In this document: positions 1-64,000 of the stretch, in pieces | Layout: each line of letters starts with the position of its first letter | How positions within the stretch are numbered: position 1 is the stretch's first letter | Assembly (NCBI GenBank): GCA_900537185.1 | Contig: LS999830.1 | Span: 47,440-111,439, forward strand | DNA length: 64,000 bases | Reading direction: 5' to 3' | From: Cytophagales bacterium Alg240-R148 | GTDB lineage: Bacteria > Bacteroidota > Bacteroidia > Cytophagales > Cyclobacteriaceae | Position numbers and translations under genes: made by a program | Notes under the pieces: generated by a model | Database searches by the model: none | What the model was told of the DNA's origin: nothing | What the model saw: only the letters and a program-made list of their open reading frames with translations

Positions 1-8
1 ACACTGAT

Positions 9-821
9 TTGTTTGATTTTAAAGTACCCACACAGTTAAAGTTAGACATTATAAGAACTGCTTATAAATCAGGTTTTCAGCAAGAAGCAAGAGCATATGA
101 AAAAAGATGGGGGCTGAAATACAACAAAAACAAAGATACGGGGAATTACTTGATGTTTATCTGGAACGATGGTTTGGGGCCAGTTAAATCGGAGTGGGGC
201 ATAACATTTGCACTTAGCCAAGGTTCTGGAGGCATGGTTAATTTCCACAGCGATGAGGTCAATGCTAGTTTTGCTTATAATATTTACGATTATGGTTACA
301 ACGACAGCGACAAACGCGGATTAGAAAAAGTTGAGTTTATACGAGTGGTTTTCCCAAAGTACATTGAGCGAGAATTGTATTTTTCAGGAGGTACATTGGA
401 AATGGGAGCGAACCAATACCCTTTGGATAAAGCAGAAGATGTTAATTCCATTGCCTTTAAATCTTTGGAGCAAAGAATGTTAAAAGAATTTGGAGAGGCA
501 TTGTTGCGTGTAGCCATTAAGAAGGCTGCGGAACATGCCGTTAGAGAAGAAGACCAAGGCTGGGGCACTGCTTTGGGCGTTTTTAATGCCCTTACTGAAA
601 AAGCGGATACTAGAAATTGGCAAACCATTCCACATACGATTCTATACAAAAGAGTTCCACTGGAAGAAGGGGATAACTCCTTGGTTTTTAAAACCTATGT
701 AGGGCCCAATAGACTAGAAGGCAGCGCATATGAGTTGAACTATTCCATAAAAAAGAACCAAACTATCTTTCATAGTTTTACCTCTCTGGAACACCAACCC
801 ATCGGCAGAATAAATCGATAA
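9..821 (+). CDS. hypothetical protein, probably 5'-truncated by the window edge. The first codon is TTG and the frame is open to position 1.
   Basis: Long ORF, 270 aa, with no recognisable motifs. The frame is open upstream to the window start. Confidence 0.35.
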   Translation: MFDFKVPTQLKLDIIRTAYKSGFQQEARAYEKRWGLKYNKNKDTGNYLMFIWNDGLGPVKSEWGITFALSQGSGGMVNFHSDEVNASFAYNIYDYGYNDSDKRGLEKVEFIRVVFPKYIERELYFSGGTLEMGANQYPLDKAEDVNSIAFKSLEQRMLKEFGEALLRVAIKKAAEHAVREEDQGWGTALGVFNALTEKADTRNWQTIPHTILYKRVPLEEGDNSLVFKTYVGPNRLEGSAYELNYSIKKNQTIFHSFTSLEHQPIGRINR

Positions 822-921
822 AAATGGAGCCCCATTGTTGTTTATTCAACAAAAAACTCGTTTTTTAGTGAAAGTTGAAATAAGTTGTAGTTATTCAATA
901 TAATATTACCCTGTCCCTGCT

Positions 922-1536
922 ATGTTTTCAGAAAAAGAAATAGACACTTTGCTTCAAATCGAACCAATTGCCAATGGCGTAGCTGAAAAAAGGAAGCGCT
1001 TTTTATTGGCTGAAGCACCATATATGGAAATCAGCGAACATGATTTTCTTTCATTAATTATCATGACCCCAGCGGTTGGCATATGTCTGTCCAATGGGAG
1101 TGTTAGTCTTTTTGAGGAGTTGGCTTTAAATAAAATGGCTCGAAAAATGTCAAAAGGTGGTTTTTTTATGAAAAAAGATCCTGTGGCCCATGCAATGAAA
1201 TACTTAATCAAATCGTTTGAAAATTGGGAAGACGAATTTTATGAGGTTATTTCTTCGTGTATAGAGAATACATGTAATTTGGAGTTGTGTGAGAAGGTAT
1301 CGGTAGAGTTACCAGCCTACGATTTGGACTATTTTGCTAGAGAATTAATGAAAATGCCATATGGCTTTGTGAGCATGCTTTCGACTATGATAATCAATGA
1401 GGAGGCCGATATAGTAGAAATCAGGCCCATATCCTCCCACGAGTTTGAAAAGATAAAGGACATAGGCAAAAGAATGAAATTTTATGATCTTCCAATTTTT
1501 AAGGCATTTTTAAGTACCTTTGAGGTCAGAAATTAA
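922..1536 (+). CDS. hypothetical cytoplasmic protein
   Basis: 204-aa ORF in a co-directional array. It has no signal peptide and no recognisable catalytic motif. Confidence 0.4.
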   Translation: MFSEKEIDTLLQIEPIANGVAEKRKRFLLAEAPYMEISEHDFLSLIIMTPAVGICLSNGSVSLFEELALNKMARKMSKGGFFMKKDPVAHAMKYLIKSFENWEDEFYEVISSCIENTCNLELCEKVSVELPAYDLDYFARELMKMPYGFVSMLSTMIINEEADIVEIRPISSHEFEKIKDIGKRMKFYDLPIFKAFLSTFEVRN

Positions 1537-1596
1537 TTTTATAACAACCATTGAATGGCATTGATGCTCAAGAACTGGAATAGGAGTGAACTGTGG

Positions 1597-2646
1597 ATGA
1601 ATCGGCTAACAAGGTGTTTCTTTCTTATTGTGTTTTCTGTATTTTTCACATCCAATGTTTTCGGACAAGATGAGGGTGGCGGGGATGTTTTTGTAATTGA
1701 TCGTTTTTACAACCAACCCGAGCCTAACAACTTTAGAACATTTCTCAACAAGTTTTCATTTGGATTTGCAACCGGATATGGCCGTACTTTTTACAAGCAT
1801 TCCTTAGAAGGTTTTGGTATAGCCAATACGCAAAATGGGCAATTTATTTTCCCAAATTCAGAATACAACGGAGGTGGTACGGTAGCCAACGGCTATGACC
1901 AATGGTTCAGCGACATCAAGGGCAGTAGCAACCGCACCATTGCAGGCAATGATTTTGTTGCTAAAAGCGATACAACCCAATTGATATTTAAAGGAGGCGG
2001 TACCTCGATTCCTTTATTTTTTATGTTGCATTTTGAGTTTAATAGGTACCGCATAGGAGGAGGGTTCGGTTTGGAACCTCATTTTATTGGCAAATTTAAG
2101 CCTGTGAACCACAAAAACGAGTTGGCCAATTACGATCCAGACCTTAAGTTTGCTATGTTCAAAAGGTACTTTCTTTCGCTCAGTGCTAATGTTGTGCAGT
2201 ACTACGAATATAAGTTGAATTTAGATGTACAAATTGGCAAACTCAAACTAGGCAATAAATTTAATAAAGCTTTAATCTCCCAAGGCGTATATTATAATTT
2301 TGGCGTTTCTGCCGAAAAGCAATTGTCGGAGTTTTTGCATGTTTATGTTAAACCGGCCTTTGAGCTTAAAAAATATACCATCTCCATCCCGGAATCCAGC
2401 AATAGCATCGTACACAAGCAGAATACTTTTTTTATTCAAATAGGGTTCCACTACAAAATCCCGAATCCGCCAAAATGTAAAAGGAGGCAGTGCATGACCC
2501 AGGTAAACCATACCCATGGAGATTACAAAGAGGTCCGGAGCAGGGCCCACCCAGTTTACAAATGGCAGAACCCGCACTATGGTCAAAATTATCCTAGAAT
2601 GATCAAATACAAAAGGAAAAACCGACGCAAAAGAAACCCATATTAG
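1597..2646 (+). CDS. secreted/outer-membrane hypothetical protein; start chosen at internal Met MNRLTRCFFLIVF...
   Basis: N-terminal signal peptide (hydrophobic core FFLIVFSVFFTSNVFGQ). The body is Gly/Asn/Tyr-rich with alternating hydrophobic residues typical of beta-barrel or OM proteins. Confidence 0.45.
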   Translation: MNRLTRCFFLIVFSVFFTSNVFGQDEGGGDVFVIDRFYNQPEPNNFRTFLNKFSFGFATGYGRTFYKHSLEGFGIANTQNGQFIFPNSEYNGGGTVANGYDQWFSDIKGSSNRTIAGNDFVAKSDTTQLIFKGGGTSIPLFFMLHFEFNRYRIGGGFGLEPHFIGKFKPVNHKNELANYDPDLKFAMFKRYFLSLSANVVQYYEYKLNLDVQIGKLKLGNKFNKALISQGVYYNFGVSAEKQLSEFLHVYVKPAFELKKYTISIPESSNSIVHKQNTFFIQIGFHYKIPNPPKCKRRQCMTQVNHTHGDYKEVRSRAHPVYKWQNPHYGQNYPRMIKYKRKNRRKRNPY

Positions 2647-2664
2647 ACTGTAGAAGTAGACCAA

Positions 2665-3048
2665 ATGAAAACGGACATAACGAGCAGAGCGGATATTGAA
2701 CAATTGGTTGTAACGTTCTACAGCATTATTAGAAAAGATGCAGTATTGGGTGATATTTTTAATAATGCCATATCCGATTGGGACCACCACATTCCAAAAA
2801 TTGTTGACTTTTGGGAAACAAATTTGTTTTTTAAACCAGTTTACAAAGGAAAGCCAATTAAAAAGCACATAGAACTAGATGCAGACAACCATCATAGTTT
2901 AGAAGAAGCACATTTCAAACATTGGGTGGCCATATGGCAAGATACTGTAAACGAGCTTTTTAAGGGTGAAAAAGCAGAATTAGCAAAATACCGGGCAGGG
3001 AATATTGCCAACATGATGTATATAAAAGTAGTAGGAAGTAGGAAATAG
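2665..3048 (+). CDS. group III truncated hemoglobin-like (globin fold) protein
   Basis: 127 aa, a size and composition typical of bacterial 2/2 (truncated) globins. The spacing FW...NLFF...HF.HW resembles this family. No search was run. Confidence 0.5.
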   Translation: MKTDITSRADIEQLVVTFYSIIRKDAVLGDIFNNAISDWDHHIPKIVDFWETNLFFKPVYKGKPIKKHIELDADNHHSLEEAHFKHWVAIWQDTVNELFKGEKAELAKYRAGNIANMMYIKVVGSRK

Positions 3049-3109
3049 AACCATTTAGCAAGGTATTGCATGGTTTTTTTTATTATTCTTGCAAATTGAA
3101 TTGGTACAT

Positions 3110-4393
3110 ATGAGGGTAATAGTGTTCATTTTTTTGGTATCTGGGATGATTTTTGGGTGTTATAATCCTGTGGAGGAAGACGTCCATCCCTATGTTTTTG
3201 TAAAAGGAAGCATTGTAGATTCCTTCGGAACACCGTTAGAAGATGTCAGGGTAATGGTTTTTGATGCCTCTAACGACGAGCCTTATGCTGTTGCTTACCA
3301 TACAGATAGGATGGGAGAGTTTAACATAGAACTACCCTCTGGTAATTATTACTTTAGACTTTCTAAGCAAGGGTTTTACGACGTACCCGCCAAGTTACAA
3401 AAGCCCAAAGTGCAATATATAGGGATGGAAGCGGCTTTGGGTTTTTCGATGTATGCTTCTAATCAGAACATTCAAGAATTGGGTATTATTACTGGTCGGG
3501 TTTTAGATGAAGCTGGCGGACCTTTAACAGGTGCTTTGGTGGTAGCCAAGGAAACCAATTCGAATGACTCTTTTTCTGGATATACCGATGCGGATGGTAT
3601 TTTTGTTATTAACAACGTCGTCAATGGCAATTTTGAAGTGCAGTCTTGGAAGGCCAATTATGTATCGTCTACAGTGGGGCTTTATTATGATTATAGAGAG
3701 CTGGAATCCGTTATAGATATTACAACGAGTAGCGCCAATTTACAGTCGAGCAGTATGGCTGTACAAGACAAGTCGGGCTTTGGATGGAATACAGATTTTT
3801 GCTTATTACATCCTGAAACAGGCGAATACATTCCAGGGACTTGGCAACAAAGTTCCGATGGTATAATGGATGTCGTTTATTCGGAAGCAAATGAATATAA
3901 GTTTGACTATGGCCTAAGCGATTTAACACGTACCACACAAATCGATTCTTTGCTGTCTTATCGCGGAATGAATTTTGATGACTTCGCAGCATTGGGTACC
4001 CCCTTGATACTTTCAGAAGCTATTGCCATAATTGCACCTAGTTATGACCCATCCTTCGATTTTCCGGCTACTGCAACCACTGTTTTGCCAACGTTTTCTT
4101 GGTTTCCGGTAACCGAAGCCACCAGTTATTCCATAGAAGTTAAAGACCTAACAACTGGAGCTCTGGTTTGGGGCAATATTCAAAACGAAATGGGTGAACT
4201 TATAATGGCAGTAGAACTACCGTCTACCACTTCAAGTATTCAGTACAATTACGATGGGTCTGCAAGTTTCCCAACTTTAATTAGAGGCAGGACCTACAGC
4301 TGGCGTGTTTATGCAATTGGTTTGAATGCCGACAGCCAACCATACCTATTGGCTGCTAGTAACCCTGTGGCTGGTACTTTTAATGTTAACTAA
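3110..4393 (+). CDS. lipoprotein with two carboxypeptidase-regulatory-like (CarbopepD_reg) beta-sandwich domains
   Basis: Lipobox-like LVSGMIFGCY. Repeated blocks 'GSIVDSFGTPLEDVRVMVFD' and 'GRVLDEAGGPLTGALVVAKE' are typical of Cna-B/CarboxypepD_reg domains. Confidence 0.5.
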   Translation: MRVIVFIFLVSGMIFGCYNPVEEDVHPYVFVKGSIVDSFGTPLEDVRVMVFDASNDEPYAVAYHTDRMGEFNIELPSGNYYFRLSKQGFYDVPAKLQKPKVQYIGMEAALGFSMYASNQNIQELGIITGRVLDEAGGPLTGALVVAKETNSNDSFSGYTDADGIFVINNVVNGNFEVQSWKANYVSSTVGLYYDYRELESVIDITTSSANLQSSSMAVQDKSGFGWNTDFCLLHPETGEYIPGTWQQSSDGIMDVVYSEANEYKFDYGLSDLTRTTQIDSLLSYRGMNFDDFAALGTPLILSEAIAIIAPSYDPSFDFPATATTVLPTFSWFPVTEATSYSIEVKDLTTGALVWGNIQNEMGELIMAVELPSTTSSIQYNYDGSASFPTLIRGRTYSWRVYAIGLNADSQPYLLAASNPVAGTFNVN

Positions 4394-4726
4394 CATTGTC
4401 CCAAAAATTAGAAGGTGCTAAGAGTAGTGGTGGAAGTTGCCATTTGGTTGAAGTAAACTAGGTTGGCAAAATCTCATTGGTTACTTATTAAAAACAAAGA
4501 AAACTATCAAGTGGTTAAAAAGTGGTGGTTACACCATTTACTCTGCATGCCTAATAGTATAACTATCTTATTATCAGTTAGTTTCATTCCGTTGTAAATA
4601 AAAATAAGAATGCGTTTTTTGTTTATCAATTCCCTTTATAAATTTGCTGTCATATTTTAACCCTGAGCGGAAACTTTTATTATAGGCCAGTGTTATTATG
4701 TTGACATCAGTTATTAAAATTTAAGT

Positions 4727-5623
4727 ATGACCAATTTCAAAGAAAATAGGATCAGGGAGGGTAGGACCCACTATATGGCCAAAAATATAACAATCTATGG
4801 GTTGATCCATGTTGTTCCATTTTTAGCCTTTTTTACTGGGACCAATAGAATTGACTGGATTATTTGTGCGGTATTGTATTTTGTAAGAATGTTTTTTATT
4901 ACAGGAGGATACCACAGGTATTTTGCGCATAGGGCTTTCAAAACATCCAGGGCTTTTCAGTTTTTCTTAGCTTTTATGGCACAAACTTCTGTTCAAAAAG
5001 GAGTTTTGTGGTGGGCTGCCAACCATAGGGTACACCATCGGTACAGCGACGAAAATGAGGATCCCCACTCTATGAAGTTATTCGGCTTTTTACATTCTCA
5101 TATGGGTTGGTTGTTTATTGACAAATACAAACCAACGCGATTGAAATTAATAGGAGACTATGCTAAGTTTAAAGAATTAGTATGGCTCAATAACAACCAT
5201 TTGGTGCCACCATTTTTTATGGCCCTTACTGTATTTTTAATCGGAGGTTTCACTTCTTATGATGGCGTGGCCATGAGCACTTTTTGGACAGGAGCTGCCT
5301 CTTGTTTGTTTATTGGTTTTTTCTTGTCTACCATCATATTGTACCAAGGAACTTACTCTATTAATTCGTTGATGCATTTAATAGGTAGAAAGCGATACAA
5401 GACAACAGACAATTCTAGAAATAGTTTTGTACTGGCCTTAATAACCTTAGGAGAAGGTTGGCACAACAACCACCACCACTACATGGCATCGTTGCGCCAG
5501 GGATGGTTTTGGTGGGAAATTGATATCACCTTTTACATTCTAAAAATATTTTCTTGGATGGGATTAATTTGGGACATAGTTCCAGTTCCAGATAAGATAA
5601 AATTTTCGCATAAGGACAAATAA
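4727..5623 (+). CDS. acyl-CoA/acyl-lipid delta-9 fatty acid desaturase
   Basis: Three histidine boxes (HRYFAHRAF, HRVHHRYSD, HNNHHHY) in a four-TM protein of about 300 aa. This is the stearoyl-CoA desaturase family signature. Confidence 0.8.
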   Translation: MTNFKENRIREGRTHYMAKNITIYGLIHVVPFLAFFTGTNRIDWIICAVLYFVRMFFITGGYHRYFAHRAFKTSRAFQFFLAFMAQTSVQKGVLWWAANHRVHHRYSDENEDPHSMKLFGFLHSHMGWLFIDKYKPTRLKLIGDYAKFKELVWLNNNHLVPPFFMALTVFLIGGFTSYDGVAMSTFWTGAASCLFIGFFLSTIILYQGTYSINSLMHLIGRKRYKTTDNSRNSFVLALITLGEGWHNNHHHYMASLRQGWFWWEIDITFYILKIFSWMGLIWDIVPVPDKIKFSHKDK

Positions 5624-5626
5624 AAA

Positions 5627-5650
5627 AAGGGCCATGTGCCCTTTTTTTAT
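5627..5650. terminator. bidirectional rho-independent terminator between the convergent desaturase and thioredoxin-like genes
   Basis: Hairpin AGGGC-catgt-GCCCT flanked by an A-run 5' and a T-run 3' (aaaaaaagggccatgtgccctttttttat). Confidence 0.5.
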
Positions 5651-5792
5651 GCATGATTATTCTTAATAAAAGATTGCCTGTGATTTAGAGGAGTAAAATA
5701 AGTTAACCCAAGTAAAATAAATTTCATTTGCTTGATTAAAGACCTTTTTTATAGTGAATAGAGGGGATGCGAACACCCTAATTAGAAAAAGA

Positions 5793-6998
5793 TTACTCGC
5801 TTGATAACTCTTTTATTATGTCGTCGAACTTGTTTTCAAAAGATTGGTAATAACTTCCGGTGGCAGGTCCATTGAAATAACTTTGAACGTAGCGTACAAA
5901 ACCGGATTTATCAATGAACACTAGAGTAGGGAAAGCCTGAATTTTCTTCATAAATGGAAAAGCCAAAGCAGCATGCCCTTTGTTGAGTGGTCCGCCTACA
6001 ATCATGGTATGGGACAAACCGAGTTCCTTTTTATAATCTTCAATTCTTTGGAGGCCATAGGCCAACGAATAATTGGCTTCGTAGTTAACAGAAATTAAGT
6101 TGATATTGGAATTTGGGTGTGCTTCCAACCAATTTTTCAAGAAGTTGGTTTGGTCCAGGCTATTAGGGCACCAAGTACCAAAGAGCTGGATAACCACGAC
6201 TTGATCAAAATAGTCATCTCCATCCAATTTATTTGCTTTGTCCGCTGATAATATGTCGTAATACGGGCGGTATTTGTGCTTTTCTATTTTTTGGAACTCG
6301 AAGGGGTCTACCAATGCAGCAGCAGCATTTTTTTTCGCAGTCCATTTTTCCGAATAAGCATTGTCATAGTATACCTTACCTGTTAATTCCCCTTGTAACA
6401 ACCGACCTTTGAATAAAAAGGCATGCGTACCGTCAAATGCAGAAAGCAGCATGGAGTCGTTTCGTACGATCCCCTCAAGGTACCTATAGTCACTTGTTTC
6501 GGTTAATACAGTGCCTTCTAAAAACTGTGCTTTTTGGTTGAGAATTAGCACGCCGTCGTAGGGCACGGATCCACTTGGTTCAAAAGTTATGCTGTATTTA
6601 CCATTGAAGTCTGATGGAGTAGATGGTAGTTTGGATTCGAACCTTGGTTGGTTGTAATGGGCAGTAAATTGGATAGGTTTTGATTTGTAGTTTTTAATCC
6701 AGACGCCTTCTATGTTAGTTGGTGTATAAATTCCTTTAATCTCGGTGTCAAATACTGGTAACTCTACCACTATACTGTCCCCAAAAAGCTTCAAATTTTG
6801 TATGTCTATCAATTCGGTGCTATTGGTTATGGTCATCTGAACGGTACCGTTTGGGCCCTTGTAAAATTTAAAGTCAAAAGGAACTTTTGCATCTTCATAA
6901 TAGACAATTCCTTTCCAATTACCCATTTTTAATTTTTGGGCAACAATAGGAAAAGATGTAATGGTGCAGGTGAGTAGAACTAAAATGAATCGGATCAT
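5793..6998 (-). CDS. secreted thioredoxin-fold (TlpA/AhpC-TSA-like) protein with an N-terminal domain of unknown function. The active site is the monothiol variant WCPNS.
   Basis: Signal peptide. C-terminal block 'VVIQLFGTWCPNSLDQ' matches the TlpA-like WCxxC region but reads CxxS. Confidence 0.55.
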   Translation of the reverse strand: MIRFILVLLTCTITSFPIVAQKLKMGNWKGIVYYEDAKVPFDFKFYKGPNGTVQMTITNSTELIDIQNLKLFGDSIVVELPVFDTEIKGIYTPTNIEGVWIKNYKSKPIQFTAHYNQPRFESKLPSTPSDFNGKYSITFEPSGSVPYDGVLILNQKAQFLEGTVLTETSDYRYLEGIVRNDSMLLSAFDGTHAFLFKGRLLQGELTGKVYYDNAYSEKWTAKKNAAAALVDPFEFQKIEKHKYRPYYDILSADKANKLDGDDYFDQVVVIQLFGTWCPNSLDQTNFLKNWLEAHPNSNINLISVNYEANYSLAYGLQRIEDYKKELGLSHTMIVGGPLNKGHAALAFPFMKKIQAFPTLVFIDKSGFVRYVQSYFNGPATGSYYQSFENKFDDIIKELSSE

Positions 6999-7087
6999 AC
7001 AGTAAAAATATAATTTTTATTGTCAAATCCAGATGGTTTTCAGACAACATTGTTTTCTATAAATAAAAAAAATGTTATTTTAAATTA

Positions 7088-7960
7088 ATGGGCGAAAAAA
7101 TGGATCAGGGTAGAATAAATGAAATTTTGGATAAAATAGCTGGTTTGGCTGCTCTTGACTACGACAGCGAGATTGATATCAAGGACAATAATGATGAATT
7201 GGCAGCAATAGCAGTAGGGCTTAATATGTTGGGAGAAGAATTGAAAGCACAGGTGGTCAGCAAAAACCAATTGACCAATATCAATTCTAAGTTAGAAAAA
7301 TTTGCTTATTCCACGGCACATGATTTAAAATCACCATTGAATGCCATTGCTGGTTTGGTTTCCTTGATAGAACTTTATAGCCAACCGGAAAACGACGACC
7401 TTAAAGCATGTATAGGCCAGTTAAAAACTGTCGTTTCCAATATGAAAAACATGGTTATTGGCATATTAAATTATTCGAGAAGCGATTCCAACGAATTGGA
7501 TTTTGAAAGGCTCAACCTGCATGAATTGATTCAATCTGTAATCCGCCAAGATGGGTTTGGGGATCTCGCTCAGATTTCGATTAAGGATCAGTTACCGGTG
7601 GTTTGGTTCAATAAAATTTCTGCTATACAAGTGGTGCGCAATATTTTTGACAATGCAATTAAATACTGTGACAAACCCTTGTGTGAAATAGCAGTAAATG
7701 TTTACAACAAGGAAGCGCATTATGAAATTGAAATTAAGGACAATGGTCCCGGTATTGACCCCAAAGACCAGAGTCAAATTTTCGATTTATTTAACAGCTT
7801 AAATCAACCCCATAATTCAGAAAGCTTTGGCATAGGGCTGGCCAACGTAAAACAAATTCTACAATCCAGTGGAGAGAAAATTTGGGTTGAATCTGAATTA
7901 GGAGCAGGTGCTACCTTTATATTTACCTTAAAAAAGGAAAACCATGTACAGAGAAACTGA
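7088..7960 (+). CDS. cytoplasmic sensor histidine kinase (HisKA + HATPase_c) with no TM segments
   Basis: H-box 'FAYSTAHDLKSPLNAIAGL'. N, G1 and G2 boxes ('DNGPGI', 'GIGLANVKQI', 'GAGATF') are present. Confidence 0.75.
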   Translation: MGEKMDQGRINEILDKIAGLAALDYDSEIDIKDNNDELAAIAVGLNMLGEELKAQVVSKNQLTNINSKLEKFAYSTAHDLKSPLNAIAGLVSLIELYSQPENDDLKACIGQLKTVVSNMKNMVIGILNYSRSDSNELDFERLNLHELIQSVIRQDGFGDLAQISIKDQLPVVWFNKISAIQVVRNIFDNAIKYCDKPLCEIAVNVYNKEAHYEIEIKDNGPGIDPKDQSQIFDLFNSLNQPHNSESFGIGLANVKQILQSSGEKIWVESELGAGATFIFTLKKENHVQRN

Positions 7961-8315
7961 AAAGATTAAGTTTACAATGTTGGAAGGAGGGATTCTCAAT
8001 ACTGAATGCTTTCCAAAAACCACCATGACTTTGGAAGATGGGATAGAAAGTACTCGAATATCAGCAGAAATGAACGAAGGACAAGAATTGCCACTGTTGT
8101 GCGACATCACCAATGTTGTGAAAATGTCACAAGAATGCAGAAAACATTTTGCCGGGGAAGAACATGCCAAAACATTCAGCAAATGTGCCTTGATAATTTC
8201 CAACCCCATAAGCAAAATAATTGGTAACTTTTTTATGGGATTGAACAAGCCATTAAAGCCGACCAAGCTGTTTACAAACAAATCGGATGGGTTGCAATGG
8301 CTTCAAAAGAGCTAA
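7944..8315 (+). CDS. small hypothetical protein, possibly STAS/SpoIIAA-like. It overlaps the HK stop by 17 nt.
   Basis: 123-aa ORF translationally coupled to the histidine kinase. The fold assignment is speculative. Confidence 0.35.
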   Translation: MYRETEKIKFTMLEGGILNTECFPKTTMTLEDGIESTRISAEMNEGQELPLLCDITNVVKMSQECRKHFAGEEHAKTFSKCALIISNPISKIIGNFFMGLNKPLKPTKLFTNKSDGLQWLQKS

Positions 8316-11300
8316 TTCTTTTTCAAGTTGGGCAAAATCAATACAAAAGAAGTACCTTCATTTAAATTGCTTTTCACAGAAATTTCACCTTGCAAAGCTT
8401 CGGCGTATTTTTTAACAATGGACAAACCGAGCCCTGTTGATGATTCATTGCCAGTTGGTTTGGCAGATAGTTTTTGAAACTTATTGAACAACTTTCCTTG
8501 GTCTTCTGGGCTAATTCCCGGTCCGTAATCCTTAATTTCAATTTGTACATCGGTATTTTCCTTTTCTATGAAAATGTCAATTTTACTATTTTCGTATGAA
8601 AATTTGATTGCATTGGATAAGAGGTTGTCAATTATTTGAATGAAATAGTGTTTGTCCATTTGAAAATTAAGCCCGTTGTGCATGGAGTGTAAATTTACTT
8701 GGATGCCTTTTGGTGCAGTTACGTTGCTGTAATTTGAAATGATGGTGTGCAGTACTTCAATTATATCCAACTGCTCAATTTTAAGTTCTATTTTTTGGGT
8801 ATCAATAGTACTAATGTCCAAGATCCTAGTGATCATTCCATTTAAGTAATTGGTAGCTTCAATCATTTTATCGGTATACTCCGTTACCGATTTGTCTTGA
8901 GAAGTCATTGCGGTTAATTCAGCAAGGCCCTTTACTTGATTTAATGGACTGCGAAGATCATGAGAAACTACATTGATTAGATCGTCTTTTTCTTGGTTGA
9001 TCACTTTGAGTGCTTCATTTCGTTTTCTCAATTCTTCTTTTTGAATTTCTATCTCTTGTGTTCTTTCTTTTATTTTCAGTTCCATGTTATCGTAAAGAAT
9101 GGCATTGTTTAGGGTTATGGCCATCTGACCGGATAACAATTTGATCAACTCTAGCCTTTCAACTGTAAAGGCACCTTTTACTAAATTGTTTTCCAAATAG
9201 ATAACTCCTAACAACTTGTTGTGCAATACAATTGGAATACACAAAATGGACTCTGTTTTATTTTGTTTGATATAAGGGTCGCGGGCATATTTACTGTCGG
9301 CATGCGCACTTTCAATTACAATATTTTCTTTAGATCGTTTGGTATATTGTATAATGGATAGGGGTACTATGTTCTGCTTAAGAACTTCGCCAGAATTGAT
9401 GATGCGCACTTTGTTGTTAATGGTGTTGCTGGCTGCAAGTTTTAGCTCATCGTTGTTGTTGAGTAAAAATAAACCGTTTTCAGCACCGGCGTTTTCAACC
9501 ACTATTTTTAAGAGGTTGTCAATTACTTTTTCAAGTTTTATTTCACTTGATATGGTCGAAGAAGACTTAAGTATGGTGGTCAGATCGAGCAAAGAACTGC
9601 CCGCTGATAAAGTGCTAAATGTTTTCGCATTTGAAAACTCAAATTGTTCTAAAAGAATATCTGCATATTCTTTTTCAAAAGCAGCTACTTTGGCGCCAGC
9701 CCCCCACATTTTATAAGCTTCATAGGCCTTTTTTAAATAATAGGTGTGTTGTTCTTCGTCTGCTTCTTTTTCATGGTGTCTAGCAAATAACTCCAGAGCA
9801 ATGGCATGTTCATTGGTGTATCCATTTTCCGATGCAAGCAATATGGCTTTCTTATAGAAATTACAAGCTGCTTCGTTGTTCTCTAAAACAATAGAATTGT
9901 AAATTCCGAGCAAGGTTAATCTTTTGTGTTCAAAGTTTTCTGGAGAATGAGCAGACCAATTCTTGAGTTTTTTGAGATCCGTTTTGTACCATTGTTTTAT
10001 TTTTGACTTTTGCTGTTTCGAAGCAGAAGGCCAATAAGAAATACCAATAAGAGATCTCAAATAATGGAAAGACGGAATAAACGCGGTGGAAAGCGCAATG
10101 TCCAAATGGTTTTGAAGATTGGCAATATTGTCAAAAGCCAATTTATGGCTTCCAAATAAAAAGCCGAGAAACACTTTGCCGTAATAAATATGGAATAAGG
10201 CAGTCTTGTCTTTTTTATAAGTTCCGTTTTCCAGCCCTTCAAAGTACTCCTTTTCACTAAAATAAGGTCCTTCAAGTTGGGCAGAGCTACCATTGTCTTG
10301 GAAGACATTAATAGTACGCTGTAAAGATATTTTGCTGTATAGCGCATAGGTGACCTGACCCATTTGATCAATTTTTTCATGGAACTCCTTAATTTTTGGT
10401 ATGGAGTGGTTCAGGTCTTCTCCTAATAAAAAAGAATGGTAGGCATGAATAAAAAGAGAGGATGCTGCATATTGTGGATCTCCTGTTTCCATTGCTGTGA
10501 AATAAGATTCTTTCAGCATGGGGATGGACTCTTTTAAATGCCTTTTCCAGTGGTTGATAAATCCACTAAATATTACCTGCGTCTTGGATTTTATTTGCTT
10601 GGCATCTGGAGTGCTTTTTAAAAGATCTAACGATAATTCTCCAAATTCGAATCCCTTTTCAATTTCACCGGTTACGGCGCACAATATGGTTCCGTAGCCA
10701 CCATAAAAAGAAATTAATTGTATCGAGTTGCCGTGTTTAACCGCTAGTTGTATGGACTTGAATATGGTAATGGGAAATAGCTCTGGAGCATTGTGGTATC
10801 CTGCCGTACTCAAGCTAGACAACGTGTTGATGGCCAAGTTTAGTTTTTCCTCTTCCGTAAAATTCAAATCTTTGAAAAAGGAAATCTGCTTTTTCCCAAC
10901 GATGAATTTGGTTTTTAGCAGTTCTGTGATCACATTAAACTTGTTAGGGTTGGCAGGTATTTTAATCCCTAAATTCTGTAAAATGTCGATTCCAATTGTA
11001 ATTACTTCATCGTGTTTGTGGGCCGCCAGGTAGGCGTAAATATAAACATTTTCCACCTTAACTTTATCCGTTATGGATTCGCAATGTTCGATCATTTGGT
11101 CTCCTGTAGACTTCATTAAATCCAATTGACCAATCAAATGTGCGGCTTCTATGTACCTTAAATGCACATCGTACATGAGGTAGTAATCCTCTTCCCAGTA
11201 TTTTTCACCTAGGCAATCCTTGGACCTTTGAAAGAAATTAAAGGCAGCGTTGTAGGCAGAGGATATTCTTGCTCTTAAACCAGCTTTGTAGTTGAGCATG

Positions 11301-13543
11301 GAAAGTTGCTTGATTTCCACATCGGATTTAATATGTTCAGCGCCTAAATTAAGGTGGTGAACAATGTCAAAAAGCTCTTCACGGTAGGACTCCGTTTTTG
11401 AATTAAGTAAAATGTTTTTACCGATGTGTTTGTGGGTAGTACTTTTTTGCTCCGCGTCCAAACTTTCGTAAGCAGCCTCCCTAACCCGGTCATGTGCAAA
11501 TTTATATTCTTTGGTTGGGCCCTGATCCAGGTCTCTTTCATCAGAATCTATTCCAATTTCAATAATGAATTGCTCTTCAATAACTGCTTGAAGCAATTGT
11601 TCCAGTTCTTCGGTTTCTTTGTTACAGAGAATACCCAAGTCATAGGAATTAAATTTGATTCCAAAACAACTTGCTACTGTAATAATTTCTATGGTTTGAG
11701 CTGGTAAGTTTTTAAGTTTTAGAATAATAAATTCCACCACATTGTCCGTGAAATCCATTTTTTCCATTTCGGCCACTTTCCAGTCCCATTTTCCGATGGA
11801 ATTGACTTCATCGGTTTTAAAGAAATTGAAAAATATGAAGCGCTGTTCGTACATCGAACGCAGAAACTGGTTTAAGAAAAACGGGTTGCCCCCAGTTTTA
11901 TCAAAAACGATTTTGGTCAATTGGTTGCTTTCAGATTCAGTTGTTTTGAAAGTGTCATTGATTAAGGACTGCGTATTCTGAATGGATATGTCCTTAAGTT
12001 TTATTCTTTCAAAATCAACGGCAGCATCGGCTATGGCTTTAATAGCATCTGTTAATGGGTGAAGAGGGGGTAAGTCGTTGCCTCTGTACGCGCAAAGCAG
12101 TGTAATGTTTTTTATGTCTGGATCTAATATGAGTTTTTCCAACAACTGTGTAGAGGCATAATCAGACCATTGCAAATCGTCAATAAACAATATTATGGAC
12201 CTTTCTGTACTGGTTATTCCTTTAAAAAACTTAAGAAATACATAAATTAATCTGTTTTGGGCTTCGTTGATACCCAATGGGCTGAGTTCGGGTTGTTGTC
12301 CTATAATTAGTTCTAAAGAAGGAAACAAGTCGGTCATTATTTTACCTTCATTGCCAATGGTATTCAGAATGATGGATTTCCAGTTGTTTAATACCGATTC
12401 TTTTTCTGAAAGTATGAAATCAACAAAGGAGTGAATTGCTTGGCCTATGCCGAAAAATGGGGTGTCACTGAAGTATTCTTCGTGTTTGCCATACAATAAA
12501 AAGCTTTTTTTGAGTAGAAAGGGTCGGGTCGCCTCCTCTATTAAAGTAGATTTGCCTGTACCAGCGCTACCTTCTGTAAAAACTACTTTTTTCTTAAGAC
12601 TACAATTTTTTATAGCGCTTTTGATAATATCCATACTGGCATCTCTTCCATAAAGCTTGTTGGAAAGGATGAGTTTTACAGGAACATCGTTTTTACCTGT
12701 TTCAAATAGAGGGATGTCAATGTTTTCTATTAAGGATTTCCTACATTTTTTAAGGTCTGCTAACAACCCACGTGCAGATTGGTAGCGTTGGTCGACATTT
12801 TTTGCCAATAATTTCAAAACAATATCTGAAACAACGCTAGGCAGGCTTTGGTTTTTTTCGTTGAGGGGCGTTGGTACAATGGCCAAATGAGCGTGGAATA
12901 TTTCAAGTGGTTCTTCATGTTCAAATGGCAATGCATTGGTGAACATTTCATACAACATGATTCCGAATGAGTAGAGGTCGGTTCTATGGTCTATTGGGTG
13001 GTTGGTCCTGCCAGTTTGTTCTGGAGATATGTAGGGCAAGGTGCCTTCGTTGAATTCACTAACTTTTTTAGTCGGGTCCCCAACATGAAATTTTGAAGCA
13101 GAACCAAAATCTACAACTGCTATGTTCCTGTCGTCGTTTATTAGGATGTTATAAGGGTTGAAATCGCAGTGGACGATCTCATTGGAATGTATGTCTGCCA
13201 GTGTTTTGCATATTTCTATGGCAATATCCAATTTCAAAGAGAACGAATAAAATCCAGATTTGAGGGCTTGTTTTAATGTAATTCCATCAAAATATTCTAG
13301 CTCTAAAATCGGTGCACTGTCAATATTTTTAATGCTTTTTACTTTTCTAACATTTTCAATATCGATGCCATTCAGAACCTCGTATTCATTCTTTATTTGT
13401 TCAGAATACGGGAAATGGTTTTGTTTGTCTTTTAATTTTTTTACAATAGAAAAGTCAGCTGTTTTTTCATTCTCAACCAACAGAATAACCGAGTTACTAC
13501 CTTCTGCTATTTTCTTGCCTTCAAAATTCTTACCCATGTTCAA
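8312..13543 (-). CDS. multi-domain signalling protein. Domain order is Ser/Thr-kinase-like, P-loop NTPase (AAA/NACHT-like), TPR repeats, GAF, HisKA and HATPase_c.
   Basis: - N-terminal kinase motifs: VKKL (beta3 Lys), HCDFNPYN catalytic loop, DFG, SPE.
- Walker A 'GSAGTGKST' and Walker B 'ILFIDDLQWSD'.
- A long helical repeat region.
- C-terminal H-box 'VVSHDLRSPLN' plus N/G boxes 'NAIKFS', 'DYGPGI', 'GLGLSIVKK'. Confidence 0.8.
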   Translation of the reverse strand: MNMGKNFEGKKIAEGSNSVILLVENEKTADFSIVKKLKDKQNHFPYSEQIKNEYEVLNGIDIENVRKVKSIKNIDSAPILELEYFDGITLKQALKSGFYSFSLKLDIAIEICKTLADIHSNEIVHCDFNPYNILINDDRNIAVVDFGSASKFHVGDPTKKVSEFNEGTLPYISPEQTGRTNHPIDHRTDLYSFGIMLYEMFTNALPFEHEEPLEIFHAHLAIVPTPLNEKNQSLPSVVSDIVLKLLAKNVDQRYQSARGLLADLKKCRKSLIENIDIPLFETGKNDVPVKLILSNKLYGRDASMDIIKSAIKNCSLKKKVVFTEGSAGTGKSTLIEEATRPFLLKKSFLLYGKHEEYFSDTPFFGIGQAIHSFVDFILSEKESVLNNWKSIILNTIGNEGKIMTDLFPSLELIIGQQPELSPLGINEAQNRLIYVFLKFFKGITSTERSIILFIDDLQWSDYASTQLLEKLILDPDIKNITLLCAYRGNDLPPLHPLTDAIKAIADAAVDFERIKLKDISIQNTQSLINDTFKTTESESNQLTKIVFDKTGGNPFFLNQFLRSMYEQRFIFFNFFKTDEVNSIGKWDWKVAEMEKMDFTDNVVEFIILKLKNLPAQTIEIITVASCFGIKFNSYDLGILCNKETEELEQLLQAVIEEQFIIEIGIDSDERDLDQGPTKEYKFAHDRVREAAYESLDAEQKSTTHKHIGKNILLNSKTESYREELFDIVHHLNLGAEHIKSDVEIKQLSMLNYKAGLRARISSAYNAAFNFFQRSKDCLGEKYWEEDYYLMYDVHLRYIEAAHLIGQLDLMKSTGDQMIEHCESITDKVKVENVYIYAYLAAHKHDEVITIGIDILQNLGIKIPANPNKFNVITELLKTKFIVGKKQISFFKDLNFTEEEKLNLAINTLSSLSTAGYHNAPELFPITIFKSIQLAVKHGNSIQLISFYGGYGTILCAVTGEIEKGFEFGELSLDLLKSTPDAKQIKSKTQVIFSGFINHWKRHLKESIPMLKESYFTAMETGDPQYAASSLFIHAYHSFLLGEDLNHSIPKIKEFHEKIDQMGQVTYALYSKISLQRTINVFQDNGSSAQLEGPYFSEKEYFEGLENGTYKKDKTALFHIYYGKVFLGFLFGSHKLAFDNIANLQNHLDIALSTAFIPSFHYLRSLIGISYWPSASKQQKSKIKQWYKTDLKKLKNWSAHSPENFEHKRLTLLGIYNSIVLENNEAACNFYKKAILLASENGYTNEHAIALELFARHHEKEADEEQHTYYLKKAYEAYKMWGAGAKVAAFEKEYADILLEQFEFSNAKTFSTLSAGSSLLDLTTILKSSSTISSEIKLEKVIDNLLKIVVENAGAENGLFLLNNNDELKLAASNTINNKVRIINSGEVLKQNIVPLSIIQYTKRSKENIVIESAHADSKYARDPYIKQNKTESILCIPIVLHNKLLGVIYLENNLVKGAFTVERLELIKLLSGQMAITLNNAILYDNMELKIKERTQEIEIQKEELRKRNEALKVINQEKDDLINVVSHDLRSPLNQVKGLAELTAMTSQDKSVTEYTDKMIEATNYLNGMITRILDISTIDTQKIELKIEQLDIIEVLHTIISNYSNVTAPKGIQVNLHSMHNGLNFQMDKHYFIQIIDNLLSNAIKFSYENSKIDIFIEKENTDVQIEIKDYGPGISPEDQGKLFNKFQKLSAKPTGNESSTGLGLSIVKKYAEALQGEISVKSNLNEGTSFVLILPNLKKN

Positions 13544-13615
13544 AATTCTTAATATTCAAAATTAATCATTTTGACATGGAAAGCAATTGTCTGATAAACG
13601 AAAAATACACTAGTA

Positions 13616-14296
13616 CTAAGCGGCAATGATGTAAGAAATTACGGCAGCAGCGAATATCCAAAAGCCACCAACCAACCCAATTCCTATTGAAGTATTGGTG
13701 CTTTTTTTAGTGGCATAAACAAGCAAATAAGGCAAAGAAAATGATATGAGGGCCTCACAGAGTATCACGTAAATAGGTGCATTCATGAACATTTTTGTGT
13801 TCAATTTGTAAAACCACCAGCCTGCATCTTTCGCTAAATGCTCGTAAATTGGGATGTACATTCCTCCAGCAATTGCAATCATAATGGAAGCAGGAACTGT
13901 TCCTTTCCAACGTGAAAGCAATAGACTGTAGTACCCTAATTGGATTAAAACGTTGCACCAAGCAAAAGGCATATACAATGGACTGCTCCAAATCATTAAT
14001 TCACTCTTCGGATAGACTAATGAATCTACCGTACTCACTAGGTAGTGGTCTGCCGCAAGTTCCACAATACCCGCGACCAATCCAAAATAGATCAATTTGG
14101 TGAGCAGGACGTTTTTTGTGAACCAAGCGTAGCCTACAAACATGGCAAATAATGCAAAGGTTAATACAAAAATTGAAAACGGGCCAGTAGCCAAAAAAGA
14201 GCTGGCGATGGACCAGATCATCATCACTATTTGGGAGAAAACGACTAAATAGGTAAGCCGTTTGGTTACTTGAGGTAATGCAAGTGTAGAACTCAT
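13616..14296 (-). CDS. polytopic membrane protein (about 6 TM) of unknown function
   Basis: 226 aa with multiple hydrophobic spans. It is co-directional with, and 4 nt downstream of, the oxygenase-like gene. Confidence 0.5.
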   Translation of the reverse strand: MSSTLALPQVTKRLTYLVVFSQIVMMIWSIASSFLATGPFSIFVLTFALFAMFVGYAWFTKNVLLTKLIYFGLVAGIVELAADHYLVSTVDSLVYPKSELMIWSSPLYMPFAWCNVLIQLGYYSLLLSRWKGTVPASIMIAIAGGMYIPIYEHLAKDAGWWFYKLNTKMFMNAPIYVILCEALISFSLPYLLVYATKKSTNTSIGIGLVGGFWIFAAAVISYIIAA

Positions 14297-14300
14297 GTGT

Positions 14301-15569
14301 TTATTTTTTTTGTTGCCAAGCCAGGCGATTTCCTAATATATTCGGTGTAATTACTTTTCTATCGACCCATTCTTCGTCTAATTTCCAGTTTTTCTGTAAA
14401 GATGGAGGAATGTAGAAATGCACATTTTTTCCTTTGTTAAAGTGTGCTATAATGCCTTGAAGGAGGATTTTGTTGAACCTTCCCGATAAGTGTCGCATCA
14501 GTTTGGAATGGTCCTGAATGTTGTCGACTTCCCCAACCAACAATCGAATAATGAAAGTGACCGTTTTTGAAGTCATGTCTTTGTGGTCATGGACGCCAAT
14601 CATACTAGACAAATCCAACCCTGCATCTTCCGATAAATCCTGCATAAAATACCAAATCATATATTCGGGAATCGAGTCAAATTTATTTCCTGGTATCAAA
14701 TACTTTAAAAAGTTGATGCAAGAGGTAGTTAATTGTACCCCATCTTCAGAAAAGGCAGACTGGTGTTGCAAGATTTTAATGGCCAAATTCCTGCCATCTT
14801 GGAAGGTGTCGGGAAGAAGGTCTTCGTCCAATCCCATTAAATAGCCAATTACTTTCCAAATATGGCTGTATCCAGCTTCTTGCTCCTCCGTAAAGTCAAT
14901 GTTTAATTTTTTGAGACCAGAAAGAATTACAGGAGCAAAAGACATGAGGGTTCCAGCTAAGTCTTCTTGGTTAATTGGTTCACCCAACTCCTGAATGTCC
15001 CATTCTATTTTGCTTTTTAAATAGTACCGAATGGAGGCATGGATGAGTCTAATTTTTTGAATGGTTACAACGCCATTACCATCTTCAGAAAAACTGCCAG
15101 GACTTAATACATTGGTAACCATTTGTGCTGTTTCCATAAGCCTTCTAGCCAATGGGTCAATATCGGAACCACTTTCATGCAACCTACCTGTTGTAAACAA
15201 AACCTTAGCACCCTTTGCACAAGTGTAACACAAGGGCAGTGATTTTACGTTGAGTAACATGAATATTTCTGGGCCATACAAACTGAAAACTTCTTGGCCC
15301 TTGTCTATTAAGGTCCTGTCTGCCCAAGTGGGTAGGGAGTGGCTTTCTGCGAAGTAACCTACCACCGCATTTTTAATGTGGCTATCCAACCCTTCAAAAT
15401 GGGATTCCGAATAATCGTGGTTGCGCATTAAAGTACCAAGTACTTTATTCACCTCTTCCTGAGAACCGTTTTCAATTATGTTTTGGATAACCTGATCTGC
15501 TAATGGATCTGCTTTTAACCTCTTATCTGCTAAAAACTGAGTAGTAATTTGCTCTATATCAAAATGCAT
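14301..15569 (-). CDS. MpaB/DUF2236-family oxygenase-like protein (tentative)
   Basis: 422 aa, mostly helical and soluble. The central block with conserved Arg/His ('IRLIHASIRYYL') is reminiscent of DUF2236/latex-clearing-protein-like oxygenases. The assignment is by recall only. Confidence 0.35.
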   Translation of the reverse strand: MHFDIEQITTQFLADKRLKADPLADQVIQNIIENGSQEEVNKVLGTLMRNHDYSESHFEGLDSHIKNAVVGYFAESHSLPTWADRTLIDKGQEVFSLYGPEIFMLLNVKSLPLCYTCAKGAKVLFTTGRLHESGSDIDPLARRLMETAQMVTNVLSPGSFSEDGNGVVTIQKIRLIHASIRYYLKSKIEWDIQELGEPINQEDLAGTLMSFAPVILSGLKKLNIDFTEEQEAGYSHIWKVIGYLMGLDEDLLPDTFQDGRNLAIKILQHQSAFSEDGVQLTTSCINFLKYLIPGNKFDSIPEYMIWYFMQDLSEDAGLDLSSMIGVHDHKDMTSKTVTFIIRLLVGEVDNIQDHSKLMRHLSGRFNKILLQGIIAHFNKGKNVHFYIPPSLQKNWKLDEEWVDRKVITPNILGNRLAWQQKK

Positions 15570-15661
15570 TGATGCTGCTTTAAAAATTCAATTGGCTCTA
15601 AAAATAGGAGATAAATTGTAAATATTTAAATTTCAAGCCAATATTGTTTCAAAATTGCAAA

Positions 15662-15883
15662 TTAGTAGATTTTATGTACATCATTTTCAATGTCATGCGT
15701 TAAAGACTTGACCTTGTCTAACAACATCGTGATTTTATGTGGGTCTGGGTTGTTTACAATAAATGCACTTAGAAGTTCTTCTGTTGCACCGTTTAAATCG
15801 TGCACCTTATGCGATAGATGAGGGAAAATTTTTCTTTTATAAGCTCCTTTATCAAGGATGTTACCGTAGCCTTCTGAGTCCAT
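15662..15883 (-). CDS. small hypothetical protein (73 aa)
   Basis: The only ORF in a 500-bp AT-rich intergenic block. It may not be real. Confidence 0.2.
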   Translation of the reverse strand: MDSEGYGNILDKGAYKRKIFPHLSHKVHDLNGATEELLSAFIVNNPDPHKITMLLDKVKSLTHDIENDVHKIY

Positions 15884-16172
15884 GTCACTTGATTTTATGC
15901 GTCTTATTAAGATAATAAATTTTGTTGAATTTAGGAGGGCTAGAACAACAATTCTTACAAATGATTTTTGGTTGAAAATAGCATTTGTAATTATAAATAT
16001 ATGTGTGTTAGTTGTTTGTGATATTTGTGTTTAAGTTGGGCTTTATAACTTTTGTATTTTAAGCTTTTTATTTTCAGTTTTGTTTGACGCATGTGATTTT
16101 CAGAAGAATAATTACAGTATTATTCAGGAAATTTTATGTTATATTCAATTTTTTAAATGCGAATTCAATTGT

Positions 16173-16577
16173 ATGCGGTCTATTGTACTGTTAGTATTTG
16201 TTTTTTTTATTTGGTCTTGTGAGGGCAACCCCATTGTTTCAGAAAAGCCGAACTCTATTAACCTTTTGGTAAGTGGTATTGAATTTACGGAGGTAGAAAC
16301 CGAATTAGTTTCGTTGGTGCACCCAGAACTTTTGGATGGTATACAGTTATCTGAAGGCCAAATGGAAGTACTGGTACAAGCAGGTGATGGATATTATACG
16401 CCTAGTTTAGTTGGGGTAGATAATGGGCAATTTGCAGTACAACCTAGTAGCAGAAAAGTTAATTTTTCTAAAGGACCGGTGGTCTTTACAATAACGAACC
16501 TTAATGCGCCTTACCAAGAGGTGACCTATGAAGTTAAGGTTATTTTTAAATCTGATAATATTGACAACGATGGGTAG
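16173..16577 (+). CDS. small lipoprotein; start moved to internal Met MRSIVLLVFVFFIWSC
   Basis: SpII-type signal with lipobox Cys (FIWSC). Confidence 0.4.
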   Translation: MRSIVLLVFVFFIWSCEGNPIVSEKPNSINLLVSGIEFTEVETELVSLVHPELLDGIQLSEGQMEVLVQAGDGYYTPSLVGVDNGQFAVQPSSRKVNFSKGPVVFTITNLNAPYQEVTYEVKVIFKSDNIDNDG

Positions 16578-17232
16578 AATTGTTCAGGCTCTATTTGGGC
16601 TTATGTTTTTTAGTTTGGTTCTTTTTTCTTGTGTTTTTAATAATAAAAAAGCCATTTTCTCGCGAATTAAGGATAAATATGGCTGCTCGGTTAAATATGT
16701 AGTGGATAATTTTAATGAATCTGAAAAGCGCAATTTAAAATACTACAAACTAATTTTAAGCTCTAGTAGTGAGTTGAATGCCTTAAATGACCACAACGTA
16801 GCCTCCAATGTGGCTCTAATGTTTTATCCTTATTTAGAAGATAAGCGAGACAAATATGCTTCGCTTATAATCATAGTACCGCAATTGATAGATGGGCTTC
16901 AATTGGCTTCTGAAATAGAATTTGACATGGAAGACGTAGCAGCGGCTTATAGTAAAATTGAATCAATTCAGTTGTTGAAAGCTAGTGTGATCGATAATGA
17001 CCATGCCGAAAACGAATTGTTCGCCGAAGGCGTAAGCGAACTTATGCGTTCTAAGTTTGGAAAATCGTCTGAAAACCTGACAGATATTCGAATAGAAGGC
17101 TTTAACATAAGCGCCGGAGACCAACTTACAATCAAAACCGTTTTGGAAGGGGAGGCTACCACCATAGACATGGATGTGCTTTTCTCCAGAAAACTAGACG
17201 ACAAACAGATTCATGGGCTTTTTATACCATAA
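16570..17232 (+). CDS. lipoprotein; start moved to MGRIVQALFGLMFFSLVLFSC. The start overlaps the upstream stop (ATGGGTAG).
   Basis: Signal peptide plus lipobox (LFSC). Translationally coupled to the previous gene. Confidence 0.4.
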   Translation: MGRIVQALFGLMFFSLVLFSCVFNNKKAIFSRIKDKYGCSVKYVVDNFNESEKRNLKYYKLILSSSSELNALNDHNVASNVALMFYPYLEDKRDKYASLIIIVPQLIDGLQLASEIEFDMEDVAAAYSKIESIQLLKASVIDNDHAENELFAEGVSELMRSKFGKSSENLTDIRIEGFNISAGDQLTIKTVLEGEATTIDMDVLFSRKLDDKQIHGLFIP

Positions 17233-18142
17233 ACTAAAAACGATACTACTTGTACTGCTATTATGTAGCAGCTTAAATACTTTGGCCCAGCAGAAAAAAG
17301 TGGCTTTTACCATAGACGATGTTCCCAATTTCAGGGAATATAAAAAGGCTGGTAATAATTCGGTGCTTTTAGAAAAGATAAAACAAGCCAATATTCCCGT
17401 TACAATATTTATCAATGAGATAAATTTGACAAGGTTTAAGGACGGCGAAGGGGTTCAGCTTCTAGAACAATGGCTTAAAGACAAAAACATCGACCCAGGG
17501 AACCATGGTTATGCGCACCAACGGTATGTTGGCCAAGGTTTTGAAGCATATAAAAACGAGGTAGTTCAAGGCGAAGTACAAACTAATATCCTTTTGAAGG
17601 AAGGCGGAAAAACACTGGACTACTTTAGATTCCCGTACAACTGTTTAGGGGAGGACTCTACGGCCCAACACAAGATTCGAAATTATTTAAAGAGCCAAGG
17701 GTATGCCATTGCTCCATTTACAATAGAAAGTTCCGATTATATTTACAACAAATTATATTTGCAGGCGGTTGCTGCGGGAAATACTGCTGAAGCTGAATTA
17801 AGAATAACCCAATATTTGGAGCTCACAAAAAACTTGCTCTTGTTTTACGAAGGTTTGTATACCAACCAACCTCCGTTGGACCATATTTATTTATTCCATG
17901 ACAATGCGCTCAACGCTGCTTGTTTCGATCAATTGTTGTTGGTTTTTAAGGAGATGGGGTATGCATTTGTAACAATGGAAGAAGCAATGCAAAATCCGTA
18001 TTATGATCAGGATAATTACTACCATGGCCCACATGGCTTTTCTTGGATATACCGGTGGATACCGGAAGACGAGAAAAGAAATGCAATAATGAAAAGAGAA
18101 CCATGGGTGGGGAAAAAACTCTACTCCCTCTATCTTAAATAA
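17213..18142 (+). CDS. polysaccharide deacetylase (NodB homology domain, CE4)
   Basis: Signal peptide. 'VAFTIDDVPN' (TFDDG-like motif 1) and 'NHGYAHQ' (His motif). Confidence 0.7.
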   Translation: MGFLYHKLKTILLVLLLCSSLNTLAQQKKVAFTIDDVPNFREYKKAGNNSVLLEKIKQANIPVTIFINEINLTRFKDGEGVQLLEQWLKDKNIDPGNHGYAHQRYVGQGFEAYKNEVVQGEVQTNILLKEGGKTLDYFRFPYNCLGEDSTAQHKIRNYLKSQGYAIAPFTIESSDYIYNKLYLQAVAAGNTAEAELRITQYLELTKNLLLFYEGLYTNQPPLDHIYLFHDNALNAACFDQLLLVFKEMGYAFVTMEEAMQNPYYDQDNYYHGPHGFSWIYRWIPEDEKRNAIMKREPWVGKKLYSLYLK

Positions 18143-18151
18143 TAGTACAAT

Positions 18152-18763
18152 ATGATTCCCTATAACATGCTTTTCAGCCAACTCCATGTTTTTGAAAGAG
18201 AACTGGAGACCCCAACTTTTCCTATCAATATAATATCCAATGTTTCTGAAATTATTCAGAATAAAATTAACACTTGCCCATCCGAATTTCAAATAAAGAA
18301 TGGCGTGGCCATTCATAAATCGGCAGTGGTAGAAGAGGGAGTAGTACTAAAGGGGCCGGTCTTAATTGAAGCGGACAGCTTTGTTGGTGCCAATGCGTAT
18401 TTAAGGAGTGGCGTGTATGTTGGTCCGAATGCATCTGTAGGTCCGGGGTGCGAGGTGGTTCGATCTTTGTTGTTAGATTCTTGCCATTTGGCACATTTTA
18501 ATTATGTTGGGGATAGCATACTAGGGGCTCGGGTCAATTTGGAAGCAGGGGCCATAGTAGCCAACCATTGGAACGAAAAAGGGAACAAAGAGATTGTTAT
18601 TCTATGGGAAGGGAAACAACACCGTTTGGGTGTCAATAAAATGGGGGCTTTGGTAGGGGATGGCTGTAAAATTGGCGCCAATGCAGTTTTATCACCAGGT
18701 ACCATATTAAAACCGAATACAATAATTAAAAGGTTAGAATTAGTGGAGCAATTATCAGAATAA
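18152..18763 (+). CDS. hexapeptide-repeat (left-handed beta-helix) acyl/nucleotidyl-transferase-family protein
   Basis: Repeated [LIV]-G-x4 hexads (VGANAYLRSGVYVGPNASVGPGCEV ... IGANAVLSPGT). Confidence 0.6.
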   Translation: MIPYNMLFSQLHVFERELETPTFPINIISNVSEIIQNKINTCPSEFQIKNGVAIHKSAVVEEGVVLKGPVLIEADSFVGANAYLRSGVYVGPNASVGPGCEVVRSLLLDSCHLAHFNYVGDSILGARVNLEAGAIVANHWNEKGNKEIVILWEGKQHRLGVNKMGALVGDGCKIGANAVLSPGTILKPNTIIKRLELVEQLSE

Positions 18764-18862
18764 AAAAAAGAGCTTTAACTGTAATTTTTTATTGCCATAT
18801 GCTGTTATTCTAATGTTTTATTTTAATACCTTTGCAAAATTTTATTTCAAAAGGACAACATT

Positions 18863-20359
18863 ATGGCTCAGATTCTTAACGACATTTCCAGGACTTTTAG
18901 CGAGTATTTATTGATACCAGGTTTAACTACTGAAAAGTGTGTTCCAACTGGTGTAAACCTTACCACTCCGCTGGTTAAATTTAAAAAAGGAGAGCAACCT
19001 GCAATAGAAGTTAATGTTCCTTTTGTTTCGGCCATTATGCAATCTGTTTCAGATCATGAAATGGCAATTGAACTAGCTAGAAATGGAGGGTTGTCTTTTG
19101 TTTTTGGTTCACAATCAATAGAAGGCCAGGCAGAAATGGTTAGGAAAGTGAAGAAATTCAAGGCCGGGTTTGTAACGAGCGATGCCAATTTAACTCCAGA
19201 GCATACCCTTCAAGATGTAATCAACCTAAAAGCCAAAACTGGTCATTCTACCATTGGTATTACCCATGATGGTAGTTCTAATGGTAAATTGATGGGTATT
19301 GTAACCGGCCGGGACTACCGTCCTAGTAGAGATTCGTTATCCCGCAAGGTGAAAGAATTTATGAAACCATTTGATCAATTGATCATAGGCAAATTTGGAA
19401 TTTCTTTGAATGAAGCCAACGATGTCATTTGGGAGCATAAGTTGAATTCTTTGCCAATCATAGATGAAGATAACAACCTAAAATATTTTGTGTTTAGAAA
19501 AGATTATGACAGCCATAAGGAGTACCCAAATGAGTTGTTGGACGATCATAAAAAACTAAAAGTAGGAGCAGGAATCAATACAAGGGATTATGAAGAGCGT
19601 GTACCGGCACTAGTAGAAGCAGGAGTGGACGTATTGTGTATTGATTCTTCAGATGGCTTTTCTGTATGGCAGAAAAAGACCATCGAATACGTGAGAGAGC
19701 AGTATGGCGATGCGGTTAAAATTGGAGCAGGTAATGTCGTAGATAAAGATGGTTTCTTATATTTAGTGGAAGCCGGTGCGGACTTTGTTAAAGTTGGAGT
19801 AGGTGGTGGTTCCATTTGTATAACAAGAGAACAAAAAGGAATAGGAAGAGGCCAGGCAACGGCATTAATTGAAGTAGCGGAAGCTAGGGATGCTTATTTT
19901 GAAAAGACAGGGGTATATGTACCCATATGTTCGGACGGCGGCATCGTACAGGACTACCACATGGTACTTGCACTGGCAATGGGTGCAGATTTTATGATGA
20001 TGGGCAGGTATTTTGCCAGATTTGATGAAAGCCCTACTAAAAAGATGATGGTCAATGGTAATTATGTTAAAGAGTATTGGGGAGAAGGATCCAATAGGGC
20101 TAGAAATTGGCAGCGTTACGACCAAGGAGAGAACGAAAGTTTGAAATTTGAAGAAGGTGTTGACAGTTACGTGCCCTACGCTGGTAAATTAAAGGACAAC
20201 TTGGATGTGACAATTGGCAAGATTAAATCGACTATGTGCAGTTGTGGTACCATTTCTATTGAGGAGCTACAAAAGGATGCCAAAATTACTTTGGTGTCTT
20301 CTACCAGTATTATTGAAGGTGGAGCCCACGATGTGATTCTGAAAGAGACAAAAATGTAA
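18863..20359 (+). CDS. IMP dehydrogenase / GMP reductase family protein (IMPDH-like, with an inserted CBS-like region)
   Basis: Catalytic Cys loop '[23 protein letters not shown]'. N-terminal block '[12 protein letters not shown]' resembles IMPDH 'LTFDDVLLVP'. Length 498 aa. Confidence 0.65.
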
Positions 20360-20383
20360 TTGGATATATTACGTTGAATTGGA

Positions 20384-20417
20384 AAGGCTTTGCTAGTAGC
20401 AAAGCCTTTTTTTTGTG
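20384..20417 (+). terminator. rho-independent terminator downstream of the IMPDH-family gene
   Basis: Perfect hairpin AAAGGCTTTGCTA-g-TAGCAAAGCCTTT followed by TTTTTTTG. Confidence 0.6.
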
Positions 20418-20553
20418 CTTTTTGAAATAGGAAATGGCTTTTGGTAAAACAAATTACCGCTTAGCTGGTTGTACCCACAGGAGCTTGGCATAAGGGGTTG
20501 GGTTTGCGTGGGAGTCTCTTTTTATTTATATTAAATCAAAATATTAGCCGACT

Positions 20554-21300
20554 ATGAAAAAAATATTTATTGTTCTGATGACTAGTTTTATAACGCATGG
20601 TGCCATCGCGCAAACCCAACAAATTAAAACTAACGATGGGAAACTAAAAATCACCCCCGTTTTACATGCATCTATGGTGCTGAAGTGGAACGATAAGACA
20701 ATATTTATTGATCCATATGGAGGGGCTGAGAAATACAGTGCATTTGGCAACCCTGATTTGGTAATAATAACAGACATTCATGGCGATCATTTGAACATGG
20801 AAACGCTTCAAGCATTGGACGTATCCTCTGCTAGTTTTATTGTGCCTCAGGCAGTGGAAGATAAAATGACATTACAGAACCATGGAGGTATCACAGTGCT
20901 TTCAAATGGTGATAAAAGTAATTGGAATGGGGTAGAAGTGGAAGCATTACCAATGTACAATTTGCCAGACGATGCCACCTCTAGGCACAAAAAAGGCCGT
21001 GGCAATGGATATGTACTAACGATAGGGGGTAAAAAGCTCTATATCTCAGGAGATACAGAAGATATTCCTGAAATGAGGCAGCTATCCGGTATTGATTATG
21101 CGTTTGTTTGCATGAATTTGCCGTATACCATGACAGTGGATGCTGCCGCAGATGCTGTTTTGGAGTTCCAACCTGCAACCGTTTATCCTTTTCATTATAG
21201 AGGCAAAGAAGGTAAAAGTGATGTTAAAAAATTCAAGTCTCTCGTGGATGCTGGAAACAAGAACATCAAAGTTGTTTTGTTGGATTGGTACCCAGAATAA
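20554..21300 (+). CDS. secreted MBL-fold metallo-hydrolase
   Basis: Signal peptide. 'ITDIHGDHL' (HxHxDH) metal-binding motif. Confidence 0.7.
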   Translation: MKKIFIVLMTSFITHGAIAQTQQIKTNDGKLKITPVLHASMVLKWNDKTIFIDPYGGAEKYSAFGNPDLVIITDIHGDHLNMETLQALDVSSASFIVPQAVEDKMTLQNHGGITVLSNGDKSNWNGVEVEALPMYNLPDDATSRHKKGRGNGYVLTIGGKKLYISGDTEDIPEMRQLSGIDYAFVCMNLPYTMTVDAAADAVLEFQPATVYPFHYRGKEGKSDVKKFKSLVDAGNKNIKVVLLDWYPE

Positions 21301-21306
21301 GTTTTG

Positions 21307-21822
21307 TTATTTGTCTAAAATCCGCTTAAGCTCAGAAAAATTGGATTTGACCAGCTCTAAGTCGCTTGGGTTGACTTGTTTTAAGTAACCTTCCTTTACT
21401 TGCGCAGCATATTGCGCTTGTTCGGGTGGTAATTTTTTGAATTCTTCTTCCATGGCACAAATGCTGTAAGACATCGCAATGGTGCCTACTTTTAAGAAGT
21501 ATTCTTCATCCCAACCGTATTTCTTTAATATCGCCATGGCCTTTTCATTGCCTGCAATGGCGTTGGCAGCAGCGTTGGGGTCCTTTTCGAAATCCATTTC
21601 CAGCTGCTTGAATTCTTGGGTCATTGGATCAAAGGTTTTTATGAATTTGGTTACATCACCGGAGCCCAGAACTTTTTGAGGCGTGTTTTGAGCCTGCAGA
21701 GTATTAAAAGAAAGCAATAGGATAAAAAACGTGGTAATAAAAGGTAACTGTTTGTTGGTCATAGCTTTAAATTCTAAATATGTAGTCAAATTTACAAACA
21801 TTAGTAGGGATTGAGACACCAA
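21307..21822 (-). CDS. secreted hypothetical protein
   Basis: Signal peptide (FFILLLSFNTLQAQ). The body is helical and has no catalytic motifs. Confidence 0.4.
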   Translation of the reverse strand: MVSQSLLMFVNLTTYLEFKAMTNKQLPFITTFFILLLSFNTLQAQNTPQKVLGSGDVTKFIKTFDPMTQEFKQLEMDFEKDPNAAANAIAGNEKAMAILKKYGWDEEYFLKVGTIAMSYSICAMEEEFKKLPPEQAQYAAQVKEGYLKQVNPSDLELVKSNFSELKRILDK

Positions 21823-21885
21823 AATTGAAAAATATTTACATTTTCATGCAGTTGGGGGAATTTATGGTTAAGTTATCTATCTAAA

Positions 21886-23403
21886 TTGCCTGATATGAAA
21901 AAAGTTTTGCTTTCATTTTTAATAGTTAGTAGCGTACTAACTCTAGGAATTGCCCAATCCGATTTGGATTCTAAAGCCTTGTTTTATGCGAAAAAATCCT
22001 CTCCTGAACTGTATAAAATGTTGGCCTTGCCAAATGATGCACATTATTTTGAACAGGGAATGTTAAATGTGCGTTGGGCGCAAAGTGCCTTTGAAAAACG
22101 TGGATTTCAAGTGAAGCATTTAAAAACCACTGTTTTGCCCATGCTTTTGGCAGAAAAAAGAGTGAAAAATGCTGCTAAAACAGTTTTGGTCTATTTGCAA
22201 ATGGATGGGCAACCCGTAGACACATCAAAATGGGACCAATCCAACCCATGGGTACCTACCCTGAAGAGAAAAAATGCGAACGAAAAGTGGGCCGAAATTG
22301 CATGGGACAAATTGCAAAAAGATTTTAATAAGGAAGATAGGATATTTGTTCGGTCGGCCTCTGATGCAAAAGGGCCGGTGATGATGTTGCTAAAAGCAAT
22401 GGATTGGATGTCCGATGAAGGGCAAGAACCCAATTTTAATTTAAAAGTTATATTGGATTTTGAAGAAGAGCTGGGATCGCCTAGAATTAAAAAAGTGGTG
22501 GAGACGTATAAAAAGGAATTGGCCTCCGATATGTTTGTTATTTTCGATGGTCCTAGACACACCAGCAACCGCCCTACGCTTACCTATGGGGCTCGGGGCA
22601 TTGTTACCTTGACATTGAAAGTGTTTGGACCAAGGGTGCCCCAACACAGTGGGCATTATGGGAATTACGCACCGAACCCGGCATATAATCTTTCTAGATT
22701 GTTACACGATATGAAAAACTCCAATGGCAAGGTAATCATCCCAGGGTGGTACGATGGAGTAGTGCTCGATGCAGCAACTAAAGAAATACTTAGACAAGTA
22801 CCGGATGATGAAGAGGAAATTAGACGCAAGATAGGGATCGCTGGAATTGATGCGGTTGCGGATAACTACCAAGAGGCGATGCAATATCCTTCCCTGAATA
22901 TTTTGGGATTACAATCTGGTTGGGTAGGCAACGAAACAAGAACCGTTGTGCCTGCTACGGCTACAGCCGAAATGGACATTAGGTTGGTAAAAGAAAGTGA
23001 CCCAGAAAGGTTGGTAGGCTTGGTGCAACACCTCATCAAAACAAGAGGGTTCCATTTTGTAAACGGAATGCCAACAGAAGCAGAACGATTAGAATATAAG
23101 AAACTTATTTCTTTTGAATACGATATTAATTATGGTGCTTTTAGAACGTCTTTTGATTCTGAAGTTGGTGCCTGGTTAAGGAAGGGGATGTTCAAGGCAT
23201 TTGGTTCCGTTCCAATACAGATTAGAACAGCAGGAGGCTCTATCCCAATAGCACCATTTGTAAATACACTGGATGTTCCAGCGGTTAGTGTTCCTACCGT
23301 AAACCCAGACAACAACCAGCACAGCCCTAATGAAAATTTGAGGTTGGGCAACTATGTAGAAGGCATCAAAACCATCTATGCTATTTTTACTACCGAAATT
23401 TAA
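21886..23403 (+). CDS. secreted M20-family metallopeptidase (dipeptidase-like)
   Basis: Signal peptide. M20 motifs include the C-terminal 'HSPNENLRL' and Asp/Glu metal ligands (SDAKGP). Confidence 0.7.
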   Translation: MPDMKKVLLSFLIVSSVLTLGIAQSDLDSKALFYAKKSSPELYKMLALPNDAHYFEQGMLNVRWAQSAFEKRGFQVKHLKTTVLPMLLAEKRVKNAAKTVLVYLQMDGQPVDTSKWDQSNPWVPTLKRKNANEKWAEIAWDKLQKDFNKEDRIFVRSASDAKGPVMMLLKAMDWMSDEGQEPNFNLKVILDFEEELGSPRIKKVVETYKKELASDMFVIFDGPRHTSNRPTLTYGARGIVTLTLKVFGPRVPQHSGHYGNYAPNPAYNLSRLLHDMKNSNGKVIIPGWYDGVVLDAATKEILRQVPDDEEEIRRKIGIAGIDAVADNYQEAMQYPSLNILGLQSGWVGNETRTVVPATATAEMDIRLVKESDPERLVGLVQHLIKTRGFHFVNGMPTEAERLEYKKLISFEYDINYGAFRTSFDSEVGAWLRKGMFKAFGSVPIQIRTAGGSIPIAPFVNTLDVPAVSVPTVNPDNNQHSPNENLRLGNYVEGIKTIYAIFTTEI

Positions 23404-23471
23404 CGGTTTGGTGCGGTTTAAAAGGTAAAGGTGGATCGGAATTGACCTTTGTAGTGGTGAATTGAGTTTAC

Positions 23472-24389
23472 TTGTCCTTAAAAAAAGTAATTATGAAAAC
23501 GATTTATACAATATTTATCTTGATGTTAGGAAGCGGCTGTTTGGTGGCACAATCATGTCCGGAGGGAATGGATGCTTTTCAGGCCAATGATTTTGATCGT
23601 GCGGTTCGCGCATTTAAGGCATGCCATGAAAAAGACAACAAAGAGCCTACCGTGTTGTTTATGCTTGGTTATAGTTTAACTTCCAATCAAGCCTATGACG
23701 AGGCCATTCCTTACTTAAAAGCAGCAATTCAAGCCAAATACAAGTCGGTTGGAAATGCTTATTTCCAGTTGGCTCGGTGTTATGCCGCCAAAGGTGCCTT
23801 GCAAAACGCTTTTACTCAATTGTCGCAGGCAGCTGATGCGGGCTTTCCTGCAGTGGGTCGGTTGGATAGTTCAGAATTTGATGTGGTTAGAAATTCTACA
23901 GAGTTTATTTCCATTCAAGAAAAGATAAAAGCCAATGCTTTTCCATGTCTTAAGAATAAAGAAAATGCTCGTTTTGATTTTTGGGTTGGAGAATGGGAAG
24001 TGTATTTAAAAGGAAAGTTAATTGCAAAAAGTACCATTCGCAAGGCCGAAGGAGGGTGTGCAATTTTAGAGGATTACCAAGTGTTAAATGGTTCTTACTC
24101 CGGGCATAGCATAAGCTATTACAATGATAGGGAAAAACGATGGAATCAATATTGGGTTGGTAGTGCAGGGGATAAGTCGGAATATTATGAAACTGAAAAT
24201 TACGAGGATGCCCTACAATTTCTTACCAAGGGTGTGGATGCTAAGGGAGATGTTGCATGGACCAAGATGTCTTACAACCAAGTGGATGAAAATACAGTGG
24301 TTCAAAAACTAATGGTATCCAAAGACGAAGGGGTTACTTGGAATGCAGGGTTCTCGGGTACTTACAAACGGAAAAAATATGTAAAATGA
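23472..24389 (+). CDS. TPR-repeat lipoprotein with a C-terminal domain of unknown function
   Basis: Lipobox LGSGC. TPR-like helices in the N-terminal half. Confidence 0.45.
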   Translation: MSLKKVIMKTIYTIFILMLGSGCLVAQSCPEGMDAFQANDFDRAVRAFKACHEKDNKEPTVLFMLGYSLTSNQAYDEAIPYLKAAIQAKYKSVGNAYFQLARCYAAKGALQNAFTQLSQAADAGFPAVGRLDSSEFDVVRNSTEFISIQEKIKANAFPCLKNKENARFDFWVGEWEVYLKGKLIAKSTIRKAEGGCAILEDYQVLNGSYSGHSISYYNDREKRWNQYWVGSAGDKSEYYETENYEDALQFLTKGVDAKGDVAWTKMSYNQVDENTVVQKLMVSKDEGVTWNAGFSGTYKRKKYVK

Positions 24390-25918
24390 AGGGTGGGAGT
24401 TTGTTCATAGGCTTGTTGGTTTTAATCTTTAGCGCAAAAGGACAAACCATCGAAACGCTCCATACGGCGTTTGTGGACGGAACTTGTTCTAAATTGATTT
24501 TGAACGAACAGCCCAGCTTAGCTGAGGATGCTGAATACTGGTACCTGTTAGGGCTTTGCGCCCACCAGAATCAAAATTACTCCCAGTCGGTTGCATGTCT
24601 TAGAAAAGCAGATTCTTTGGGGTTTGCCAAACAAAAAGGAAGGTTGTGGTGGTATATGGCGCGGAGCCTGTCCCAATTGCACCAAGTAGAACCAGCCTTG
24701 GCGGGTTTGGAAAATGCCAGGCGCTTTGGTTTTCTTAACTATACAAACCTGCAAATCGAGGAATTTCATATTTTAAGGGCGGATCCGAAGTTTTTGGTAT
24801 TGGAAAGTGTTCTTAAGCCCTCCTTTGATAGTTGGACGGCACTGTTTTTATTTGTGGTGATGCAGGCAATTTTTTTGTTGCTGGTATTGCTGGCCGTAAA
24901 AGGCAATAATAGATATGGGAATGTTATTTTGGCTGTGTTGGTTTTGACTTTTGCCATTACGTTGTTCAGTTATGTTTTGTATTGGACACAATACAACGCC
25001 TATTTTCCTTATTTGAATTATTGGTATGAAGTATTGATGTTGCTTGGTGGACCTCTATTTTACTGTTATTTATGCAGCAGACTCTTGGAGGCACCAACGG
25101 CAATCAATCTTAAATACCATTTGCTTTTTCCTTTGTTTGTTGCGCTTGTTCTGTCACCATATTTGTTTTTCCAGTATTGGAGAGTGCAGGATTCTGGCCT
25201 TTGGCCTTGGATGTACAATTGGATGTTGTTGGTCAGGTTGCCAATTACCAAAGTGCTGTATTTGGGATTTTACCTCGGCTTAAGTATCAGGGCTTACATG
25301 CGATCGGATTGGGAGCATTCTTATATGAAAGTTTGGTTTAACTACTTATTGATTGCGTTTTCTGGTTATTATCTGAGTATTGTTTCTTATTATGTCTTAA
25401 TAAATTTTAAGTTTTTTGATGTTTCTTGGGATTACGGTATTTCTTTTGCCATGTCATTTTTTATTTTTTCAATTAGTTTTTTGGGTTATGCCTACCCACA
25501 GGTATTGTTGGGCCAACCCTTGAAGGCAGCACTGACACCTTTCAAGTATAAAAATGCTGGACTTACCGAACAAGCAGAAGTTTTAATAAAAAACAAGCTG
25601 GTGGTGTTGATGCGGGAAGAGTTGCTATTCACTAAAAACGACTTGTCATTGGACGATTTGGCCAATGCAGTTGGAAGCAGTAGACACCACGTTTCTTTGG
25701 TGGTTAATAAATACTTTGAGCAAAACTTTTTTGACTTCCTCAATACGCATAGGGTGGAGTATTTTAAGCAGCTTTTGTTACAACCTGAAAATGACAACAT
25801 CCCAGTCATACAATTGGCCTACGATGCTGGGTTTAATAATAAGGTTTCTTTTAACAAGGCCTTCAAGAAAAACACGGGAACTACACCAGCGGTTTTTAGA
25901 AAGGAACAAGTCTGTTAA
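24386..25918 (+). CDS. membrane-embedded AraC-family transcriptional regulator (periplasmic TPR + about 7 TM + C-terminal HTH_AraC)
   Basis: Signal peptide, TPR and multiple TM segments. C-terminal AraC HTH block 'LSLDDLANAVGSSRHHVSLVVNKYF ... YDAGFNNKVSFNKAFKKNTGTTPAVFR'. Start set at the ATGA overlap with the upstream stop. Confidence 0.65.
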   Translation: MKGGSLFIGLLVLIFSAKGQTIETLHTAFVDGTCSKLILNEQPSLAEDAEYWYLLGLCAHQNQNYSQSVACLRKADSLGFAKQKGRLWWYMARSLSQLHQVEPALAGLENARRFGFLNYTNLQIEEFHILRADPKFLVLESVLKPSFDSWTALFLFVVMQAIFLLLVLLAVKGNNRYGNVILAVLVLTFAITLFSYVLYWTQYNAYFPYLNYWYEVLMLLGGPLFYCYLCSRLLEAPTAINLKYHLLFPLFVALVLSPYLFFQYWRVQDSGLWPWMYNWMLLVRLPITKVLYLGFYLGLSIRAYMRSDWEHSYMKVWFNYLLIAFSGYYLSIVSYYVLINFKFFDVSWDYGISFAMSFFIFSISFLGYAYPQVLLGQPLKAALTPFKYKNAGLTEQAEVLIKNKLVVLMREELLFTKNDLSLDDLANAVGSSRHHVSLVVNKYFEQNFFDFLNTHRVEYFKQLLLQPENDNIPVIQLAYDAGFNNKVSFNKAFKKNTGTTPAVFRKEQVC

Positions 25919-26038
25919 TAACCCTTGGATAAATGCCAGGAGCTGCCATGGATTAGTTTATAGGTTTTTAATCAGATAATGTAATTTATCGTTCTAATAG
26001 CCGATATTACTAATTATCGGATTAATGAACGATATTTC

Positions 26039-26680
26039 TTGCGTCCAAAGAAGCAATCGAGTATATTGCTGTTCATGCAAAAGAATAAGAAAGCAGTGAT
26101 AACAGGAGATGTGATCAACTCCAGAGCAGGTAATATGCAAGACTGGAACCAACCATTAAAAATGGTGTTGCAACAGTATGGTCAAAACCCAGGGGATTGG
26201 GAAATGTATAGAGGGGATAGTTTTCAACTGGCCATGCCACCGGAACAGGCTCTTTTTGCAGCCATACACATCAAGGCTGCTATCAAGCAAATTAAAAATT
26301 ATGATGTGAGAATGGCCATAGGGGTAGGAGAAGAACGAGAAGTGTCCAAGACAATTACAGAATCAAACGGAACAGCTTATGTCTATTCAGGGACCAGTTT
26401 TGACCAACTTAAAAATAAAACGTTGGCTTTTAAATCCGGCCACAAAGAATTAACAATAGTATTAAATTTAATGATTAATTTGGCTATGTTGGTGGCTAAT
26501 CAATGGAGTAATACGGTGGCTGGCGTAATAAAGAAGTCCATGGAGCACCCTGAACTTACACAAAAGCAACTTGCGCAATTGCTCGGGAAGTCCCAAAGCA
26601 GCATCAGCGAAGCCTTAAAAAGGGGAGGGTTTGATGAAATAATGAAGTTAAACGATTTTTACCAGTCCCAAATTTTTTAA
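26039..26680 (+). CDS. SatD-family-like protein (tentative)
   Basis: About 200-aa soluble protein immediately upstream (2-nt gap) of a DUF3307-like membrane protein. This pairing is characteristic of SatD/DUF3307 loci. The family call is by recall. Confidence 0.35.
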   Translation: MRPKKQSSILLFMQKNKKAVITGDVINSRAGNMQDWNQPLKMVLQQYGQNPGDWEMYRGDSFQLAMPPEQALFAAIHIKAAIKQIKNYDVRMAIGVGEEREVSKTITESNGTAYVYSGTSFDQLKNKTLAFKSGHKELTIVLNLMINLAMLVANQWSNTVAGVIKKSMEHPELTQKQLAQLLGKSQSSISEALKRGGFDEIMKLNDFYQSQIF

Positions 26681-26682
26681 CC

Positions 26683-27405
26683 ATGAGTGTATTTTTATTA
26701 AAACTTTTAATCGCCCATTTTTTAGGCGATTTTGTGTTGCAACCAGATCGGTGGGTACAGGAGAAATTGAAATACAAACACAAATCTGTTTATATGTATG
26801 CCCATTTACTGGTGCATGGAGGGGTGTTGCTGTTGTTGTTGCAATTTGAAATGAAGTATTGGGGTGCAATTGGTGCAGTAATTTTGAGCCATTTTGTTAT
26901 AGATTGGATAAAGCTGAGCTTAAATGAACGGGCCAACAAACAATTGCTTTTTGTGCTAGACCAAGTTGCCCACCTACTGGTTATTGTTGTTTTGGCTTCG
27001 ATTTACGAGCCATTTAAATTTAGTGTTGATTTTTTACTTACCAAACAATCTCTATTGCTGATCATGGCCTTGATCTGTGTTACGTTTGTGGCATCAGTTG
27101 TGATGAAAGTAATTATGGGGAAGTGGGATTTGGATGAAGATGATGCCAACGACTCACTAAACAATGCTGGCAAGTATATTGGAATGCTGGAGCGACTTTT
27201 TGTATTTGGGTTTATTTCAATAGGCCAATGGCAAGCCATCGGGTTGCTCATAGCTGCTAAGTCGGTGTTTCGTTTTGGCGATCTTTCAAGGGCAAGGGAT
27301 CGAAAACTAACAGAGTATATCTTGATCGGGACCTTGCTTAGTTTCGGGATTGCCATGTTGCTAGGAATAGGGTATCAATATGCGGTAAAGCAATGGATTA
27401 ATTAA
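26683..27405 (+). CDS. DUF3307-like polytopic membrane protein
   Basis: N-terminus 'LLIAHFLGDFVLQ' with His-rich TM helices. 240 aa. Confidence 0.4.
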   Translation: MSVFLLKLLIAHFLGDFVLQPDRWVQEKLKYKHKSVYMYAHLLVHGGVLLLLLQFEMKYWGAIGAVILSHFVIDWIKLSLNERANKQLLFVLDQVAHLLVIVVLASIYEPFKFSVDFLLTKQSLLLIMALICVTFVASVVMKVIMGKWDLDEDDANDSLNNAGKYIGMLERLFVFGFISIGQWQAIGLLIAAKSVFRFGDLSRARDRKLTEYILIGTLLSFGIAMLLGIGYQYAVKQWIN

Positions 27406-28079
27406 TAGGCAGCCATTTCCTTCCACAACTTGTCAAATTCTCTTTGGTATTGTTTGATAGGGCCCTTTTCTCGACTTAATAAAATGTTTTCATGGTTGTA
27501 TTTTTCGGCACTTCTAGTCCAATTGTAACTTCCTGTGATTAAAATAGAACTGTCCATAATAGCAAATTTGTGGTGCATGTGGTTGCTGGTGTTGTCTATT
27601 TTTACTGGAAGTCCTTTATCGGCTAAATAATCGATATCCGATCCACGGTCTTCCGTTTTGTCGTTGTCGGTTATGATTTTTACAGAAATACCTTTTTTGT
27701 GCGCCGATACAATGCCGTCTCTGATGTCATTGTCGCTTATGGTGAAAACACAGATGTCTATGGTTTTGATGGCCGAATGGATGTTGTAAAGAATGGCATT
27801 TTTACAAGCGGATCCAGGGCTAAACAAAACATCAGACTCTTCTGTTTTGTTGTTTACTATAAGCGCTTTATTGGCTTCTTCCAGCCAACGGATTACCAAG
27901 CCATAATTGTCCGAATTTACATGTTCGTTGGCGATATCAAACACTTGCCCTCGAATAAAATTGATTTGGTGTTGGTCCAAGCCTTCATTTTTGATCATGG
28001 ACTTGAGGTTTCTTTTTTCAGCCCTGCTAAACAACTGGTCTTCTATGCTCTCTTTAATGTGGTTGATAATGTCGTCCAT
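27402..28079 (-). CDS. phospholipase D-family (single HKD; Nuc/endonuclease-like) protein with an N-terminal domain of about 90 aa of unknown function
   Basis: HKD motif 'HMHHKFAIMD' followed by 'GSYNWTRSAEKYNHENI' (the HxK(x4)D(x6)GSxN pattern). Confidence 0.7.
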   Translation of the reverse strand: MDDIINHIKESIEDQLFSRAEKRNLKSMIKNEGLDQHQINFIRGQVFDIANEHVNSDNYGLVIRWLEEANKALIVNNKTEESDVLFSPGSACKNAILYNIHSAIKTIDICVFTISDNDIRDGIVSAHKKGISVKIITDNDKTEDRGSDIDYLADKGLPVKIDNTSNHMHHKFAIMDSSILITGSYNWTRSAEKYNHENILLSREKGPIKQYQREFDKLWKEMAAY

Positions 28080-28083
28080 GGCG

Positions 28084-28902
28084 TTATAGTAGTTGTGCTA
28101 GTTTTGTTTGAATGTCTTGTATTTGGTTTTCTAAAATCATAACCTTTTCTTCTAACATTTTAGGAGGGTTTAAATAGGTGCTAAAGGCACCCTTAACAAC
28201 CCAAAGTTCGGTAATTTCCTTTACAACAAATGTTTTGTCCTGGTAATTGGGGTCGTCACAAGCAAATATTAATTCTTTTTTGCCCACCTGTTTGAGCCTT
28301 TTGGTGGTAATGTCCTCTTTGTCGACTATTACATAAACTGCTCCTTCTTGTAGTTGCTCGGCTAGGACGTCCACATGTTGGCACAATAGAATGTCGCCAT
28401 GGTGCAATCCATTTTGGTGGTATTCCATTTCACTGCCATTCAACTCAAAAGCCCTGCTGTTGCCTTTGAAATTTACAGGTAATTGAATGCTAGGCAAGTT
28501 GTTTATGAAATCTTTACTCTTGTAATTAACAATGTATTCTATGTAGTAATCTTCCTTCACCAAGTGGATGCCGCCCACCTTGTCTGCCTTTTTTATCTCT
28601 GTCTTGAAATGGTGGGCTTGGTCCATTTTCTGATTGAGAATATTGAAATGATAAAGTTCGTTTGTAGATAATTCCTTACTTAACAAAATGTCAATTGACA
28701 AGCCAAAATAATTAGCCATTTGAATAATAGTCTCAATTTTAGGTTCAGCTCTTCCTTCTTCATAAGCCCCAACACTACCTCTGTTTAGATCGAAAATTTC
28801 CGCTAATTTAGCCTGACTGAGCTTTTTAGCTGTTCTTATCTTCTTTATATTTTTACCTATGTGTGACATAATTTTAAAATTAATTGCTAATTTTTTTTGC
28901 AA
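28084..28902 (-). CDS. XRE-family HTH transcriptional repressor fused to an S24 (LexA/CI-like) autopeptidase domain
   Basis: - N-terminal HTH_XRE ('KKIRTAKKLSQAKLAEIFDLNRGSVGAYEEG').
- The C-terminus aligns with the LexA catalytic region: 'NGSEME...GDILLCQH' matches 'KGDSMI...GDLLAVH' (Ser) and 'TTKRLKQVGKKELIF' matches 'VTVKRLKKQGNKVELL' (Lys). Confidence 0.7.
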   Translation of the reverse strand: MQKKLAINFKIMSHIGKNIKKIRTAKKLSQAKLAEIFDLNRGSVGAYEEGRAEPKIETIIQMANYFGLSIDILLSKELSTNELYHFNILNQKMDQAHHFKTEIKKADKVGGIHLVKEDYYIEYIVNYKSKDFINNLPSIQLPVNFKGNSRAFELNGSEMEYHQNGLHHGDILLCQHVDVLAEQLQEGAVYVIVDKEDITTKRLKQVGKKELIFACDDPNYQDKTFVVKEITELWVVKGAFSTYLNPPKMLEEKVMILENQIQDIQTKLAQLL

Positions 28903-28922
28903 TTCTAAAACTTTTAGTAACT

Positions 28923-28936
28923 TGTTTACGTAAACA
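28923..28936. promoter_or_regulatory. perfect 14-bp palindrome TGTTTACGTAAACA; candidate operator about 20 bp upstream of the repressor start codon
   Basis: Perfect inverted repeat read directly in the divergent promoter region between the XRE-S24 repressor gene (-) and the YbjN-like/PspA locus (+). Confidence 0.4.
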
Positions 28937-29055
28937 TAATTAAAATCTTACATAAATTACGAACATAAACAGAAAATGAAACAAAATTTTAGAGCACCGC
29001 CGAACTTTTTTATATGAATTAAATCAAATATATAAATATGCTGAAATTAAATATT

Positions 29056-29063
29056 TAAATTTG
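29056..29063 (+). promoter_or_regulatory. candidate Bacteroidota -7 promoter element (TAAATTTG) for the YbjN-like/PspA operon
   Basis: Matches the TAnnTTTG consensus about 43 nt upstream of the ATG at 29106. Confidence 0.25.
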
Positions 29064-29105
29064 ATAACAACAATGAAAACTTTTGTAATCAAAACATAAA
29101 CAACC

Positions 29106-29501
29106 ATGAACAATTACTTTGCTAAGGTTAAGGACTATCTAATGGACCTGGAATATGACATTTCCTATGAAAACGAAGAAGACGGTGTGATTGTGGTGGA
29201 AAGTGAATCAAATGGAATAAAAAACTTGGTCTTAGGCGTGGCAGACCCTTTGTTGATCATAGAACAATTTATATTTGAAATTCACAACCCATCTCAAGAC
29301 ATTTACAAACAACTCATGATCAAGAGCCGGGACATCATCCACGGAGCGTTTGTATTAGATGAGACAGGCTCTAAGGTTATCTTTAGAAATACACATGAAT
29401 TAGAGAATCTTGATTTGAATGAAATAGAGGCCACATTTAACTCGCTGGCTTTGTTGTTAGGGGAATACTCAAATGAATTAATCGAATTATCTGAAAATTA
29501 A
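29106..29501 (+). CDS. YbjN/DUF2170-like (T3SS-chaperone-like fold) protein
   Basis: 131-aa acidic protein. Its size and pattern ('YLMDLEYDISYENEEDGVIVVE') resemble YbjN-family proteins. It sits immediately upstream of PspA, as with E. coli yjfI-yjfJ. Confidence 0.45.
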   Translation: MNNYFAKVKDYLMDLEYDISYENEEDGVIVVESESNGIKNLVLGVADPLLIIEQFIFEIHNPSQDIYKQLMIKSRDIIHGAFVLDETGSKVIFRNTHELENLDLNEIEATFNSLALLLGEYSNELIELSEN

Positions 29502-29514
29502 ACTACATAAAAAG

Positions 29515-30237
29515 ATGAACATATTTAAAAGAATATTCAAAATAGGAGAGGCGGAAGCACATTCGGCAATTGACAAATTGGAAGATCCAATTAAATTGAC
29601 AGAACAGGGGATTAGAGACTTGAAAGCAGATTTGGATAAAAGTTTGCAGGCATTGGCCGAAGTTAAAGCCATGGGCATCCGTTCTAAGAATGAAGTGAAA
29701 ACGAACCAAAGCAAGGCTAAGGATTACGAAAATAAGGCCATGTTGTTGCTTAAAAAAGCCGAATCTGGCGATATTTCTGCATCCGAGGCCGATCGTTTGG
29801 CCAGTGAGGCATTAGTAAAAAAGGCCGAGCATGAAGGCCACACGGCAAGAGCCAAAGAAGAACAAGATCGCTTTGAAAAAAATGTTTCGCAGTTAGATAC
29901 CAACGTTAAGAGAATTCGTTCTACCATATCCCAATATGAAAACGAATTAAAAACGTTGAAGGCCAGGGTAAAAGTGAGTTCTGCAACTAAAAAGTTGAAC
30001 AAACAAATGGCCCAAATCGATGGGTCGAGCACTGTGTCGATGTTGGAAAGAATGAAGGAAAAGGTAGCTGAAGAAGAAGCATTGGCTGAATCTTATGGCG
30101 AAATCGCGAACGAAAGCAAGTCTGTAGACGACGAAATTGACAAGGCGTTAGAAGGTGGTGTGGCAGAAGCCAGTGCCGCAGATAGTTTGGCCGCTTTAAA
30201 AGCCAAATTGAATAAAGATAAAAACAAAGAGGAGTAG
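29515..30237 (+). CDS. PspA/IM30 (Vipp1/LiaH) family membrane-stress protein
   Basis: N-terminus 'MNIFKRIFKIGEAEAHSAIDKLEDPIKL...' followed by a long coiled-coil. 240 aa. This is the canonical PspA/IM30 architecture. Confidence 0.85.
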   Translation: MNIFKRIFKIGEAEAHSAIDKLEDPIKLTEQGIRDLKADLDKSLQALAEVKAMGIRSKNEVKTNQSKAKDYENKAMLLLKKAESGDISASEADRLASEALVKKAEHEGHTARAKEEQDRFEKNVSQLDTNVKRIRSTISQYENELKTLKARVKVSSATKKLNKQMAQIDGSSTVSMLERMKEKVAEEEALAESYGEIANESKSVDDEIDKALEGGVAEASAADSLAALKAKLNKDKNKEE

Positions 30238-30278
30238 TCCTCTTTGTTTACCCAAAACTTAAACTTTAAATAACTACT

Positions 30279-30908
30279 ATGAAAGAATTGTTTGAAGCGG
30301 CTATGGCTTCCTATAACATTGCACCAACTTTTTTAATGCTATTTGTGTCTTTTTATTGGATCATAGTCATGTTTGGAGCAATAGATATGGATGCCTTGGA
30401 TATAGACATTGATTTGGATGCAGATTTGGACGCAGACGCAGATGTCGAAATCGGAGGAGTGGCTTCAACGCTTTCATTTTTTAACATAGGGCACATGCCC
30501 TTTATGGTGTTTTTAAGTTTTTGGGCATTGCCAGTATGGGTCATTGCCATATTGTCCAACCATTACCTAGGGAATACCAGTTTGCTGATAGGCCTGGCTT
30601 TGTTAATTCCCAATTTTATTGTGTCATTATTTGTTGCAAAAATACTGACCACCCCCATTGCCAAATTTTTTATGAAACTCAAAAGGGAAGATGAAGCAGT
30701 CCGCCCAGTTGGTAAAATGTGCACCGTGATATTACCAATTGTGGAAGACAAAATAGGTCAAGCCGAAATCAAAGTTAACGGAACTTCGGTTTTAATCAGT
30801 GCCAAAACCAAAGATGGCTCCAGCATGCTAAAAGGAGATACTGCCTTGGTTATTGAGCATCAGAAGGAAAAAAATATATTCATAATTGAATCATACTCAA
30901 CAAAATAA
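30279..30908 (+). CDS. NfeD-like (YqiJ-like) membrane protein with a C-terminal OB-fold domain
   Basis: TM helices, an acidic 'DIDIDLDADLDADADVEIGG' stretch, and a C-terminal beta-rich block 'GQAEIKVNGTSVLISAKTKDGSSMLKGDTALVI'. It is immediately upstream of a flotillin gene. Confidence 0.6.
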   Translation: MKELFEAAMASYNIAPTFLMLFVSFYWIIVMFGAIDMDALDIDIDLDADLDADADVEIGGVASTLSFFNIGHMPFMVFLSFWALPVWVIAILSNHYLGNTSLLIGLALLIPNFIVSLFVAKILTTPIAKFFMKLKREDEAVRPVGKMCTVILPIVEDKIGQAEIKVNGTSVLISAKTKDGSSMLKGDTALVIEHQKEKNIFIIESYSTK

Positions 30909-30917
30909 CTAATTCAA

Positions 30918-33083
30918 ATGATAGAGAATCTTGGAATAATAGGTCTTATTTTTATAGTCGGAGTAACATTTGCGTTGCTGGTAATGCTTGCTAGGATGTA
31001 TAGGAAAGCGCTACAAGGAGAAGCCTTGGTCAAAACGGGTTTTGGAGGCACAAAAGTGAATTTTAACGGCATGATAGTACTTCCGGTTATTCATAAATTA
31101 GAAGTAATGGACATTACGGTTAAAACCATTGTAATTTCCAGAACAGCCAGTGATGGCCTGGTTTGTAAAGACAACATGCGAGCCGATATAAAAGTAACTT
31201 TCTTTGTAAGGGTTAACCAAACCCATGAAGATGTCAAACAGGTAGCACAGTCCATTGGGTGCCACCGTGCATCGGATCAGGTGGCATTAGAAGGGTTCTT
31301 TGATGCTAAATTTTCAGAAGCCCTTAAAACGGTAGGTAAGCAGTTTGATTTTGTAGAATTGTACAACTCAAGAGATGACTTCAAAACGCAAATTTTGAAC
31401 ATTATTGGTACCGATTTGAACGGATATGTATTGGACGATTGTGCCATTGATTATTTGGAACAAACGCCTATGAGTTCTATGAATGAAGACAACATCTTGG
31501 ATTCAGAAGGTATTAAAAAAATCATTCAATTAACATCGGAGCAAAAAATTCAATCCAACTTAATCCAAAGGGAAAAAGAGAAAACCATTACCAAGCAAGA
31601 TGTGGAAGCACGAGAAACGGTATTGGAATTGGAAAGGCAGTTGGCAGAGACAGAAGCCAAACAAAGAAGAGAAGTGCACTCGGTACAAGCACGTGAAGAA
31701 GCAGAAACCGATAAGGTAAGGGAAGAAGAACGTTTGAAGGCCGAAAGGGCCAGAATAACAACAGAAGAGGAACTACAGGTGGCCGAAGAGAACAAACTAA
31801 GAGAAGTTGTCATTGCTCAGAAAAATAAAGAACGGGCCGATGCGGTGGAAACAGAAAGGGTGCAACAAGCCCAAATGTTGGAAGCAACTGAAAAGGAGAA
31901 ACTCGTAGCTTTGGCTCAAATATCAAAGGAGAAGGCTTTAGAAGAGGAGCGCAAAAACATACAAGATGTAATAAGAGAGCGGGTTTCAATAGAAAAAACT
32001 GTGGTGGAAGAAGAGGAAAGTATGAAGAACATCAAGGCCTTTTCTGAAGCAGACAGAACTAAGAAAGTAGCGATTACTTTGGCGGAAAAAGATGCAGAAG
32101 AGGCATTAGTGAAAGAGATTAAGAGTGCTGAAGCAGCAAAGAATGCTTCGGAACACTTGGCTAAAAAAATACTTATCGATGCCCAAGCAGAAGAAACTGC
32201 TGCCGTGCATTTAGCAGAATCTAAGAAAACTATGGCAGATGCACAAGCCTCAGAAGCAGCAGCTATTGGGATGTCGGAGGCGCAAGTAATGGAAGCCAAA
32301 GCAGCGGCCTTAGAAAAAGAAGGGGATGCGCAAGCGTCTGTTATTGAAGCCAAAGCAGAGGCTGAAGCAAAAGGCATTGCCATGAAAGGCGAAGCAGAAG
32401 CACAAGCCAACGAGAAAAAAGGATTTGCGGATGCTAAAGTGAACAAAGAAAAAGGAGAAACTGAAGCGCATATCATCGACATTACGGCAGACGCCGAAGA
32501 AAAAAGAGGATTGGCAGAAGCCAAAGTGATGGCAGAGAAATTCTCAGCCGATGCAGAAGGCATCAAGGAGAAAGCCAACGCAATGAAGCAGTTGGATGGA
32601 GTAGGCCAGGCCCACGAAGAGTTTAAGCTGAAGTTGGCCATGGAGAAAGAAGTTGAATTGGCACGCATCGAAATTCAAAAAGAAATTGCAGAAGCACAAG
32701 CCCATGTTATCTCAGAAGCACTTAAAGCAGCCAATATTGATATCGTAGGAGGAGAGACCATGTTCTTTGACCAAATTGTTGGTTCCATCACAAAAGGTAA
32801 ATCAGCAGATCGTCTGGTGCAAAGCAGCGAAGTACTCACCGATGTCAAGGACACTTTCTTTTCAACCGAAACTGGGGGCAACTTTAAAGACAAACTAAGG
32901 CAATTTGTGGATCAATTTGGAGTATCAACGGAAGATGTTAGAAACTTGAGCATCTCTGCTTTGTTACTGAAACTAACCAGCCAAGCAAACGATGAAGGTT
33001 CTCGGGGTGTGTTGAAACAATTGGGTGTATTGGCCGAGTCGTTGGGCATCTCAGGAAACCCTGCAAGTAGTTTAGGCTTATAA
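30918..33083 (+). CDS. flotillin-family (SPFH/band-7, YqiK-like) protein with a long E/A/K-rich coiled-coil
   Basis: N-terminal TM, SPFH core ('VKTIVISRTASDGLVCKDNMRADIKVTFFVRV'), then about 350 aa of EA-repeat coiled coil. Confidence 0.8.
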   Translation: MIENLGIIGLIFIVGVTFALLVMLARMYRKALQGEALVKTGFGGTKVNFNGMIVLPVIHKLEVMDITVKTIVISRTASDGLVCKDNMRADIKVTFFVRVNQTHEDVKQVAQSIGCHRASDQVALEGFFDAKFSEALKTVGKQFDFVELYNSRDDFKTQILNIIGTDLNGYVLDDCAIDYLEQTPMSSMNEDNILDSEGIKKIIQLTSEQKIQSNLIQREKEKTITKQDVEARETVLELERQLAETEAKQRREVHSVQAREEAETDKVREEERLKAERARITTEEELQVAEENKLREVVIAQKNKERADAVETERVQQAQMLEATEKEKLVALAQISKEKALEEERKNIQDVIRERVSIEKTVVEEEESMKNIKAFSEADRTKKVAITLAEKDAEEALVKEIKSAEAAKNASEHLAKKILIDAQAEETAAVHLAESKKTMADAQASEAAAIGMSEAQVMEAKAAALEKEGDAQASVIEAKAEAEAKGIAMKGEAEAQANEKKGFADAKVNKEKGETEAHIIDITADAEEKRGLAEAKVMAEKFSADAEGIKEKANAMKQLDGVGQAHEEFKLKLAMEKEVELARIEIQKEIAEAQAHVISEALKAANIDIVGGETMFFDQIVGSITKGKSADRLVQSSEVLTDVKDTFFSTETGGNFKDKLRQFVDQFGVSTEDVRNLSISALLLKLTSQANDEGSRGVLKQLGVLAESLGISGNPASSLGL

Positions 33084-33280
33084 ACTTGATTTACAGCAGA
33101 AATAATTGAACTGTAAAACTGCGCATGCGCAAACATGAAACAACTCCCGGTGATGGCCGGCACCACTGGGAGTTTGTATAGTCCTCAAGGTTTTGAGGTA
33201 TCAGGAGGCAGCCATTCAAATAAGTTGAATTGAGCTGGCTTTACACAGGAAGTATTTTTAACCGTCTAAAACTCATTGTT

Positions 33281-33502
33281 ATGAAATCTGACGTTCAAAT
33301 ACACCACCAAGCCAAGATTATGATGGCCGTGTTGGTATTGTGTTTTCCTTTGTTGCTCGGGTCGGCTTTTGTACTCAAAAATGACAGTTTGGTGTCATCC
33401 AAACGCAAAAAGGAACACGTTGATAAATACAGTGGTTATGCCGCAATAATTTGCAGCAGCCCACTCGCTTTTTTAATCACAAAGAAAAAACTCGCAAAGT
33501 AA
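33281..33502 (+). CDS. small two-TM membrane protein (73 aa) directly upstream of the giant ATPase. Its stop is 1 nt before the ATPase start codon.
   Basis: Internal-Met start MKSDVQIHHQAKIMMAVLVLCFPLLLGSAFVL, with hydrophobic spans. The longer ORF from 33230 is less likely. Confidence 0.35.
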   Translation: MKSDVQIHHQAKIMMAVLVLCFPLLLGSAFVLKNDSLVSSKRKKEHVDKYSGYAAIICSSPLAFLITKKKLAK

Positions 33503-33503
33503 T

Positions 33504-36500
33504 ATGTCCGAAGACCAATCAACACATAAAGATCAACATTTAGAAGGTGGTACGTATGAAGTACTACAAACCAGGTTGCAAGCGAGCAGCCAAAAGCTTC
33601 GAGATCAGTTGAACTTGCTAAATGATGATCGGAAGAAAGTTTTTGGATCGATTGAAACGGCTCTTTCAGGAACAGAAAGGGTAACTACGGAACACAATTG
33701 TATACCATGGGACATGGTGCCCATTGGCAAACAATTTATTTTCGGATACAATGTTCATATTGGTTTAAAAACTGAAACTACCGTAGAGGATGTCTTTTCT
33801 GTATACCGGTATGAAGACCATGTATTCCATAAAGAATCGATGGATCTGGTTAATAATGCGACGTTCTACGAGGATTTTCAGAAACTTTATAAATATTATA
33901 AAAACACCCATTTTGTTCGCTTCGCTGAAAGGGGCAATAACCTTTTTATGGTTTTTAGAATTGGAAAAGATGTAGCCGATATAAAAACCTTTAAATGGGA
34001 AGTGCAGGGTAGTAAATTGGTATACAAGGGCAATCGAAGCGACCATGAATTTGAGTACCCAGCGCAATTTGATTTCGAATGGAAAAAATGTACCAGAGAG
34101 AATTACAGAGAAGGCCGGTTTTCTCATATCTCGATCGAAAATAAAGTGTTTGTAGAAACTCTGGGTGGCGATTTAACCATTAAAATTGAGGACAATACCG
34201 ATTCTGGGAAGGGTATTTATAGTGAGCCTGTAGACCACAAAGACCAAACATTGGACGATGCCGAAGTGTATTACTCTGTTTTGGGCAATGTGATTTTACT
34301 TAAAATAAGGCCATATCAAGAACTACCACGTTTTTTTGTGTTTAATTCTAAATTAGGAGAAGCCAAAAGAATAGATGAATTAAAAGACTCTTGTATTTTA
34401 TTGCCAGACGACCACGGCATTATTTTTACAAACGGCTACTATTTGCAAACTGGTGAATTCAAAAAGTTTGAAAACGATTTGGAAAGCATGATGTTCGAAA
34501 AGCGCATTGCAGCACCAAATGGTGAGGATTACTTGTATATTTTTTACAATAGATTGTCTGGAACTTATTTGCTTTTGCATTATAATTTAATTGCACAAAA
34601 AGCAGAAAATCCTACCATTTGCCACGGGTATTCTATTTTCGAAAATGGAGAAATGTGTTTGTTCAGAGCAGATGAAGAACAAAAGAAACACCACGCCATT
34701 CAAATATGGCAAACGCCTTATACTGGAGCAGATTATCAGGCAGATACGAGCCATGATTCATATTTGTTTAAAATTGGCAACAAAGACATTGTTAGGGCCA
34801 TGGCAGAATGCCATGAAATACTGACCCTTATTGGCAAGGAAGATTCTTATGCCAATTTGTACCTTGATTTAATCAAACAAGCACAAGACATTCTAGACAG
34901 CTACCATTGGTTGGCCAAAAAAGAAGTGCACCAGGTCAACATTCCTTTGGTGGAGATCAAAGATACTGCCGAATTGGCCGTAGAGGAGTTTGAAAAGGTA
35001 ATCAAAATAAAACAAAATACTTCTCAGAAAATTGCAACTGTTTCTGAAATGGCAGAAACGTTGATTAAAAACATTAAAAAAACTCGAGCCAAATCGATCA
35101 ACGATTATGTATTGAATTTGGCTGAATTGAGAAAGGTAAGAGGCGAAGTAATCTCGTTAAAAGAACTGCGGTATACGGACTTTGAACTAATCGAACAGTA
35201 TGAAAGACAACTAAAAGAATTCAACGACACTACGTCGCAAAAGTGCGTGTCCTTTTTACTGAAAGAAGAAGCTTTGCAGCCTTATGCAGAAAAAGTAGAA
35301 GAGCTCAATCAAAACATAGAAGCAGTTGCGAAGGTAATTGATGCTGATAAAACGGAAGAAAACATCAACCAAGTAGCAGGAGAATTGGAAATGTTGATTG
35401 ACATTGTAGGCAACCTGGATATTGAGGATGCTACGCAGACTACTAAAATAATAGACAACATATCAGAAATTTATGCCCACTTTAACCAACTGCGCGCTGC
35501 GCTTAAAAAGAAACGCAAAGAACTGCTCGGTGTAGAAGGCAAGGCTGCTTTTAATGCACAAATGAAGTTAGTAGACCAGGGCATTATCAATTATTTGGAT
35601 GTTTGTGATACACCTGAGAAATGCGATGAGTTTCTAACAAAACTGATGGTGCAATTAGAGGAATTGGAAGCAAAGTTTTCTGAATTCGACGAATACATAG
35701 AAAAAATATCGGTTAAAAGAGAAGATATTTACAATGCGTTTGAAAATAAAAAGCTGAACCTAGTAGAAGCAAAAAACAAACGCGCTAATAATTTATTAGA
35801 GGCTGCCAACAGAATTATTAAGGCCATTCAAAGCCGTCTATCTCGTTTTACTACTGTAAAAGAGATTAATGGTTATTTTGCAGCAGATGTAATGATTGAA
35901 AAAGCACGTTCCATTATTTCAGAATTGGAAGAGATGGGCGATACAGTCAAATCAGAAGATATTCGCAGCCGATTAAAAACTGCAAAAGAAGATGCAGTAA
36001 GACAATTAAAGGACAAATCTGAGCTCTATGTAGAAGGGGCCAATATTATCAAGTTTGGTAAACATCAATTTACCGTCAATACCCAGTCCCTGGATCTGAC
36101 CATCGTTAACAAGGGCGAAAACATGTATTTTCATTTAACAGGTACCAATTTCTTTGAACCCATTCAAGACGAAGAATTTACTTCTTTGCGCCATGTGTGG
36201 GACCAGCAATCGGTGTCTGAAAACGATGAGATTTACAAGGCAGAATACTTGGTGTACCAATTGTACAAAGCCATGGAAGCCAAAGAATTGGAACACACGT
36301 TGGATTCCCTCTTTAATGCAACAGAAGAAGAAATTCAAGACCTTGTGTCGCAGTTTATGTCGGTACGTTTTAATGAGGGGTATGTAAAAGGAGTACACGA
36401 CTACGATGCTGCGCTGTTGTTTAGGGCGCTGATCAACATTGTTCATTCGGCCGATTTGTTGCGTTTCTCAAGTAGATCAAGGGCTTTAGCGGCAATGTGG

Positions 36501-38420
36501 TGGAAAACCATTGCTGGAACAGAAGAGAAACAAGTGTTGAACCAACAACTAAAAGGAGCAGGGCTGATTTTAAAAGTATTTCCGGAAAGCGATGAGTTTG
36601 ACGAAATTATAGAAAGCATCCAAAAAAGCATTGAAAATTTTGTTCAAGACGCAGGCATTTTTAGCAAAGAGCTTAGCGAAGAGGCAGCAGAATATTTATT
36701 CTTAGAAATTTCTAGAGGAGATAAGTTTGTTATAGATAAAGTGGCAGACGACTTTCTTGGTGGGTTCAACCAGTACCTTAAAGAAGCTAAAGCAAAGAAG
36801 ATGTATGAAGAATCCTTAAAAGGATTAGAAGGGCCTGTTCTGCGGTTCCACCAAATAAAAAACTGGGTCAGTGCGTATTTTAAATTGCATGGTACCACAC
36901 AATGGCAGTCGTATATTGAAGAAACATCTGTTTTGCTTTTAACCAGTGATTACATCAGTTCGCAAGTAGTACACGTTTCTCTGTTTAATGAATTGGAAGG
37001 GTTAAAAGGAGACCATACCATACTTGAGGATTCTAAATACAAGCTTGATTTTAATGGCTTTGTACAAAAGCTTACACACTACGATAAGGTAGTGAAGCCA
37101 CAGTTCGAAGCGTTTCAAGAATTGAAAAAAGAATTGACCCATGGGTATACCGAATCTTTGAGGCTAAACGAATTCAAACCTAGGGTGATGGCTTCTTTTG
37201 TTAGAAACAAACTCATAGACGAAGTGTATTTACCTATGATCGGAGCCAATTTAGCCAAACAAATAGGTGCGGCAGGAGACCAAAAGAGAACAGACTTAAT
37301 GGGACTTTTGTTATTGATATCTCCTCCTGGTTATGGTAAAACAACATTAATGGAATATTTAGCCAATCGATTGGGTATAATATTCATGAAAATAAATGGT
37401 CCAGCATTGGGCCACGACGTGGTGGCAATCGATCCGGCTCAAGCACCCAATGCAGGAGCCAAAGAAGAGCTGAATAAACTGAATCTTGCTTTTGAAATGG
37501 GAGACAATGTGATGATTTATTTGGATGACATCCAGCACTGTAACCCAGAGTTTTTACAAAAGTTCATATCGCTTTGCGATGCCCAGCGGAAAATTGAAGG
37601 AGTCTATAAGGGCAAGAGCAAAACCTATGATTTTAGAGGTAAAAAGGTGTGTGTGGTGATGGCAGGTAACCCTTATACTGAAAGTGGGGATAAATTTAGA
37701 ATTCCGGATATGTTGACCAACAGGGCCGATATATACAATTTAGGAGATATAGTAGGAGGCTCAGACCTTGCATTTAATCAAAGTTATGTTGAGAATTGTC
37801 TGACCTCCAATACTGTTTTGGCAAAATTGGCAGGCAAAAGTCAGAAAGATGTGCACGCAATGATCAAAATAGCAGAAACAGGCAGTAGGGAAGGTGTTGA
37901 TTTTGAGGTTAACCACAGTGCGGAAGAAGTTAAAGAATACATCAATGTATTAGAAAAACTGTTAAAAGTAAGAGATGTTATTTTAAAAGTGAACCAAGCC
38001 TATATATTGTCAGCTGGCCAATCCGATGCATACAGAACCGAACCTGCATTTAAATTGCAAGGCTCATACCGCGACATGAATAAAATAGCAGAAAAGATCG
38101 TTCCAGTAATGAACGAAGAAGAGTTGCAACATTTGATAGACAACCATTATAAGAGCGAATCACAGACTTTAACAAGCAATGCGGAGGCCAATTTGCTCAA
38201 ATTTAAGGAGATGATTGGTACGATGACTGCAACTGAAAAGGACCGTTGGGACGAAATTGTAACTGCCTTTATGAAGCAACAAAAAATGGCAGGATATGGC
38301 GAAAACAACCAGGTAGGTTTGGTGGTAGATCAAATGGCTGGTATTTCTAAGAACCTCAATGGCATCCGGGAAGAAATGTTGCTTTTAAATTTAACGCAAA
38401 AGAACAAACACGATGAGTGA
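33504..38420 (+). CDS. giant (1638 aa) protein. It has an N-terminal beta-rich region, a central helical/coiled-coil region and one C-terminal AAA+ ATPase domain.
   Basis: Walker A 'LLLISPPGYGKTTLMEYLANRLGI' (nt 37324-37346). Walker B 'NVMIYLDDIQHCNPEF' (nt 37512-37530). The spacing after the P-loop ('G.DVVAIDP...AGAKEEL') is reminiscent of Lon/HCLR-clade AAA+. No protease domain was seen. Confidence 0.7.
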   Translation: MSEDQSTHKDQHLEGGTYEVLQTRLQASSQKLRDQLNLLNDDRKKVFGSIETALSGTERVTTEHNCIPWDMVPIGKQFIFGYNVHIGLKTETTVEDVFSVYRYEDHVFHKESMDLVNNATFYEDFQKLYKYYKNTHFVRFAERGNNLFMVFRIGKDVADIKTFKWEVQGSKLVYKGNRSDHEFEYPAQFDFEWKKCTRENYREGRFSHISIENKVFVETLGGDLTIKIEDNTDSGKGIYSEPVDHKDQTLDDAEVYYSVLGNVILLKIRPYQELPRFFVFNSKLGEAKRIDELKDSCILLPDDHGIIFTNGYYLQTGEFKKFENDLESMMFEKRIAAPNGEDYLYIFYNRLSGTYLLLHYNLIAQKAENPTICHGYSIFENGEMCLFRADEEQKKHHAIQIWQTPYTGADYQADTSHDSYLFKIGNKDIVRAMAECHEILTLIGKEDSYANLYLDLIKQAQDILDSYHWLAKKEVHQVNIPLVEIKDTAELAVEEFEKVIKIKQNTSQKIATVSEMAETLIKNIKKTRAKSINDYVLNLAELRKVRGEVISLKELRYTDFELIEQYERQLKEFNDTTSQKCVSFLLKEEALQPYAEKVEELNQNIEAVAKVIDADKTEENINQVAGELEMLIDIVGNLDIEDATQTTKIIDNISEIYAHFNQLRAALKKKRKELLGVEGKAAFNAQMKLVDQGIINYLDVCDTPEKCDEFLTKLMVQLEELEAKFSEFDEYIEKISVKREDIYNAFENKKLNLVEAKNKRANNLLEAANRIIKAIQSRLSRFTTVKEINGYFAADVMIEKARSIISELEEMGDTVKSEDIRSRLKTAKEDAVRQLKDKSELYVEGANIIKFGKHQFTVNTQSLDLTIVNKGENMYFHLTGTNFFEPIQDEEFTSLRHVWDQQSVSENDEIYKAEYLVYQLYKAMEAKELEHTLDSLFNATEEEIQDLVSQFMSVRFNEGYVKGVHDYDAALLFRALINIVHSADLLRFSSRSRALAAMWWKTIAGTEEKQVLNQQLKGAGLILKVFPESDEFDEIIESIQKSIENFVQDAGIFSKELSEEAAEYLFLEISRGDKFVIDKVADDFLGGFNQYLKEAKAKKMYEESLKGLEGPVLRFHQIKNWVSAYFKLHGTTQWQSYIEETSVLLLTSDYISSQVVHVSLFNELEGLKGDHTILEDSKYKLDFNGFVQKLTHYDKVVKPQFEAFQELKKELTHGYTESLRLNEFKPRVMASFVRNKLIDEVYLPMIGANLAKQIGAAGDQKRTDLMGLLLLISPPGYGKTTLMEYLANRLGIIFMKINGPALGHDVVAIDPAQAPNAGAKEELNKLNLAFEMGDNVMIYLDDIQHCNPEFLQKFISLCDAQRKIEGVYKGKSKTYDFRGKKVCVVMAGNPYTESGDKFRIPDMLTNRADIYNLGDIVGGSDLAFNQSYVENCLTSNTVLAKLAGKSQKDVHAMIKIAETGSREGVDFEVNHSAEEVKEYINVLEKLLKVRDVILKVNQAYILSAGQSDAYRTEPAFKLQGSYRDMNKIAEKIVPVMNEEELQHLIDNHYKSESQTLTSNAEANLLKFKEMIGTMTATEKDRWDEIVTAFMKQQKMAGYGENNQVGLVVDQMAGISKNLNGIREEMLLLNLTQKNKHDE

Positions 38421-38556
38421 TGTTGTAAAAATTGGGTTGTTGCTGGTGCTCTTAATTCTGGTGTTCAACTTTGTGTTCAAACTGGTGTTTAAAATTGGTC
38501 TGATCGTACTAATTGTATTAGGAATACTATATTTATTGAAGAAGGTAGCTAATTAA
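38413..38556 (+). CDS. unannotated 47-aa hydrophobic (two-TM) peptide. It overlaps the ATPase stop by 8 nt and ends 3 nt before the next gene.
   Basis: Translates to MSDVVKIGLLLVLLILVFNFVFKLVFKIGLIVLIVLGILYLLKKVAN. It is tightly packed between two genes with no room for a promoter or terminator. It falls below the ORF-track length cutoff. Confidence 0.35.
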   Translation: MSDVVKIGLLLVLLILVFNFVFKLVFKIGLIVLIVLGILYLLKKVAN

Positions 38557-38559
38557 TAA

Positions 38560-40131
38560 ATGAGGTACGTAGTTGGTTTTGTAATAGTGGTTTTCTGTTT
38601 AATAAATGCTGTATTTGCACAAGATATAGATAAAGATCCAATGTCATTTTGGAATTCAAAGCAAATTTTATTGGATAAGGGGCAATACGTGCAAAACCAA
38701 GATCTAATTGAAATTAGAAAGTTGCAGGACGAATTGAACAACAAATATAAAATTGACTTTCGTTTTATTGTTTCCTCTAAATGGAGTAGTGAAGTTAAAA
38801 AGGAACACAAAAAGTATATGGCCAAAAAAACGCTGGATAGAAGCAAAGTATATATGTTGGCCGTTGTTAGTATGGAGGAGGGACTTGTAGAATTGTACTG
38901 TTCCAATATTAATAAAGTGAACTTATTAGGTCCAGTAAATAGAATGTCACGCAGTTTTATAGAGGAGAATCTTAAAAAAGAACATAGTGCTTCTCTTGGA
39001 AAAGGCATTATATGGTTCCTATCTGCATTGGTTAAAAGCGGTAATTTGGATGCGGAATTTAATAAAAAAGAAGAAGCACTGTATGAGGAATACCTTAAAG
39101 GATATGATTTGTATAGATATTTCTATTTCTTTTGTTTGTTTTTTATCATTTGGCATAATAGGGGCTTAATTCTGCATTTTAAACACTATGGTTACAAGAT
39201 CGATGCCTACCCTTTAACTAGGTTGCCTGTTTTTTTTAGGAATTTTTTATGGTTAATCAATACTATTATAATTTATTGGGTTGCGTATAATAATGGCTAT
39301 TTTTACAACAATTTCGAACTTGCAATTGTAATTTTTTTGTTTGTCTCGGTTCCAGTTTATTATTTTAATATTACTTTTCTTTGTTTTATAACAGATCTGA
39401 TAGTTGTTTCAAGACAACCATTAAAACGGGATATTTCTAAAAACCTGTATCCTGCGGAGGTAAAACTGCTAATTAACCACAAAACCCCTGCCATAGAGAT
39501 GTTGGAGGCTCAGTTTTTTGAGTTGGTTTTAAACAACATATTGGTAATTGAGCCGCATGAAAAGTTGTACAAGAACGGAACTTGCAAACGCTATTTCTTG
39601 GTATGTCGGGGAGAAGAATTTGAAAACCACCCGAGTACTAAAATAGAAGAACCTTTTGTGTCGATTTTAAGAAATTTGGAACCAGGTGAGGGGATTTATT
39701 TCACCCACTACATCAACGCCGTTTTTAAAAATATACGAAGTTTAAAAACTTTTAAATACAACTTTGTGGCTAAGTCATTGGTTGAAAAGGGGTATATCAA
39801 CCCTTATCTATGGGCTTTTGGTATAATAAAAGTGAAAAATAAAGCACTTGCCTTTAAAAAAGACTACAAGCAGGTCAAAACTGAAGTAGGACTGAAAATT
39901 GAGAAGTCTTTGGAATCGGTTGTTAAGAATGCTTCAATACTAATAATTCTAGATAGTTTTACGAGTAGAATAAACCAAGCAAAAATAACAAATGCTGTAA
40001 CAATAGAAGGGGATCGGAGTAGCTTAAAATATCTAATCAATACAAATTTTGATTTTGAATCCATTGCTGCATTGTTTAAAAATACAGGGCCTGGGGAGTT
40101 CAAAGCTAATAAATGGCCAGGTACCTATTAA
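38560..40131 (+). CDS. membrane protein with an N-terminal secreted TPM-like domain, a multi-TM core and a C-terminal cytoplasmic domain
   Basis: Signal peptide. The N-terminal about 170 aa are TPM-like ('DFRFIVSSKW...'), followed by Phe/Tyr-rich TM helices. 523 aa. Confidence 0.4.
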   Translation: MRYVVGFVIVVFCLINAVFAQDIDKDPMSFWNSKQILLDKGQYVQNQDLIEIRKLQDELNNKYKIDFRFIVSSKWSSEVKKEHKKYMAKKTLDRSKVYMLAVVSMEEGLVELYCSNINKVNLLGPVNRMSRSFIEENLKKEHSASLGKGIIWFLSALVKSGNLDAEFNKKEEALYEEYLKGYDLYRYFYFFCLFFIIWHNRGLILHFKHYGYKIDAYPLTRLPVFFRNFLWLINTIIIYWVAYNNGYFYNNFELAIVIFLFVSVPVYYFNITFLCFITDLIVVSRQPLKRDISKNLYPAEVKLLINHKTPAIEMLEAQFFELVLNNILVIEPHEKLYKNGTCKRYFLVCRGEEFENHPSTKIEEPFVSILRNLEPGEGIYFTHYINAVFKNIRSLKTFKYNFVAKSLVEKGYINPYLWAFGIIKVKNKALAFKKDYKQVKTEVGLKIEKSLESVVKNASILIILDSFTSRINQAKITNAVTIEGDRSSLKYLINTNFDFESIAALFKNTGPGEFKANKWPGTY

Positions 40132-40149
40132 AATTAATATAGGAAGAAA

Positions 40150-40854
40150 ATGAAAATACGGTTTAGTTTGTTTTTAATTTTAGCTTGTACATCTCTGCAT
40201 TTGCTGGGGCAAAAATTGGTGGTCGATCCACCGGCTTTAATACATGAAACAGATAAAAAGGAAATTAATGGAGCAATAAATCAAATTAGAGAGACCCATG
40301 GTATGGATGTGGCAATATGGGTTCGCGATTCTTTTGAAGTAGACATTAGTAATGAAAACAGGGAATTAATCAAAACCATATTGGATGTAAACCTGTATCT
40401 TAATGAAATGTTGGTGTTGGTAGACATGAGCAACAAACGTGCACAAGTATTAATCGGAAGACTCGACAGATTTGGATCCAAAGTTGATGTTTACCAATTA
40501 AATAGGAATTACCTATTATCCAACTTCCAAGAAACCAATTCTGTTTCAATGGGTAAAGCATTGTTCTGGATGTTAGAAGGGTTAGACAAAGAACTGAAGT
40601 TGGCCCAGTCTGTTGAAGCACAAATCATTGAGGAAGATTCTTCCTATGGCAGAGATTTTTGGAACTTTTTGTATCTTCTTCTCCCTTTTTTGCTGTTAAT
40701 TCTAGCTAGCAACTTTTACAGGTTGGCAACAAAAAATAAAGATGGTAATCGTTTAAACCTAAATTCGACTTATGGCATGAATACTTCCGTCAAAATAGCA
40801 TTGTGCATAACATTGTTATTTATTACTGGCTTTTTTGTTTTTATTTTGTTTTGA
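40150..40854 (+). CDS. TPM-domain (TLP18.3/Psb32/MOLO-1 family) protein with a C-terminal TM anchor
   Basis: Signal peptide. 'VVDPPALIHETDKKEINGAINQIRETHGMDVAIWV' resembles the TPM-domain N-terminus. C-terminal TM helices. Confidence 0.5.
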   Translation: MKIRFSLFLILACTSLHLLGQKLVVDPPALIHETDKKEINGAINQIRETHGMDVAIWVRDSFEVDISNENRELIKTILDVNLYLNEMLVLVDMSNKRAQVLIGRLDRFGSKVDVYQLNRNYLLSNFQETNSVSMGKALFWMLEGLDKELKLAQSVEAQIIEEDSSYGRDFWNFLYLLLPFLLLILASNFYRLATKNKDGNRLNLNSTYGMNTSVKIALCITLLFITGFFVFILF

Positions 40855-41088
40855 ACCTTGTGTATAGTACCCCAATTAGTTGTTTTTGGCTATTATGCCC
40901 TATTGGGTTGACTGTATATATTAAAAACAAACGATACAAAGGAAGTGCCGTTGGTGGTGCAAAAATTGTTGCAAATCCAAGGATTTCGGGATATGAATTG
41001 TGTGAAGTTCAATTTATGCAAATGCTAAAGGAAAATAAAGTTGGTTTATCATTGGTTTGAAAATAGATTAGGAGTGCACAAATACGAA

Positions 41089-41643
41089 ATGCGATTAACC
41101 AAAGGGGATAATTTTAGATTGGATGAAGAAGATTACCTGGAATATGTAATGCTGTCCTTTTTTAAGGATATTGAGGAAGAAGGAGTGGGCTATTATCCAG
41201 AACGATATTTTGAGCATTTACTTGAACATTTTGGAAGCTTTAAAACCTTTAAAAAACACTATGTTGGAGAATATGCAGTTACCCACGGTTGGATAAATAA
41301 AATATCTTGGTTGGCCAATTGGTATGTGGTAACGGACAAAGGAAAAGAACAACTCGGCGCTATAAAACTAAGGAAGAACAAAATGCAAAATTTGATGCAC
41401 AGGTTGAAAAATGAATCAAAATTTGAGGCTTTGAGAGAATTATCAGCGGATGTTGTGTTATTGGATGGATTTCATGGAAACGGTTGGTTCAATGATTTCG
41501 TTAAACTAATTAAAACGCATTCCTTGGATTGGATCAATGAAATAAACCTAGCAATGTTGTTCCAATATGAATTTCAATTTGCTTTTTTTGACGATTACTT
41601 TTATGACACTAGATTGGTTCTAGAATTAGAACCGGAGGAATAA
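41089..41643 (+). CDS. hypothetical cytoplasmic protein. An ATG start was chosen; the ORF track used an upstream TTG at 41041.
   Basis: Co-directional ORF of about 184 aa with no recognisable motif. Confidence 0.35.
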   Translation: MRLTKGDNFRLDEEDYLEYVMLSFFKDIEEEGVGYYPERYFEHLLEHFGSFKTFKKHYVGEYAVTHGWINKISWLANWYVVTDKGKEQLGAIKLRKNKMQNLMHRLKNESKFEALRELSADVVLLDGFHGNGWFNDFVKLIKTHSLDWINEINLAMLFQYEFQFAFFDDYFYDTRLVLELEPEE

Positions 41644-41659
41644 ATAAAAAAATAAGAAT

Positions 41660-42208
41660 ATGGGACTATTTGATTTTCTAAAGAAAAAAGAAACACCAAA
41701 GTACGATGTGACCAACTTGTCTATTAAAGACTTGGATCAAGGTTTTATCTTTGATTATGACATGAAATCATGGGTGGTCAAAGAAGTGTACCAATACGAT
41801 TGGGGAAACAACAATATTTCTAAGGAATTCTTAATTGATTCTGGAGAAGAGGTTGGTTTTTTGGGTATTGAAGATAAGGGAGAGCCATGGATAACTTTCA
41901 CAAAAACCATCAAAATTAGAGATTTAGGAACGGACATCATCGATAGAACGGTGGAAGCCAAAAGCCCTCCAAAAATTTTAGTCTACCAAGCAAAGGAATA
42001 CCATTTGCACAACGACAGTGCTGGTTATTTTAATGACATAACCAAAGGAACAGACGATTGGGAAGAGCTGATTGCATGGGAGTTGTACGACGATAATGAA
42101 GAAAATTTAATAGGTATAACCCAATGGGGAGAACGAGAATTTGATGCAGTGGCAGGAGTTGTAGTTAAGGAGTTTCAAATCTCCAATATAATTCCTGGTA
42201 CTGATTAA
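41660..42208 (+). CDS. DUF4178-like protein
   Basis: 182-aa soluble protein ('MGLFDFLKKK...DYDMKSWVVKEVYQYDWG...'). It sits in the DUF4178/DUF350/aminopropyltransferase neighbourhood that is recurrent across bacteria. The family call is by recall. Confidence 0.4.
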   Translation: MGLFDFLKKKETPKYDVTNLSIKDLDQGFIFDYDMKSWVVKEVYQYDWGNNNISKEFLIDSGEEVGFLGIEDKGEPWITFTKTIKIRDLGTDIIDRTVEAKSPPKILVYQAKEYHLHNDSAGYFNDITKGTDDWEELIAWELYDDNEENLIGITQWGEREFDAVAGVVVKEFQISNIIPGTD

Positions 42209-42260
42209 TATGATAACTTTAAATTAATGGTATATTTAGGTCAAATTTTACTCTAATAGG

Positions 42261-42983
42261 ATGAAACTTAATAAATTATTCGGTTTGCTGCTGCTTCTTT
42301 TGGTAGTATCAAGCTGTGGAGAAAAAAAATACGTTAAAAATAGAATGGATGTGTTGGTACGGGACATGCCCTCCGATAGGGTGTTTTCGATACTATTAAA
42401 TGACATGGACGTATCCGGAACATTTTTTCACGAATACCACCACCAATACAAAATCATTGAAGAAAAAACGCCAGGCAAACCAGAAGAGTATACAACTGCT
42501 TGGTTCGAAGTGGATAAAAATACTTTTAACCAACATGTCAACGACATGGGCATGGAATTGATGTCCAGGGGAGAAGATGGTAAATTGGTGAAGTCAGTAG
42601 GCCCTCCAGGATACAACAACTATGTTGGCAATGAAAAATATGGCCATTGGGAAAACAGAGGTGGACATTCATTTTGGGCTTTTTACGGTCAGTACGCTTT
42701 CATGAGCAGCATGTTCCATATGATGGCCTATCCAGTCAGAAGATCGTATTACAACGACTACAGAAGGTCTTATTACGGAACAGGACGTTCCTATTACGGT
42801 CCTTCTACCAATGGTAGAACTTACTACGGTACCAATAGCAATTATACTTCTTCTACTAGGCCGAACTCCAACTGGAGTAGGAATAGGTCTTCCTTTAAAA
42901 ATCGGGTTTCTGGAAGGACCTCTAGGTCCAGTTCTAGGTATGGAAGTTCTTCTAGGTCAAGAGGGGGCGGTTTTGGCAAATAA
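42261..42983 (+). CDS. lipoprotein with an R/S/Y/G-rich low-complexity C-terminal tail
   Basis: Lipobox VVSSCG. C-terminal 'RRSYYNDYRRSYYGTGRSYYGPSTNGRTYYG...SRSRGGGFGK'. Confidence 0.5.
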   Translation: MKLNKLFGLLLLLLVVSSCGEKKYVKNRMDVLVRDMPSDRVFSILLNDMDVSGTFFHEYHHQYKIIEEKTPGKPEEYTTAWFEVDKNTFNQHVNDMGMELMSRGEDGKLVKSVGPPGYNNYVGNEKYGHWENRGGHSFWAFYGQYAFMSSMFHMMAYPVRRSYYNDYRRSYYGTGRSYYGPSTNGRTYYGTNSNYTSSTRPNSNWSRNRSSFKNRVSGRTSRSSSRYGSSSRSRGGGFGK

Positions 42984-43004
42984 TAACCTTTAAAGATTAC
43001 ATTT

Positions 43005-43871
43005 ATGTTAGAAATTTTAGATGGTATCTTGGCCACGCTAAGTTATTTAGCGGCGTCATTTGTTCTTTTTTATATCGGAAAAATCGTTTATCAGTTGTTT
43101 CATCCAAGGGTTAAAGTGGCCTACGAGTTGGTTGAAAATGATAATTTTGCATTTTCTTATGCCTATGTTGGGTATTACGTTGGGTTGTTATTGGCCATTG
43201 GCAGTGCTACCATGGGAGAAAGCAGTGGCGATTTATTGCTGGATTTAATGGACATTGGTATTTATGGTGCCTTGGCCATATTGCTTTTAAATTTGTCTAT
43301 TAAAATTAATGACAAAGTAATTTTGAATAAATTCTCCTTAAAAACAGAGATTCTAGAACAAAGGAATATTGGCTCTGGTATTGCGGAAGGAGCAGTTTGT
43401 ATTGCAACGGGTTTAATAATATTGGGTGCCATCCATGGAGAAGGACATGGTGATGGAGGGCCAATTTTAAATGCTATAGCCTATTGGTTGTTGGGCCAGG
43501 TTATAATGTTTGTTACAGCTTGGGTGTATAATTTGATCACGCCATACGATATCCACGAACACATTGCCAAACAAAACATAGCGGTAGGAGTTGGATTTGC
43601 TGGCGCAATAATATCCATAGCAATTTTAATTTCCTATGCCTTGATGCACGATTTTGAAAGTTGGGTTGTTACCTTGGAAGACGTTGGGATTGATGTATCC
43701 ATAGGCTTGGTTTTTCTGCCGTTGGTGCGGTTCATGACCGATAAAATACTTTTGCCGGGCCAAAACTTAACAGATGAAATTGTCAACCAAGAAGTTCCCA
43801 ACGTGGGAGCCGCTTTGGTGGAAGCATTTGCCTATATTGGCGGAGCCATTTTAATTACTTGGGCGCTGTAA
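43005..43871 (+). CDS. membrane protein with four tandem DUF350 (YjfL-like) repeats
   Basis: Four repeats, each carrying the hallmark N-[IV/F]-A-x-[AG] motif in a TM hairpin: NDNFAFSYAYVG, RNIGSGIAEGAV, QNIAVGVGFAGA, PNVGAALVEAFA. Confidence 0.55.
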   Translation: MLEILDGILATLSYLAASFVLFYIGKIVYQLFHPRVKVAYELVENDNFAFSYAYVGYYVGLLLAIGSATMGESSGDLLLDLMDIGIYGALAILLLNLSIKINDKVILNKFSLKTEILEQRNIGSGIAEGAVCIATGLIILGAIHGEGHGDGGPILNAIAYWLLGQVIMFVTAWVYNLITPYDIHEHIAKQNIAVGVGFAGAIISIAILISYALMHDFESWVVTLEDVGIDVSIGLVFLPLVRFMTDKILLPGQNLTDEIVNQEVPNVGAALVEAFAYIGGAILITWAL

Positions 43872-43883
43872 CCAATAAGAATT

Positions 43884-45419
43884 TTGAAATCTAATGTGTT
43901 AAAATTAGCCCTGTTTGCAACAGGGCTTTCGGGCATTGTAGGAGAATACATACTTTCTACGCTTGCCACTTACTTTTTAGGAGACTCCGTATTCCAATGG
44001 ACTATGATTGTGTCCATTATGCTTTTTGCAATGGGCTTGGGCAGTAGGTTGTCTCAATACATTAAAACAGAATTGTTGGTGAAATTCATATACATTGAGT
44101 TTACACTTTCTATTTTAACTGCATTTGTTTCCGTTCTCACTTACCTTACTTCGGCTTATTACGGATACACTGGATTTGTTATTTATGGGTTGAGCATTAT
44201 AATTGGGTTGCTCATTGGTATGGAAATTCCATTGGTAGTGCGCTTGAACGATGAATTTGAAGACCTCAGAATCAATGTGTCTTCTGTAATGGAAAAAGAT
44301 TACTTTGGAAGTTTGTTGGGTGGGATATTCTTTGCGTTCGTAGGTTTGCCTTATCTCGGTCTTACTTATACTCCATTTATCTTAGGAAGTGTCAACTTTT
44401 TGGTAGCTACTGGTTTGTTTATAATGTTAAGGGGCAATTTACCAGCATCTTCAGGCAAACAATTGAATTTGGCACTGGTCGGTACTTTTCTATTGCTTTT
44501 GGGGGGTACAGTATTTGCGGAGCGCATCATCAGCTATGGAGAGACGGCTCGATACAAAGACAAAGTGGTATACGAAGAACAAAGCAAATACCAGAAAATA
44601 GTTATAACCAAATCGAAAGAAGATTTTTGGCTTTTTATAAATGGGAACCAACAACTTTCCTCAATAGATGAGATCATGTACCACGAACCCCTGGTGCATC
44701 CGGTGATGCAACTCTCTGACCATCCACAACATGTGTTGGTGATGGGGGGAGGCGATGGTGGTGCCGTAAGGGAGATATTAAAATATCAGTCCGTTGAGTC
44801 CATCACATTGGTCGATTTGGACCCTGCCATGACCGAGTTGGGTCAAAAACATGATTTGTTGGTAGCTATGAATCAAAATGCAATGAACCACCCAAAACTG
44901 ACCATCCACAACGTAGATGGGTTCAATTTTTTGGATGACAACCAACAATATTACGATGTAATTATAGTGGATTTACCGGATCCAAAATCAGTGGAACTAG
45001 GCCGGTTGTATTCGTACGAGTTTTACAAGCTGTGTTACCGACAGCTTCGCCCTAATGGCTTGCTAATAACCCAGGCCGGTAGTCCGTATTATGCAGCGAG
45101 GGCTTTCAATTGCATTGATGCAACCATGGAGGCCGCAGGCTTTTCTACAGCACCCATACACAACCAGGTAGTCACGTTAGGCGAATGGGGGTGGGTGATT
45201 GGAGCCAAAAGTAGCAGCAAAGAGAATTTAAAAAAACAATTGCAGCAATTGGAATTTAAGGAGATCGCTACCAAATGGATCAACCAAGAAGCCATGACTT
45301 TAATTACTAGTTTTGGAAAAAAAGTGTTTATAGAAGATGGTATGGAGGTGGAAATCAATAAAATTCACAACCCAGTGTTGTATCGTTATTATTTGAACGG
45401 AAAATGGGATTTGTATTGA
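43884..45419 (+). CDS. speE: membrane-fused polyamine aminopropyltransferase (spermidine/spermine synthase-like) with an N-terminal domain of about 7 TM
   Basis: C-terminal half 'HVLVMGGGDGGAVREILKY...ITLVDLDPAMTELG...YDVIIVDLPDP' matches the SpeE SAM-binding GGGDGG and proton-acceptor D motifs. The N-terminal 200 aa are polytopic membrane. Confidence 0.75.
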   Translation: MKSNVLKLALFATGLSGIVGEYILSTLATYFLGDSVFQWTMIVSIMLFAMGLGSRLSQYIKTELLVKFIYIEFTLSILTAFVSVLTYLTSAYYGYTGFVIYGLSIIIGLLIGMEIPLVVRLNDEFEDLRINVSSVMEKDYFGSLLGGIFFAFVGLPYLGLTYTPFILGSVNFLVATGLFIMLRGNLPASSGKQLNLALVGTFLLLLGGTVFAERIISYGETARYKDKVVYEEQSKYQKIVITKSKEDFWLFINGNQQLSSIDEIMYHEPLVHPVMQLSDHPQHVLVMGGGDGGAVREILKYQSVESITLVDLDPAMTELGQKHDLLVAMNQNAMNHPKLTIHNVDGFNFLDDNQQYYDVIIVDLPDPKSVELGRLYSYEFYKLCYRQLRPNGLLITQAGSPYYAARAFNCIDATMEAAGFSTAPIHNQVVTLGEWGWVIGAKSSSKENLKKQLQQLEFKEIATKWINQEAMTLITSFGKKVFIEDGMEVEINKIHNPVLYRYYLNGKWDLY

Positions 45420-45474
45420 AGCCACGGCAATTGTAACTTTTATAGAATACTTCAATAAAATAAAAATACGCTAC

Positions 45475-45939
45475 ATGGGACTTGAAATAGAAAGAAAATT
45501 TTTATTAAAAAATGACAACTGGAAAATAGAAGGTTTGGAGTCCGTTTTTATGCAACAGGGGTATTTGAACTCTTACAAAGAAAGAACGGTAAGGGTTAGA
45601 ATAGCAGGAGATTTGGGTTTTTTAACCATCAAAGGTAAAACTATAGGGCTAACACGAAAGGAGTTCGAATACAGTATTCCTTTAATAGATGCCCAGAGTT
45701 TGATGCAGATGTGTGAACAACCTACAATTGAGAAAACTCGTTTCATAAAAAAGGATCGGGGTAATGTTTGGGAAATAGATGTGTTTTATGGTGAAAATGA
45801 GGGATTGGTTCTAGCCGAAATTGAACTAGAAAATGAAAACCAAACCATCGATTTGCCCACATGGGTAGGAAAAGAAGTATCCTCTGACCCCAAATACTTT
45901 AATGCTTCCTTAATTGCAAATCCTTATAAAAACTGGTAA
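45475..45939 (+). CDS. CYTH-domain protein (CyaB/ThTPase-like triphosphate tunnel metalloenzyme)
   Basis: N-terminal 'LEIERKFLL' (ExExK signature). 154 aa with a beta-rich pattern. Confidence 0.7.
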   Translation: MGLEIERKFLLKNDNWKIEGLESVFMQQGYLNSYKERTVRVRIAGDLGFLTIKGKTIGLTRKEFEYSIPLIDAQSLMQMCEQPTIEKTRFIKKDRGNVWEIDVFYGENEGLVLAEIELENENQTIDLPTWVGKEVSSDPKYFNASLIANPYKNW

Positions 45940-45979
45940 GGTAAGTTGTTTGGATTGTTTTAAAATTAAATACAAGCCT

Positions 45980-47164
45980 ATGTTCTATAAATTATTTGCA
46001 TTGGTGGCGGTGATGCTGTTTAATAAAACTGCTTTTGCTCAAAAACAATCTTCGATAAACGCAGTTGGCACGCAAGTGAAATTCACTTCAGAAGTGCTTG
46101 AAGACGAAAGAATGTTTACCGTTTATTTGCCTTCAGAATATGAAGCAACAGATAAAAGATACCCAGTTTTGGTTGTATTGGACGGTCAACGGTACTTTTT
46201 ACACGGCGTTAGTTTACAAAAGTCATTTGTCGAATTGAAACAAACACCTCCCTTTATAGTGGTAGGGATTCCAAAAAAGGATGGCGACCGCAACCGTTAT
46301 TACAGCAGCCATCGGGCCCAATACCAAGAATATTTGGAAAAAGAAGTGCTTCAATGGGTGGATGCGCATTACAGGACCTCAGAAAAACGATTGCTTTTTG
46401 GTTGGGCGTATGCTGGCGGATTTGCGCTAGAAACCATGATGGAAAAGCCAAGTTTATTTAATGCTTTCATAACCTCAAGTCCTTTTCCTGTATACAGTAA
46501 ACTTTATAAGTTGGATAGTTTTTTTATGGAAAAAAAGGCCTTCAATAAAATGTTGTTTTTTACTTGCGGTACAGAAGAAGGAATGGTTAAAGAAGGTGCC
46601 ATTCAACTGGACTCTTTGTTAACGAATAGTGCACCAGAATTATTCGATTGGAAATATAAATTACTGGAAGGAGAGCAGCACAGGTCTACGCCATTTACCA
46701 GCATGTACCATGGTTTAACCCACTATTTTAAATACTACCCAGAATTACAATTCAGTAGTTTAGAAGCTTATAAGATGGCAGGAGAAATGCCAAATGTTCT
46801 AGCGTATTATAAAAAGCGGTCGGAGCAATTTGGTTTTTCCCCAGAACCAACAGTCTGGACAAAATTTACCTTAGTCAGAAATGCTATGAGGGCCAATGAT
46901 TTTGAGCAATTTGAATCTTTTATGAATGACTTTGAACAGTCCAATTGGTTGGTTGAGTTGAGAGTAAATAGAGGGTGTTCAGTTGCTCAGTTTTATTCCG
47001 AAAATGGGGCTGATGAACAGGCTATCCTGTGTTATGAGCAAATTGCAAAAATCCATAAAGAATCCAGCTTGCCATTTGAAGGCCTTTCTAGGGTTTACAA
47101 GAAACTTAATAAAACACAAAAAGCGAATGAATTTGCAAGAAAAGCGCAAGAACTACAAAACTAA
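45980..47164 (+). CDS. secreted alpha/beta-hydrolase ('putative esterase'/enterochelin-esterase-like) with a C-terminal TPR-like region
   Basis: Signal peptide from the internal Met MFYKLFALVAVMLF. Nucleophile elbow 'GWAYAGG'. Confidence 0.5.
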   Translation: MFYKLFALVAVMLFNKTAFAQKQSSINAVGTQVKFTSEVLEDERMFTVYLPSEYEATDKRYPVLVVLDGQRYFLHGVSLQKSFVELKQTPPFIVVGIPKKDGDRNRYYSSHRAQYQEYLEKEVLQWVDAHYRTSEKRLLFGWAYAGGFALETMMEKPSLFNAFITSSPFPVYSKLYKLDSFFMEKKAFNKMLFFTCGTEEGMVKEGAIQLDSLLTNSAPELFDWKYKLLEGEQHRSTPFTSMYHGLTHYFKYYPELQFSSLEAYKMAGEMPNVLAYYKKRSEQFGFSPEPTVWTKFTLVRNAMRANDFEQFESFMNDFEQSNWLVELRVNRGCSVAQFYSENGADEQAILCYEQIAKIHKESSLPFEGLSRVYKKLNKTQKANEFARKAQELQN

Positions 47165-47170
47165 AATGGT

Positions 47171-48150
47171 ATGAAGGTATTTCTTGATAAGCTTTTTTTG
47201 GCCGCACAATATACCTGTCTTGTGTTTCTTTTGTGTTTTATTTGGGTACTCCCAAAAGCAATGGGGCAAAGTAAGGTAACACTCCATACCGCAGTAGAAA
47301 TAGGAGGCATTCAACAATGGGTAGGAGCCGTTGGAAAGGACCAAGGCTGGCCTTTGTTGCTGTTTTTGCATGGTGGTCCGGGATTTTCATCCAGGAATTA
47401 CTCCAAGAAGTTTATTAAATACCTACAGGACGATTTTATAGTTGCCCAATGGGACCAAAGAGAAACTGGTATTACAGCACATTGGGGCCCCTACCAAGAC
47501 AGCTTAACATTGGACTTATTTTATCAAGACACTGAAGAAGTAATTGCCTATTTATTAAATAAGTATTCTAAAAACAAACTCTATTTGGTGGGCTTTTCAT
47601 GGGGTGGCCTTCTAGGTTTTAACTATGCGCAGAAACATCCAGAAAATATCCATGCCTATGTGGCAGTAAGTAGTATGGTACACAACAAGGCAAGTGAATT
47701 GTTAACCAGAGACTGGTTAATAGAAAGGGCCCAAAGTGAAAACAACAGGGAGGCGCTAGAGGCATTGGAGACGACCATATTTCCATACCAATCTTGGGAG
47801 GGGTTGTACCAGCAGCGAAAATGGATGCATCAATTGCTGCTTCAAGGTACTTCGAAAAAAGAGTATCCAAAAAATTGTTTCAATCTTGGTCAGAAAAATG
47901 GATGGCTCTGTATTTAGAAGCCTCGATAGTGGACCTAAATATAGAAGTCCCAGAGTTGAATTGCCCCGTATATTTCTTTTTGAGTACCAGCGATTATGTG
48001 GCCAATTATCAAGTTGCTGAGCAATATTTCAACCACTTACAAGCAGAACATAAAAAGCTGGTATGGTTTGAGGAGTCCACACATGAAATCCCCTCTCAAG
48101 AACCTAGAAAGTTTGCGAAGGAACTGTTGCAATTATTATTAACCGATTAA
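47171..48150 (+). pseudogene. alpha/beta-hydrolase (proline iminopeptidase-like) split into two overlapping frames, 47171-47917 and 47794-48150. It is either a frameshifted pseudogene or a sequencing error.
   Basis: 'LLFLHGGPGFSSRNY' and nucleophile 'GFSWGG' are in the first ORF. The C-terminal catalytic-His region ('WFEESTHEIP') is in a second ORF in another frame. Several A5-6 homopolymers lie in the overlap. Confidence 0.5.
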
Positions 48151-48284
48151 GTATGGCCTTTTTTTTGTAGTCTGAGATACAAAAAAGTCGTCAAAAATAG
48201 GTACAAAGTGATTTGTCTTATAATTGTCGGCCTAATTACGCTAGCCAGAACTTATAATAATGCTTAATTGGAAATAAAAAGAAT

Positions 48285-48854
48285 ATGAAACTTATTGGAG
48301 AGATTATAGTTGCAGAACGAAAGTCCAGGGGATGGACACAAGAACATTTAGCAGAATTGAGCCAACTAAATTTAAGAACCATACAACGAATAGAAAACAA
48401 TAAAAATACGCCAAGAGGAAGTACATTAAAAATGTTATGTGCTGTCCTAAGTTTGGAATATTCAAGTTTTAAAGAAACAGATAAATATCCTTCAATTATT
48501 GCAACAGCAAACAAAGTGGTTGTCGGGGTGTTTTTATTGTTGGGTAATCTAGCAATCATGGGTGTTTTTGGGTACTTGACATTGGATTCTGCAGCTAATA
48601 CGCACAGTAGATTTGCCGCAGTATTATTGAGTTTTTTTATCCCTTTGTTTATCACACAACTTACCTTTCAACTAACCAGACTGGAGCGGATGCTGAAATT
48701 TGGGATGGGTATGTTCTGTTATGTAATAATGGTAATTGTTTTTAACAGCTTTGTAAACGGCTTTGTAAGTGGGCTTTTTGTATGTGCACTAATTCATTTG
48801 ACTATTTTATACTTTGGACCGATTGTTTTTTGCAAAAGAGATAGCGTGCCATAA
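48285..48854 (+). CDS. membrane-anchored XRE-family HTH regulator (N-terminal HTH plus 4 C-terminal TM helices)
   Basis: 'RKSRGWTQEHLAELSQLNLRTIQRIENNKNTP' is an HTH_XRE. Hydrophobic helices follow. Confidence 0.6.
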   Translation: MKLIGEIIVAERKSRGWTQEHLAELSQLNLRTIQRIENNKNTPRGSTLKMLCAVLSLEYSSFKETDKYPSIIATANKVVVGVFLLLGNLAIMGVFGYLTLDSAANTHSRFAAVLLSFFIPLFITQLTFQLTRLERMLKFGMGMFCYVIMVIVFNSFVNGFVSGLFVCALIHLTILYFGPIVFCKRDSVP

Positions 48855-48913
48855 TTTATATTGCGACATTGCCAATTAGTTTGGAGTGATAATCAATTAT
48901 TTAAGCAAAACAT

Positions 48914-49363
48914 ATGCAGTTCAGGGCAATTGACAAAAAGGATTTGGAACTAGTAGCGAATTTATTGGATGGCTACAGAGTGTATTACAAAAAAGACTCA
49001 GATTATGAAGGTGCTAAGGCTTTTTTAAGCCAGCGCATACAACAGCAAGATTCCAAAATCTACGTTGCGGAAACTAAACCGGGCACCCTTGCAGGTTTTG
49101 TCCAATTGTACCCTTTGTTTTCTTCTACTAGAATGAAGAAACTGTGGTTGTTAAACGATTTGTTTGTAGCGCCAGCATTCAGAGGGCAAAGAGTTTCTGT
49201 TGGCCTAATAAATAAGGCCAAAGAGTTGGTACAAACTTCGGGGGCATGTGGGATGTTTTTAGAAACCGAAAAAACCAATAAAATTGGGAACTCTCTGTAT
49301 CCAAGTGTAGGGTTTGAATTGAACGAAGGTTCAAATTTTTACGAATGGAACAACCCGTCATGA
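48914..49363 (+). CDS. GNAT-family N-acetyltransferase
   Basis: 'VAPAFRGQRVSVGLINKA' matches the motif A (Q/RxxGxG/A) region. 149 aa. Confidence 0.6.
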   Translation: MQFRAIDKKDLELVANLLDGYRVYYKKDSDYEGAKAFLSQRIQQQDSKIYVAETKPGTLAGFVQLYPLFSSTRMKKLWLLNDLFVAPAFRGQRVSVGLINKAKELVQTSGACGMFLETEKTNKIGNSLYPSVGFELNEGSNFYEWNNPS

Positions 49364-49728
49364 CAGCCAACAACGACGATTTTTATTTATCCAAATCAGA
49401 ACCCAACAAAAGTTGTTTGTTGGCGCTGAAAACCATAATTTTAAACCAAGGAGAAGAGGTGTCGGAAACAAAGAAGTATGGAATGCCTTGTTTTTGTTAC
49501 CGGAATAAAATGTTTTGTTACCTATGGGTAGATAAGAAAACCGATGAACCTTATATATTATTTGTGGAAGGCAACCACCTGGAACACCCATTGTTAGAAG
49601 GTGGTAGTAGGTCCAGAATGAAGATTCTGAGAATAGAGGCAGCCGATGACTTGCCATTAGAATTAATAAATGAATTATTGGCCTTGGCTTTGGGCTTGTA
49701 CAGGTCGGGTAAGATCAAAACAAAGTAA
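49345..49728 (+). CDS. DUF1801 (YdhG-like) domain protein
   Basis: 127 aa. The pattern 'KKYGMPCFCYRNKMFCYLW' is typical of the YdhG/DUF1801 family. By recall. Confidence 0.4.
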   Translation: MEQPVMTANNDDFYLSKSEPNKSCLLALKTIILNQGEEVSETKKYGMPCFCYRNKMFCYLWVDKKTDEPYILFVEGNHLEHPLLEGGSRSRMKILRIEAADDLPLELINELLALALGLYRSGKIKTK

Positions 49729-49783
49729 ACAATATGTTTCTTTGGAATAAAAGTAGTTCACTCCGTTTTAATTTTTTGCGCAT

Positions 49784-50353
49784 ATGTCTAGGAATCCAAG
49801 CTTTAGAATAATTGTTATGGCAGGAATGGTTGGTGTTGTGTGGGCTTTTAATACCATGTCTGGGTGGGTGCCATACAAAGACGAAGAAGCAGGGTACGCA
49901 CTACAATTTCCAGGAGAACCAACCGAATCTTATTATAGTGATTCTTCAACGGTGGACGCTTCAAAAATGAAATTTGTATACTATGATGCATCCAATAATG
50001 CTGCGGATAGCAATTTGTATTATATGGGCGTATATAAAAAATTACCAGCTGGTATTAGAGGCACCAGCCACCCAGATCGGCTTAAAGGTTATTTCAATGC
50101 AGCGGTTGAAGGAGCAGCAAATAATGTGAATGGTGTGTTGGTTACCCAGAAGAAAATAGGCTACCTGGGCCATCCAGGGCGAGATTTTAAAATTCTTCTA
50201 CCTGGGGGTGCCCAAACCATTAGCATGCGGTTTATCTTAGTAAAAGATAGGTCTTATTTGTTGCAAGTAATAGCAAAAACAGAATACCAAAACAACCAAC
50301 ACATCCGTCGTTTTATGGGTTCATTGGTTTTATTAGACCAACTAGATCCTTAA
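49784..50353 (+). CDS. secreted hypothetical protein
   Basis: N-terminal hydrophobic segment. No recognisable motifs. Confidence 0.35.
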   Translation: MSRNPSFRIIVMAGMVGVVWAFNTMSGWVPYKDEEAGYALQFPGEPTESYYSDSSTVDASKMKFVYYDASNNAADSNLYYMGVYKKLPAGIRGTSHPDRLKGYFNAAVEGAANNVNGVLVTQKKIGYLGHPGRDFKILLPGGAQTISMRFILVKDRSYLLQVIAKTEYQNNQHIRRFMGSLVLLDQLDP

Positions 50354-50385
50354 TTTAAAGGAGCGTAAATTAGAGTAGTATAAGA

Positions 50386-51093
50386 ATGAAGGATAAAATA
50401 TTGGCAGCATACGAAACCATGGCCGCAAGTTACCATGCCAAAATTGATCATAAACCGCACAATGCTTATTATGATAGACCCAATACGCTCGCTTTGTTGG
50501 GAAACCCCGAAGGGCTTACTATTTTAGATGCAGCCTGTGGGCCGGGTAAGTATGCCGAGATTTTAATAAAACAAGGTGCCCAAGTAAGAGGTTTTGATTT
50601 AAGCCCAAAAATGGTTGGGTATGCCCAAGAAAGAAACCAGAACAACGCGACCTTTTACGTGCAGGATTTTTCTAAACCATTAGTGAAAGAAAAAGACAGT
50701 GCATACGATGTGGTGCTTTGTGCCTTGGCTTTGCACTACCTAGAGGATTGGCAATTAACTGTTCAAGAGTTTAATAGGGTTTTAAAAAAAGGAGGAATTT
50801 TGGTGGTTTCTATTGAACATCCTTTTTTCGAATACAACTATTTTCAATCAGAGCATTACTTTAGAACAGAAGCAGTTCAATGTACTTGGAAGGGATTTGA
50901 TAAACCGGTGGAAGTACATAGTTATAGACGTTCTTTAGGCAGTTGCATAGAGCCATTTACCAACAATGGATTTTATGTGGACCAGTTGGTTGAGCCCAAA
51001 CCTGTAAAGGAGTTTGAATCGTTGGATCCCAAGCATTTTAAAGAACTAAATGAGTTCCCGGCTTTTTTGTGTATAAAAGCAGTTAAAAAATAG
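50386..51093 (+). CDS. class I SAM-dependent methyltransferase
   Basis: Motif I 'ILDAACGPGKY'. Acidic loop 'RGFDLS'. Confidence 0.7.
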   Translation: MKDKILAAYETMAASYHAKIDHKPHNAYYDRPNTLALLGNPEGLTILDAACGPGKYAEILIKQGAQVRGFDLSPKMVGYAQERNQNNATFYVQDFSKPLVKEKDSAYDVVLCALALHYLEDWQLTVQEFNRVLKKGGILVVSIEHPFFEYNYFQSEHYFRTEAVQCTWKGFDKPVEVHSYRRSLGSCIEPFTNNGFYVDQLVEPKPVKEFESLDPKHFKELNEFPAFLCIKAVKK

Positions 51094-51123
51094 ATGTTTA
51101 TTATTAAGAAACCTTAATTTAAG

Positions 51124-51543
51124 TTGTTTATGAGTGTTTTTCATTATGCATTTAAAGTAAAAGATATACCATCCACCCGTAAGTTTTATATAGACATGTT
51201 AGGGTGCAAGGAAGGCCGGTCTACTGAACACTGGTTGGACTTTAATTTTTTTGGCAATCAATTGTCGGCCCATCTAAGCGAAAGTTTGCCTACCTTGGAT
51301 TATTGTGGCGATGTAGATGGGATTCAAGTGCCCATACCACATTTTGGTTGTTTGGTGTCCGTTGCTGAATTTGAACAATTGAACCGAACAATGGAAGCCA
51401 ATTCTATCGAGTTTATTGTAAAACCACAGCAGCGGTACGAGGGCAAAATTGGTGAACAACGCACCATGTTTGTTTTGGATTACAGTGGAAACCCCATCGA
51501 ATTCAAAGCCTTTTCAAGAGAAAATGAGGTGTTTGATTCTTAA
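51124..51543 (+). CDS. VOC (glyoxalase/bleomycin-resistance/dioxygenase) family protein
   Basis: 139 aa. Beta-alpha-beta(3) pattern with 'HYAFKVKDIPSTRKFY'. Confidence 0.5.
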   Translation: MFMSVFHYAFKVKDIPSTRKFYIDMLGCKEGRSTEHWLDFNFFGNQLSAHLSESLPTLDYCGDVDGIQVPIPHFGCLVSVAEFEQLNRTMEANSIEFIVKPQQRYEGKIGEQRTMFVLDYSGNPIEFKAFSRENEVFDS

Positions 51544-51571
51544 TCCACCCAATTAAAAAAAATAAAAACAA

Positions 51572-52336
51572 ATGAATTCAAATATTGCAGTTCTAATTGA
51601 CGGAGATAACATCCCATCTGCTCCAGTAAAAGAAATGATGGAAGAAATTGCCAAGTATGGAAATCCTACCATAAAGCGAATTTATGGGGACTGGACCAAT
51701 CCTCATTTGTCGAAATGGAAAAACCTGTTGCTTCAAAATGCCATTACCCCAATTCAACAATATGCCTATACGACGGGAAAAAACGCAACGGATTCGGCCA
51801 TGATTATTGATGCCATGGACATCTTGTACTCAGAAAAGGTCAATGGTTTTTGTTTGGTATCGAGTGACAGCGATTTCACAAAATTGGCTACCAGACTTAG
51901 AGAAGCAGGGATGCAGGTAATCGGAATAGGAGAGAAAAAGACGCCAACGCCTTTTATTGTGGCATGTGATAAGTTCATCTACATCGAAATTTTGAGCAAA
52001 CAAAACAGTAAAAAGGAGGATGTCAGCATCGAAGATACGGCAGAGGAGAGCATAGAAAAGATTACCCCAAAAGTTATCAAGCTATTGTCTACCACTATTT
52101 CGGATTCTTCTGATGAAGATGGTTGGGCTTTTCTTGGAGATGTAGGCAGTTTACTTCAGAAAAAACAACCTAATTTTGATTCAAGAAATTATGGTTTTGA
52201 AAAACTGACCCCATTAATAAAATCAATTGGCAGATTTGAAGTGGAGCAGCGAGAAAACGCCAAGAGTAAAAACAAACTGATTTTCGTGAAAAATAAAGAG
52301 AAACTTTTGAGCAAAGCAAAGAAATCGAAATTATAA
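51572..52336 (+). CDS. NYN-domain (LabA-like, PIN-related) protein with a C-terminal OST-HTH/LOTUS domain
   Basis: N-terminus 'IAVLIDGDNI...KRIYGDW...FCLVSSDSDFTKLA' (the conserved Asp residues of NYN). C-terminus 'DEDGWAFLGDVGSLLQKKQPNFDSRNYGFEKLTPLIKSIGRFEV' is an OST-HTH-like motif. Confidence 0.65.
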   Translation: MNSNIAVLIDGDNIPSAPVKEMMEEIAKYGNPTIKRIYGDWTNPHLSKWKNLLLQNAITPIQQYAYTTGKNATDSAMIIDAMDILYSEKVNGFCLVSSDSDFTKLATRLREAGMQVIGIGEKKTPTPFIVACDKFIYIEILSKQNSKKEDVSIEDTAEESIEKITPKVIKLLSTTISDSSDEDGWAFLGDVGSLLQKKQPNFDSRNYGFEKLTPLIKSIGRFEVEQRENAKSKNKLIFVKNKEKLLSKAKKSKL

Positions 52337-52516
52337 AACAAGCACAAAAAAGGCCATACCCAACCATGAACCGTCTGATTTATATCCTATTTTTCTTTTA
52401 ATTGGTTTGGCTATGCCCAAGAACCACTAGATATAAGCTAGTCAATATTTTATTTATTTAATCCTTTGGTATAAATTGCTGGTCTTTTAAAATCTGTGCT
52501 TAATTTTTAAAAACGA

Positions 52517-53362
52517 ATGAAATTAACTTACACAATATTATTGGCCCATCTCTCTTGGATCACAGGGGTTATACAAGCGCAAAATAAAACAATTGTGGTG
52601 CCTGGCAATACCATCCAATTGGAGGTCAAAACCAGTTGGACAGTGGAGTCAGAAGAGGAGAGTGTTCTAATTAATATGCACCCAATAAAAGGAAATATAA
52701 ATGTGTTAGAACTCATTTCTTATGGACCAACATTGGAAGATAACTATTTGGTATATGCTGAAAAAGTTATTCCAAATGCATTGGAAAATGTAAAGGAAAT
52801 TGAAAAAGGTTCTTCAATAATTAATGGTAGAAAATATTTATGGCTTATTTTCGACAGTACCAATCAAGGTATAAACTTAAGGCAATGGTTTATAATTTCC
52901 AGTTTCGATAACCAATTTTATTCTTTTTTGTTCACTACTTCCAGAAAGAAATTTGAAGGTGCTCAGGACGAAGTTTTAAAATTACTTCAATCGGTTCAAT
53001 TGGTCGACGCAAAAAAAGGAATAACAGGAGCAGACCCGTTGTTATCTAAATTATTTAACAAAAAATGGACATTGTCCTCCGCTACTGAAGAAGGGTTGCC
53101 ATTGACAGACAGGGCTCTATACAAACATTATTTTTACATAGGGGATGATGGAAAAATTAAATTTTATTATAAGACAGGAGAGTTGATGTTGTCGGGCAAC
53201 TATACTTATGACTCCGTTTCAAAAACATTGAGATACAGAAGAGAAACAAGGGAGGAAATAATGAAAATAGTTTCGGTTTCTGAGTCTCTTTTAAAACTAG
53301 AAGGGTTGGATTATTTGAAAACTTCATGCAACAGGACCTACAAAGGAACCCCGGAAAAATAG
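52517..53362 (+). CDS. secreted hypothetical protein
   Basis: Signal peptide (LLAHLSWITGVIQAQ). No motifs. Confidence 0.35.
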   Translation: MKLTYTILLAHLSWITGVIQAQNKTIVVPGNTIQLEVKTSWTVESEEESVLINMHPIKGNINVLELISYGPTLEDNYLVYAEKVIPNALENVKEIEKGSSIINGRKYLWLIFDSTNQGINLRQWFIISSFDNQFYSFLFTTSRKKFEGAQDEVLKLLQSVQLVDAKKGITGADPLLSKLFNKKWTLSSATEEGLPLTDRALYKHYFYIGDDGKIKFYYKTGELMLSGNYTYDSVSKTLRYRRETREEIMKIVSVSESLLKLEGLDYLKTSCNRTYKGTPEK

Positions 53363-54063
53363 ACCATTTAACACCCTATAGAGCGATTAATTTCTGCGAA
53401 GCTTGTAAACACCAGAAAAAGACAGCGCAAGGGCCATTGTGTCAAAGAGATGGGCTTCCACCTAACTTCGATGATTCTTGTGATCATTTTCAACTTAAGG
53501 AAGGCATTAATTTGCATGCCATAAAAACGACATTAGAAAAAAAATTAATGCATAAGGCCAATTATGGAGGGGATTCTGGGCGCTACTTTCCACTTTTAGA
53601 CCTTGCTTATTCGGGTAATGAGGACATTTCAGACCCCAATGGGCAGGTTAGTTTGGACCATAAAGGTGTTTTTAAAATCACAAGAATAGTGCTTGTGGGA
53701 TTTCCCATTGCAGTACTATCTGGCCTAATATTTAGGAACGAAGAAGGCTTTCAAGTGGAGTGGTTATTTTTGTTATTGGCTTCCCTGTCATTGTTTTTTT
53801 TAACTAGAAAAGAATTAAAGAGTAAGGACCGGAACAGTGTGAACCGACAAGGGCTAATTTTGGATCAAACTGTTTATTCTTGGAAGGCCATAGAGGGGGT
53901 GTATTTTCTAGGTTCAGATGAATACAACAGTGAAATTATCATATTGTTACAATCAGGAATTAAATACCACCACGACGTTCATGATGTTACTTATATAAGT
54001 ACGAATAGATTAAAACGCCTTATTAATTCCTATAGAAGAATTGGTATAAATGATCTGTATTAA
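53326..54063 (+). CDS. hypothetical protein with an N-terminal Cys4 zinc-ribbon-like motif and two TM helices
   Basis: 'CEACKH...CQRDG...CDH' near the N-terminus, with hydrophobic spans mid-protein. The start is uncertain; an internal Met at 53548 is also possible. Confidence 0.3.
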   Translation: MQQDLQRNPGKIDHLTPYRAINFCEACKHQKKTAQGPLCQRDGLPPNFDDSCDHFQLKEGINLHAIKTTLEKKLMHKANYGGDSGRYFPLLDLAYSGNEDISDPNGQVSLDHKGVFKITRIVLVGFPIAVLSGLIFRNEEGFQVEWLFLLLASLSLFFLTRKELKSKDRNSVNRQGLILDQTVYSWKAIEGVYFLGSDEYNSEIIILLQSGIKYHHDVHDVTYISTNRLKRLINSYRRIGINDLY

Positions 54064-54165
54064 AGCGATTTGGTGGTAGGTAGTGGTCTTTGTTATGCCT
54101 TAGATTGTTATATTTGTTGCTTATTAATATTGGCCGTTTATAATTTTTAACACCCGTCGTTTTTT

Positions 54166-55011
54166 ATGTTCCAAAACCAAGACGTTGCAGATTATTACAA
54201 TACCACACAAAACCACTATGAAAAATGGTGGAACCTTAAAAGGAACCTCTCTTTGCATTATGGTATTTGGGATGAAAACACTCGTACTTTTGCAGAAGCC
54301 CTTGCCAATACCAACAAAATCATGATGGAACAGGCAAAAATTTCTGCAAAAGACCATGTCTTAGATGCAGGTTGTGGGGTAGGTGGCGCTGCATTTTATG
54401 TGCACCAATACTCCAAAGCGCAAGTAACAGGTATATCGCTGAGTACCAAACAAGTGGACTTGGCTACCCAATTGGCACAATCAAAAAAGATAGCCAACCA
54501 AGTGGTATTTGAAATAATGGATTACACCAAAACTTCTTTTGAGGCCGGCTCTTTTGACGTTATTTGGGCCTGCGAAAGTGTATGCCATGCCAATAATAAA
54601 ACGGATTTTATAAAAGAAAGCTACCGGCTGTTAAAAAAAGGCGGGCGTTTGGTTCTGTGTGATTTTTTTAAAACAGAGGGCGATCAAAAAGATGGTAACA
54701 ATTGGATGAGAAAATGGAAGGATACATGGGCCATTGATGATTTTGCATCTATCCAATATTTTAAGGAATCCTTAATTAATGGTGGGTATGGAGCTATTGA
54801 GTCTGTTGATTTTACTTCCAATGTATCCAAAAGTGCCCGTCGGATGTTCGTTTCAGGATGGTTGGGTGCCTTGCCATCAGAATTGTACAATTTGTTTCAC
54901 CCGAAGGTTTCCACTTTTGCAAAAAACCACTATAAATGTGGTATATACCAGTACAAAGCCCTCCAAGAAGGGTTGTGGACATACCAGATGGTGTCCGCTG
55001 TGAAAGAGTAA
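54166..55011 (+). CDS. class I SAM-dependent methyltransferase (CFA-synthase/ubiE-like)
   Basis: Motif I 'VLDAGCGVGGAAFYV', post-I 'GISLS', and motif II/III regions. Confidence 0.7.
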   Translation: MFQNQDVADYYNTTQNHYEKWWNLKRNLSLHYGIWDENTRTFAEALANTNKIMMEQAKISAKDHVLDAGCGVGGAAFYVHQYSKAQVTGISLSTKQVDLATQLAQSKKIANQVVFEIMDYTKTSFEAGSFDVIWACESVCHANNKTDFIKESYRLLKKGGRLVLCDFFKTEGDQKDGNNWMRKWKDTWAIDDFASIQYFKESLINGGYGAIESVDFTSNVSKSARRMFVSGWLGALPSELYNLFHPKVSTFAKNHYKCGIYQYKALQEGLWTYQMVSAVKE

Positions 55012-55200
55012 AGCATTTGGATCTTTAATACAACCAAAAAGCAGGATAAGGATGAATTTAACTACACTATGAAAAACCTTTGACGCTTTGGAATATTTCA
55101 TAGGAACTTTCAATGAATAGTTGTTATTTAAGCCCTACCAAAACTATATAAGTACGGCGAAAAACGCAATGGCCGTAAATAAGTATTAATTTTTACAAAC

Positions 55201-56427
55201 ATGAAAAATTTCTGCACCCTCTATGCACATGAATTGTGTTATGATTCAATTTTGGAGCAAATACAAACTACTTTTCCGAAGGCAAAAATTACTCAAAGTC
55301 AAGAAGAGGACAATAAGCTCATTTTGGTAGAACACAAACAAGGTGTATTAAAAGGAAAAAAGACGTTTCAAGTGCGCTATCGAGAAAAAGCCCAACCGGG
55401 GTATCAGATTAAAACGATCGATTCTGTGCTCACTCAAAATTTGGCTGCTATGGCTAATTTTGTTTCGACTTTGCCCACTAGTAATAAAATGATACAAGAA
55501 CTGCTCATCCAAAAAATACAGACTATTAATAGTGAAATAGCAATTCTTACAGAAGATGACCTAAAAGAGGAACTCCAACGCTTGGTTAAAAAAATTACGG
55601 CGGCTATCGATGGGTTTATCTTTTGTACGGGCCCAACTTTGAGCGATAATGTTGCATCCGCTCAATTTCTAGACCAAGACCTTAATGTAATTCAAGACAG
55701 CCAAGGGTTTTGTGAAGTGGATTCAGTTGAAGTTAGTATTAATTCAAAGTATTTCGATGCCGACCAAAACAATCCTGAGGAAGACCAAGAGAGTCGAAAA
55801 CAAACAAATGAAGAAGTTTTAAAACAAAATGGTGTGAAGGTAAATGCCAACCTGCCACTTACCAATTCTGAAGCAGATGTTGCATTGAGAAGCCCTAAAG
55901 AAATAGCAGAAAGAGTGGTTGTTTTGGCCGTTACTAATATGGTTGCATTTAATACTATGGAAGGAGCGCAAGCTTTAGAGTATTTGGAGCATTTTGAGTT
56001 GCTAGACAAAGCCACACCCAAAGAAATGGATTTCCTAAAGGATCCAACAGAAGAAAAGAAAAGTTATGAAACTTGGAAATGCGAAGGTATATGGGTGTTG
56101 ATGTGGGCTTTGCATAAAGTGTCAGAATTAGGTTTTCCTAATAAATTGGCTGATTTGAATCAAATTGCAGCAGATGATTATCCAATTGCGGAAGGGGCTG
56201 ACCCCAATGAATTTATTGCTTCAATAGAAAATGTTAGAAAGAACCGCGAAATAATGGACGCCAATGATTTGTATTATCGTTTGGATTGGGCGTGTGTAGA
56301 TGCTAGAATCAATGGACAAGAAATGGAAGCTGTACATCCAGGGGTGGTTTATGAAAGACATTATGCGCTCAATTGGCTTATTCATTACCAGGACCAGGAA
56401 TGGGATGATGTTACCTGTGACACGTAA
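55201..56427 (+). CDS. hypothetical protein (408 aa)
   Basis: Long ORF with an acidic linker. No recognisable catalytic motif. Confidence 0.35.
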   Translation: MKNFCTLYAHELCYDSILEQIQTTFPKAKITQSQEEDNKLILVEHKQGVLKGKKTFQVRYREKAQPGYQIKTIDSVLTQNLAAMANFVSTLPTSNKMIQELLIQKIQTINSEIAILTEDDLKEELQRLVKKITAAIDGFIFCTGPTLSDNVASAQFLDQDLNVIQDSQGFCEVDSVEVSINSKYFDADQNNPEEDQESRKQTNEEVLKQNGVKVNANLPLTNSEADVALRSPKEIAERVVVLAVTNMVAFNTMEGAQALEYLEHFELLDKATPKEMDFLKDPTEEKKSYETWKCEGIWVLMWALHKVSELGFPNKLADLNQIAADDYPIAEGADPNEFIASIENVRKNREIMDANDLYYRLDWACVDARINGQEMEAVHPGVVYERHYALNWLIHYQDQEWDDVTCDT

Positions 56428-56504
56428 GTTGCTGGTGGAAGAATTGAGATAAATTTGAAACCCTTAATTACCTACTGTTTTTAAGGATAAAAAAAACAAC
56501 TTTT

Positions 56505-58712
56505 ATGACTTTAAATGAACTTTTAGAACGGGCACTTTTTTATTCGCGGTCCCAACAATGGGACAAGGCCATGGGGTATGCCAAGGAGGCTGTTGAAAAG
56601 GCGCCCAACAACTTTTTAGCACAAAAAAGGCTGTCCCTAACTTTGTGGTATTCTGGGCACAAACAGGAAGCCTATGATGCCATGCATCAGTCTGTTGATC
56701 TACAGCCTGATTTCGCAAGTGCCCACTACAACTTGGCGTGTTTTTACGCCAGCGACCAACAAAAGGAAGAAATGCTCTTGCATCTTCAAAAAGCCATTGA
56801 GTTAGAAGAATACTCCGATTATAGAGCCATGGCACTGGAGGATAGTGATTTTGATGTCTATGCCAATGACAATGATTTTCTAGAAATTGTGGAAGCTCTT
56901 AAAAAGGAAGGGAAAAAACTTTCCAATGTTTTTAATTCAGATGATTTTGAGCTTATTTCTGGTGTCCTACTCAAGATTGATAATGAAATCCCAGTAGAAG
57001 CCGTTGAATGGGACTACGAAGAGGATGGGAAATGTGTTACAGATGTTTTGGAAGCCGATGCGGATAAAATTAGTACAGAGGCTTTGCAACACCTTTTTAA
57101 GGTGACCACCAGCAACCCTTCTGTTGGTTATTACGATGGTTTTACGGCTGTATTGGACCAACTTAGGGAAAGATTGAAGAAAGACTTTGAAACATTGATA
57201 ATTAAAGCTTGGAACGATCGCTATGCTTGTACGGATGCTGGACATTTGGATACAGTAGATAGAAGGTTGTTAGAATATATGGAAGAAATGCCTGTAGAGC
57301 CTATTGCCCAATTGGTTTTAACTGGACTGAAATCCCATGGTGCTGATGCTTTGCAAGATTTTGAAAATTTGAATGCCAGTATTTTTGAATCCTTGCCCAA
57401 AGACCACCAGCTCAGAACGGAATTGGTAGAAGTTTTGGATCGGTATTACCACAAAGATCGATTTATTAAAGAGTCACTAGAGGCTAGAGAAAATAGAATT
57501 AGGTTGAGAATGCCAGCTCCTCCTCTGGACTATGATGAAACTTCAGATGATATTTGGGCTTATCAAAAAGCAGCCATTAGGCATTTTCACCCCATCCATG
57601 TATTGAATGCAGCTTCTCATTTGTCGATTCAAAGAAAGCCTGAAATTGTGGATATAGCAAGAACGGCCTTGCCCCGCATTTATGAATTTGTGTTGGACAC
57701 TTCTTTACCACTTGACCTTAGAATTGATGCCATAAAAAGTGTGTTGATGCGAATAGGAGAGGAACAAGGGGTGAAAAAATTAGGTCCAGCTCTATTGGAT
57801 ACCTCTTGTGGTTTGTTGGAAGCGCTGGGTGAATTGTTTAAAAAATTCAAGGTTTCCGCAAAAGAAAGCCGTCAAGCCGTAGATTTTCTTTTGAATGCAA
57901 GTGAAAAACAGGACAAAGGAACTTACGACCTATACGATGTTGTCACGGCCATTTCTTGGTTTCAAGACGATAGAATTCCTGGATTTTTAATGTCTTTGTT
58001 GGACAAACACCCAGAACCAGTCAGACGAGAGGCCATCAAGGGACTAGGACAACAAGGCGCTGCAACAGCCATACCACAATTGGTAGTGCAACTTCGGCGC
58101 GGTTCAGGACAATGTGTATCTGCCGCTGCTAAAGCATTGAAACAAATAGGAGGGCGTGCGCTACAAGAGTTGAAAAATGAAGACAATTACCGTTTGGTTC
58201 TAGAAAGAGCGAAAAAAGAACCTAGGTGGGCCATAAGAGGGCTGGTTTTGTTGGATATACCTGCTTTACATGATGATTTAATAGAATTATTAAAGACTAC
58301 CAAAGAGTATGAAGCCTACGACCATTTGTCTGGAGGTTTGGCAAGACTGGCCCATGAAAAGGGCATACTAGACTTGGTGCAGTTAGGAATGGACCGTTAT
58401 AGTGCGAGCAATATTGGAGGCAGGCATTTTGTGGAGGTATTTCGAGCCATTGCAAGGAATCGAAAGGAGCCGGATCCAATGGTAGTAGAACAAGTTAGAA
58501 GCTTGTTGTCTAAAGCAGAACCTTTGGATGTAGATGGGTTTGTACAAGATATGGTTAGGGACGGTACTTATATGGCCTTAGGAAAACCTACAAAAGAAGA
58601 ACGGCAAAGGGAAATGTTGTTTACTAAAGTATACAAAGAGGGTTTGGAGGGAGTTGTGGAGTACCCAGAAAAATTGGCCCAAGCCATGTTCTTAGGACAG
58701 GATAGGGGCTAA
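56505..58712 (+). CDS. TPR- and HEAT/ARM-repeat-containing protein
   Basis: N-terminal TPR helices. Later repeats such as 'PVRREAIKGLGQQG...AAKALKQIGG' are typical of HEAT (PBS lyase-like) repeats. Confidence 0.5.
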   Translation: MTLNELLERALFYSRSQQWDKAMGYAKEAVEKAPNNFLAQKRLSLTLWYSGHKQEAYDAMHQSVDLQPDFASAHYNLACFYASDQQKEEMLLHLQKAIELEEYSDYRAMALEDSDFDVYANDNDFLEIVEALKKEGKKLSNVFNSDDFELISGVLLKIDNEIPVEAVEWDYEEDGKCVTDVLEADADKISTEALQHLFKVTTSNPSVGYYDGFTAVLDQLRERLKKDFETLIIKAWNDRYACTDAGHLDTVDRRLLEYMEEMPVEPIAQLVLTGLKSHGADALQDFENLNASIFESLPKDHQLRTELVEVLDRYYHKDRFIKESLEARENRIRLRMPAPPLDYDETSDDIWAYQKAAIRHFHPIHVLNAASHLSIQRKPEIVDIARTALPRIYEFVLDTSLPLDLRIDAIKSVLMRIGEEQGVKKLGPALLDTSCGLLEALGELFKKFKVSAKESRQAVDFLLNASEKQDKGTYDLYDVVTAISWFQDDRIPGFLMSLLDKHPEPVRREAIKGLGQQGAATAIPQLVVQLRRGSGQCVSAAAKALKQIGGRALQELKNEDNYRLVLERAKKEPRWAIRGLVLLDIPALHDDLIELLKTTKEYEAYDHLSGGLARLAHEKGILDLVQLGMDRYSASNIGGRHFVEVFRAIARNRKEPDPMVVEQVRSLLSKAEPLDVDGFVQDMVRDGTYMALGKPTKEERQREMLFTKVYKEGLEGVVEYPEKLAQAMFLGQDRG

Positions 58713-58880
58713 TATAGGTGCGTGGAAAATACTTGCTCAACCTCGCACTGCAATGGTATGTGGTGGTATTTTAACTGCCAATGGGATCTTATTCCACATT
58801 TCCAGGCAATATTATTGGCTCGTGTACCCAGCTTTCAGCAGAAGGTGTTACTTTGCACCTATAATTATTAAAAAGAATCT

Positions 58881-60017
58881 ATGACTAACAAACGTTTAAA
58901 AATTGGAGAAGGGATTATCAGTGGGTATGTTTCTATATTTCTAGCCACACTTTCTCTTTTAGGGATTTTGTGTTTCAAATTTCCAGAATGGCTCACGACA
59001 CCAGAGTTTAGAGAAGTTTACACTGCGGAGATGGTAGAAAACTTGATGTTGGTGGCCATTATTTTGTCTTTTGGTTTTGCATTATTAAGCTTTTTTCTAA
59101 GTAAAAATAAACGGTATTCGGTAATTGCTCTGGTATTGTCTGCAGCCACCATTGCATTGGGAGGTTTTACAGTAGATGGTAGGTCTGTAGAAAAAGTGAA
59201 TTGGAGCATAGGATTGGACTGGTTGATATTGGATTTGTTTCTAATGGCTTTGATTTTTATTCCCATAGAACTGGCTTTTCCTAAAAGGAAGAATCAGTCG
59301 CGTTTCCACCCAGAGTGGCGCACAGATTTAATATATTTTACAGTGAGCCATTTGCTTATTCAGCTTTTTGGGGTGATTACCAGACAACCTGCAACCGTGT
59401 TTTTTGGCTGGATGAACTTGGATGGGGTGCAGGCTTGGGTACAAAGCCTTCCTTTTGTGGTTGAATTGTTCATGGCCTTGTTGATTACGGATATTTTTCA
59501 GTATTGGGCACACAGAATCTTTCATTCACACAATTATCTGTGGCGGTTCCATTCTGTCCACCATTCTACACAAAATATGGATTGGTTGGCAGGTTCTAGA
59601 ACCCATTTTGTAGACATATTCTTTACCCGTTCCATGACGTTTATTCCGCTGTATGTGCTCGGGTTTTCTTCTCTTACTTTTAATATATACATTGTTTTTA
59701 TAGCCATTCATGCAGTTTTAATCCATGCCAATACCAATATTAATTTTGGGTTTTTGAAATACATCATCACAACGCCTCAATACCACCATTGGCACCATTG
59801 TGAAGACCCCAAGTACTATGGGAAAAACTTCTCAGTCGTTTTTCCTTTTATAGATATGATTTTCGGTACTTTCTACTTACCTGGCAAGGAGTGGCCAAAA
59901 GGCACCGGTTTGCACGAGACTTCTTTTCCAAAAGGTTTTGTGAAACAATCCATTTATCCGTTTAAAGCCAACCCGTTTAAAAGTACTTTGCCCGAAGAGG
60001 AGAAAAGCGAACGGTAG
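58881..60017 (+). CDS. sterol desaturase / fatty acid hydroxylase superfamily membrane protein
   Basis: His boxes 'HRIFHSH', 'WRFHSVHHS' and 'HHWHHCE' in a polytopic membrane protein. Confidence 0.7.
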   Translation: MTNKRLKIGEGIISGYVSIFLATLSLLGILCFKFPEWLTTPEFREVYTAEMVENLMLVAIILSFGFALLSFFLSKNKRYSVIALVLSAATIALGGFTVDGRSVEKVNWSIGLDWLILDLFLMALIFIPIELAFPKRKNQSRFHPEWRTDLIYFTVSHLLIQLFGVITRQPATVFFGWMNLDGVQAWVQSLPFVVELFMALLITDIFQYWAHRIFHSHNYLWRFHSVHHSTQNMDWLAGSRTHFVDIFFTRSMTFIPLYVLGFSSLTFNIYIVFIAIHAVLIHANTNINFGFLKYIITTPQYHHWHHCEDPKYYGKNFSVVFPFIDMIFGTFYLPGKEWPKGTGLHETSFPKGFVKQSIYPFKANPFKSTLPEEEKSER

Positions 60018-60106
60018 GGTATGGGTAGATAGGGCCAGTTTTATGATTTAGAAGTAGTTACATGTTATTCATTCACAAATGCGCCAACACCTATAACAAA
60101 ACAATC

Positions 60107-61075
60107 ATGAAAAATTTAGTCTTGGTATTTTTTCTGTTAGCTGTTTTCGCTTGTAACAAGCCAGCAAAGGAAAATTCGAAAGTTGCTTCCGACTCCATCG
60201 ATACAACTAGTAAAGTAAAAAGGAAAATAGAAGCGATTACAGTATTATCCGACACCATTTACAGTACGCCATACAGCAAAGGTGATTTTGCTGATAAGTT
60301 GGAGCAAGCAAAAGTTACCTTGGACCAAGATCCTACAAATGCCAATGCCATAATTTGGTATGGGCGGTATACGGCTTATACAGGCCAATATAAAGATGCC
60401 ATTCGGATTTATACCGAAGGAATAAAACAACATCCCAACGATGCTCGATTGTACCGGCACAGGGGACACCGCTACATCAGTATTAGGCAATTGGATAAAG
60501 CAATAGCCGATTTCGAAATGGCAGCAACTTTAATCGAAGGAACTGAAGATCTGGTAGAGCCAGATGGCATGCCCAATGCCATGGGCATACCGGTTAGTAC
60601 TTTACACGGTAACATTTATTACCATTTGGGCTTGGCTTACTATTTGAAAAATGATCTGGATAATGCGCTTCGCGTGTATCGTTTGTGTGAAAAATCTTCT
60701 AAAAATGATGACATGGTGGTGTCAACAGGGCATTGGTTGTATATGACTTTGAGAAAATTGAATCAAAAAGAAGCTGCGGATAGTGTGGTGGCAAACATCA
60801 ACCTAGATATGAATGTTATAGAGAATGGGATTTATCAGAATATGTGTTTGTTTTACAAGGGTACTTGGGCTGAAGGTACTCTTAAAAAGGCAGTAGAACA
60901 GGCCCCCATAAACGATGTAGTTTTGTATGGGTTGGGCAATTGGGCTTGGTACCAAAACAAAGACAAAACCACAGCCAAAGCATACTTTGAAAAAGTACTC
61001 CAAGAAGGCAATAAGTTGTCCTTTGCCTATATCGCAGCGGAAGCAGATTATTATAGGTTGGTTCATTCGGAATGA
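60107..61075 (+). CDS. TPR-repeat lipoprotein
   Basis: Internal-Met start MKNLVLVFFLLAVFACNKP (lipobox). TPR-like helices. Confidence 0.5.
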   Translation: MKNLVLVFFLLAVFACNKPAKENSKVASDSIDTTSKVKRKIEAITVLSDTIYSTPYSKGDFADKLEQAKVTLDQDPTNANAIIWYGRYTAYTGQYKDAIRIYTEGIKQHPNDARLYRHRGHRYISIRQLDKAIADFEMAATLIEGTEDLVEPDGMPNAMGIPVSTLHGNIYYHLGLAYYLKNDLDNALRVYRLCEKSSKNDDMVVSTGHWLYMTLRKLNQKEAADSVVANINLDMNVIENGIYQNMCLFYKGTWAEGTLKKAVEQAPINDVVLYGLGNWAWYQNKDKTTAKAYFEKVLQEGNKLSFAYIAAEADYYRLVHSE

Positions 61076-61249
61076 GAGGAACTTGTTTAAGAAATACCAA
61101 CTTTAAACAGCTCTAGAGGAACAATTCGTTTTAAACCTACTTGTTGTAAAACTTTTTTGTAGTTGTAACCATCCGTAAAAAGTGCGTGCAAAAAAAGCAA
61201 GTACCAGGATAGTTTAATACAATACAACAACAAAAGGAACAACAAAAAC

Positions 61250-62683
61250 ATGAAACGAATAACTGTGCTCATGCTCTTACTCGCAATAGGTTTGCAAGGA
61301 AAAGCACAAGAAAATAAGTTAAATTATAGCGAAGCTTTTAAGCTAATAGAAGTCTGGTTGGACGCCCAAAAAGATTTTGAAAACATCCCCAGCATAACCG
61401 CTATGGTGGTGAAAGATCAAAATGTACTTTGGACAGGTTCCTTTGGTTACGCCAATATTGAAAATAGAACACCAATGGACACTGCTATTGCGTGTAGTAT
61501 TTGCTCCATTACCAAGTCATTTACAGCCGTGGCCATTATGAAATTGGTTGATTCAGGGCAGCTGAGTTTGGAAACCCCAATAAAAACAATACTTCCTTTT
61601 TACAAGGTGGAAGCAACTTTCCCTGGTGGTGCTCCGGTAACCGTTCGAACATTGTTGTCGCATACATCTGGTTTACCTGGTAATACCAACCACAGTTATT
61701 TTACAGGGCCAGATTTTATTTTTCCAACGCAGCAAGAATTCCGAACCGCTCTTGTTGGTATGGCACACCAAGCAGAAGTGGGAGCCGACATAAACTACAG
61801 CAATGTTGGATATGCCCTACTTGGGGAAATAATAGAAAAAGTATCCGGAATGCCCTACGACACTTTTGTAATGCAAGAAATAATCAGCCCTCTTAAAATG
61901 AACAAAACTTTTATGGGTTCCAACCACAATTATAAGACAAAACCTCGGGCCACAGGATATACGGCTATTAATAGAGACCGAACCAGAGAGGTGGTTAATT
62001 TATTTGATACCCAGTCCATGCAACCAGCTATGGGCCTTTGGAGCTCTATAAATGATATGGCAAAATTTGTTACCTGGCAATTTAGGTTGCACGATTCGAA
62101 TTCTGCTGAAATCCTCGAACCAGCCACTTTAAAACAAATGCACCGCATTCAATCCACCAATAAAAATTCCAAAATGCACTGGGGGTTGGGCTTTGAAATA
62201 ATAGAAAATAGAAATGGCGATGTATGGGTTTCTCATGGAGGTACTTGCCCTGGTTTTGTATCTTTGATGCAATTGAACCTCAATACAAAAATTGGTTTGG
62301 CAGTTCTGATCAATGCCAATAGGGCTTACTCTTTTAAATACCTCAATGGTATCAAACAAATATTAAGTAAGGTAAAGGTGGAGGAAGAACAAAGCAATGG
62401 CAACCACCTTAACTTGGAAGACTATGTTGGTTACTACAACATGAACCCCTGGAACAGCATGGTTTACATTGCTACTTGGGGCAATGGTTTGGTAGTGTTG
62501 CAGTTGCCTGAAAATTCACCCAAATATGGCATGCGGTTTTTTAAACCTATCAAAGGGGATAGTTTCCAAGAAGTAAAAGAAGACGGTGGGTTGGGAGATG
62601 TCTATGTATTTGAGCGCGATAATGCAGGAGAAGTTTATAGGTACAAAGACGGAGGTAATTATAAAGTTAAGTTGAAGGAGTAG
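61250..62683 (+). CDS. secreted serine hydrolase of the beta-lactamase (class C / PBP-like) family
   Basis: Signal peptide. 'CSITKSF' (SxxK) and 'YSNVGY' (YxN) motifs. Confidence 0.7.
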   Translation: MKRITVLMLLLAIGLQGKAQENKLNYSEAFKLIEVWLDAQKDFENIPSITAMVVKDQNVLWTGSFGYANIENRTPMDTAIACSICSITKSFTAVAIMKLVDSGQLSLETPIKTILPFYKVEATFPGGAPVTVRTLLSHTSGLPGNTNHSYFTGPDFIFPTQQEFRTALVGMAHQAEVGADINYSNVGYALLGEIIEKVSGMPYDTFVMQEIISPLKMNKTFMGSNHNYKTKPRATGYTAINRDRTREVVNLFDTQSMQPAMGLWSSINDMAKFVTWQFRLHDSNSAEILEPATLKQMHRIQSTNKNSKMHWGLGFEIIENRNGDVWVSHGGTCPGFVSLMQLNLNTKIGLAVLINANRAYSFKYLNGIKQILSKVKVEEEQSNGNHLNLEDYVGYYNMNPWNSMVYIATWGNGLVVLQLPENSPKYGMRFFKPIKGDSFQEVKEDGGLGDVYVFERDNAGEVYRYKDGGNYKVKLKE

Positions 62684-62927
62684 TTGTTGTGATACAAAGC
62701 ATGTTATGGATAAAAAATTTCAATGGTACCTATGTAGCTCATTCGAAAACCGTTGTAAAAGGAGAGCATGAAATTTGTAGAGGGAAATAAATGTTATTAT
62801 ATTTAGATCTAGTGTAAGTGGTTTATTATCTGATGTTTATGGTGTTTTTAAAAACTAATGTAAGGTATGACTGCAACATTATTTCGACCCTGTTTGTAAC
62901 CGAAATTAATCTTAACTTTAATTGAAA

Positions 62928-64000
62928 ATGAGATTCAAATGGCTGCTGATTCTGTTGGTTTTTCTTACTAGTTGTGAAAAATCTAACGACGACAATGAAA
63001 ACTTGAACGTGGCATTGGGGCCAGAAGGTCAAAAGCTCGATAGTCTGTTAACCCCTTATATAAACGATTTAAGATGGTTGACGGACAATCAAGCCGGACT
63101 GGCTATTGGAGTGAGCAAGGGAGATGGTATTATTTATGCACATTCGTTCGGCTATGCGGATTTAGAAAAGAAAGAAAAAGTAAACGCCAATACCTTATTT
63201 CATGTTGCTTCGGTTTCTAAGCCATTTGTGGCTTTTGCCATTGCCAAATTAATAGAACAGAAAAAAGTAAGTCTAGAAGATAAAATTGTAGAATTGATTC
63301 CAGCCTTCGAAATGAAAGGAACTGGGTACAAAGATATAACTGTACAACACATTTTAAACCATACTTCAGGGATACCAGCTAATCTTAGCCCGGACGACTG
63401 GACCAACCCTTCTTTTGGAGACAGTGCCTTAGCAGAAAACATATTGGCTGCAAAAGAACACGAACTTTTGTTTGAACCAGGTTCGCAATTTAGCTATAGC
63501 AACTCAGCCTATGATATTTTAGGACTTGTAATAAAACGAGTGAGTGGCATGCCATTTTCTGAATACATTAATTCCTATGTTTTAGAACCGGCTGGCATGC
63601 TCCAAAGCACTTATGAAAAACCCTCAGTTTCGAGTACTTCCAACTGGGCCAAAGCCTATTCCTACGGAGTTGAAACACAAGAATGGCAGCCCTATCCTTA
63701 TAATGAAAAGCTATTTCCTAGTTCTGGTTTGGTTACCAATTTGAACGATATGATGGAGTGGGCACAACTACATTTAGGAAAGGGCATTATAAATGGAGAT
63801 ACCATACTCCAAGAAAATTATTTTAAACTTTTATTGGAACACCATTTCGAAACACCCTGGGGAGACTCCATTGGTTTAAGTTGGTTTTTACAATCCTATA
63901 TGGACAGACCAATCATCATGCACCAAGGGCAGGATACAGGGTTTGAGTCTATTGTTTACCTATATCCAGAAGAAAACGTTTCCATTGTGGTGTTGGCCAA
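62928..64000 (+). CDS. second beta-lactamase-family serine hydrolase (lipoprotein), 3'-truncated by the window end
   Basis: Lipobox LTSC. 'ASVSKPF' (SxxK) and 'YSNSAY' (YxN). The frame is open to the last base. This ORF is absent from the supplied track because it has no stop codon. Confidence 0.65.
   Translation, partial: MRFKWLLILLVFLTSCEKSNDDNENLNVALGPEGQKLDSLLTPYINDLRWLTDNQAGLAIGVSKGDGIIYAHSFGYADLEKKEKVNANTLFHVASVSKPFVAFAIAKLIEQKKVSLEDKIVELIPAFEMKGTGYKDITVQHILNHTSGIPANLSPDDWTNPSFGDSALAENILAAKEHELLFEPGSQFSYSNSAYDILGLVIKRVSGMPFSEYINSYVLEPAGMLQSTYEKPSVSSTSNWAKAYSYGVETQEWQPYPYNEKLFPSSGLVTNLNDMMEWAQLHLGKGIINGDTILQENYFKLLLEHHFETPWGDSIGLSWFLQSYMDRPIIMHQGQDTGFESIVYLYPEENVSIVVLA

Follow-up and report, generated by a model that had tools for sequence, protein, structure and literature searches.

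The region described here lies midway along a PspA-type envelope-stress operon of 16 kb; the host belongs to the Cytophagales and is related to Fulvivirga and Roseivirga. This kind of operon, and the giant ATPase that it encodes, have already been described by comparative genomics; what is new is one accessory micro-protein. We put a probability of about 0.75 on the following reading: this is a known PspA-flotillin-ATPase operon, a 47-aa ORF that overlaps the end of the ATPase gene is a real gene tied to a DUF4178/DUF350 module and not dedicated to the ATPase, and a 73-aa ORF upstream of the ATPase gene is an orphan. Nothing here overturns current views. All positions are those of the window, i.e. 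the whole 64,000-nt stretch of DNA that was analyzed, and genes are on the forward strand unless stated otherwise.

Organization of the operon

The first part of the operon encodes, in order, a CesT/Tir-like chaperone (29,106–29,501; Pfam CesT_Tir_1, E 1.7e-52), PspA/IM30, an ESCRT-III-like membrane-remodelling protein (29,515–30,237; PspA_IM30, E 2.1e-45), a YqiJ/YuaF (NfeD-like) membrane protein (30,279–30,908), a 721-aa flotillin-like protein (30,918–33,083) and the giant ATPase (33,504–38,420). The YqiJ assignment combines a weak match to YqiJ_N (E 0.012) with homologues located 5ʹ of the flotillin gene in most loci. The flotillin-like protein had no match in a Pfam scan and is assigned by position and homologues only. 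A divergent gene on the reverse strand (28,084–28,902) encodes a LexA/CI-like repressor with HTH_3 (E 1.4e-12) and Peptidase_S24 (E 2.8e-05) domains. A gene of this type is found, also divergent, in nearly all PspA-containing loci, and its product is likely to be the regulator of the operon. Beyond it, a PLD/HKD-superfamily hydrolase is encoded at 27,402–28,079, also on the reverse strand (PLDc_2, E 9.5e-30); a PLD gene lies beside the operon in several relatives (L004, L006, L008, L009, L016 and others).

Downstream of the ATPase gene are the gene for the micro-protein (38,413–38,556), three lineage-specific genes, and genes for a DUF4178 protein (41,660–42,208; E 8e-14), a lipoprotein-like protein of 240 aa (42,261–42,983), a polytopic membrane protein of the DUF350 (YjfL) family (43,005–43,871; E 1.5e-56) and a membrane-anchored spermine/spermidine-synthase-like protein (43,884–45,419; Spermine_synth, E 1.8e-42). 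In relatives, DUF4178 is usually encoded directly 3ʹ of the micro-protein, and the lipoprotein-like gene is conserved 3ʹ of DUF4178.

The three lineage-specific genes form an insert in a region (38–42 kb) with a GC content of 0.34. The first encodes a 523-aa orphan membrane protein (38,560–40,131) that matched only itself in a search of 5.8 billion proteins, matched no Pfam or NCBIfam model (PF04536 was not matched even at E ≤ 10) and had no sequence match in the PDB. Its N-terminal domain, possibly TPM-like, resembles the product of the next gene (BLASTP, 2e-7), a 234-aa membrane protein (40,150–40,854) whose own match to TPM_phosphatase is sub-threshold (16.8 bits against a cut-off of 22.1, E 0.0073). 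Hence, the preliminary description of this DNA, which named a TPM-domain membrane protein at 38,560, is not established on this point. The third gene (41,041–41,643) encodes a 200-aa protein that matches no recognized family and has no labelled homologue in any of 96 loci.

In gene order and in domain architectures, the region agrees with an operon described from genome comparisons by Ravi et al. (2024, mSystems, PMC11237479): CesT/Tir, PspA, YqiJ/YuaF, flotillin and a “beta-propeller + coiled-coil + AAA+ ATPase”, with a divergent regulator (“cHTH+Protease” in their Table S3) and an occasional PLD gene. The type example in that table is from Dokdonia donghaensis (ANH61663.1). Assignment of the window to this class draws on Pfam matches for CesT_Tir_1, PspA_IM30 and HTH_3 with S24, on the weak YqiJ_N match, and on homologues and position for flotillin. 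The window differs in joining this cassette to what the same paper calls a “second group” (DUF4178, lipoprotein, DUF350 and spermine synthase), in which a lipoprotein with a Ctha_1186 domain occupies the position after DUF4178. It also has the three-gene insert, the orphan 73-aa ORF, and the 47-aa micro-protein between the two cassettes; the parts of Ravi et al. used for this comparison do not mention a peptide of this kind.

The giant ATPase has a beta-propeller and a single MoxR-class AAA+ module

The coordinates and junctions previously given for the 1638-aa ORF were all correct. The protein is a member of a widespread DUF3686-DUF7902-AAA+ family with more than 4,656 homologues, most of which are named “DNA repair ATPase”. 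No recognizable domain had been seen before the P-loop; in fact, residues 32–468 match DUF3686 (PF12458; 610.2 bits against a cut-off of 25, E 2e-183) and residues 589–673 match DUF7902 (PF25472; 106.2 bits against 26). A C-terminal Pfam AAA match scores 31.3 bits against a cut-off of 21.2. In AlphaFold2 models (pLDDT 83 and 82), residues 53–403, inside DUF3686 (33,660–34,712), are all-beta, and the Foldseek matches of this part are generic beta-propellers. An N-terminal beta-propeller is followed by coiled-coil and helical domains, with some 450 residues of long helices, and then by the only AAA+ module, which is of the MoxR class and has all its catalytic residues intact.

The AAA+ module spans residues ~1236–1505 (37,209–38,018). 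It contains Walker A (GYGKTT, residues 1276–1281), Walker B (MIYLDD, 1337–1342, with the DD at 1341–1342), a pre-sensor-1 beta-hairpin (1363–1376), sensor-1 N1389, and R1407. GYGKTT and DD are invariant across 34 homologues, so the P-loop is not degenerate, an outcome that had been named as grounds for rejecting the earlier interpretation, but intact and strongly conserved. As claimed earlier, GYGKTT is the only P-loop in the 1638 aa, and Pfam detects no protease domain 3ʹ of the module, where residues 1505–1638 are helical in the AlphaFold2 model. In none of the homologues is the C-terminus of the ATPase fused to a transmembrane segment. The suggested resemblance to the Lon/HCLR clade did not hold: the fold is closest to those of the MoxR-class proteins NorQ and CbbQ, and the module conforms to the AAA_5 type of that class. 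It is not closest to Lon, HslU, ClpX or RuvB, and there is no C-terminal Lon protease domain. A Vps4-type ATPase was also considered and rejected, since the protein lacks the combination of an N-terminal MIT domain and a classical-clade AAA module.

A conserved 47-aa membrane micro-protein

The 47-aa ORF and the ATPase stop codon overlap by 8 nt (ATGAGTGA), and 3 nt separate the end of the ORF from the ATG at 38,560, exactly as first described. Its sequence is missing from the protein collection, in which its neighbors on the same contig (437,201 nt) are present, indicating that the source assembly indeed leaves the ORF without annotation. At least 30 hairpin peptides from the Cytophagales, 47–57 aa long, form the family to which it belongs; 29 of 48–57 aa are in the database. 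Family members have two hydrophobic helices, a central GFxFxxLFKxG motif, and invariant K27, G29 and L36, and the window peptide fits this pattern, in keeping with the two transmembrane segments originally assigned to it. An HMM built from six sequences, one of them the window peptide, aligns with the window peptide over its full length (70 bits, E 2e-19); in relatives, its matches are confined to the syntenic ORF (E 1e-19 to 1e-24). In all 45 pairs of micro-protein genes, pN (0.17–0.48) is far lower than pS (0.57–0.95). The family shows no detectable similarity to Pfam or NCBIfam models. We conclude that the 47-aa ORF is a real gene, that purifying selection acts on it, and that its product, a hydrophobic hairpin of two helices, is restricted to a Cytophagales clade. 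The evidence for this gene is its conservation, not the length of the ORF. The earlier proposal that both small peptides are real is therefore upheld for the 47-aa peptide; the 73-aa ORF has neither a homologue nor a positional counterpart.

The constant genomic partners of the giant ATPase are YqiJ and flotillin, not small peptides. YqiJ, flotillin and the ATPase are the core of nearly all of 85 loci, with a flotillin homologue directly 5ʹ of the ATPase in approximately 70 of them, and neither small peptide is present in the great majority of these loci. At least 70 ATPase loci lack the 47-aa peptide; scanning the other ATPase loci (L001 and L005–L084) with the family HMM gave no match at E ≤ 0.05. 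The preliminary description had looked to a conserved position beside homologous ATPases as confirmation of both peptides, yet the 73-aa ORF has no counterpart in related loci and the 47-aa peptide is missing beside most ATPases.

We examined the context of the peptide in 11 distinct loci. Eight of these, including the window, carry both genes (the others are L002, L004, L085, L086, L087, L090 and L093), and here the peptide starts between −14 and +5 nt from the ATPase stop codon. Judged from the sequence, this spacing would be compatible with coupled, proportional expression. Three loci have the peptide without the ATPase. The gene order is CesT, PspA, peptide, a 54-aa ORF and DUF4178 in L091, and CesT, PspA, a 71-aa ORF, peptide, a 160-aa ORF and DUF4178 in L092; L095/96, with peptide, DUF4178, lipoprotein and DUF350, lacks both the ATPase and PspA. 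When loci were retrieved starting from the peptide, three of five had no ATPase, and all five had DUF4178 no more than one gene 3ʹ of the peptide. Besides the window, nine distinct loci have one gene or none between peptide and DUF4178; the window is an exception, since the three-gene insert (38,560–41,643) separates the two. Because the peptide is almost always just 5ʹ of DUF4178-lipoprotein-DUF350, we conclude that it is not an ATPase-specific subunit.

Alternative explanations for the micro-protein and the ATPase

The original proposal cast both small peptides as stoichiometric membrane partners, dedicated to the giant ATPase and serving to tether or gate it. The tight junctions on either side of the gene (a 1-nt gap 5ʹ and an 8-nt overlap 3ʹ) speak for it, as does the retention of the 3ʹ packing in all eight loci that carry both genes. 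Moreover, in L085, an 8.5-kb MAG contig, ATPase and peptide are adjacent even though neither flotillin nor DUF4178 is beside them; this pair, kept outside its usual context, hints at a direct link. However, DUF4178 itself abuts or overlaps the ATPase stop codon, with no intervening peptide, in several loci (L016, L031 and L065), which shows that tight packing is generic in this operon. Together with the 70 or more ATPase loci that have no such peptide on either side, the three peptide loci that have no ATPase, and the lack of any homologue of the 73-aa ORF, this makes dedicated partnership improbable. We consider it only slightly less doubtful that the hairpin is a membrane receptor or anchor for PspA, by analogy with LiaI-LiaH and PspB/C-PspA, and not a DUF4178/DUF350 component. 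The peptide is no more than one gene 3ʹ of PspA in L091 and L092, and, apart from L095, every other peptide locus with sufficient sequence has CesT-PspA upstream. Against this, L095/L096 have no PspA within 7 kb upstream of the peptide, and Pfam matches the peptide to none of the LiaI, PspB and PspC families.

A role of the ATPase locus in anti-phage defence or DNA repair is very unlikely. The database name of the homologues, the nearby PLD nuclease-like gene and the CI-like repressor could be taken to indicate such a role; the PLD protein matches DrmC, MkoC and DpdK models, the HTH protein matches regulators of defence systems, and there is a weak RuvB_N match over the P-loop. However, the RuvB similarity is confined to the Walker A region, PADLOC gives the ATPase only a marginal AAA match (E 4.5e-4) and gives none for flotillin, YqiJ, PspA or CesT, Pfam finds no nucleic-acid-binding domain, and the conserved partners are all membrane proteins. 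A rather speculative possibility, which we nonetheless rate above the preceding ones, is that the 47–57-aa hairpin is a membrane-embedded link between the cytoplasmic PspA/flotillin/ATPase remodelling machinery and the DUF4178-DUF350-spermine-synthase module. The conserved overlap at the ATPase stop codon would then fix how much hairpin is made per ATPase. The hairpin could be a short wedge or tether through which soluble DUF4178, or the ATPase, is recruited to stressed membrane. If so, the earlier idea of an ATPase partner would be right for this clade and not universal.

Proposed functions and relation to known systems

What might the proteins of this operon do? From gene context, we infer that, under our preferred reading of a known operon with a module-associated hairpin, the ATPase would form a ring at the cytoplasmic face of the membrane and, in the manner of a chaperone, remodel assemblies of flotillin/NfeD or PspA, with the propeller and coiled coil as a docking platform. 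Within the DUF4178/DUF350 module, the micro-protein would serve as membrane subunit or tether, co-translated with whichever gene precedes it; the ATPase would probably not have it as a dedicated gate or anchor. For the DUF4178/DUF350/polyamine module it is an additional candidate membrane component, and it is a concrete case of a real micro-protein missed by annotation. This operon class occurs widely, its homologues numbering in the thousands and spread over different phyla, and we found no experimental study of it in the literature. The MoxR class of the ATPase and its constant flotillin and YqiJ neighbors narrow the hypotheses on its remodelling target.

SPFH/flotillin cages pair with AAA+ machines in HflK/C-FtsH, among other cases; FtsH is membrane-anchored and has a protease domain. 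Similarly, the window encodes an SPFH-family scaffold and an NfeD-like partner beside an AAA+ ATPase. In contrast to FtsH, the giant ATPase has no transmembrane segment and no protease domain. This analogy suggests that the ATPase may act inside or on a membrane microdomain scaffold. NorQ and CbbQ (PDB 9qh4 and 6l1q) are proteins of ~260 aa that act with a VWA/MIDAS partner (NorD or CbbO) and have DE in Walker B, whereas the window's module has DD and is C-terminal, with a propeller and coiled coil in front of it in the 1638-aa chain; Pfam found no VWA/MIDAS match among 16 operon proteins scanned. The co-occurrence of an ESCRT-III-like PspA and an AAA+ ATPase in one operon is a functional analogy to Vps4/ESCRT-III, and Ravi et al. 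(PMC11237479) propose ATP-dependent membrane remodelling. Like PspB, PspD, PspG and LiaI, the 47-aa peptide is a short membrane protein of a PspA operon; unlike them, its family, which shows no detectable resemblance to a Pfam or NCBIfam model, also occurs without PspA.

The 73-aa ORF and its spacer

The 73-aa ORF (33,281–33,502) ends 1 nt before the ATG of the ATPase gene, as first reported. Of the two transmembrane segments attributed to it, one is a clear hydrophobic segment and the other, of 15 residues, is marginal. The source assembly does annotate it, as a singleton cluster, and it matched only itself among 1.84 billion representative proteins. Upstream of it is a 197-nt spacer (33,084–33,280) with predicted hairpins at ~33,140–33,178 and 33,183–33,198 and a folding z-score of −1.95; it has no Rfam match, no promoter-like site and no similarity to any other locus.

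The ORF may be a young gene specific to this lineage, or it may have arisen by chance. We give slightly less than even odds to the latter, i.e. a chance ORF in an A-rich 5ʹ leader where the true feature is a hairpin-containing regulatory spacer that acts as attenuator or internal promoter between flotillin and the ATPase. When the 420-nt spacer was shuffled with its dinucleotides preserved, 6.4% of the shuffles yielded an ORF of 73 codons (p = 0.064), so its length alone is not significant, and the lack of homologues and of counterparts in relatives points the same way. The hairpins predicted 5ʹ of the ORF, and a similar hairpin 3ʹ of PspA in L091, are consistent with a regulatory spacer. However, the ORF falls among real genes in codon-usage score (0.216), and only 1.3% of out-of-frame decoys score higher. 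Furthermore, the extra length of the spacer relative to close relatives equals that of the ORF: without it, the remaining 197 nt is the usual flotillin-ATPase spacer, so a genuine young gene is possible. Small membrane ORFs that are not homologous to it occur at the same position in L004, L027 and L089.

Operon composition and related loci

On the same strand as the giant ATPase gene lie, upstream, genes for CesT_Tir_1, PspA, a YqiJ-like membrane protein and a flotillin-like protein of 721 aa, and, downstream, genes for DUF4178, a lipoprotein, DUF350 and a membrane spermine-synthase-like protein; the operon is flanked by a divergent HTH_3-Peptidase_S24 repressor gene and a PLD gene. We gathered 95 related loci (handles beginning with L; paired numbers denote one distinct locus). 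L001 came from a scan with the ATPase sequence alone as query, 80 loci with ATPases of 41–61% identity came from a metagenome scan using an alignment of 18 ATPases, and 14 came from exact look-ups of closer ATPase homologues and of peptide family members. Labelling of their ORFs by BLASTP against the window proteins shows that the composition of the operon is conserved: YqiJ–flotillin–ATPase is a near-universal core, which makes flotillin and YqiJ the constant neighbourhood of the ATPase, HTH-S24, CesT and PspA are frequently upstream of it, and DUF4178–lipoprotein–DUF350–spermine synthase follows in a subset of loci. Rfam gave no match across the operon, and PADLOC defence models gave none to the operon core proteins.

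The main object is already known, as a computationally described operon and an established Pfam family. Ravi et al. 2024 (PMC11237479) describe exactly such an operon, and a second operon group of DUF4178, lipoprotein, DUF350 and spermine synthase. The locus studied here is a variant that unites the two described cassettes with a micro-protein family not described before and a lineage-specific insert.

The HTH_3-Peptidase_S24 (LexA/CI-like) repressor gene of the window (28084–28902, minus strand) has an equivalent in ~30 loci, and is divergent from CesT–PspA in nearly all those that carry PspA. This suggests that autocleavage of the repressor, and not an activator of the PspF type, controls the operon.

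A conserved micro-protein at the ATPase stop codon

The ATG of the 47-aa ORF (38413–38556) overlaps the ATPase stop by 8 nt (ATGAGTGA), and 3 nt separate the end of the ORF from the ATG at 38560; direct reading confirmed both junctions as the preliminary description had given them. The product of the 73-aa ORF upstream of the ATPase and the flanking proteins are in a protein collection, all from one 437,201-nt NCBI contig, and the 47-aa product is missing. Since the collection holds its neighbours, the 47-aa ORF is unannotated in the source assembly, as had been claimed. An intact ORF of 47–51 codons, starting between −14 and +5 nt from the ATPase stop, is present in every locus with an ATPase at least 64% identical to ours (L002/3, L004, L085, L086 and L087/88, the last with a GTG start), and the arrangement is alike in L090 and L093/94. 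An HMM built from six of the peptides and searched against all six-frame ORFs of 89 loci and the window matched syntenic ORFs only (E 1e-19 to 1e-24; next best 0.07). The profile also retrieved 29 database proteins of 48–57 aa, none of which bears a name beyond “hypothetical”; the micro-protein matches nothing in Pfam or NCBIfam. In an alignment of 32 sequences, K27, G29 and L36 are invariant, and a near-invariant GFxFxxLFKxG...YL core is flanked by two hydrophobic stretches. In 45 of 45 pairwise codon comparisons, pN (0.17–0.48) was far below pS (0.57–0.95, mostly saturated). Conservation at a syntenic position together with pN far below pS indicates that the micro-protein gene is real, as first proposed, and under purifying selection.

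To which part of the operon does the micro-protein belong? The preliminary description argued from tight packing that both small peptides are stoichiometric partners that could tether or gate the ATPase. The sole observation in favour of a direct link is L085, an 8.5-kb MAG contig in which the ATPase–peptide pair is kept, with a DUF389 gene on one side and an unrelated protein of 521 aa on the other. However, homologous loci without the small ORF, a finding that the preliminary description itself had recognized as contrary, do exist: ORF inspection and the HMM found no micro-protein in the remaining ATPase loci, where identity is at most 61% (L001 and L005–L084), and in no homologue is the hairpin fused to the ATPase. 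Conversely, three of the five loci from peptide-first look-ups carry the micro-protein without YqiJ, flotillin or ATPase: L091 (CesT–PspA–peptide–54 aa–DUF4178–...), L092 (CesT–PspA–71 aa–peptide–160 aa–DUF4178–...) and L095/L096 (peptide–DUF4178–lipoprotein–DUF350), the last also lacking PspA and spermine synthase. The packing itself is generic in the operon, because DUF4178 adjoins the ATPase stop equally closely in several loci (−14 nt in L016 and L065, +1 nt in L031). Hence, the micro-protein is not an ATPase-specific partner, and a dedicated tether is very unlikely. Its steady neighbour is DUF4178: apart from L085, and from the window, where an orphan insert separates the two, every distinct peptide locus has DUF4178 either directly downstream of the peptide or with a single gene between them. 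These comparisons show a conserved hairpin micro-protein that is linked to the DUF4178/DUF350 module.

Beside the micro-protein, the ATPase-less operons encode small predicted membrane proteins of 54, 71, 160 and 51 aa (L091 9239–9403; L092 5150–5365 and 5534–6016; L095 6529–6684). Small membrane genes may have a hotspot in this stretch of the operon.

The insert consists of genes for 523, 234 and 200 aa (38560–41643), between the micro-protein and DUF4178. BLASTP labelling found them in none of the 95 related loci, a search of 5.8 billion proteins with the 523-aa protein returned only itself, and the GC content of the region (0.34) is the window's lowest. The 523-aa protein had been described as a TPM-domain membrane protein; this could not be upheld, with nothing in Pfam even at E 10 and no TPM support from PDB sequence searches. 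Its N-terminal domain aligns with that of the next gene (BLASTP, 2e-7), whose own TPM match is sub-threshold; the first two insert genes share an N-terminal domain that is possibly TPM-like. No NCBIfam model matched the small or unknown operon proteins. The 521-aa protein of L085 was rejected as a homologue of the 523-aa protein (BLASTP E 2.6).

Identity and fold of the giant ATPase

The giant ATPase (33504–38420, 1638 aa in the ORF listing) has a single Walker A motif, GYGKTT (residues 1276–1281), and a single Walker B motif, MIYLDD (1337–1342), in agreement with the one P-loop first reported. The ~1200 aa ahead of it, reported to hold no recognisable domain, are in part covered by Pfam: DUF3686 (“ATPase involved in DNA repair”) spans residues 32–468 (E 2e-183) and DUF7902 residues 589–673 (E 1e-30). 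AAA and AAA_5 both match residues 1269–1392 over cut-off. More than 4,656 homologues were found by database search, the majority labelled “DNA repair ATPase”, and the closest among the matches listed belong to Fulvivirga, Roseivirga and other Cytophagales (56–67% identity). A PDB sequence search found no solved structure of a family member, and literature searches on DUF3686, PF12458 and DUF7902 found no paper naming them.

An AF2 model of residues 1–1190 (33504–37073; pLDDT 83) predicts an N-terminal helix (residues 13–47), an all-beta domain (53–403), long helices (420–840), a small beta unit (848–886) and a helical domain (912–1147). Foldseek against the PDB matched it to generic beta-propellers and propeller-plus-solenoid proteins only, with TM-scores of at most 0.13. 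The top matches include coat-like proteins that combine a beta-propeller with an alpha-solenoid (IFT-A, nucleoporins, clathrin); at such TM-scores the resemblance is one of domain order alone and does not support a “protocoatomer-like” reading of this region. In a second AF2 model (residues 1180–1638; pLDDT 82), a canonical AAA+ alpha/beta domain with a beta-hairpin ahead of the sensor-1 strand is followed by a helical lid and C-terminal domains. Its best Foldseek matches are the MoxR-class proteins NorQ and CbbQ (E 5e-8), with MCM, FtsH, RuvB and Lon ~50-fold weaker, which does not support the Lon/HCLR resemblance suggested earlier. Across 18–34 homologues there is no variation in Walker A, Walker B (DD), N1389 or R1407; hence the P-loop is intact, not degenerate, a doubt that the preliminary description had raised. 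Together, the models and alignments show an intact AAA+ module, predicted to be of MoxR class, with a modelled propeller and coiled-coil platform. Unlike MoxR systems, in which a VWA partner is typical, the neighbourhood of the giant ATPase encodes none that Pfam detects among the surrounding genes.

What might the operon do? Ravi et al. 2024 (PMC11237479) propose the ATPase as a remodeller of flotillin/NfeD or PspA assemblies. The ATPase would be a ring-forming, chaperone-like remodeller of these assemblies beneath the membrane, analogous in logic to SPFH–FtsH and ESCRT-III–Vps4. The micro-protein would serve the DUF4178/DUF350 module as a membrane subunit or tether, its expression coupled to whichever gene lies upstream, and the HTH-S24 protein would keep the operon repressed until its signal-triggered cleavage. 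We give this overall picture of ATPase remodeller, module micro-protein and HTH-S24 repression a probability of roughly 0.75. That the hairpin physically links the ATPase/PspA machinery to the polyamine-linked membrane module seems to us improbable.

The 73-aa ORF and the flotillin–ATPase spacer

The 73-aa ORF (33281–33502) starts with ATG, and its TAA stop lies 1 nt before the ATPase ATG, exactly as first read. Of the two transmembrane segments ascribed to it, one holds as a clear hydrophobic segment and the other is only marginal. Exhaustive phmmer against 1.84 billion representative proteins returned only the ORF itself, and neither tblastx nor blastn with the complete spacer sequence found a match in any related locus. 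The spacer is 50–250 nt without an ORF in most of these loci; a few others contain small membrane ORFs (78 and 82 aa in L004, 92 aa in L027), and L089 has ORFs of 71 and 103 aa after flotillin. The 78-aa (L004) and 71-aa (L089, L092) ORFs were rejected as homologues (shuffle p = 0.16–0.83), so that ORF inspection, shuffling, tblastx and blastn yielded no conserved counterpart. These results speak against a conserved gene, as does the fact that 6.4% of dinucleotide-shuffled spacers contain an ORF of this length. The codon-usage score (0.216) is equalled in just 1.3% of out-of-frame decoys and lies at the 29th percentile of real-gene windows, and the spacer minus the ORF is 197 nt, the usual length in relatives. 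Given this gene-like codon usage and the length of the remainder, the ORF may still be a gene.

In some Cytophagales relatives, a two-segment ORF of ~71–78 aa and then a tail-anchored ORF of 82–103 aa lie directly 3ʹ of flotillin (L004 9495–9980; L089 2369–2867); the 92-aa ORF of L027 ends 3 nt before the ATPase. The 78-aa ORF of L004 and the 71-aa ORF of L089 may be related (shuffle p = 0.01), and neither is like the 73-aa ORF. Stable hairpins occur in the post-flotillin spacer of the window (33140–33198; fold z-score of the spacer only −1.95) and after PspA in L091 (8935–8975). As internal attenuators, such hairpins could determine how strongly the downstream half of the operon is expressed relative to the upstream half.

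Distant ATPases

Soluble, helical C-terminal tails of 60–230 aa, missing from the window ATPase, are frequent in more distant homologues (L008–L015, L019, L021, L026, L034–L041 and L057–L084), with recurrent motifs such as QRVAVMHKVPRSILxVLENQFxLMxxWMxP and VEVxNQPxPGxxxLL, and may be an extra interaction module. A fusion of the peptide to the ATPase C-terminus was rejected, the tails having no transmembrane segment. L001, whose MAG contig is assigned to Clostridium (sp. UBA3947), encodes YqiJ and flotillin upstream of an ATPase of 49% identity, pointing to spread of the three-gene core across phyla. A frameshift breaks the ATPase gene of L094 (4059–8999) into ORFs of 1040 and 575 aa and reflects either an error of assembly or a pseudogene; L093, with an identical micro-protein, has an intact gene for 1646 aa (3423–8363).
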